A DNA stretch of 24,180 nt, from contig CAZKGX010000001.1 of NCBI GenBank assembly GCA_964552645.1, forward strand, positions 1,011 through 25,190. The letters are read 5' to 3'. This document shows, piece after piece, positions 1 to 24,180 of this stretch. How positions within the stretch are numbered: position 1 is the stretch's first letter; the number at the start of each line of letters is the position of its first letter. The position numbers and the translations under genes are program-made. Below the pieces are notes generated by a model. The model searched no databases, had not been told where the DNA came from, and saw nothing but the letters and a program-made list of their open reading frames with translations. This stretch comes from an uncultured Candidatus Saccharibacteria bacterium (GTDB lineage Bacteria > Patescibacteriota > Minisyncoccia > Phycocordibacterales > CAZKGX01).

Positions 1-2
1 GG

Positions 3-44
3 GTAGCGGAAGCTGCTCGTGGAGTATTTCAAATTGAACCGTGA
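3..44 (+). CDS. 3' end of a CDS entering from the left (..VAEAARGVFQIEP*)
   Basis: Open frame from position 3 to TGA at 42-44, followed directly by a hairpin. Too short to identify. Confidence 0.35.
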   Translation, partial: VAEAARGVFQIEP

Positions 45-60
45 AAAGTTTACTTTTCAC
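41..60. other. perfect 8-bp hairpin
   Basis: GTGAAAAG-TTTA-CTTTTCAC overlapping the putative stop codon. Confidence 0.6.
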
Positions 61-243
61 TTAAACGGTCGGTATGGTCCTAGACCATCAGCAATGGCTC
101 TACAGTCTTACCTGTGACGCCCCTCTGTATGCAGGAACGCATACAATAGAACGGAACAAAACAAAGGATGTCTGTCTATTCGGTTATGAATATGAAAAGG
201 TTATGCGTTTGAGTTTTTAATGAGCACTTCCTCAGCGAGGATT

Positions 244-274
244 GCAAGGCCGCCGAAAGGCGGTTTTGCTTTTT
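244..274 (+). terminator. intrinsic terminator
   Basis: GCAAGGCCGCC-GAAA-GGCGGTTTTGC stem (GNRA loop, G-U pairs) followed by TTTTT. Confidence 0.75.
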
Positions 275-292
275 CATGCATAGCTTGCTAGT

Positions 293-973
293 ATGCCGAC
301 AGATGTAAACCCTCAACCCGACTTCAAGTGTGGTATGAATACAAATCTGAATCCGCATGACGGTGTTTCTCTGCAGCCCTACGACCGACTCGTGAAAGCC
401 TTGTTTGAGGAGGTCTATCGAGAAGGTCATACCTCTAGAACATGGTTGATGTTTGGTCTCGCTCTTATCGAGCTTGTATACAAACTCAAGCTTTGTTCGG
501 CACATTGGGGCAATGCCCTTCACTACTACATCTCTACGCTTCAAGATATCTGCATGCCCTATACGAATTTTGACGGTCGTGCCGTTGTGGCTTTGGCCCT
601 GCCACCAGATTTTTTGGTTAGGAGTGACGATATCGTCGATGCTCTATCTTCGATGAAGGCTCGGAGTACTCAAGAGACACCAGAATGGAAAGACGCCGTT
701 TCGCCTGACTTATTTGACTGGGCTATGGTTGGTTTGTTACTTCAGGACAAGCCATTCTCAGGGGATCCTTCTGAAGAAGTGGCCTTTGTTCTCCTCTTGC
801 TCGCATCCGGCAAGACCGGGATCGTCGCAACTGCCTATCCCACGCTGGTGCAGACTGATCTCGCTGCTTTTGCCTCTGGCGGGCCGGGAGATGGGGTGTG
901 GGGCACTGCTTTGGGTGTTGGTGAGGCAGAAATTGCTGCCACCCTCGTCGCGAATGGTCCTCGTGTAGGATAA
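293..973 (+). CDS. hypothetical protein (226 aa)
   Basis: Longest ORF in the region, bounded by terminators on both sides. No motif recognised; start uncertain. Confidence 0.6.
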   Translation: MPTDVNPQPDFKCGMNTNLNPHDGVSLQPYDRLVKALFEEVYREGHTSRTWLMFGLALIELVYKLKLCSAHWGNALHYYISTLQDICMPYTNFDGRAVVALALPPDFLVRSDDIVDALSSMKARSTQETPEWKDAVSPDLFDWAMVGLLLQDKPFSGDPSEEVAFVLLLLASGKTGIVATAYPTLVQTDLAAFASGGPGDGVWGTALGVGEAEIAATLVANGPRVG

Positions 974-995
974 CGACAACGTTCACTGCTGTCAC

Positions 996-1020
996 AAAAA
1001 GGCCCCTGCGGGGGCCTTTT
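996..1020. terminator. bidirectional intrinsic terminator
   Basis: AAAAA-GGCCCC-TGCG-GGGGCC-TTTT. Confidence 0.85.
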
Positions 1021-1069
1021 ACCTATATATCCATCGGGGAATGTGTCTATTTTCAAACTATATATTTTC

Positions 1070-1078
1070 TGCTATAGT
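1070..1078 (+). promoter_or_regulatory. extended -10 promoter
   Basis: TGcTATAGT. Predicted +1 at about 1085, just before the degenerate tRNA-Ile 5' copy at 1087. Confidence 0.55.
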
Positions 1079-1083
1079 GCCTC

Positions 1084-1108
1084 CACGCGCGCATAGCTGT
1101 TCTGGTAG
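1084..1108 (+). repeat. degenerate copy of the tRNA-Ile 5' end (76 nt upstream)
   Basis: CACGCGCGCATAGCTgttCTGGTAG vs 1160-1184 CACGCGCGCATAGCTcagCTGGTAG: 22/25 identical, first 15 exact. Confidence 0.85.
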
Positions 1109-1162
1109 GTCCTAAACATCTATGCCGTAAGGTGGTTCGTTGAAGTAATATATAAATAACAC

Positions 1163-1235
1163 GCGCGCATAGCTCAGCTGGTAGAGCACATCACTGATAC
1201 TGATGGGGTCCTAGGTTCGACTCCTAGTGCGCGCA
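1163..1235 (+). tRNA. tRNA-Ile(GAT)
   Basis: Acceptor GCGCGCA/TGCGCGC, D arm GCTC/GAGC, anticodon stem CATCA/TGATG with loop CT-GAT-AC (1196-1198), T arm CTAGG-TTCGACT-CCTAG. CCA not encoded. Confidence 0.95.
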
Positions 1236-1264
1236 CAATCTGGTTTCTGGTAAATTTAAATTAA

Positions 1265-1795
1265 ATGAAAAAAACATACATAGCAATATCTTTTGTGGCC
1301 GTTATCTTCAGTATTGCGGGCGTTGCTATATGGATTCTCTATGGTATAAGCATAAATAATCTAGCGGAGGCTAGAAGTAGAGAGAGACGTATGCTCTACT
1401 CCTCATCAATTCCTGGATATGTACTCAATGTATTTAGTGCACCAGATTCTGATTTTAATAAAAATAAAGTGCTCAACATCGGCGATGCATTAAATGTCAA
1501 TTTACCAAATTGGATAGTAAGTAATTGGTCGAGCCGGACTTCGGATGGTGATATTTATATGTTCAATTCCAATGACAGTATTCAGGAGAAATATTTTTCT
1601 GGTATTGTTATTGAACTCAAGCCAACTACAGAACTGTATAATGCAGAATATACGTATACTATTAACAAAACGACAAAAAGTAATTTGCTAATCGCAGAAG
1701 TATTGGTCAATAAAAATGAAGATCTTCGTATTTATCATATACAAAGTCTTTCAGATGACTACATCTATGACGATGATAGTGAAAAAGGTAAGTAA
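1265..1795 (+). CDS. AT-rich hypothetical membrane-anchored protein (176 aa)
   Basis: N-terminal hydrophobic helix (IAISFVAVIFSIAGVAIWILYGI). Sampled lines are about 32-38% GC, versus about 47% in a sampled pyk line. Confidence 0.75.
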   Translation: MKKTYIAISFVAVIFSIAGVAIWILYGISINNLAEARSRERRMLYSSSIPGYVLNVFSAPDSDFNKNKVLNIGDALNVNLPNWIVSNWSSRTSDGDIYMFNSNDSIQEKYFSGIVIELKPTTELYNAEYTYTINKTTKSNLLIAEVLVNKNEDLRIYHIQSLSDDYIYDDDSEKGK

Positions 1796-1832
1796 GCCCA
1801 CAGGTTCGTTTCGTCTCGTAGTACTGCATACC

Positions 1833-1860
1833 TTGAAAAACCACACATTTGTGGTATCCT
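1833..1860 (+). promoter_or_regulatory. sigma70-type promoter for pyk
   Basis: TTGAAA (1833-1838), 16 nt, then TATCCT (1855-1860) preceded by TGn. Confidence 0.5.
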
Positions 1861-1914
1861 TATCGGGCTCATATTTATTTGAAAAAGAGCCTTTTTATTC
1901 GCAACACTACTCAT

Positions 1915-3330
1915 ATGAAACTCAGCAAAAAGACAAAGATCGTGTGTACTATTGGCCCGGCTACTGAATCACAAGAAAAACTCGAAGAGATGCTTAATGC
2001 CGGTATGAACGTTATGCGTCTTAACTTCTCTCACGGTGACTTTGCTGAGCATGCAAAAAAGGTGGTCAATCTCCGCGCGGCCATGAAGAAGACAGGCCTC
2101 AGCGCTGCTATCATGCAGGACCTTAGTGGTCCAAAGTTTCGTATCGGTGACTTTTATAAGGAGCGCGTCACTTTGAATGAAGGTGATTTTATTACCCTTA
2201 CCACTGAGAAAATCACGGGCGATGAGAAGCGCGTCTCTATTAACTATCCGCAATTAATCAAGGAGTTGAAGCCGGGCAATATTATCATGGTGGACGATGG
2301 AAAGAAGAAGTTTGAAGTCGTCTCTGTCAGCGGCACCGAGATCAAATGTAAGATCCTTATTGGTGGCGACACAAAGGGCCGTCGCGGTATTAACCTTCCT
2401 GATGCAAAGCTCTCTATCAGCTCTTTGAGCGATAAGGATAAGGCTGACCTCGCATTTGCTTCAAAGTACGACATTGACTTGGTTGCCTTTTCTTTCGTTC
2501 GCACCGGTGATGATGTTCGCGAGCTCCGCTCTTTGCTCAAGAAAGCAAAGTCAAAGGCTATGATTGTGGCCAAGATTGAGACTCCACAGGCCATCGAAAA
2601 CTTCGATGAAATTCTTGAACTTTCAGATGCTATCATGGTTGCTCGTGGTGATTTGGCTATTGAGCTTGGCTATGAACACGTGCCTCTTGCTCAGAAAATG
2701 ATTATTGAAAAGTGTAACCGCGCAGGAAAGCCGGTGATCACAGCGACACAGATGCTTGAGTCTATGATTAAGAATCCAGTGCCAACCCGCGCTGAAGTAT
2801 CTGACATTGCCAATGCCATCCTCGACGGTACTGACGCTATTATGCTTTCTGAAGAGAGCACCCTCGGCGATTATCCAATCAAGGCAGTTGAAATGATGTC
2901 AAATGTCGCTCGTACGGTTGAAATGGGTCGTTCTCCAATCGACACCCTTGCAAGCGTAGAGATGCGCCATGGTATTACCGATGCAATCAGTGCGAGCGCC
3001 GTTGGTGCTGCCCGCGAAATCGGCGCCACCCTTATTGCTGCTTTGACTGCAACTGGCCGCACTGCTCGCATGCTTTCACGTCACAAGCCGCGTCAGCCGA
3101 TTATGGCCTTTACTCCATCAGAGAAAGTCTTTAGCCAGCTCCAGGTTTCCTATGGATGCTATCCTGTCCTCGTGCCTAAGTTTTCGACCGTATCACAGAT
3201 TATGAATATGGTGCGCAAGGTCGGTCTCGGTGAGAAGGTAACCAAAGAAGGTGATCAGGTCATGATTGTGGGCGGTATGCCATTCGGAAAGACTGACACC
3301 ACAAACATGCTTTTGGTCGAAGTCATTTAG
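1915..3330 (+). CDS. pyk: pyruvate kinase (471 aa)
   Basis: KTKIVCTIGPA, RLNFSHG, AKIET, MVARGDL and TATQMLESM..PTRAEVSDIANAILDGTDAIMLS motifs. Start moved to ATG 1915 (MKLSKKTK). Confidence 0.97.
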   Translation: MKLSKKTKIVCTIGPATESQEKLEEMLNAGMNVMRLNFSHGDFAEHAKKVVNLRAAMKKTGLSAAIMQDLSGPKFRIGDFYKERVTLNEGDFITLTTEKITGDEKRVSINYPQLIKELKPGNIIMVDDGKKKFEVVSVSGTEIKCKILIGGDTKGRRGINLPDAKLSISSLSDKDKADLAFASKYDIDLVAFSFVRTGDDVRELRSLLKKAKSKAMIVAKIETPQAIENFDEILELSDAIMVARGDLAIELGYEHVPLAQKMIIEKCNRAGKPVITATQMLESMIKNPVPTRAEVSDIANAILDGTDAIMLSEESTLGDYPIKAVEMMSNVARTVEMGRSPIDTLASVEMRHGITDAISASAVGAAREIGATLIAALTATGRTARMLSRHKPRQPIMAFTPSEKVFSQLQVSYGCYPVLVPKFSTVSQIMNMVRKVGLGEKVTKEGDQVMIVGGMPFGKTDTTNMLLVEVI

Positions 3331-3338
3331 CATGGCAG

Positions 3339-3381
3339 GTAAAAAGTAAAAGGTAAACAGTAAAAAGTACAGACGAGAGGG
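3339..3381 (+). repeat. heptamer tandem repeat, copy A
   Basis: GTAAAAA GTAAAAG GTAAACA GTAAAAA GTACAGA CGAGAGGG, starting 8 nt after the pyk stop. Confidence 0.8.
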
Positions 3382-3413
3382 AAAAGTAAGAAGGAGGAAA
3401 GGAATCAAACTTC

Positions 3414-3444
3414 AAAAAGCCGCTCGTTGTACGGGCGGTTTTTT
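3414..3444 (+). terminator. intrinsic terminator after pyk
   Basis: AAAAAGCCGCTCG-TTGTA-CGGGCGGTTTTTT. Confidence 0.8.
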
Positions 3445-3490
3445 GATACGGGGGATTTTCTGTTTATAGCATTGTATTTTCTATTCTCTG

Positions 3491-3560
3491 CACCTATTAC
3501 CTATTACCCATCACCTAATCCTCTCTACCTTTTACCTTATACTTTTTACCTTTTACTTTT
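3491..3560 (-). repeat. heptamer tandem repeat, copy B (inverted)
   Basis: Ten in-phase 7-mers on the + strand: CACCTAT TACCTAT TACCCAT CACCTAA TCCTCTC TACCTTT TACCTTA TACTTTT TACCTTT TACTTTT. Confidence 0.8.
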
Positions 3561-3565
3561 ATAAT
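3560..3565 (+). promoter_or_regulatory. -10 box, likely leaderless start of the kinase gene
   Basis: TATAAT 6 nt before ATG 3572, no SD motif. Confidence 0.55.
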
Positions 3566-3571
3566 AGGGTT

Positions 3572-5410
3572 ATGCCTGTGGATCTGTTGATTACGAATGT
3601 GGTCGGTATCCTTTGCGGAGTATTGACCCTTATTATGGGCCTGCTTGTGTTGGTGAAAGGCCGTGATCAAAGTGTTTCTATACCGTTTTTCCTGCTTACT
3701 GTAATGGTGGCAGGCTTCTATGTATCGCACTTACTTGGTATCAATGCCCACAATGCTGAATTTGCCTACGATTCCTTTATGTGGAATTTGGTCAATATTG
3801 GCATTGTGTGCTTCAATACGCATTTTATATTGGCATTGATAGGGAAGGTGCATCGGCGCTTGCCGGCTCTGATTATGATTTATGGCACCGGCATTGTACT
3901 TCTTGTGTTTTATTTGGTATTGCCGGAACAGTTTCTCCTTATGCCGGTATCAAAGATGTATTTGCCATTCTACTATGTGCCGGGGCCGCTCTATTGGCTT
4001 ATGCGCGTCTACTTTGTGGTAGTTGCTGTGTACATGCTTGCTGAGCTGGCTCTCTACTATCGCATTGCCGATGAGATGATGCGCAATCGCCTGCGTTTCG
4101 TCTTTATTTCGCATATTTACGCGTATGCTGTGGGATCAATCGCTCTTTTCCTTGTCTACAATATACCGGTCAATCCAATGTGGGCCATGTTCTTCGGTCT
4201 TTATTTGCCGCCACTGGTCTATGGCATACTCAAATACGATCTCATTGATTTGCGTCTTTTGGCCAAGCGCGCCCTTCTCTATGCTGCCGGCGTGGCCGTC
4301 GTCTCTTTGGTGATGGGTGTTATTACGACGCTCAATACGACCCTTGTAGAGTTGGTGCCGCATTTCTCGCCTTGGATTATTCCTATTGTGTCTGGTGTTA
4401 TTGCCATCGGTATTGCAAGTGTTGTGTGGAATCGCATGCGCGAAGTCGATGTCCTCAAGTATGACTTTATCAGTATTGTGACGCATAAGTTTTGGACGCC
4501 CGTCACTCATATGAAAATGGCCGTCGACGAGCTTAAGGTTGCAGATAGCGATGCGAGTCGAGAGATGTATGTAAAAGAAATTGAATCGAGCGCTAGCCAT
4601 CTTTTTGAATTGACCAAGGTGCTTATTGGCCTCTCTGATACAGAAAATGAAAGTTATCGCTTTACCTCTGCCCCTGTCGATATTTCCGTTATCGTGGCAG
4701 GTCTCATTTCTGATCATAGAAAGGAATTGTCTGAAAAAGAGATTCGCGTTTCCTTCCATCCTGGCAAGGCCATGCCACAAGTGGTCACTGATCGCGAGCA
4801 CATTGGCCTCGCCTTGCGTCTTATTATTGAAAATGCCATAAACTATACGCCGCGCGGCGGTTCTGCTGAGATTAATCTCGCTATGAAGCCTGATTCGCCT
4901 GCTGTGCCCAATCGTATTGCTTGCACCATTAAAGATACCGGTATTGGTATTAGCCAAGAAGAAAAACGCCTCATCTTCGACAAATTCTTCCGCGGCCATC
5001 GCGCTCGTCTTATGTATACCGAGGGCTTGGGCGTGAGTCTCTTTATTGCAAAGCGTATTATAGAGCGAGCGGGAGGTGCATTGCTCGTGCATTCAGATGG
5101 ACTTGATAAGGGGGCTAGTTTCGTGATTGAATTCCCACTGGTGCGGGAGCGCATGGGTATGAGTGGTACCTATAGTGCAAGCGGCGGCAAATACCGCGTG
5201 CCAATGGGCTTTGTAGGCAAGAAAGGTATGTTGAGCCATAGCATCCTCTCTACGCTCATGCGCAATAAAGGCGGAGAGGGCAGCCTTGGCGGCTCACGTG
5301 AAGGCGACGATGGCCCATCAATTTTCTCCGACACATTTATGGACGAAGCAATTGCCCGCGCCCGCCGCGCTATGCGCCGCAAGATTCAAGAGCTGAGGGA
5401 CAAGAAGTAA
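3572..5410 (+). CDS. sensor histidine kinase with N-terminal multi-TM (HisKA_7TM-like) domain
   Basis: About 9 hydrophobic segments; H-box SIVTHKFWTP; N-box IENAINY; G1 KDTGIGI; F-box IFDKFFRG; G2 EGLGVSLFI; C-terminal tail of about 90 aa. Confidence 0.9.
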   Translation: MPVDLLITNVVGILCGVLTLIMGLLVLVKGRDQSVSIPFFLLTVMVAGFYVSHLLGINAHNAEFAYDSFMWNLVNIGIVCFNTHFILALIGKVHRRLPALIMIYGTGIVLLVFYLVLPEQFLLMPVSKMYLPFYYVPGPLYWLMRVYFVVVAVYMLAELALYYRIADEMMRNRLRFVFISHIYAYAVGSIALFLVYNIPVNPMWAMFFGLYLPPLVYGILKYDLIDLRLLAKRALLYAAGVAVVSLVMGVITTLNTTLVELVPHFSPWIIPIVSGVIAIGIASVVWNRMREVDVLKYDFISIVTHKFWTPVTHMKMAVDELKVADSDASREMYVKEIESSASHLFELTKVLIGLSDTENESYRFTSAPVDISVIVAGLISDHRKELSEKEIRVSFHPGKAMPQVVTDREHIGLALRLIIENAINYTPRGGSAEINLAMKPDSPAVPNRIACTIKDTGIGISQEEKRLIFDKFFRGHRARLMYTEGLGVSLFIAKRIIERAGGALLVHSDGLDKGASFVIEFPLVRERMGMSGTYSASGGKYRVPMGFVGKKGMLSHSILSTLMRNKGGEGSLGGSREGDDGPSIFSDTFMDEAIARARRAMRRKIQELRDKK

Positions 5411-5424
5411 AAATAAAAAAGGGA

Positions 5425-5468
5425 GGGCACGTGGCGGAACTGGTATACGCGTACGTCTGTTATGCATA
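5425..5468 (+). pseudogene. 5' fragment of a tRNA-Leu-like gene (76 nt upstream of the intact copy)
   Basis: 5425-5458 is 30/34 identical to 5501-5534. It keeps a D stem (GCG/CGC) and an anticodon-like stem TACGT/GCATA, but has no T-arm 3' strand and no 3' acceptor strand. Confidence 0.8.
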
Positions 5469-5500
5469 TACAAAGCATGGTGGTTCACTTAAACAATATA

Positions 5501-5582
5501 GGGCACGTGGTGAAACTGGTATACACTTACGTCTCAGAAGCGTATCCCGTAAGGGTTGGGAGTTCAAATCTCCCCGTGCCCA
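5501..5582 (+). tRNA. tRNA-Leu(CAG)
   Basis: Acceptor GGGCACG/CGTGCCC, anticodon loop CT-CAG-AA (5535-5537), variable arm CCC-GTAA-GGG, T arm GGGAG-TTCAAAT-CTCCC. Confidence 0.95.
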
Positions 5583-5758
5583 CAACGAATTTGATTTTTT
5601 CTGTATATATCTCTTGGCACGAGCATATCGCCTGCGCGATATGCGAGGGAGATTTGAAGAGCCTGAGTATATTTTTGAGGAGCTATCGCTCCGAAAAAAT
5701 ATGAAGGCTGTACTGTCCCTGTAAGGGACAAATCTCCCCGTGCCCACAACGAATTTGA
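5565..5758 (+). mobile_element. attL/attR-like 30-bp direct repeats enclosing a 134-bp hairpin-rich insert
   Basis: CAAATCTCCCCGTGCCCACAACGAATTTGA is identical at 5565-5594 and 5729-5758. Hairpins at 5623-5644, 5669-5702 and 5714-5730. Confidence 0.7.
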
Positions 5759-5850
5759 GCATTTTCCTTCATTTTTTCTTTAGAAATAATTCATAAAGAT
5801 ATTACTTTTTCTTTATTTTTTCTTCATGCCCTCTGGTGTACAATATACCC

Positions 5851-6615
5851 ATGACAACGTACACCATCAAAAGCCCCGACTCTATAGCTGCATACCCTGA
5901 AATTGTGGATGCAGTGGCTGGTGACTATAAGGCGCTCAAGCCTTATATAATCAAGATTCGTGATTTACCAAATGACGATAAGCCAAGAGAAAAGTTGGTA
6001 AAGAGTGGTCCGGGCGCACTCTCCGTTCAGGAATTGCTGGCTGTGCTTCTTACCACCGGCACACAAAAAGAAGATGTCCTTGCCATGTCGCAGCGCATCA
6101 TTCGTGAATATGGAGAAAAGCTCGTTCTCGAGAAGACCAATCCTCTTGAGCTTTCAGAGACACTTGGCATTCCTCTTGTAAAAGCATCTCAGATTATTGC
6201 TGCCGGTGAGCTTGGCCGTCGTTTCTTTGAGAAGAAAACAGGCCCTCAATCGCTCATTCGTAATGCCAGAGATGTCTATGAATATGCCAAAGACATGCGC
6301 GAACTTCCTAAAGAGCATTTGCGTGGCATTTATCTTGATACTCATCATCGCATTATTCATGATGAGGTGATTTCTATGGGTACTATCAATGCGAATATCA
6401 TCCACCCCCGCGAAGTATTTCGTCCTGCTCTTGAGTATAATGCTGCCGGTGTCATTCTTGTGCACAATCATCCTTCCGGTGTTCCAACGCCAAGCCATGC
6501 TGATAAAGAAGTTACAAAGCAGCTCATTGAGGCCGGCAAGCTTATCGGTATTGATCTTTTGGACCATGTTATTGTCGCGAAAAATGATTTTGTAAGTATC
6601 ATTGCACAACTCTAA
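5851..6615 (+). CDS. radC: RadC-family JAB-domain protein (254 aa)
   Basis: IRDLPNDDKPREKL, KEHLRGIYLD, HPREVF and VHNHPSGVPTPSHAD..LLDHVIV. TACAAT (5839-5844) lies 6 nt before ATG 5851. Confidence 0.93.
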   Translation: MTTYTIKSPDSIAAYPEIVDAVAGDYKALKPYIIKIRDLPNDDKPREKLVKSGPGALSVQELLAVLLTTGTQKEDVLAMSQRIIREYGEKLVLEKTNPLELSETLGIPLVKASQIIAAGELGRRFFEKKTGPQSLIRNARDVYEYAKDMRELPKEHLRGIYLDTHHRIIHDEVISMGTINANIIHPREVFRPALEYNAAGVILVHNHPSGVPTPSHADKEVTKQLIEAGKLIGIDLLDHVIVAKNDFVSIIAQL

Positions 6616-6669
6616 CGTTGCTCCGGTATTTCAAGCGGCATGTATCCCATTGTCTATATGTTGTATAAA

Positions 6670-6954
6670 ATGTCACACAATACGCTGGTGCTGGGGGAGA
6701 CGGGCATACCATTTGTACGTCTCGTCCACGATATGCCGGATGAGGCACACCTCAAGAGCGATCTTGTGCTCGAAGGGTATTTCAATGATCTCTATAAGCT
6801 CTTTATCCGTCGTTTGGTTGAATTTGAATACGGTGCCACCTTCGATAAAGAAAAGAACGGCAAATTAACCGCTCTCCTGGAAGAGCTTCTACGCATTAAA
6901 GAATTCATTATTAACGGCCGCAAATCAGACAGACCACCGAGCCCTCAAAGATAG
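6670..6954 (+). CDS. hypothetical protein (about 94 aa)
   Basis: ORF fills the gap after radC with plausible helical composition. Start is 6640 or 6670. Its 3' end overlaps the convergent PLP gene by 44 nt. Confidence 0.5.
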   Translation: MSHNTLVLGETGIPFVRLVHDMPDEAHLKSDLVLEGYFNDLYKLFIRRLVEFEYGATFDKEKNGKLTALLEELLRIKEFIINGRKSDRPPSPQR

Positions 6955-7810
6955 TCCCTTCATCGAGGGCTTTCATGAGGGCAGCTACTGATAAGGCGCT
7001 ATTTGCAGAAAGTGTAAGGCCGGTTGTCTTGAGGGCCAGTGCCTGGGCCGCTTCGATTTCAGCATTGTTGATAATCCAGCACGATCCACCAGAATGGCCG
7101 ACGGCATCGGCTACAGCCTTGCGTCGATGGCCAACTCTATCGACAATGGCGCGAGCAACGGACTCTTCTTTGTGTGTATGTAAAAGGCTGACGCACGACT
7201 CGGGATGATAGGTAGTGCCCCAATATTCGGCGATAGGGTGGCAGGATGTGGTCTGGGCTATATTGAGCTCAACCTTTGGAAGGTGCGCAGCAAGGGCTTG
7301 TGCCGTAGTGCCTGAAGAGGCTGCGATAAAAATAGCCTGGAGATTCGGTATAGCCTTCAATTCCTCAGCAAGCGCAGCGTATCCTTCAAGGGCAAGGTCG
7401 TCAGTGGATTGGCGTAGCGGTGTGCAGCCATGTTCTTTTACGTAGTGCGCCATGGCTTGGAGGGGGCGCTCAACTTTTTCCACTGTTATGTGTGGGTCCT
7501 GTATTTCATTTAAAAAAGAAGCCTTGCTCTGATCGATATGATTGCCAATAAAAATCTTCAAAGAAAAAGGTGTGTCTGGCTGCGTCTGTGTATTGAGAAG
7601 GGTAATGTGAAGCGCTGCGGCAAGGGCGGCATTTCCCGAGCTTGCTATGCAAAACGCACGCTTGCCTTGGGCGGCATAGGTATCGATCATATGCGGCAAT
7701 GAGCGACCTTTATGTGATCCATAGGGATGCAGGTCTTCACGCTTAAAGAACACAGCAGGCACGGCAAGCGCAGCGGCAAGGGAGGGGAAAAACTGATGCG
7801 GCGTAATCAT
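6911..7810 (-). CDS. PLP-dependent fold-type II enzyme (threonine synthase/cysteine synthase superfamily)
   Basis: FFKREDLHPYGSHKGR (PLP lysine), ASSGNAALAAA, AASSGTT phosphate loop, SANSALSVAAL, VVCLICGR end. Confidence 0.88.
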   Translation of the reverse strand: MITPHQFFPSLAAALAVPAVFFKREDLHPYGSHKGRSLPHMIDTYAAQGKRAFCIASSGNAALAAALHITLLNTQTQPDTPFSLKIFIGNHIDQSKASFLNEIQDPHITVEKVERPLQAMAHYVKEHGCTPLRQSTDDLALEGYAALAEELKAIPNLQAIFIAASSGTTAQALAAHLPKVELNIAQTTSCHPIAEYWGTTYHPESCVSLLHTHKEESVARAIVDRVGHRRKAVADAVGHSGGSCWIINNAEIEAAQALALKTTGLTLSANSALSVAALMKALDEGTIFEGSVVCLICGR

Positions 7811-7849
7811 ACTCTTGTATCCTACAACGTTTCGGGTATCATAGGAAGC
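7811..7849. promoter_or_regulatory. 39-bp divergent promoter region
   Basis: TATCAT (+, 7837-7842) is 7 nt before ATG 7850. TAGGAT (- strand) is 8 nt before ATG 7810. Confidence 0.45.
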
Positions 7850-8029
7850 ATGTCAAATACACATACCTGCACCTGTCCTGAGTGCAAAAACGATATTGAT
7901 TTGTCCCGCTATCCAGACCTTGCTGTTGGCCATATTATTGAATGCAACGTATGCGGCATTACCCTTGAGATAAAAGAGAAGCCTGAAAACGGCCCTCTCA
8001 CTACAGAGATCGTCGATGAAGGGAAATAG
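7850..8029 (+). CDS. LysW-like Zn-ribbon small protein (59 aa)
   Basis: CPECKNDI..L.VGHIIECNVCGITLEI matches the LysW pattern (CPEC..GE.v.C..CG..LEV), but the C-terminus is EIVDEGK, not EDWGE. Confidence 0.8.
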   Translation: MSNTHTCTCPECKNDIDLSRYPDLAVGHIIECNVCGITLEIKEKPENGPLTTEIVDEGK

Positions 8030-8032
8030 CTC

Positions 8033-8078
8033 TAGAAAAGTAAAAAGTAAAAAGTAAAAGGTAAAAAGTACGAGAGGG
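8033..8078 (+). repeat. heptamer tandem repeat, copy C
   Basis: TAGAAAA GTAAAAA GTAAAAA GTAAAAG GTAAAAA GTA CGAGAGGG, between two convergent stop codons. Confidence 0.8.
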
Positions 8079-8095
8079 CCCAAATAAGCAGAGCT

Positions 8096-9655
8096 TTAGC
8101 GCTGCAATTTTTTGACGGCCTCTTCAATCATGCCACGGAAGCCGTGTGAGCCGAGGAAGACAATTGCTATGCGCGGTGTTTCGGTACCTCCTTTTGCTGC
8201 TGCCTGCGCTTGGGCGTACTCAATTGCTTTTGCCACCAAGGCCTCATCATCTTCTATGTATGATGTATGGGTATGCGTGCGCGCTATGGTCGCGCAAAGC
8301 TCCGGGCCCTCTATAGGCTGATCCTCAGGCTTTGCATCAAAGTCGATTTTCAATTTAGTGAGGCGGGGAATAAAGACGTGCGCGGCATTTTTGAAGGCAT
8401 GATCGTATTTGTCGGCCGTACTCTTTTGACGTCCGCCAATATTGGGTTCAAAGATGGCAATTAAGCCGTCAGTATAAACTTCACTTAAACTCTCAAGGCA
8501 AGCCGCGGCTTTGTCGGGGGTAGGGGCATGCGCATCAATGACAGAAATGCCACCGCCGCCATGCTGCATACCATCAAGGCGTCGCTCGAGACGTCGTTTA
8601 ATACCTTGGAAGCGCGCTATAGCAGATACGATACTTTCGGCTGCCACGCCAATGCTATGTGCCATGGCAAAACAGCCAGCGATGTTTTCAACATTGTAAC
8701 GGCCAAGCATCGGGCTCTCTATGGTGTATTTTTTGCCACCATGCACGATGTCGAAGCTAGTGCCCTTAGTGGTGTGATGCACATTTTCATACCGATAAGC
8801 AGCATGAGAATCCTTGCCGTATGTGATGGGGCGGATATGCTCACTCTCAAGTAATTCCATGAGAGCCTCATCATCAATGCATGCGACGATGGTGCGATTG
8901 CTCTGTGGGGCAAGTGTTGGATGTGTTTCTGCTAAGGCCTTTGCATTTGCAGCCGTCATGCGCACCAGTTTGCGGAAGGCCTCCATATAGTCCTCTAATG
9001 TCGGGTACAGATCAGCATGGTCCCATGCAAGGCCAGTCATGAGCAGGTGGGTAGGGGCATAGTAAAAAAACTTTGCATTCGGATCGTCGGTGCCGCTCTT
9101 GTATTCATCGCCCTCAAGGACGCTGACAGTGCCTTTGCCAATCAAGGCAGAGAGATCGTGTGAGAGGGAGACGCCTCCAAACATATAGCTTGGATCATAG
9201 CCTGCCTCAAGAAGTATAAATGAAAGGATGGCGCTGGTTGTGGTTTTTCCCCATGTGCCAACGCAGACGATGGATTGTGGCTGTATAAAATAGGCATGCA
9301 GTACCTCAGTGTACGAAACAATAGTGAGGTTGTGCTCGCGCGCATATGCTGTCTCTGGGTTGTGGCTCCCTGAAGCAGTGGCAACGATGACCAGATCCGG
9401 CACGCCATGAGCGACCATTTTTTCAGGGTGCCATCCGGCATAGAAGGGCACGCCAATGCGCTCAAGCTGGGTGGAAACAGGTGGATAAAAGCCTTTATCG
9501 CTTCCTGTAACCTTCACCCCCGCTCTGTGGAGAGCGCAGGCAAGGGCACTTGAAAGCACGCCGCATACACCAATAATATGCACATGCCCAGGCAGGGCAC
9601 GTGGCAATGGCGGCTGCTTTCTATCGCTTTCGTTTTGTGGATTGTGATTAGGCAT
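8096..9655 (-). CDS. Mpl/MurC-like Mur ligase (519 aa)
   Basis: HVHIIGVCG..VTGSDKGFYPPVSTQL (Mpl-like N-terminus), GTWGKTTT P-loop, EGDEY, DHADLY, GRYNVEN, IKRRLE. ATG 9655 overlaps the upstream stop. Confidence 0.88.
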   Translation of the reverse strand: MPNHNPQNESDRKQPPLPRALPGHVHIIGVCGVLSSALACALHRAGVKVTGSDKGFYPPVSTQLERIGVPFYAGWHPEKMVAHGVPDLVIVATASGSHNPETAYAREHNLTIVSYTEVLHAYFIQPQSIVCVGTWGKTTTSAILSFILLEAGYDPSYMFGGVSLSHDLSALIGKGTVSVLEGDEYKSGTDDPNAKFFYYAPTHLLMTGLAWDHADLYPTLEDYMEAFRKLVRMTAANAKALAETHPTLAPQSNRTIVACIDDEALMELLESEHIRPITYGKDSHAAYRYENVHHTTKGTSFDIVHGGKKYTIESPMLGRYNVENIAGCFAMAHSIGVAAESIVSAIARFQGIKRRLERRLDGMQHGGGGISVIDAHAPTPDKAAACLESLSEVYTDGLIAIFEPNIGGRQKSTADKYDHAFKNAAHVFIPRLTKLKIDFDAKPEDQPIEGPELCATIARTHTHTSYIEDDEALVAKAIEYAQAQAAAKGGTETPRIAIVFLGSHGFRGMIEEAVKKLQR

Positions 9656-10460
9656 CGGGAGAAGAGGTCGAAATGGCAGCTGTTTGCTGATCGTGCGCAT
9701 CAATACCCATATCATCTTCTTTTTCTTGGCCAGGCACTTGCGGCAATTCGGCCAGGATTTTCTTCAGGGCCGCCATATCAGTCTGCCAGCGTTCGCCATC
9801 AAACCATTCCGCCCCGGCGAATTGCAACTTATACGTATCGCTCGGGCGCTGCAATGATCCAAGGTATATAAACTCATGCCCGCTTCCTTTTGCCCACTCC
9901 ACGGCCTGCGTCATCATGGAAAGGCCAAGGCTTGGTAATTCACGCTCTGCAAATCGGCGATTATAAAACGGATAGCTATAGTGAAAGATGCGCTGCGTTC
10001 GCAAGCCAATGCAATAGCCGATCGCTTGCTGATTCGATTCAATGACGCTGCGATAAATAAGAAGGGTATTAAAGTCGGTCGAGCCGAGCACACTCATGAT
10101 CTCCCGCACTTTATTTGCACTAAAGGTATCGGCGCCAAATTTCTCGGTATAAAACTCTTTGGCCATTTTGTGTATGGTCCAATGGTAGCGCTCATAGGGG
10201 AGGCCGGTGGTTTCAAAGGCTACGCCGCGCTCGGTGGCTTTGCGCATAATGCGGCGATTTTCGCTTGAAGGCGCATATTCAGAAAGGCGAATGCGAAGGC
10301 TACGTGTTTTATTAAAAATACCTTTCCCGACGCGAGTGGCAACGTACCCTTCATCGTAGAGGCGTTCAATGGTGCTGGCGGGAAGTGGAGTCTCTGGTGG
10401 TAGACCAGGCGGCACGTCGATTTTTTTAGTGTCCCAATTCAAATAATGATTTGAAGCCAT
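9648..10460 (-). CDS. Bpt/ATE-like aminoacyl-tRNA-dependent transferase (GNAT-like, 270 aa)
   Basis: RSLRI..Y.PSSENRRIMRK, YPFYN..SLG..M...V.WAK..G..FIYLG...YKLQF...EWF, resembling Bpt/ATE C-domain motifs. Start at MASNH (10460) is inferred. Confidence 0.72.
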   Translation of the reverse strand: MASNHYLNWDTKKIDVPPGLPPETPLPASTIERLYDEGYVATRVGKGIFNKTRSLRIRLSEYAPSSENRRIMRKATERGVAFETTGLPYERYHWTIHKMAKEFYTEKFGADTFSANKVREIMSVLGSTDFNTLLIYRSVIESNQQAIGYCIGLRTQRIFHYSYPFYNRRFAERELPSLGLSMMTQAVEWAKGSGHEFIYLGSLQRPSDTYKLQFAGAEWFDGERWQTDMAALKKILAELPQVPGQEKEDDMGIDAHDQQTAAISTSSPDA

Positions 10461-10540
10461 TGTGGTGTCTGTAGTGCTCTTTAGTATATAGCAGGTTGGG
10501 CAAATTGGCATTAAAAAAGAGAAGGAAAAGAAAAGAGGGG

Positions 10541-10677
10541 AAAAGAAAAGAGCGCCACTGAGAGCGCTCGTGTCCTCATGTGCGAGGACGGGGAAGGAGG
10601 GGGAACACGACATTCCACTTGTGTAGGGGAGAATGGTGGCCCAACCCCTGTCCCGAAGAGAGCTGTTCTCAGTGGCT
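10541..10677 (-). ncRNA. candidate structured ncRNA (about 125-137 nt)
   Basis: 10-bp closing stem GCCACTGAGA/TCTCAGTGGC (10554-10563 with 10667-10676), internal helices, promoter placing +1 at about 10677, and a U-rich tail. Confidence 0.7.
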
Positions 10678-10683
10678 AGGTGT

Positions 10684-10692
10684 ATTATACCA
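10684..10692 (-). promoter_or_regulatory. consensus extended -10 promoter
   Basis: TGGTATAAT on the - strand, 7 nt before the start of the ncRNA stem. Confidence 0.75.
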
Positions 10693-10798
10693 CAGAAAGA
10701 CTTAAAAAACAACCGGTCCTTCCCTTGGGGAAAGTGTAGAAAACAAGAGGAAAAAGAGGGGAGACAGAAAGGGGGAAACGGAAGAGGAGCAGGGTGGC

Positions 10799-11998
10799 TT
10801 AATGAAGGGCAATCCAAATACCCAAAATAACCCCCGCCAAATGCAGTATCCAGAAGCGCATGACGGTCTTTTCCTCACTCCAACCCTTAAGCTCGAAGTG
10901 ATGATGAATAGGGGCCATTTTGAAAATGCGACGACCGGTCAAATAGCGGCCTGCTATTTGTATGAGCACTGAGCCGGCTTCAACGAAGAACATGCAGCCA
11001 AGCAAAGGCAGCACTACCATGAGGTTGAGGGCGAGCGTATTGATAGCAAGAAGGGCGCCCATGGCAAGTGATCCCACATCGCCCATCTGGAAACGAGCGG
11101 GCTTTATATTGAAATACGTATAGGTGATCAAGGCACCCACAGCGGTGGCATTCAAAATTGCCATAGCAGGGAAGCCGGCAATCCATGAGAGAAGGGTGAG
11201 GGCGCTAAATGTCGGTATAAGCATGCCTCCGGTTAAGCCGTCCATACCATCGGCAATATTTACTGCATTGGCGGTAAACATCACCACAATAATAATGAGC
11301 GGAATAATGAGCCAGTCTATATTGAGGGGGCCGTGGAAGGGGACATAAAGCTCGCGCCACTGCGCTCCCAATTTAAAATAAATCCACCATGCGGTGAGCG
11401 CTCCAGCAGCAAATTGCAATATAAGTTTCTCATGCACATGTACGCCTTTGCCTGGATGCTTTGAAAGCATAGTAGCGGCGCGGCGGAATAGCGCCCAAGG
11501 CAAGGTTACTATGTACCACAGGCGCATATACCACACTTTGTGTACGCGAATGAGGGTAAGAATCTGTGATACTTTGCGCGAGCGGCGTTCTTTGCCAAAA
11601 ATATTGAGCACATCGTCCACGCCACCAAGGGTAGCTGCTATGAGCATGACGCCAATCGGCACCCATGTGAATTGACGCTCCCAATTAAAAAAGACCGTAA
11701 TGAGCGCAATAGTAATAACAATCAGCAGGCCTCCCATAACCGGAGTGCCAGCTTTCGTGCGGCGCCCTTCAATGCCAAGTGACACATCGCGATTATCAGA
11801 GCGGACGAGGCGGTATTTATAAAGGAAGCGCGTCAAAAGCGGCGCCCACATAAAAGCGACGATGCATGCAAAAAGGGCAAAAGCCAGACTTTCGGCAAAA
11901 TTAGCAGTAAAACCCTGCGTCGAAAAAAGGTGAGAACTGAAGGTTGGGGGGAAGGAAACGGAGATATTTGTTATGGTCTCAGTAATGGGTGACATCAA
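10799..11998 (-). CDS. mraY: phospho-N-acetylmuramoyl-pentapeptide transferase with long loop insertion
   Basis: GTPVMGG, GGVDD, NAVNIADGMDGL, FNIKPARFQMGDVGS and FKMAPIHHHFELKGWSE motifs; about 10 TM helices. Confidence 0.93.
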   Translation of the reverse strand: MMSPITETITNISVSFPPTFSSHLFSTQGFTANFAESLAFALFACIVAFMWAPLLTRFLYKYRLVRSDNRDVSLGIEGRRTKAGTPVMGGLLIVITIALITVFFNWERQFTWVPIGVMLIAATLGGVDDVLNIFGKERRSRKVSQILTLIRVHKVWYMRLWYIVTLPWALFRRAATMLSKHPGKGVHVHEKLILQFAAGALTAWWIYFKLGAQWRELYVPFHGPLNIDWLIIPLIIIVVMFTANAVNIADGMDGLTGGMLIPTFSALTLLSWIAGFPAMAILNATAVGALITYTYFNIKPARFQMGDVGSLAMGALLAINTLALNLMVVLPLLGCMFFVEAGSVLIQIAGRYLTGRRIFKMAPIHHHFELKGWSEEKTVMRFWILHLAGVILGIWIALH

Positions 11999-12034
11999 GG
12001 CTACTGTAGCAGAAATGGGCCAAAAAATGAAGGA

Positions 12035-14263
12035 TTATTTGCGTAATCGCTGCAGCTTCACAAAGCTCTTTCCTATGTATTCGCTGAGCTGTTTGCTTGG
12101 GGCGAGCGTGCTCTCATCTCCATCAATAGGGCACTCTTTCCAATTATTTTTTGGATCGTCGATGGTGGTTGCTTCTGGTGCAATGGTAACTTCGCCAAGC
12201 CGCACGCCATGCTCATACATACCGTCACTTGGCCATGCAATACTGTGGGCAAATGAAATGCGTCCCGGTGCCACTTTATAAACAAAGAGAATATGATCGC
12301 GCGCTAAGCCGGGAATGCGCGGCATGGCATCATTATGCATCATGGTAATAACATCGCCGGGACGTACTGCTCGTAGCGGTATCTCAATACTATTGTCTTT
12401 CGAAGCGAGGACGGCTACGCTCGCATTTTCGACTGCACGAAAACGGGTAATAAGGCGGCGCAGGAGCGAGACGCCATTCCATGAGAGCCAACCGGTCCCA
12501 CCGCCAAGGGGGCCGCGGCCGCGGGCACGTGATTCGGTGTCGAGAAGATGATAGACAAAGCCCGAACAATCAATGCCAATATTGTGGTCTACAAGGAAGG
12601 TGCGCGCTTCGGCTTTTGACCAGAGGGTATAGGGGCGGCGTTCGCGAATGGCGGCCAATTCTGCCTCTTCAAGAATTTCTGTGGCCGTTCCTTTTCCAAT
12701 CCATGCACGCAGACCCGCACGCATGCCGCTGCGGCGATTGTTGTAGTACGGCACAGCGATTTTCGATGTACCAAAGGGGAGGGCAAGATAGTTCTGCAAT
12801 GCCACTTCTGTGTCGCGCATAAGGCAATGCTGCTCAAGAGCGCTTTTTACCAGTCCGGCAATTGTATTGCCCAATGAACTGAGCTGCACCTTGTGATCCT
12901 CGATCTGTATTTTTTTAATAACACTTTCACCATATTGCATGCGAATGAAGTCGCTATTCTCGGCGGTATTGTGTTCGTAGACGACAAATCCAAGCGGTCG
13001 TATACGTGCGCGTTCAAGACTTTCACCAATGGCTACGGCCATAGATGCGCGCAGCATTGTATTGGCGCCGGCATAGTTTGATGGCATGCGTACGATGATC
13101 TGGCTGCCGCAGGAAAGAGTCTCGACTTCTGGGAGTATGGCCTGTATATCTTGCAGTTGACGGAGGTGCGTATCAAAAATAGTAGCTGAGGCAATGGCAC
13201 TACCTTTCTGCGTCATAGCCGCTCCATGCGCAGGTGAAAGAGCGCAACGCTTTTTTTCCTGCAGCTTTGATTCAAATGAAACAGAGGCGGGCTGGCGGGC
13301 ATTTATTTCAATGAGATAGATGCGGGCGCGCTTGTCTTTTGTATGATCGCTCTGTGCACCGTGATTGCTGTGTGCGCCATCGGCACTTTTTCCTATCATG
13401 AAGTCAATGCCAAAGAGGCCTTTCCATCCAGCATGATGCATACGCGCAGCGACTGTATCGATGAGTCGCAATGCTTCATCGTGCAGATCGGGGTGTTTCT
13501 TGAAAAATGCATGAGCAGCACCCCAATCATTTCCAATAGTGCTCCATGCATGTGAAGTAAAAGGTGCCCGCCCGGTAATCTGATAGCTTATCCCTGCGCA
13601 GAGAGCGTGACCGTCTTTTGTGGCAACGATATTGGCAGTAAAGGTGTGCCCTTCAATGTATTCAACAATGCGCGCCTCGCGAGCGGGGAATTGTGTCTTG
13701 AGCTGTTCGAACTCGGTTTTGTTTTGTATGAGGAGCGTGCCGTCGCCGGTATGGCCATGTGCCCATTGCAGTATAAAAGGAGCTTGCCATGTGGCGGGCA
13801 GAGCGGCCAGCTGCCCTGTCCAATGGAGAGGGAGGTAATGCGTCAAATTATTTTTCGCAAACCACGCCGACTGCTTTACTTTATTTTCAATTTCTTCAGC
13901 AAGGAGAGATGATGGATTGAGGAGATTGAGATTGTGTTCGCGACAAAGACTTTCGATTTTACTGGTGGACTTAAATACGACAAGGTCAGCATTGCGCGCA
14001 CGTATCCAGGCGAGGGCATGAGGGTCGGACAGGAGCTCGTAAGTATCGCGCATATCGTGCTGTCCTTCCGGCGCCTCAACAATGAAGACGTCATTGGGAT
14101 AGCGCTCTGCTATAGAGCGGGCATACGTATCATCGCTTGTCACAATGCCGTAATCGGCGCTCGGCATACGCCCAAGTGCGCGCTCAATTTCGCGCGCCAC
14201 GTAGACAAGGCCACGACTATCGAAATCGCCCCCTGCAAGGCCTTTTTTCTTGCTTCCTTCCAT
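12035..14263 (-). CDS. ATP-grasp ligase fused to a C-terminal NlpC/P60-like cysteine peptidase domain (742 aa)
   Basis: ENK, PFILQ..HGHTGDG, EYIEG, GLFGIDFM and YLIEINARQ (ATP-grasp). GIDCSGFVYHLL..DHI..FAHS (NlpC/P60). Start MEGSKK at 14263 follows TATAAT. Confidence 0.82.
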   Translation of the reverse strand: MEGSKKKGLAGGDFDSRGLVYVAREIERALGRMPSADYGIVTSDDTYARSIAERYPNDVFIVEAPEGQHDMRDTYELLSDPHALAWIRARNADLVVFKSTSKIESLCREHNLNLLNPSSLLAEEIENKVKQSAWFAKNNLTHYLPLHWTGQLAALPATWQAPFILQWAHGHTGDGTLLIQNKTEFEQLKTQFPAREARIVEYIEGHTFTANIVATKDGHALCAGISYQITGRAPFTSHAWSTIGNDWGAAHAFFKKHPDLHDEALRLIDTVAARMHHAGWKGLFGIDFMIGKSADGAHSNHGAQSDHTKDKRARIYLIEINARQPASVSFESKLQEKKRCALSPAHGAAMTQKGSAIASATIFDTHLRQLQDIQAILPEVETLSCGSQIIVRMPSNYAGANTMLRASMAVAIGESLERARIRPLGFVVYEHNTAENSDFIRMQYGESVIKKIQIEDHKVQLSSLGNTIAGLVKSALEQHCLMRDTEVALQNYLALPFGTSKIAVPYYNNRRSGMRAGLRAWIGKGTATEILEEAELAAIRERRPYTLWSKAEARTFLVDHNIGIDCSGFVYHLLDTESRARGRGPLGGGTGWLSWNGVSLLRRLITRFRAVENASVAVLASKDNSIEIPLRAVRPGDVITMMHNDAMPRIPGLARDHILFVYKVAPGRISFAHSIAWPSDGMYEHGVRLGEVTIAPEATTIDDPKNNWKECPIDGDESTLAPSKQLSEYIGKSFVKLQRLRK

Positions 14264-14273
14264 AATTAGAGGC

Positions 14274-14279
14274 ATTATA
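14274..14279 (-). promoter_or_regulatory. -10 box for the ATP-grasp::NlpC gene
   Basis: TATAAT on the - strand, 10 nt before ATG 14263. Confidence 0.5.
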
Positions 14280-14287
14280 GCGCATAT

Positions 14288-15118
14288 ATGGCTATATTTC
14301 ATGTACATGATGAAGAGGGTGGTGGAGAGGGTATTGTGGACGAAAGCACCGAGGCTCATTCACCACATGCTTCGAGAGAAGGAAAAGATGGAAAGGCAGC
14401 AGCGCCTACGCTCTTTATCGTCGGTACACCAATTGGCAATCTCGAAGATATTTCTCTGCGAGCACTTCGTATTCTAAAAGAAGTAGACAGCATTGCCTGC
14501 GAGGACACGCGCATGACTGCAAAAATTCTCTCTCATTACAATGTGCGTGGCGATCAGGGTAATAAAGGCCGTCTCATAAGTTATCATGCACAAAGCGTGC
14601 CGGAAGTGGCCGAGCGCATCCTTTCATTACTTGAAGAAGGGAAGTCTATAGCGCTTGTATCTGATGCGGGAACGCCAGGTATTTCAGATCCTGGCACTGA
14701 GCTTGTAGCTCGTGTGCGCGAGCGGTTTGCTGTGGAACTTGCTGAAGGGAGCATACGTATTGAAGCGGTGCCTGGTCCATCGGCACTCACCGCTGCGCTT
14801 TCAATTGCAGGAGTGCCATGCGCGGACTTTGTCTTCCTTGGTTTTTTGCCGCATAAGAAAGGCCGACAAACATTATTTAATGAAATAGCACAGGAGCAGC
14901 GCACTGTTGTACTCTATGAATCGCCGCATCGCATTATGAAAACATTGGCTTCACTTACTGAACTTCTTGGTCCAGAAAAGAAAGTAACCATTGTGCGCGA
15001 AATATCAAAAATATACGAAGAAGTGCTCACGGGCACAGCAAGCGAGCTTGCCGCAGTCCTTACAAGCAATCCACAGAAGCAAAAGGGTGAATTTGTTGTT
15101 ATAATCAGTACATCATAA
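14288..15118 (+). CDS. rsmI: 16S rRNA (cytidine1402-2'-O)-methyltransferase
   Basis: TLFIVGTPIGNLEDISLRAL, ACEDTR, ALVSDAGTPGISDPG, VPGPSAL, FLGFLPHK, YESPHR, REISKIYEE, KGEFVV. N-terminal extension of about 40 aa; start uncertain. Confidence 0.95.
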   Translation: MAIFHVHDEEGGGEGIVDESTEAHSPHASREGKDGKAAAPTLFIVGTPIGNLEDISLRALRILKEVDSIACEDTRMTAKILSHYNVRGDQGNKGRLISYHAQSVPEVAERILSLLEEGKSIALVSDAGTPGISDPGTELVARVRERFAVELAEGSIRIEAVPGPSALTAALSIAGVPCADFVFLGFLPHKKGRQTLFNEIAQEQRTVVLYESPHRIMKTLASLTELLGPEKKVTIVREISKIYEEVLTGTASELAAVLTSNPQKQKGEFVVIISTS

Positions 15119-15121
15119 TCT

Positions 15122-15760
15122 ATGAATGATGCACCTCTATCACCTCGTCCTTCTCGCAATCTAAGAACGATTTCGCTCTTGGGTCTTATTAGTGCACTGA
15201 TACCTTTTTTCGGTATTCCTTCATCAGCAAAAACAACTCTTACGTTTGCTATCGGCATCGCTATTTTTTCAGTGGCCTTAAGCTCTGAGTCTGGTGCTGT
15301 CGTAAAAAAGATTTTGAGCTATTCGCATCCACGTCTGCGCCCACAGAGAAAAGAGCAGCACGGTGCTGGCGGTCTTGAAACCATTCACAATGTCGAAGCA
15401 GCGAAAAACGTTGCTGCTATGGCCACTTTTGATACGCTTGAAGCGGCTGTTACAGAGACGGTGGGGGTCCATCCGACGGCACACATTGAAGCGGCACATG
15501 TTATACCTCACGGTACTGGTTTAGGTCATATGGAGCACGCTCACACAACGCCAGCCACCACTCCGAGCTCTCCTGCAATCGCAATCACGCACACAAAACC
15601 CCGCGCCCCTCGCAAGCGCCGTGTTGATACGGTGGGCACAGGGGCGCATCCTACTATTGCTAGCACTGCTGCACCAACCAATGATACACCATCATATCCT
15701 GAGCGCCCGCACACAAGCACACCTTCTTCGACCACTACTAATCGTCGCATGAGAATATAA
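15122..15760 (+). CDS. hypothetical protein: two TM helices plus a His/Thr/Pro-rich disordered tail
   Basis: Hydrophobic hairpin at aa about 17-54. 3 nt after the rsmI stop, and its stop overlaps the next ATG. Confidence 0.75.
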   Translation: MNDAPLSPRPSRNLRTISLLGLISALIPFFGIPSSAKTTLTFAIGIAIFSVALSSESGAVVKKILSYSHPRLRPQRKEQHGAGGLETIHNVEAAKNVAAMATFDTLEAAVTETVGVHPTAHIEAAHVIPHGTGLGHMEHAHTTPATTPSSPAIAITHTKPRAPRKRRVDTVGTGAHPTIASTAAPTNDTPSYPERPHTSTPSSTTTNRRMRI

Positions 15761-17052
15761 TGGATTTTTTGGAGAAGACCCAGCGCAAACAAAGGGCATT
15801 TTTGAAGTGGATACAGCGCCGAAAAAAGGCGTCACCACTCTCGGGGGCAAAAAGCAAAAAGGCGCGAGCGGCGCTTTTCCTCGACGCCATTCCAGGACTC
15901 ATCGTTCTCATCGCTTTTGCTGCTTTTCTTTATCTAAACTATGTGACATTGCCTGAAAAATATGCCCTGCGACATACGCAGGCTGATCTTCAACAATATG
16001 CTCCACATACGCGAGGTGTCACTCATATAAATACACCGCACCAGGTAAAGGCTATCTATATGTCGAGTTGGGTTGCTGGTACAAAAAACATTCGTGAGCG
16101 TCTCATAAAGTTGATGGACACGACAGAAATTAATGCTGTCGTCATTGATATTAAGGACTATACCGGCAAGATTTCTTTTGAAGTGCATGATCCAGAACTC
16201 CTTAAAGAGGCGCCTGTGGAGCGTCGCATCAAGGATCTTGGCGCCCTCATCGGCGACCTGCATAAGCGAGGTATTTATGTTATTGGGCGCGTAGCAGCAT
16301 TCCAGGATCCACATATGGTGGCACAGTATCCTGAATTGGCCGTGAAAACACGAGATGGCAACATCTGGAAAGATAGAAAAGGTATTTCATGGATTGATGC
16401 TGGCGCACCGCAAATGTGGAAATACCTCGTTGCTATTGCCAAGGAGTCATATGCGCAAGGCTTTGATGAAATTAACTTCGACTATATACGTTATCCTTCT
16501 GATGGCGATATGGCCGATATGGTGCTTCCTATTACCGGTACGCGACCAAAGCACGAAGTGCTCGGTAATTTCTTTGCATATATAAAAAGTAATATAAAAG
16601 GCAAGCAAACGTACGACGGTCTTGGTAATCCAAAATCTCAAAAAGGGAAGGGCCCGGTCACGTCAGCGGATATTTTCGGTATGACCACTACGTCGCACGA
16701 TGATCTCAATATCGGCCAGCGTTTGGAGGATGCTCTCAAATATTTTGATTATGTGGCGCCTATGGTCTATCCATCTCATTTTCCAGCGCAGTATATGGGC
16801 ATAGCAAGTCCTGCTCATGATCCATATGCCACTATCAAGGTAAGTATGGGCACGGCCGTGAGTCGTGCAAAGGCCGCAAGCACCTCACCTGAAAAATTAC
16901 GTCCATGGCTACAAGATTTTAATCTTGGTGCCGTCTATACACCAACTATGGTGCGCGATCAGATTCGCGCTACCTACGATGTCGGCCTCACTTCTTGGAT
17001 GTTGTGGGATCCAAATAATCGTTATTCTGAAAGCGCACTTCTGCCGAAATAA
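15760..17052 (+). CDS. membrane-anchored putative glycoside hydrolase (DUF4015-like TIM barrel)
   Basis: VKAIY, NAVVIDIKD..G, GFDEINFDYIRYP, SADIFG, DYVAPMVYPSHF, LRPWLQDF, WMLWDP.N.Y; one N-terminal TM helix. Confidence 0.85.
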   Translation: MDFLEKTQRKQRAFLKWIQRRKKASPLSGAKSKKARAALFLDAIPGLIVLIAFAAFLYLNYVTLPEKYALRHTQADLQQYAPHTRGVTHINTPHQVKAIYMSSWVAGTKNIRERLIKLMDTTEINAVVIDIKDYTGKISFEVHDPELLKEAPVERRIKDLGALIGDLHKRGIYVIGRVAAFQDPHMVAQYPELAVKTRDGNIWKDRKGISWIDAGAPQMWKYLVAIAKESYAQGFDEINFDYIRYPSDGDMADMVLPITGTRPKHEVLGNFFAYIKSNIKGKQTYDGLGNPKSQKGKGPVTSADIFGMTTTSHDDLNIGQRLEDALKYFDYVAPMVYPSHFPAQYMGIASPAHDPYATIKVSMGTAVSRAKAASTSPEKLRPWLQDFNLGAVYTPTMVRDQIRATYDVGLTSWMLWDPNNRYSESALLPK

Positions 17053-17140
17053 AACAATAAGAAGAAAAAAGGGCGGAGTATGCTCGTCTCGTCCCTTCAT
17101 TTCCTATTCACTTTTTCTTTAACGGAATTTCATAGCAATC

Positions 17141-17149
17141 TGGTATAAT
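17141..17149 (+). promoter_or_regulatory. extended -10 promoter
   Basis: TGGTATAAT, 8 nt before ATG 17158. Confidence 0.6.
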
Positions 17150-17157
17150 AGGTCGGA

Positions 17158-19089
17158 ATGAACAGTGGATTGTTTGATGAGAATAAAGTCACCTATTTCG
17201 CGGAGACAGATTCACGTAATCGCCGTATGCGTTTTGGTATTAAACGCAAAGATCGTTCTCGTCATATGTATGTCATCGGCAAGACAGGTATGGGTAAATC
17301 AACCCTGCTTGAGAATCTTGCTGTGCAAGACATACAAAATGGCGAAGGTATGGCCTTCATCGATCCTCACGGTAAGAGCGCAGAATTACTCCTCGAATAT
17401 GTCCCTGAAGAGCGCATAAAGGACGTGGTGTATTTTGCGCCCTTTGACATGGATAATCCCATTTCATTCAACATCATGGAGGATGTTGGTGCTGATAAGC
17501 GCCACCTCGTGGTCAATGGCCTCATGAGTACCTTTGAGAAGATCTGGGTCGATGCCTGGTCTGCTCGCATGGCCTATATTTTAAGTAATACACTCCTCGC
17601 TCTCCTCGAATTTCCAAACTCAACCCTCCTTTCGGTGAATCGCATGCTCTCCGACAAAGAGTATCGCAAGCTTGTCGTCGACAATGTCACTGATCCATCA
17701 GTAAAGTCATTCTGGGTAGATGAATTTGCAAAATACACCGATCGCTTTGCCGCAGAAGCAACGCCTGCTATCCAAAACAAAATCGGTCAATTCACCTCTA
17801 ACCCCCTTATTCGCAACATCATCGGTCAGCCAAAATCATCCTTCGATCTGCGCAAGATCATGGACGATAGGAAAATCCTGATCGTGAACCTTTCAAAGGG
17901 TCGTGTAGGTGAAGGAAATGCCAATCTTCTTGGCTCAATGATTATTACCAAGCTCTATTTGGCAGCTATGTCGCGCGCCGATCGTAGCGAAGATGAATTG
18001 AAGAAGCTTCCGCATTTCTACCTTCATGTCGATGAATTTCAATCATTTGCCAATAAATCATTTGCCGATATTTTGTCCGAGGCGCGCAAGTATAAGCTGA
18101 GCCTCATAATGGCGCATCAATACATTGAGCAAATGGAAGAAGAAGTGCGTGCAGCCGTCTTTGGTAACGTCGGCACTATGACTGTCTTTCGTGTAGGTGC
18201 GTACGATGCTGATGTGCTCGAAAAAGAATTTGCACCGCAATTTACCGCTGAAGACCTCGTCAATCTTGGCATTTTCCAAATTTATTTGAAGCTCATGATC
18301 GATGGGGTAAGTTCGCGGCCATTCTCCGCAGTGACTATGCCGCCTATACCTCGGCCAGAGCGTATTTTTAAGGATGCTGTGATTGCTATGTCGCGTACGC
18401 AGTTTGCACATCCGCGTGCCCTTGTTGAAGAGGAAATTCGCAAATGGCATGAACCTATTGCCGTTGTATCAGATAAGAAAAATAAGACGGATGGTGCACA
18501 GAGAAAAGAGGGGAGAGAGGGAACGGTCTTTGTGCCCGCAGCACCTTCGAGTTCAAAGACATATGCTCCTACAGGGCATCAGGGAATGCGATCGGGTACA
18601 GGTGTCACCGCCGAACATAGCCGCTCTCAAACAAGTGCCCCTCGTCCGGTGCATGCTTCGGCACATGCACCAGAAAAGAATACGTCCGCTGCCCCAGCCG
18701 AAATGCGTACGCAAGAGCACCACTTTCCATCGACGCATTCGCATTCTCTCCCACATGAGGCCAAGCCAGTATCTTTGAATGCATTGAAGCAGACGCCTGC
18801 AAAAAATGACGGCAAATCTCGCTCGCCTGAAAATGTATCAGCGCTCAAAGCTGCTCTTGCTTCCGTATTAAAGGATAAAGAGAGCGAGGAAAAAGCATTT
18901 CACCATAAGCCGCATCATGAACAAGGGGAATCTGTTGTTTTGCCACCAGCACCGTCAATAACACCATCTACACCTGTAGCACCTCCACACGGCATGACAC
19001 ACACCTCACATCAAGCACCAACTCCGGCAGCCACACAACCACAAGGTCCCTCAGAAGAAGAAATACAAAACATCCTCCAAGGTAGATAG
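17158..19089 (+). CDS. VirD4/TraD/TrwB-like (HerA/DUF87-type) P-loop ATPase with disordered C-terminal tail
   Basis: HMYVIGKTGMGKS (Walker A), FIDPHG, LHVDEFQSF (Walker B), SEARKYKLSLIMAHQY. About 200 aa of low-complexity tail. Confidence 0.9.
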   Translation: MNSGLFDENKVTYFAETDSRNRRMRFGIKRKDRSRHMYVIGKTGMGKSTLLENLAVQDIQNGEGMAFIDPHGKSAELLLEYVPEERIKDVVYFAPFDMDNPISFNIMEDVGADKRHLVVNGLMSTFEKIWVDAWSARMAYILSNTLLALLEFPNSTLLSVNRMLSDKEYRKLVVDNVTDPSVKSFWVDEFAKYTDRFAAEATPAIQNKIGQFTSNPLIRNIIGQPKSSFDLRKIMDDRKILIVNLSKGRVGEGNANLLGSMIITKLYLAAMSRADRSEDELKKLPHFYLHVDEFQSFANKSFADILSEARKYKLSLIMAHQYIEQMEEEVRAAVFGNVGTMTVFRVGAYDADVLEKEFAPQFTAEDLVNLGIFQIYLKLMIDGVSSRPFSAVTMPPIPRPERIFKDAVIAMSRTQFAHPRALVEEEIRKWHEPIAVVSDKKNKTDGAQRKEGREGTVFVPAAPSSSKTYAPTGHQGMRSGTGVTAEHSRSQTSAPRPVHASAHAPEKNTSAAPAEMRTQEHHFPSTHSHSLPHEAKPVSLNALKQTPAKNDGKSRSPENVSALKAALASVLKDKESEEKAFHHKPHHEQGESVVLPPAPSITPSTPVAPPHGMTHTSHQAPTPAATQPQGPSEEEIQNILQGR

Positions 19090-19113
19090 TTTTTATTAGG
19101 CTATTTATTTCTT

Positions 19114-20748
19114 ATGCATACCTCTTCGCTTAGAGTGTGTTTTCGTTTTACCTGTTCTTTTTTGATCTCGCTGTTTTCTTTAGCTATTCCATATCATGTG
19201 TATGCTTTGAAGATTACTGAAATTATGTTTGATCCGCCCGGGGCGGATACAGGGCGGGAATGGATAGAGGTTTTTAATGATGCTTCAGAGGGCAATACGC
19301 CACTTGCTATTTCTTCTCTGGACCTTAAAGAAGCAGATACGCGACATAAAATCGAAAGTCTCCCTGCTGGAATGCGCGATACAGTAGCAAGCACCATAGA
19401 CCCCCAAAGCTATGCCATTATTGCGGATAATAGTAAGGCATTCCTCATTGATCATCCCGATTTTCAAGGAAGTCTTTTTGAAAGCTCTTTTTCTCTGAAA
19501 AATGACGGAGAGCCTGTTTCGATTATGATCGGCGATGCTATTACTGATACGGTGAATTGGAATAAAGGCGATGCTGATGCTGTGGCAACGAAAAATGCGC
19601 AAGCAAAACAGCAGGCACGCTTAGATCTCCATTATTCGCTGCAATACACTGAAGGAAATTGGGTAATTGCTGAGGCACATCCCGGTAGTGGTACTCTGGT
19701 CCAGGCGCACGATTCCACTTCCGACGCACCTCCATCATCTGAAGAGCCGCATACAAATACTTCGTCAATTACGGTGTCGGAGGGTGCGGCTTCTCCACTG
19801 TCTGTTTCGCCGTTCCCAGACTCTACAACTGCCAATCACAATAGCACCGCAACGCGTTTTCCTGTCGAGCCACAGATATTTGCTCATATCACCACACATC
19901 CTGATACTAAAAACGCCATATACATCGGCGTGCCGCAATTGTTTGCCGCGGAAGCATTAGGGCTCAAGAAAGAGCCACTTTACAATGCTCGCTTTATTTG
20001 GAATTTCGGCGACGGCACGACCGTGGAAGGTAAAAATGTAATGCATGTCTATGCAGCTCCTGGCACGTATGTAGTCTTTCTTGAGGTGGGGGCAGGAGAG
20101 TGGAGTGCTATGGATAGGGTAACGTTCTCTGTGGTGGCACCTCTTTTGTCTCTTTATAAAAACATTTCCTCAGAGCATGGGGAGAATTGTACGGTCCACA
20201 ACGATGGATCGTCATACATCGATATATCAGGCTTTCTTATGCGGGATGAGCGTGCCCTCACGATGTCTACGTCCTCTGCGCCAGCGTCATCATCAAACGA
20301 TAATGGTCTCACAGCACCGCTTGCTTTCACATTTCCTATAGGCTCTCTCATTGCGCCGCATGCATCTATCTCCGTACCTGTGTCTGCCTGCTATGGCGAT
20401 ATGCGAGCGGTTAATAATATGCCCATTGCGCGCCTCACCACAATCAAGGAAATAGCAACATCGTCAGCGGCAGCAGTTACAGCTGTGTCAGTATCTCCAC
20501 AGAAGAAACCTCAACCCTCTCTCAGTCCTCCACATGTATCTGTTGTGCCGAAAAAAAGCGTCACACCAGCGCCGCGCAGCACGCCAGCACCAGTGCATGA
20601 TGCACAGAGCGTTGCGGCCGGTAATGCTGCATTGGCTCATAGTAAAAACAGAGAAGTACAACCACAAATGACCCTCTTTGTAGTCATGGGACTATGCCTT
20701 ATAGCCTCCTTGGGCATCTATTGGAAAAAAGCCTCATTCGGGCTATGA
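19114..20748 (+). CDS. secreted/surface protein with lamin-tail (LTD) and PKD domains and a C-terminal TM anchor
   Basis: Signal-like N-terminus; LKITEIMFDPPGADTGREWIEVFN (LTD); FIWNFGDG..HVYAAPGTYVVFL (PKD); partial second LTD (IDISGF..FTFP.GSLI); C-terminal TM followed by WKK. Confidence 0.85.
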   Translation: MHTSSLRVCFRFTCSFLISLFSLAIPYHVYALKITEIMFDPPGADTGREWIEVFNDASEGNTPLAISSLDLKEADTRHKIESLPAGMRDTVASTIDPQSYAIIADNSKAFLIDHPDFQGSLFESSFSLKNDGEPVSIMIGDAITDTVNWNKGDADAVATKNAQAKQQARLDLHYSLQYTEGNWVIAEAHPGSGTLVQAHDSTSDAPPSSEEPHTNTSSITVSEGAASPLSVSPFPDSTTANHNSTATRFPVEPQIFAHITTHPDTKNAIYIGVPQLFAAEALGLKKEPLYNARFIWNFGDGTTVEGKNVMHVYAAPGTYVVFLEVGAGEWSAMDRVTFSVVAPLLSLYKNISSEHGENCTVHNDGSSYIDISGFLMRDERALTMSTSSAPASSSNDNGLTAPLAFTFPIGSLIAPHASISVPVSACYGDMRAVNNMPIARLTTIKEIATSSAAAVTAVSVSPQKKPQPSLSPPHVSVVPKKSVTPAPRSTPAPVHDAQSVAAGNAALAHSKNREVQPQMTLFVVMGLCLIASLGIYWKKASFGL

Positions 20749-20755
20749 TAGGGCC

Positions 20756-23341
20756 ATGAAAGGCATTAGAAAAAAGCCTTTAGTTGAGCCGTCGTCTCCT
20801 CATGATGAGGGGCAAAATACTTCGAATACACCGATAGTGCCACAGGGGGCGCCTCGCCGCCGTGTGCTTATTTTTTCCCTGACCTATTTTCCTCGTTTTG
20901 TGGCTGGAGCCGAAATTGCAGTTAAGGAAATCACCAAGCGTTTTTCTCCAGAAGATCGTTTTGATTTTGATATGATCACGTTGCGTATCGATCGCAATGC
21001 ACCCAAGGAAGAAGTGATTGAAGGTGTACATATCCATCGCATTGGATACACCGGCTCGCTCCTGCCTGGTGAGCGCACTATTCCATTTCCACTTTCCCTC
21101 AATAAATACCTCTTTCCTTTTTGGGCATGTATAAAGGCTCTTTCATTGCACATTACACAGCCTTTTGATCTGACATGGTCAATCATGGCAAATTATGCTG
21201 GTTTCGCTGCGCTCTTCTTCAAATGGTCTCTCGATGCATTGATTGCTATTGCAAAGGCATTTGCATTTATCAGTCCCGTCGCTCCAAAAATGGAAGCACA
21301 CTCTGGTATTGCGCGCATGCAAGCACTTACCATTCCAAAATTTCTTCTCACCCTGCAAGAAGGTGATCCTCTCTCGCATATAGCAAAGCGCGTCGGCCCG
21401 CTATGGTTTCTCTATAAGGCTATATACAAAAATGCTGATCATATACAGGCCATATCGCACCATTTGAGTCTCATGGCACGTGAGGTGGGCTATATGGGTG
21501 ATGTGACGGTCATATCAAATGGTGTTGATGGTGAGCGTTTTGCTACCGTGGTCGCTCGGACACGTATTGAAGAGATCCGTACTCTGTGGGACACCTATTT
21601 TCACCAAACAGCGCATACAAAAGAAAGTCAGGTCGCAAAAGAAGAGGCGACGGCACAGCACATATCCGCATACTTGCAGCAAGGTGCAGAGCGGGCGCAT
21701 CGTCCTATTTATATTATTTCTACTTCACGTCTTGTCCTCAAAAATGCAGTAGATGATATTGTTCGTGCTCTAACTTTTTTGCCAGAAGAAGTGCGCCTTG
21801 TCGCCTATGGGGTAGGGCCTGATCAGATTGCATTGGAGCAGCTGGCCAAGAAGCACGGTGTGACGCATCGTATTTATTGGCATGGTTTTATCGAACATGA
21901 TCGTCTCCCTGAATTGCTGCAGGCTGCTGATATTTTTGTGCGCCCCTCACTCTCAGAGGGTTTTGGTAATTCATTTATTGAGGCTATGGCCGCTGGTATT
22001 CCGGTCGTAGGTACGGCCGTGGGAGGTATTGCTGATTTTCTTACGGATGAGAATGGCTATATTGTGCAGCCGCGCCATCCTGAAAGTATTGCACAGGCCA
22101 TTTCACATATCATTGAGCATCCGCGTATTGCTGCGCGTAAGGTAAATGAGGCGCAAACACTCGCTCTTTCGAAGTATGACTGGAAGCGGGTAGTCGCAGA
22201 TATGAAAGCACTTTTTGAAAGTATGTTTATTAAAAATAAGAAGCAGCCCACAGAAGAGGGGCAGGCTGCTGCATCTGGCAATGAGAACATCTCGACCGAG
22301 AAATCTGCGTATGGGCCGCTTCGCTTTTTTATTGCCACCGGCATATATCCGCCTGATATCGGTGGCCCGGCGCAATATGCAAAGCAGCTCACAGAGTCGC
22401 TTCGCCAGCAAGGCTATCCTACTGAGGTTGCCTCATTTACCTTTGAGAAAAAAATGCCGACGGGCATTCGACATCTCTTTTATTTTTTCAAAATTATTCC
22501 GCAGATTATTCGGGCCGATGTTGTGATTGGGCTCGATACGTTTAGTGCAGCATTGCCAGCCATGTTCGCCGCGCGTCTTTTTAGGCGTCCATTTATGGTG
22601 CGTACGGGAGGGGATTTTTTGTGGGAAGGCTATGTAGAGCGTACAGGGCATCTTATTTTGCTCAAAGATTTTTATGGTCGCATTGAAGGTAATCTCGAAT
22701 TGCTTTCACTGAAAGAAAAAGAAATCTTCCGTGGCATTCGTATGCTCTTTGCTGGGGCAGATGCAATTGTGTGGAGCACCAATTGGCAGAGGGATATTTT
22801 TGCACGACCATATGGCATCAGTGTGGAGAAGAGTTTTATTGTTGAGAATGCCTATGGGCAAAGGCTTTCACCGCGCCCTGTGCCGGAGAAAAAAGTATTT
22901 TTTGCCGCCACACGTCCGCTCAAATGGAAGAATGCCGATCGTCTTCGAATTGCATTTGAACACGCCAAAACAAAAGTGCCAGATATTGAGCTCGCCCTTG
23001 ATATTGTTCCTGACCATCAATTTTTGGAGGCATTGCGGGCATCCTATGCAGTTATCTTGCCTTCGCTTGGTGATATTAGCCCCAATACCATTATGAATGC
23101 CATTCGCTGCGGCGTGCCATTTATTGTGACGCGCGAGACGGGCATTTATGAACGCATCAAAGAATGTGCCATTTTTGTAGATCCAGAAAATACTGATGAT
23201 ATAGAGCGGGCTATTATCTGGCTTTCTGATCCGCACAATTATGCAGAGCAGAGCCGTAAGGTCGCCGCTTTTGCATTTACTAGAACATATGACGATATTG
23301 CCGCAGACATGGTGCGTATTGCTCGCACGATCGTTCGATAA
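20756..23341 (+). CDS. tandem fusion of two GT4 (GT-B) glycosyltransferases
   Basis: Module 1: YFPRFVAGAE..PSLSEGFGNSFIEAMAAG. Module 2: TGIYPPDIGGPA..PSLGDISPNTIMNAIRCG. TATGAT lies 6 nt before the ATG. Confidence 0.88.
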   Translation: MKGIRKKPLVEPSSPHDEGQNTSNTPIVPQGAPRRRVLIFSLTYFPRFVAGAEIAVKEITKRFSPEDRFDFDMITLRIDRNAPKEEVIEGVHIHRIGYTGSLLPGERTIPFPLSLNKYLFPFWACIKALSLHITQPFDLTWSIMANYAGFAALFFKWSLDALIAIAKAFAFISPVAPKMEAHSGIARMQALTIPKFLLTLQEGDPLSHIAKRVGPLWFLYKAIYKNADHIQAISHHLSLMAREVGYMGDVTVISNGVDGERFATVVARTRIEEIRTLWDTYFHQTAHTKESQVAKEEATAQHISAYLQQGAERAHRPIYIISTSRLVLKNAVDDIVRALTFLPEEVRLVAYGVGPDQIALEQLAKKHGVTHRIYWHGFIEHDRLPELLQAADIFVRPSLSEGFGNSFIEAMAAGIPVVGTAVGGIADFLTDENGYIVQPRHPESIAQAISHIIEHPRIAARKVNEAQTLALSKYDWKRVVADMKALFESMFIKNKKQPTEEGQAAASGNENISTEKSAYGPLRFFIATGIYPPDIGGPAQYAKQLTESLRQQGYPTEVASFTFEKKMPTGIRHLFYFFKIIPQIIRADVVIGLDTFSAALPAMFAARLFRRPFMVRTGGDFLWEGYVERTGHLILLKDFYGRIEGNLELLSLKEKEIFRGIRMLFAGADAIVWSTNWQRDIFARPYGISVEKSFIVENAYGQRLSPRPVPEKKVFFAATRPLKWKNADRLRIAFEHAKTKVPDIELALDIVPDHQFLEALRASYAVILPSLGDISPNTIMNAIRCGVPFIVTRETGIYERIKECAIFVDPENTDDIERAIIWLSDPHNYAEQSRKVAAFAFTRTYDDIAADMVRIARTIVR

Positions 23342-23346
23342 TTTCT

Positions 23347-24180
23347 ATGCATACACCCTCCGATCACAATAAGGTGCCGGCCATAATGATATCGACGGAT
23401 AGAGGTATTTTTATTAATGAAAGCTCGGTTCGTGAAAGAATGAAAGGGTATGGAAAGAAGTACGATAGCCTTTCCATAATCGTCTTTGCTCTCAAGAAAC
23501 ATAGGGTGCCGAAAGAAGATTGTCTTGTTGAGGGTGATGCGCAGAATGCATCTGGTCGTGTTGTGGCATACAGTACCAAGGCATGGCTACGCTTATGCTA
23601 TATGCCGCGAGCGTTTTGGCAGGGCATACAGCGTATCAATACGCTTGCTGATGCGGGCCATAAAACTGTGTATATAACCACGCAGGATCCATTTGAAACA
23701 GGGCTGGTCGGTGTGCTGCTTGCTTGGTACGGCACCTACGTGTGTGGTCTTACTATTCGGCGCAATGTAGATATTCACACCGATATGTATAGCCCGTATT
23801 TTAGAAAAGCCTTCTTCCTCAATCGACTCCGCCTTTGCATTGCCCCTCTGACACTACAAAACGCCACTACGATACGCGTGGTATTGGAACGCATCAAAAA
23901 ACAGCTCGGGGAGCAATCGATTGATATGGCAAAAATTGAAGTGCGACCGATCGCTCTCGATCCTCTTATTGCACGTATAGCACATGAGGGTCTTGCTCAG
24001 CATTCTGATATTGAACAGCGTATACGTGACATACGAGATACGTATGGTCAAAAGAGGACACTCATTTTTATGGCAGGACGACTGGCACCAGAAAAAGAAT
24101 ATCCCTTTGCCTTTGAGGTGTACGCTCGCTACAAAGCAGGGTCGACGGATACAGAAGCGCCACTCCTCGTCATTGCGGGA
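23347..24180 (+). CDS. GT4-family glycosyltransferase, 5' part (runs off the window)
   Basis: Not in the ORF track. Manual translation MHTPSDHNKVPAIMISTDRG..TTQDPFETG..DIHTD..MAGRLAPEK..LLVIAG is open to the window end. Confidence 0.85.
   Translation, partial: MHTPSDHNKVPAIMISTDRGIFINESSVRERMKGYGKKYDSLSIIVFALKKHRVPKEDCLVEGDAQNASGRVVAYSTKAWLRLCYMPRAFWQGIQRINTLADAGHKTVYITTQDPFETGLVGVLLAWYGTYVCGLTIRRNVDIHTDMYSPYFRKAFFLNRLRLCIAPLTLQNATTIRVVLERIKKQLGEQSIDMAKIEVRPIALDPLIARIAHEGLAQHSDIEQRIRDIRDTYGQKRTLIFMAGRLAPEKEYPFAFEVYARYKAGSTDTEAPLLVIAG

Follow-up and report, generated by a model that had tools for sequence, protein, structure and literature searches.

The window, by which we mean the whole 24,180-nt stretch of DNA analyzed here, carries housekeeping genes, with pyruvate kinase, a HATPase_c-domain gene, and RadC among the neighbors of the features of interest. 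When all of it was searched with Rfam (E ≤ 1), the only believable matches were two tRNA genes. Each of them is preceded by a partial copy of its own 5' end, at which neither Rfam nor ARAGORN made a call (Table 1). A first-pass annotation had described these copies as lying 76 nt upstream of tRNA-Ile and tRNA-Leu. All of its coordinates proved correct, and the identity between copy and gene was above that of every shuffle. The best 22-mer match was 19/22 for tRNA-Ile and 20/22 for tRNA-Leu, whereas 2,000 dinucleotide shuffles yielded maxima of 17 and 15, respectively, with none as high as the real value.

Table 1. Features at the tRNA-Ile and tRNA-Leu loci of the window
Feature	Position	Strand	Basis or content
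Promoter-like site, TTTTCA-17-TATAGT with TG before -10	1050-1078	+	Consensus match, predicted start ~1085
Class-A unit, copy of tRNA-Ile -3 to +22	1084-1108	+	Alignment, shuffle test
Ile unit tail and A/T-rich spacer	1109-1162	+	Holds GGTGGTTC (1131-1138) and AATATA (1147-1152)
tRNA-Ile(GAU), intact	1163-1236	+	Rfam tRNA, 70.8 bits
Class-B unit, copy of tRNA-Leu -11 to +45	5414-5469	+	Alignment, shuffle test
Leu spacer	5470-5500	+	Holds GGTGGTTC (5479-5486) and AATATA (5495-5500)
tRNA-Leu(CAG), intact	5501-5583	+	Rfam tRNA, 53.2 bits
30-nt direct repeat, first copy	5565-5594	+	Last 19 nt of tRNA-Leu and 11 nt of trailer
30-nt direct repeat, second copy	5729-5758	+	30/30 identical, 164 nt downstream

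The Ile copy is 25 nt long, includes 3 leader bases, and shows 88% identity to the gene at a spacing of 76 nt. Its acceptor strand is identical, whereas bases 13 to 16 read GTTC instead of the CAGC of tRNA-Ile. The Leu copy is 56 nt long and 77% identical at the same spacing. Its D stem is preserved via a paired change from GTG/CAC to GCG/CGC, and its anticodon loop reads CTGTTAT, compared to CTCAGAA in tRNA-Leu. An assembly artifact, an explanation that the first-pass annotation had allowed for, is unlikely because an independent Logan contig (DNA run X1) was identical to the window over positions 900 to 1208 and because 46 further genomes share this layout.

The distance of exactly 76 nt applies to both loci in the window but does not hold as a general rule. 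The spacing between such copies (referred to below as units) and their tRNAs was found in three modes, 38 to 42, 55 to 59, and 70 to 80 nt, and 76 nt is one value in the last of these. A similar outcome was obtained for the motif GGTGGTTC-N8-AATATA, which had been proposed as a shared signature. The motif is present in both leaders of the window, and its two parts and TATGC (1121 and 5461) lie exactly where they had been reported; it is, however, not a family feature, being missing from the other five unit leaders of the genome. Within this genome, the composite occurs in the tRNA-Ile and tRNA-Leu leaders only, and the Leu leader of a close relative is of the same length with a different spacer that lacks it. 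AATAT is a general trait of leader 3' ends (25 of 61 spacers). GGTGGTTC was rejected both as a family motif and as the remnant of a T-loop, as GTTCR words were present in just 3 of 49 leaders. The leader words that did recur were limited to weak ones of the AAGGT/AGGTA types at +35 to +49. In the Ile spacer, CTATGC is able to pair with GCATAG of the copy.

Other tRNAs were found to carry 5' copies too, both in this genome and in its relatives, and at clustered offsets, a check that had been proposed together with the original observation. This 636-kb genome has units at 7 of its 27 tRNA loci and, by our reading of the tRNA list, at 6 of about 8 eligible tRNAs; most eligible tRNAs of unit-bearing genomes have one. 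Searching 401 genomes of the same order with a 5-mer pattern, termed unbiased, returned 104 copies at 74 tRNA loci in 47 genomes, distributed patchily across families. In other orders of the phylum, true units were present in 0 of 393 genomes, and none of the three pattern matches obtained there was at a tRNA. Since 5' copies are general across tRNAs, an explanation beyond independent decay is needed. Full-text literature searches, incomplete in coverage, returned nothing on repeats of 5' tRNA starts in leaders.

In the common form of the unit (class A), the tRNA gene is copied from about -10 to +12 and followed by a family module, in which D-loop bases 13 to 15 are changed from CAG to GTY, TTGGTAG is retained, and a tail of 12 to 24 nt follows. 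With respect to the tRNA 5' end, the copied parts are -10 to +12 plus bases 16 to 22. This is the form that tRNA-Ile carries, whereas tRNA-Leu carries a rarer one whose breakpoint lies within the anticodon loop. A unit always matches the acceptor strand of its tRNA because it is copied from the gene that it precedes. Among the 104 copies, the acceptor match was 7/7 in 80, and bases 13 to 17 read GTTTT in 51 and GTCTT in 38. Part of the invariance of the copy stems from the search pattern, in which bases 8 to 12 and 18 to 22 were fixed. The signature of the family is the fixed CAG-to-GTY rewrite of D-loop bases 13 to 15 and not GGTGGTTC-N8-AATATA. Inspected by eye, the rewritten block was a poor fit to a boxA-like element, a promoter-like element, or an RNase E site. 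Our tentative conclusion, to which we assign a probability of about 0.45, places both copies in a lineage-specific family of short non-coding repeats, located before tRNA genes in one tiny-genome order of CPR/Patescibacteria type.

Offsets of 70 to 80 nt are close to the length of a tRNA, and the Leu copy spans the whole anticodon arm. Both would be expected if the units were decayed whole tandem duplicates of the tRNA, which would also account for the period. However, beyond base 22, leader tails no longer resemble the tRNA that they precede (mean z of -0.22 across 49 leaders), a result that largely refutes a full-length tandem duplicate, and T-loop words are rare (the 3 of 49 leaders mentioned above). 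Furthermore, tRNA-Leu measures 83 nt against a period of 76 nt, many periods are 36 to 42 nt, and it is implausible that independent decays would produce the same rewrite. We consider this origin very unlikely.

The breakpoint of the Leu copy falls in the anticodon loop, a classic crossover site, and this would suit attL/attR-type scars of an integrase integration in which the 5' part of the tRNA gene was replaced. Integrases do leave partial tRNA copies (PMC9897764). However, the "element" between the repeats would be just 30 to 54 nt long, and no integrase is located nearby; the single tyrosine recombinase gene of the genome lies on another contig. Integrase crossover models are rejected on logic: a crossover leaves CAG in both copies, yet bases 13 to 15 differ systematically, and a separate element would be required for each tRNA, whereas one module serves many tRNAs. 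Scars of this type are barely credible.

In support of a duplicative origin, the duplicated flank is locus specific, with an identity over -12 to -1 of 0.51 compared to 0.37 in controls (P < 0.002), and it fades gradually without a fixed end length. Tandem arrays with a unit period of 36 to 42 nt are common. Copy number ranges from 1 to 4, recent array units being identical and distal ones decaying (1.86 mismatches in distal copies versus 0.27; P = 0.003). Unit tails are alike among different tRNA genes of one genome, matching at 5.06 versus 3.91 of 12 positions (P = 0.001), and this within-genome excess declines with distance to reach zero at positions 47 to 58. In genome G097, for example, a GAC rewrite together with an ACA tail is present at both Thr and Phe, and in G213 and G131 the tails of different tRNAs are identical at 10 to 11 of 12 positions. 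Between species of one genus, the copy is as conserved as the tRNA itself (0.86 to 1.0), while the remaining spacer is near random (0.33 to 0.64). A conserved copy amid a near-random spacer fits selection as well as conversion. Slippage does not explain the near-universal three-base rewrite or the constant end at base 22.

Within single genomes, one and the same module, rare derived variants included, is found at several tRNAs (G097, G213, and G131), as would also be expected of a gene-less mobile module of ~26 to 30 nt (GTY-TTGGTAG-tail) that is moved by some enzyme and specialized on the first bases of tRNAs. It would start with a D-loop look-alike and enter tRNA genes with a AGCTCAGYTGGTAGAGC D-arm between bases 12 and 13. 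Insertion would duplicate ~16 to 22 nt of the target, so that the intact, essential single-copy gene would be rebuilt downstream and the old start would remain as a dead copy. In its favor, the match between flanks and host gene is what a target duplication would leave, the units are scattered unevenly among families, and in some copies (L064, L066, and L008) a G+C-rich hairpin interrupts the sequence exactly at the rewritten triplet. Against this, none of Y1, TnpB, IS110, rve, and Cas1 was found in this 89%-complete genome, nor was any transposase family. The partner genes suggested in the first-pass annotation did not materialize either: there is no integrase, reverse transcriptase, or nuclease in the window, and the sole reverse transcriptase of the genome shows no link to units within the order, being present in 16 of 47 unit-bearing genomes and in 167 of 401 overall. 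Moreover, the module lacks terminal inverted repeats and a defined right end, its flank identity fades gradually without a fixed length, and its start resembles the D-loop itself. A mobile module of this kind appears rather improbable.

The start predicted for the Ile leader, which derives from a consensus match and is not a mapped start, is located 1 to 2 nt before the copy. Promoter-like sites 1 to 14 nt upstream of the copy were present at Ile, Phe, and Thr (3 of 7 loci), and the search for a -10 box at a fixed distance ahead of the copy or the tRNA showed no positional peak. The RNase P RNA of the genome is full length (80 bits). Unit-bearing tRNAs are preceded by A at -4 in 69%, A at -2 in 77%, and T at -1 in 73% of cases, a leader signature that we take to be favored by RNase P. 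The A-2/T-1 signature of real tRNA starts is also present before the copies. The region was present in three wastewater metatranscriptome runs, as contigs only and with the tRNA parts dominated by tRNAs of other organisms, and transcript ends were not readable from them.

Several of these features would be in line with a functional leader, in which the unit mimics the acceptor strand and, acting in cis, times or checks maturation of the pre-tRNA. It could do so by holding the 3' acceptor strand of the tRNA for a time or by engaging RNase P, and the rewritten D-loop would prevent a false tRNA. Such a role is unlikely in our judgment, but it carries some weight. Acceptor identity is kept where spacers are saturated, the acceptor match is 7/7 in 80 of 104 copies, the -4/-2/-1 signature is retained before copies, eligible tRNAs of this genome are highly occupied, and the Ile copy lies where the transcript is predicted to begin. 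In addition, the upstream copy pairs with the 3' strand in the predicted minimum-energy fold of the Leu pre-tRNA. However, the fold z-scores of the Ile and Leu pre-tRNAs were not significant, and neither a conserved structure nor an anti-acceptor partner was found: a conserved hairpin in the unit was not significant (z of -0.16; P = 0.2), and complementarity between a leader segment and the copied acceptor strand was strong at L003, L079, L035, and L097 but not overall (P = 0.21). Units were not found in ~85% of the genomes of the order that were searched, nor outside the order. The variable copy number and the contrast between identical recent array units and decaying distal ones, both noted above, are also at odds with a functional leader. 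The original proposal had been a footprint of a tRNA-targeting element or a functional leader. Its general pattern was upheld, whereas the motif signature, the fixed offset, and the partner gene remained unsupported.

Our best reading, held with the same probability of slightly less than one-half, is a duplicative repeat family that rides in the predicted transcribed leader and is removed by RNase P. Units would be born and multiplied via local partial duplication or slippage, and likeness between loci may be kept by short conversion tracts seeded in a shared 15-mer. They would be transcribed within the 5' leader from a promoter upstream of the copy and cut off by RNase P together with it. The rewritten triplet probably removes C13, A14, and G15, the builders of the D stem and tRNA core, and the copy could therefore not replace the real 5' part. 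The units would be tolerated passengers that the tRNA does not need, and the Leu copy would represent a rarer sister type. Points that weigh against this reading are the high occupancy of eligible tRNAs, the A-2/T-1 signature before the copies, the conservation of the copy between species, and the rewrite and end point that slippage leaves unexplained.

These genomes are minimal and their tRNA genes are single copy, yet several tRNA genes bear extra DNA derived from their own starts. Roughly one in six to eight genomes of the order contains such DNA, which is always disabled alike. If the units are passengers, the RNase P-trimmed leader would be a safe harbor for repeats in streamlined genomes, and the units would be a 5' counterpart to the long-unexplained tRNA-linked repeats of Escherichia coli. 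If they act on the precursor, they would constitute a new cis-acting device in tRNA maturation. In either case, copies of tRNA starts can lead to errors in tRNA annotation, att-site detection, and assembly.

The tRNA-linked repeats (TLRs) of E. coli occur in tRNA and rRNA operons (Egan and Landy 1978; Stenum et al. 2021, PMC8144298). They are located downstream of the tRNA and copy its last 18 to 19 nt, and those in tRNA operons have no known function (PMC8144298). Both TLRs and the 5' units are short and non-coding, lie in stable-RNA operons, reproduce one end of the neighboring tRNA exactly, and occur singly or in small arrays. Unlike TLRs, the 5' units are located upstream, copy bases 1 to 12 plus leader, and contain a fixed three-base rewrite of the D-loop. 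The second copy of the 30-nt repeat in the window, which follows a sequence resembling the variable-arm hairpin, fits the TLR description directly, being downstream of a tRNA and copying its 3' end.

Integrated elements leave partial tRNA copies at att sites (PMC9897764). Like these, the units repeat a portion of a tRNA gene in direct orientation beside the intact gene, a 5' copy being the rare orientation. A rare att case in reversed orientation was reportedly described by Zhao and Williams in 2002. The units differ from att-site copies in their insert of 30 to 64 nt rather than kilobases, in carrying no integrase, in using one module for many tRNAs, and in their systematic rewrite without an identical crossover core. 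With ordinary pre-tRNA 5' leaders they share the location between a promoter-like site and tRNA +1, A/T richness, and T at -1, and RNase P RNA is present, as it is for the ordinary bacterial pre-tRNA leaders that RNase P removes; in ordinary leaders, however, the start of the tRNA is not duplicated. Similarly to REP/MITE-like repeats, the units are short, gene-less, present in many copies per genome, and more alike within than between genomes. In contrast to them, they have no terminal inverted repeats, no general hairpin, and no RAYT/Y1 gene, are found strictly at the starts of tRNA genes, and have flanks that are copied from the host gene.

Both tRNA genes that ARAGORN and Rfam placed in the window were preceded by a copy of their own 5' end, as the first-pass annotation had proposed with an offset of 76 nt in either case. 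The copies were recovered by a repeat finder and withstood a shuffle test: the best 22-mer match to the tRNA start was 19/22 for tRNA-Ile and 20/22 for tRNA-Leu, compared with maxima of 17 and 15, respectively, in 2,000 dinucleotide shuffles of the 200 nt upstream. The words GGTGGTTC, AATATA, and TATGC were likewise located where they had been reported. A contig from an independent assembly of DNA sequencing run X1 spanned positions 900 to 1208 without difference; this shows that the layout at Ile was not created by the present assembly, a concern raised earlier. An Rfam match to 'HIV-1 SL3' at 1361 to 1377 (24 bits, below threshold) was a chance hairpin within the open frame 1265 to 1795.

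Upstream alignment of every tRNA, also proposed in the first-pass annotation, was run on this genome (636 kb, 76 contigs, 48% G+C) by comparing the first 22 nt of 26 tRNAs with the 200 nt upstream. Further copies were found at Thr, Lys, Phe, and Val tRNAs and at a tRNA truncated by a contig end. Plain decay of duplicates does not account for the copies of the Ile type (class I): in every one the tRNA's own acceptor strand is followed by T and AGCTGTYTTGGTAG, where the genes have AGCTCAGYTGGTAGAGC. The AGCTGTYTTGGTAG block was not found elsewhere in the genome with up to one mismatch allowed. An exact 26-nt copy of the tRNA-Ser(UGA) start (contig C55, upstream of 1667 to 1754, reverse strand) was rejected as a unit, since it directly abuts an N run and is most likely a scaffolding artefact.

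Features of the tRNA loci and associated repeats (window coordinates, or offset from the tRNA start, unless a contig is named)
Feature	Position	Detail	Source
tRNA-Ile(GAU)	1163-1236		ARAGORN + Rfam
tRNA-Leu(CAG)	5501-5583		ARAGORN + Rfam
Ile direct repeat, 25 nt	1084-1108 vs 1160-1184	88% identity, 76 nt apart	repeat finder
Leu direct repeat, 56 nt	5414-5469 vs 5490-5545	77% identity, 76 nt apart	repeat finder
Further copies, Thr(GGU)	-75 and -114	two copies	
Further copy, Lys(UUU)	-70		
Further copy, Phe(GAA)	-76		
Further copy, Val(GAC)	-74		
Copies with unaltered D-arm	upstream	tRNA-Ile(UAU), Thr(CGU), Val(UAC); loci L101, L103, L104, L105, L106 of relatives	
3' direct repeat, 30 nt	5565-5594 and 5729-5758	perfect	
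Region behind tRNA-Leu(UAG)	C20 ~4576-4720 (+)		
Region behind tRNA-Ser(GGA)	C26 ~3977-4148 (-)		
Reverse transcriptase domain	C6 6692-7336	inside 377-aa open frame	

The Leu copy represents a second type, in which the D-arm is kept via a paired change and the copy extends as far as the anticodon loop. Relatives had similar copies with CAG intact and breakpoints at bases 24 to 27 or 33 to 36. The breaks of those with an unaltered D-arm fall at bases 24 to 27 or within the anticodon loop; one of these copies is a tandem array (61 nt). A related strain or species in X1 (window 5423 to 5465) carried the same Leu copy with the same 76-nt period; its spacer held a different 33-nt stretch without GGTGGTTC. 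The proposed shared motif, GGTGGTTC-N8-AATATA, did not hold up as a feature of the family: the composite was confined to the Ile and Leu leaders within this genome. AATAT is frequent at the 3' ends of leaders generally, and only weak AAGGT-type words recurred in spacers. Leader tails showed no similarity to the remainder of their own tRNA.

For 401 genomes of the order, we used a pattern in which TAGCT, GGTAG, and a canonical D-arm 40 to 70 nt downstream were fixed and five D-loop bases were free. True tandem tRNAs aside, nearly all matches read GTTTT or GTCTT. After retrieval of 107 loci, 104 such copies were counted, distributed over 74 tRNA loci of 47 genomes, mostly at Lys, Val, Thr, Phe, and Ile tRNAs. 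Bases 13 to 17 were GTTTT in 51 copies and GTCTT in 38, with GACTT and GACAT rare. In 80 copies the 7-nt acceptor segment was identical to that of the tRNA it belongs to, and in 20 it differed by one base. In a phylum-wide sample, no more than three matches came from outside the order, none at a tRNA, and a reversed control pattern gave eight; the D-loop rewrite thus marks this order. Offsets clustered at 38 to 42, 55 to 59, and 70 to 80 nt, so that a fixed value of exactly 76 was not sustained; the composite pattern is directly sensitive only to offsets of 55 to 85. An offset-free search gave mostly 67 to 76, and array periods were 36 to 42 nt.

Copies also include sequence 5' of +1: identity between the 12 nt preceding a copy and those preceding its own tRNA was 0.51, compared with 0.37 for other tRNAs (P < 0.002). 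Copies and genes alike have A-2 and T-1 in front of them; bacterial RNase P prefers substrates with A-4, A-2, and U-1. Beyond base 22 the sequence is variable, yet common to units at different tRNA genes within one genome. Identity at positions 23 to 34 was 5.06/12 within genomes versus 3.91 between families (P = 0.001), an excess that was weaker at 35 to 46 (P = 0.01) and gone at 47 to 58. Tail identity was, for example, 11/12 for Lys and Thr units in one genome (G213) and 10/12 for Val and Lys units in another (G131), and Thr and Phe units of a third (G097) have the rare GAC rewrite and an ACA tail in common. This sharing shows that units at different loci are kin rather than newly made from each tRNA. 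Among congeneric species, the copy equalled the tRNA in conservation (0.86 to 1.0, with 10 of 22 copy positions fixed by the search pattern) and the remaining spacer was near random (0.33 to 0.64), which could be due to selection or conversion. Within arrays, mismatches to the tRNA averaged 0.27 for the nearest copy versus 1.86 for the farthest (P = 0.003). Some relatives' copies are split by a G+C-rich hairpin, e.g., CCTGCC...GGCAGG, exactly at the rewritten triplet (L064, copy at -271; L066, -179; L008, -199).

One explanation, which we consider rather unlikely, is that the copy works as an acceptor-strand decoy. In the minimum-energy Leu fold the upstream copy pairs with the tRNA 3' strand; in the predicted Ile leader fold it can pair with CTATGC, leaving the cloverleaf intact. 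Neither fold was better than shuffles, unit folding energy did not differ from shuffled-tail versions (mean z, -0.16; P = 0.2), and complementarity between a stretch of the leader and the copied acceptor strand was seen at a few loci but was not general (P = 0.21).

At Ile, 8 nt separate the copy from the end of a promoter-like site that has an extended -10; comparable sites precede the Phe and Thr copies. None was called at Leu, Val, or the truncated locus, the sole site at Lys is too close to the tRNA, and no -10 box at a fixed distance was found across the order. In metatranscriptome runs the region was represented by contigs only, with tRNA parts from other organisms. With promoter-like sites at only some loci and such RNA contigs, we therefore only infer that copies lie in a transcribed leader. 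RNase P RNA is present at full length (80 bits).

A gene-less module that duplicates its target seems improbable. Both window tRNAs are flanked by housekeeping genes, and no Y1, TnpB, IS110, rve, or Cas1 genes were found in this 89%-complete genome, which encodes a single tyrosine recombinase and a single reverse transcriptase. Of the 401 genomes in the order, 167 have a reverse transcriptase; among the 47 with units the figure is 16, so the enzyme shows no link to the units.

Repeats were also seen behind tRNA genes. The 30-nt repeat in the window joins the final 19 nt of tRNA-Leu to 11 nt of trailer; its copies flank a 134-nt insert, a look-alike of the variable-arm hairpin stands just before the second copy, and weak similarity follows (5591 to 5610 versus 5768 to 5787). 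The C20 and C26 regions, which terminate in the final 19 nt of their respective tRNAs, have a common conserved G+C-rich core of ~80 nt (...GGGGTCGCGAACATTTCYGAGCGACGG...) and correspond, on the 3' side, to the 5' units.

The feature is real and widespread within one order. The most likely reading (probability about 0.45) is a repeat family carried in the leader, whose units would multiply duplicatively, homogenise themselves, and be trimmed off by RNase P. A full-text literature search found no paper describing upstream units of 5' tRNA starts, and the feature is apparently undescribed. Integrations on the kb scale, or CRISPR spacers, have otherwise been invoked to explain partial tRNA genes (PMC9897764), an account that does not fit an upstream unit of 40 to 76 nt with a fixed D-loop rewrite. 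The tRNA-linked repeats of E. coli are downstream copies of the last 18 to 19 nt of the tRNA, of unknown function (PMC8144298); their layout is resembled by the 30-nt repeat behind tRNA-Leu, whereas the 5' units, in position, size, and D-loop rewrite, do not fit that description.

Follow-up and report, generated by a model that had tools for sequence, protein, structure and literature searches.

A conserved Patescibacteria gene block as a possible entry to peptidoglycan stem-peptide synthesis in genomes lacking MurC and MurD

Genes of the mraY locus

The window, a stretch of 24,180 nucleotides from a 636-kb Patescibacteria genome that is 89% complete, carries a block of genes around mraY. As noticed earlier, the MraY gene (10799..11998, minus strand; PF00953, 85.6 bits) has no other dcw neighbours; the block is flanked by genes of other kinds, namely RsmI, DUF4015, a TraG-like ATPase, RadC and pyruvate kinase. 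Upstream on the same strand lies an open reading frame (12035-14359; probable true start at M29, position 14275, or M33, position 14263) that fuses an ATP-grasp ligase domain (12848..14275) to a predicted cytoplasmic NlpC/P60-type cysteine hydrolase domain (12035..12847). Downstream, a spacer of 338 bp (10461..10798), peculiar to the source genome and matching no Rfam family, separates the mraY stop from the start of a "Cys-free" ATE/Bpt-like transferase homologue (9648..10460, minus; 270 aa). A longer, TTG-started version of this frame, reaching up to 10817, was rejected because homologues start at the equivalent of its M120. There follows an Mpl-like UDP-MurNAc peptide ligase with all three Mur ligase domains (8096..9655, minus), which overlaps the transferase gene by 8 nt when M21 is taken as its start. 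A LysW-like Zn-ribbon mini-protein (7850..8029, plus; 59 aa; PF21344, 33 bits against a cut-off of 27) is encoded convergently to the ligase, and a divergent spacer of 39 bp (7811..7849) separates it from a PLP fold-type II enzyme (6911..7810, minus; PF00291, 99.8 bits). All six genes named in the earlier note were located at the positions it gave, and the overlap and the divergent spacer were both confirmed.

The AF2 model of the fusion protein has a pLDDT of 88. In Foldseek its N-terminal part matched PurK and biotin carboxylase at E 1e-15, as well as BesA and L-amino-acid ligase; PF02655 reached 19.4 bits, below its cut-off, and is a precomputed annotation of many homologues. For the C-terminal domain modelled alone (pLDDT 91), the 24 best VIA-align matches were all NlpC/P60 D,L-endopeptidases (Z 7.2-10.6, with MepS at 10.6), and Gsp amidase was among the fold matches; sequence-only matches were weak (E 0.4-1.6). 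Residues Cys94, His185 and His201 are invariant in 26 sequences of the domain, which is preceded by an N-terminal extension of ~90 aa bearing the motifs PY(F/Y)NN and GKG. The modelled structure therefore supports the earlier assignment to NlpC/P60, whose members usually cleave gamma-D-Glu-diamino acid bonds.

The transferase was matched by the NCBIfam arginyltransferase models at E 4e-9 and weakly by PF04377 and PF13480, and its ESM features fall in ATE_C clusters; profile matches and clustering together uphold its description as ATE/Bpt-like. Its 957 homologues, up to 58% identical, come exclusively from Patescibacteria. The motifs RSxR, SENRR, H-Y-x-x-x-F-Y and Y-K are invariant in the family; the protein ends in a tail of ~35 aa. 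Bpt and Ate1 read acidic N-terminal residues with a basic pocket and possess a conserved Y-K catalytic pair (PMC9351520), which is also found in the block's family.

By sequence comparison the PLP enzyme represents a distinct family, nearest to threonine synthases, Ser/Thr dehydratases and Ser/Asp racemases. A PDB profile search retrieved threonine synthase (3.6e-17) and, less strongly, Ser/Asp racemases (1e-8 to 1e-9), and all NCBIfam equivalogs scored far below their cut-offs. A set of 26 sequences shows no variation in the S-H-K lysine motif or in the SSGN and SSGT loops. The LysW-like protein is a candidate carrier protein: among 66 readable loci its C-terminal tail reads xDEGK in 65 and VEEGK in one.

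The ligase of the source genome scores 205 bits against the murC model and 192 bits against mpl, both below the cut-offs. Block-type ligases range over 205-293 and 184-240 bits, respectively, and six canonical MurCs of relatives over 396-451 and 160-197 bits. Phylogenetic analysis placed the ligases of MurD-less genomes in a single clade (97/91) as sister of E. coli Mpl (97/99), a placement that could be an artefact of the long Mpl branch (2.45); the canonical MurCs of E. coli and of six MurD-positive relatives fell outside the clade. An insertion after the DEY motif and a YPP(V/M)ST motif are common to block ligases and Mpl. Tree position and these indels both argue for an Mpl-like rather than a MurC-like enzyme, as first suggested.

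Conservation of the block and Mur ligase content of its genomes

Neighbourhood comparison across 80 loci from other species recovered the seven-gene block, with the fused domains counted separately, in identical order and orientation in 64-78 loci. The most frequent neighbour of MraY was the ATE-like gene (78 loci), followed by the ligase (76), the LysW-like gene (69), the NlpC/P60 domain (67), the PLP enzyme (66) and the ATP-grasp (64), all with constant orientation; the five flanking families occurred in only 6-22, although the sampled genomes are mutually related and the counts overstate independence. The block spans genomes labelled Magasanikbacteria, Taylorbacteria and Paceibacteria. The arrangement is far beyond chance, and the comparison bears out the view that these genes form a genuine conserved module connected with peptidoglycan precursors. 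The ATP-grasp and NlpC/P60 domains, fused in the source genome, are encoded by separate neighbouring genes in 61 of 63 loci; five genomes have the pair away from mraY, elsewhere in the genome and still side by side. In 66-69 of the 80 loci the LysW-like gene converges on the ligase and diverges from the PLP gene; its median distance from the PLP gene is ~82 nt in 66 related loci.

In 25 of 70 loci the ATE-like and ligase genes overlap or are no more than 30 nt apart. The same ligase type is also coupled, in reversed gene order, to a second and divergent subfamily of ATE-like genes, with a 4-nt overlap or a 2-nt gap and in different surroundings; the genomes with that subfamily (G009, G018 and G024) lack the carrier, PLP, ATP-grasp and NlpC/P60 genes. 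PgeF-like editing genes adjoin these divergent pairs.

Bacteria normally begin the cell-wall peptide with MurC and MurD. In the source genome, only three Mur-ligase genes were found (the block ligase, MurE and MurF); MurD and a canonical MurC are missing. Each of 50 other block-carrying genomes has exactly one MurC-family match, the block ligase itself, and none has MurD or a second MurC-type ligase. Block-bearing genomes that are complete or in a single contig encode only 3-4 Mur-ligase genes each. MurD (TIGR01087) is present in 17 of 31 genomes of the same order and in 231 of 301 of the class, where relatives' copies are detectable at E 1e-45 to 1e-126, and none of these 17 and 231 MurD-positive genomes carries the ATE-like gene. 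Conversely, the ATE-like-positive genomes of the two samples (G000, G009, G018, G024, G027, G075 and G244) all lack MurD. One genome, G001, has the same ligase type with MurE and MurF and is devoid of MurD, the ATE-like gene and the ATP-grasp, so the ligase can apparently function without helper genes. In no case did this type of ligase occur together with MurD or a canonical MurC. No Asp/Glu racemase was found in the five block-carrying genomes tested, and no DUF1611 gene in the source genome; glutamate racemase is missing also from most MurD-positive relatives, so its absence does not single out the block.

The block's MraY scores 178 bits against TIGR00445, slightly below the cut-off of 192. 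It is the sole PF00953 match in the source genome, which contradicts the idea of a dedicated second MraY beside a normal pathway. The proposed side-branch for tailoring or salvage is likewise not supported, the block ligase being the only MurC/Mpl-type ligase, although the block may still trim host muropeptides or add non-standard residues. Of two findings that the earlier note had named together as speaking against it, a single mraY was indeed observed and a full canonical MurC-F set was not, MurD and canonical MurC being absent. With one MraY, one MurC/Mpl-type ligase and no MurD, the module seems to stand in for the first two core-pathway steps rather than to supplement them.

A proposed route and its alternatives

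We tentatively propose, with confidence a little short of even, that the block is the core entry to stem-peptide synthesis where MurC and MurD have been lost. UDP-MurNAc would receive from the ligase a peptide made beforehand, most likely L-Ala-D-Glu, so that a single step would serve for both MurC and MurD, after which MurE, MurF and the co-encoded MraY would act as usual. The ATE-like enzyme would form the Ala-Glu bond with Ala-tRNA as the donor. Known acceptors in its family are N-terminal Asp or Glu, and the known targets are L-residues of proteins, not D-Glu. D-Glu would come from the joint action of the lysine-tailed carrier, the ATP-grasp, the PLP enzyme and the NlpC/P60 hydrolase. Most speculatively, glutamate may be joined by the ATP-grasp ligase, through its gamma-carboxyl, to the epsilon-amino group of the carrier's invariant C-terminal lysine, inverted to the D form by the PLP enzyme while tethered, and freed by the hydrolase as L-Ala-D-Glu. 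We know of no precedent for a fold-II PLP racemase acting on tethered glutamate. Every enzyme substrate in this route is one that we infer; weak acceptance of L-Ala-D-Glu has been reported for Pseudomonas Mpl (PMC3060825). We found no description of the block or pathway in the literature, and as an entry to stem-peptide synthesis it is probably an undescribed route.

An unlikely alternative is salvage of stem peptides imported from a host or released by the cell's own turnover. The NlpC/P60 enzyme would trim L-Ala-gamma-D-Glu-X to L-Ala-D-Glu in a YkfC-like manner, the ligase would reload UDP-MurNAc, MurE and MurF would rebuild the stem, and the ATP-grasp, ATE-like, carrier and PLP proteins would tailor or top up the supply. 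The nearest folds to the hydrolase are indeed gamma-D-Glu-diamino acid endopeptidases, the genomes are small and probably host-dependent, and the ligase resembles Mpl, a recycling enzyme (PMC3060825). Salvage would also explain jointly the missing MurC, MurD and glutamate racemase and account for G001-type genomes with the ligase alone. However, it leaves the ATE-like, ATP-grasp, carrier and PLP genes, all four of them strictly co-conserved, without a role, the conserved block includes no peptide importer, and a tripeptide-accepting ligase would make MurE dispensable, yet MurE is retained.

To a second alternative, in which the genes have split functions, we also assign a low probability. Here the ligase is a divergent, L-alanine-adding MurC, and the ATP-grasp takes MurD's place, joining (D-)Glu to UDP-MurNAc-L-Ala; the ATE-like protein is a Fem-like enzyme placing a bridge residue at position 3, the LysW-like and PLP proteins make an unusual wall amino acid, and NlpC/P60 edits errors. 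ATP-grasp enzymes such as Ddl and the D-Asp ligase are known to ligate carboxylates to amines in wall synthesis (PMC2922099), ATE-like and Fem enzymes have their fold and catalytic lysine in common (PMC9351520), and overexpressed E. coli Mpl complements a murC mutant (PMC3060825); the PgeF-like genes beside the divergent ATE-ligase pairs would fit an editing function. Against this, G009, G018 and G024 possess the ligase and ATE-like genes with neither MurD nor the ATP-grasp, so the ATP-grasp cannot be a general MurD substitute. A bridge transferase need not track MurD loss, yet the ATE-like gene is confined to MurD-less genomes in both samples, and the derived indels of the ligase are those of Mpl, not MurC.

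That the genes share no function, being housekeeping genes in inherited synteny with MurC and MurD too divergent to detect, is very improbable: Patescibacteria proteins are divergent (MurC exceeds the NCBIfam cut-off in only 99 of 301 class genomes, curated cut-offs being unreliable for this group) and the sampled genomes are related, but the seven genes persist together while the flanks are lost, unlinked components still co-occur, ATE-like/ligase coupling recurs in two gene orders, complete genomes have few Mur-ligase-fold genes, and relatives' MurD is readily detected.

Comparison with known systems

The proposed core-entry ligase has the three-domain Mur ligase architecture of Mpl (E. coli b4233; Psychrobacter, Pseudomonas; PMC3060825) and a similar proposed job, attaching a ready-made peptide to UDP-MurNAc. 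It differs in reaching 192 bits against an Mpl equivalog cut-off of 389 and in keeping only part of the signature (S/T)AFFDKRSK. Mpl is an accessory enzyme, whereas the block ligase is the sole MurC/Mpl-type ligase of its genome and would thus be essential; and since MurE is kept alongside it, it is likely to use a dipeptide and not a tripeptide.

Compared with Bpt/Ate1 and FemX/MurM (PMC9351520, PMC2922099), the ATE-like protein shows homology to Bpt/Ate1 across the ATE_N-like and ATE_C regions, and family membership predicts that it takes its residue from an aminoacyl-tRNA and passes it to an acidic acceptor whose alpha-amine is free. In contrast to Bpt/Ate1 it lacks the N-terminal cysteine cluster (one Cys in total), scores below the family cut-offs and is always encoded with the Mpl-like ligase, not with ClpS or N-degron genes; no FemAB family match was found for it.

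E. coli Gss, like the block fusion, is a single protein that unites an ATP-dependent amide ligase and a cysteine amidase of CHAP or NlpC/P60 type, but its domains come in the opposite order and its ligase belongs to another family. YkfC-type enzymes are cytoplasmic and cleave free stem peptides at gamma-D-Glu bonds; the conserved ~90-aa extension sets the block hydrolase apart from both.

The Xanthomonas MurD2/MurL pathway, which uses L-Glu and an ATP-driven one-way inversion, is likewise an alternative D-Glu step in bacteria without glutamate racemase (PMC8788868). Xanthomonas, however, retains MurC along with a MurD-type ligase and relies on the MurL epimerase, whereas block genomes are without MurC and MurD, and the enzyme families are quite different.

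The LysW/ArgW systems offer the closest analogy for the carrier candidate, also a small two-CxxC Zn-ribbon with an acidic, strictly conserved C-terminal tail, and they too pair it with an ATP-grasp ligase (LysX/ArgX) and a releasing hydrolase. The block tail, however, ends in DEGK and not in a terminal glutamate, and the ATP-grasp is of the PurK/biotin carboxylase/L-amino-acid ligase type, not RimK/LysX. LysZ, LysY, LysJ and LysK are absent, and the block partners the carrier candidate with a PLP fold-II enzyme and an NlpC/P60 hydrolase.

A gene block around mraY and its conservation

The layout described in the earlier note, a co-oriented run of ATP-grasp::NlpC/P60, mraY, transferase and Mpl-like ligase genes converging on a LysW-like gene, was confirmed by gene coordinates and family matches in the window. 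The minus strand carries the gene for an ATP-grasp protein with a fused C-terminal domain (12035 to about 14275), mraY (10799-11998), the gene for an ATE/Bpt-like protein (9648-10460) and that for a three-domain Mur ligase, here called the X ligase (8096-9655). With M21 of the long ORF taken as its start, the ligase gene overlaps the end of the ATE-like gene by 8 nt. Convergent with the ligase gene on the plus strand lies the gene for a 59-residue LysW-like Zn-ribbon protein (7850-8029), and the PLP fold-II gene (6911-7810, minus strand) is divergent from the latter, 39 bases upstream of it. A longer ATE-like ORF starting with TTG (to 10817) is unsupported, as 957 homologues start at the position of M120; mraY is therefore followed by a 338-bp spacer (10461-10798), which is missing from most related loci. 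This spacer, flagged at first reading as a possible structured RNA, had no Rfam match, to a T-box or riboswitch upstream of the ATE-like gene, which could have named the amino acid, or to any other family. A 76-residue ORF antisense to the LysW-like gene (7853-8083, minus strand) had no family match and was taken as spurious, probably not a gene. Rfam also placed tRNA genes at 1163-1235 and 5501-5582 of the window (70.8 and 53.2 bits, respectively); partial copies upstream had been remarked on at first reading. The genome that carries the window (contig C1, 1011-25190) amounts to 636 kb in 76 contigs and is 89% complete; its best relatives are all Patescibacteria, labeled Taylorbacteria, Magasanikbacteria or Paceibacteria.

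Scanning one genome per species identified 355 relatives of the ATE-like protein, of which the best 80 loci were taken with 10-kb flanks and searched by tblastn with the window proteins. Counted relative to the ATE-like gene in these best 80 of 355 loci, MraY adjoins it in 78, the ligase in 76, the LysW-like gene in 69, the NlpC/P60 domain in 67, the PLP enzyme in 66 and the ATP-grasp protein in 64, and the genes keep a constant order and orientation. The flanking genes of the window were present in 22 (pyruvate kinase), 21 (RsmI), 18 (DUF4015), 18 (TraG-like) and 6 (RadC) of the 80 loci. Five genomes encode the ATP-grasp/NlpC-P60 pair elsewhere, away from mraY, with its members still adjacent. 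The seven genes form a functional gene block rather than residual synteny, and we found no published description of it in the literature searched. A separate stretch, window 14288-23341, is kept in same-order relatives (loci L006, L007, L092, L094 and L096) and encodes RsmI, a small ORF, DUF4015, a VirD4/TraG-like coupling ATPase (61-75% identity), a lamin-tail/PKD protein and a GT4 glycosyltransferase.

The sole MraY, the missing MurD and an Mpl-like ligase

The MraY of the window scored 85.6 bits against PF00953 (cut-off 27) and 178.3 bits against TIGR00445, under the cut-off of 192.05 and in two stretches that flank an insertion. It is the only PF00953 gene in the genome, which contradicts the proposal in the earlier note of a dedicated second MraY serving a side system. 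Mur-ligase genes number three in this genome: the block ligase, MurE on contig C31 and MurF on contig C38. MurE and MurF are thus encoded outside the block, while MurD and a second MurC-type ligase are missing. The interpretation in the earlier note of a stem-peptide tailoring or salvage system is partly supported overall. Because the only MraY and the only MurC/Mpl-type ligase both lie in the block, it contains core genes rather than a second system. MurB and MurG are encoded elsewhere in the genome. MurA and Ddl (PF07478) were not found in this 89%-complete assembly, probably through its incompleteness, nor was the DUF1611 family.

The association with MurD loss extends to other genomes. In a same-order sample of 31 genomes, each from a different family, a clear MurD is present in 17, and the ATE-like gene occurs in only five, all lacking MurD (G000, G027, G009, G018 and G024). 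In the class sample MurD is present in 231 of 301 genomes, and the three that carry the ATE-like gene (G000, G075 and G244) have none. Among 50 genomes reached through block loci, no MurD was detected at E 1e-30 or better (0/50); each of the 50 has exactly one MurC-family match, the block's ligase, and the single-contig and complete genomes among the block carriers have only 3-4 Mur-ligase-fold genes. The ATE-like gene is not a general answer to MurD loss, which must have other causes too, since about 66 MurD-less class genomes have neither this gene nor an X-type ligase. Glutamate racemase proved uninformative as a discriminator: it is missing from 29 of the 31 same-order relatives, with or without MurD. 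It occurs in only two of these genomes, though 17 carry MurD.

The window ligase scored 205 bits (204.9) with the murC model and 192 (191.8) with the mpl model, under the curated cut-offs for MurC (TIGR01082, 335.1 bits) and Mpl (TIGR01081, 388.7 bits). Its relatives scored 208-293 and 184-240 bits, respectively, the block ligases of all 50 block-carrying genomes falling at 208-293 bits against the murC model. Six canonical MurCs from MurD-positive relatives gave 396-451 bits (murC) and 160-197 bits (mpl), and E. coli Mpl gave 273 and 914. Taken alone, the NCBIfam MurC cut-off has little power in this class: it is reached in only 99 of 301 genomes and was dropped as a class-wide criterion for that reason.

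In a maximum-likelihood tree of 50 sequences rooted with a MurD outgroup, all ligases of MurD-less genomes form one clade (97/91), including that of G001, a genome without the ATE-like gene. E. coli Mpl forms the sister branch of this clade (97/99) with the canonical MurCs outside, and the block ligase therefore groups with Mpl rather than MurC, although the Mpl branch is long and long-branch attraction could account for the sister placement. A 7-residue insertion after the DEY motif of the block ligase aligns with that of Mpl, at a position where MurC has a gap. The insertion (S/T)AFFDKRSK after DEY is an Mpl signature missing from MurC-F (PMC3060825); it is only partly kept here, as (S/T)A.WD...KF in the relatives and SGTDDPNAKF in the window. 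The block ligase and Mpl also have a YPP(V/M)ST motif, in a stretch that is shorter by one residue in MurC. In the alignment, the insertion and this motif appear as derived features common to the block ligase and Mpl.

A profile of the X ligases cross-matches canonical MurC at 240-320 bits; four of the 301 class genomes have a clearly X-type ligase (545-639 bits), and MurD is absent from all four. Two further groups emerged from this profile. The ligases of G059, G074, G092, G148, G232, G288 and G296 (449-479 aa) match it strongly over the N-terminal half only (profile positions 3-252, 280-293 bits) and may represent a third ligase type; the first three of these genomes are listed as MurD-less. 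Seven genomes of family f53 (G085, G114, G168, G189, G210, G268 and G319) carry MurD together with a MurC-type ligase of intermediate score: against the X profile it reaches 336-386 bits, above canonical MurC and below the Mpl-like type, and in G210, the one member measured, it gives 321 bits with the murC model.

Folds and conserved residues of the ATE-like protein, the hydrolase domain, the candidate carrier and the PLP enzyme

Tested against the ATE1/Bpt models (PF04376 and PF04377, NCBIfam PRK01305), the ATE-like protein of the window lies under the cut-offs of ATE_C (18.7 vs 25 bits) and PRK01305 (22-36 vs 170-267 bits), and relatives exceed that of ATE_C (L091 at 41.6 bits, others by precomputed hits). 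Tyr210-Lys211 and His160 are invariant in both subfamilies of this protein and, judged by motif context rather than structural superposition, may correspond to the catalytic pair Tyr303/Lys304 of Ate1 and to its His178, which lies close to the CCA end of the tRNA (PMC9351520); the family alignment also contains, along with the invariant Tyr-Lys, a basic RSxR...SENRR..RK block. The N-terminal cysteine cluster of ATE1/Bpt was not found, the whole protein having one cysteine and its N-terminal region none. Ate1 and Bpt bind an N-terminal Asp or Glu in a basic pocket, and their Tyr-Lys pair is common to FemX (PMC9351520). Members of the second subfamily align with the window protein at 23-28% identity, have the same invariant motifs and are encoded immediately after a ligase of the same type, with a 4-nt overlap or a 2-nt gap. 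The surroundings otherwise differ: PgeF-like, MurA and MurB genes adjoin and the other four block genes are absent. In the window subfamily the order is reversed, with the ATE-like gene before the ligase and the two overlapping or at most 30 nt apart in 25 of 70 loci. Retention of this coupling in two gene orders argues for a joint function of transferase and ligase. One locus of genome G009 (L092:6049-7608) encodes a 519-residue MurA with an N-terminal HTH_3 DNA-binding domain, adjoining MurB, a PgeF-like gene (Cu-oxidase_4), an ATE-like gene of the second, divergent subfamily and an Mpl-like ligase.

Searches of the PDB by sequence alone returned no significant match for the ATP-grasp, the ATE-like or the NlpC/P60 part, so structure prediction was needed. 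In Pfam the ATP-grasp part reached 19.4 bits with PF02655, just under the cut-off of 23.2, and the C-terminal domain of the window fusion matched no model, that of NlpC/P60 included. The entire fusion, modeled with AF2 (pLDDT 88), matched PurK, biotin carboxylase, BesA and L-amino-acid ligase (E about 1e-15; by Foldseek, E 3.6e-15 and probability 1.00 for PurK and biotin carboxylase), which places the protein in the ATP-grasp superfamily by fold. The C-terminal 270 residues modeled alone (pLDDT 91) gave weak Foldseek matches to CHAP amidases; VIA-align against 48,161 chains returned NlpC/P60 D,L-endopeptidases without exception as the best 24, led by MepS (Z 10.6) and gamma-D-glutamyl-L-diamino acid endopeptidase (Z 10.0), followed by CwlO, LytE and RipA/B. 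Across 26 homologues there is no variation at Cys94, His185 and His201 or in the N-terminal motifs PY(F/Y)NN and GKG, and the domain thus has the papain-like fold and Cys-His-His triad of NlpC/P60 enzymes. These fold matches and invariant residues bear out the ATP-grasp::NlpC/P60 label. The fusion is a minority form (about 45 fused homologues); the two parts are adjacent genes in 61 of 63 related loci. The ATP-grasp protein as a Ddl substitute was ruled out, because PF07478, the Ddl C-terminal domain, matches in 45 of the 50 genomes with the block, and for 36 of them the match reaches E 1e-39 or better, which is typical of Ddl; it also matches in 27 of the 31 same-order relatives.

The LysW-like protein, about 54 residues long across related loci, has the globular Zn-ribbon domain (PF21344, 33 vs 27 bits) and lies under the LysW equivalog cut-offs (TIGR01206, 20.5 vs 53.2; NF041070, 28.6 vs 75). 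Its tail is (D/E)EGK-COOH in 66 of 66 readable loci (DEGK in 65). The tails of known LysW proteins end in Glu, which is used for attachment, whereas that of the LysW-like protein ends in Lys. LysX/ArgX, LysZ, LysY, LysJ and LysK were found neither in the window nor in the conserved block. The PLP enzyme is of fold type II (PF00291, 99.8 vs 35 bits) with an invariant S-H-K motif for the predicted Schiff-base lysine. It is under the threonine synthase equivalog cut-off (TIGR00260, 36.5 vs 167.1 bits); its nearest solved relative is threonine synthase, only at E 3.6e-17, and racemases of Ser and Asp are also close to it. A role as alanine racemase substitute is unlikely, Alr being present alongside in three of five genomes tested. 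No Asp/Glu racemase was found in any of the five block-carrying genomes tested.

Possible routes to the first two stem residues

On the reading that we tentatively favor, stem-peptide synthesis would start without MurC and MurD, by way of an Mpl-like ligase and a tRNA-dependent transferase. This transferase would not replace MurD directly: aminoacyl-tRNA transferases add the aminoacyl group to a free amine and cannot extend the C-terminus of UDP-MurNAc-L-Ala. Joint replacement of MurC and MurD would be simplest if the ATE-like enzyme placed L-Ala from Ala-tRNA on the alpha-amine of glutamate and the Mpl-like ligase joined the resulting L-Ala-Glu dipeptide to UDP-MurNAc, with MurE, MurF and MraY following as usual. 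Such a scheme would fit the recognition of acidic residues by Ate1/Bpt and the Tyr-Lys pair, as well as the ability of Mpl to take L-Ala-D-Glu, and L-Ala, at low rates (PMC3060825).

Two other readings are unlikely, to a similar degree. Salvage, with host or self peptides trimmed by the NlpC/P60 enzyme and loaded by the ligase, would agree with the endopeptidase matches of that domain and with the relation of the ligase to Mpl. A division of functions, with the ATP-grasp enzyme as a MurD analogue and the ATE-like protein as a Fem-like bridge enzyme, would accord with the Tyr-Lys pair of FemX. The ATE-like protein has no FemAB domain match, only one to Acetyltransf_6 at its cut-off (22.0 bits).

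For the remaining genes of the MurC/MurD-free route we propose, more speculatively, a carrier pathway to D-Glu; in its favor, the genes strictly co-occur, the tail always ends in Lys, and Asp/Glu racemase is missing from the five block-carrying genomes tested. The ATP-grasp ligase would link Glu, through its gamma-carboxyl, to the epsilon-amine of the Lys that ends the carrier, the PLP enzyme would invert the tethered residue to the D form, and the NlpC/P60 hydrolase would release the product from the carrier. NlpC/P60 enzymes are specific for gamma-D-Glu bonds. The tethering chemistry would resemble that of D-Asp ligase, and BesA, among the fold matches, is a gamma-glutamyl ligase. In its entirety, with L-Glu tethered, inverted on the carrier, extended by the ATE-like transferase with L-Ala from Ala-tRNA, released as L-Ala-D-Glu and loaded by the Mpl-like ligase, the route would build the first two stem residues off the nucleotide sugar; we consider this full sequence improbable, more so than either alternative. 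Equally doubtful is its corollary, a tRNA- and carrier-dependent route that takes the place of MurC and MurD as well as glutamate racemase across hundreds of Patescibacteria species. Against the mechanism, G001 has the ligase without any helper gene, the second ATE-like subfamily occurs without the carrier module, and most MurD-positive relatives also lack glutamate racemase. We know of no precedent for use of a D-acceptor by an ATE-type enzyme or for PLP-dependent inversion on a carrier. The carrier and all six enzymes are small and soluble, which makes the hypothesis directly testable in vitro.

The MurC and MurD steps of bacterial wall synthesis are regarded as universal and essential, and the two enzymes as targets for antibiotics. 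A large uncultured set, 355 species-level genomes with a relative of the ATE-like protein, appears to make lipid I without either, apparently with an Mpl-type ligase in permanent partnership with a tRNA-dependent transferase and a module with a lysine-tailed carrier. If this is confirmed, the ATE/Bpt family would have a function in biosynthesis as well as in protein degradation, and carrier proteins would take part in the chemistry of wall synthesis; the D-glutamate supply of host-dependent CPR cells would also be seen in a new light. Among published alternatives, MurD2/MurL of Xanthomonas (PMC8788868) comes closest at this step; the route proposed here would, if confirmed, follow it as the second alternative known for the early Mur pathway.
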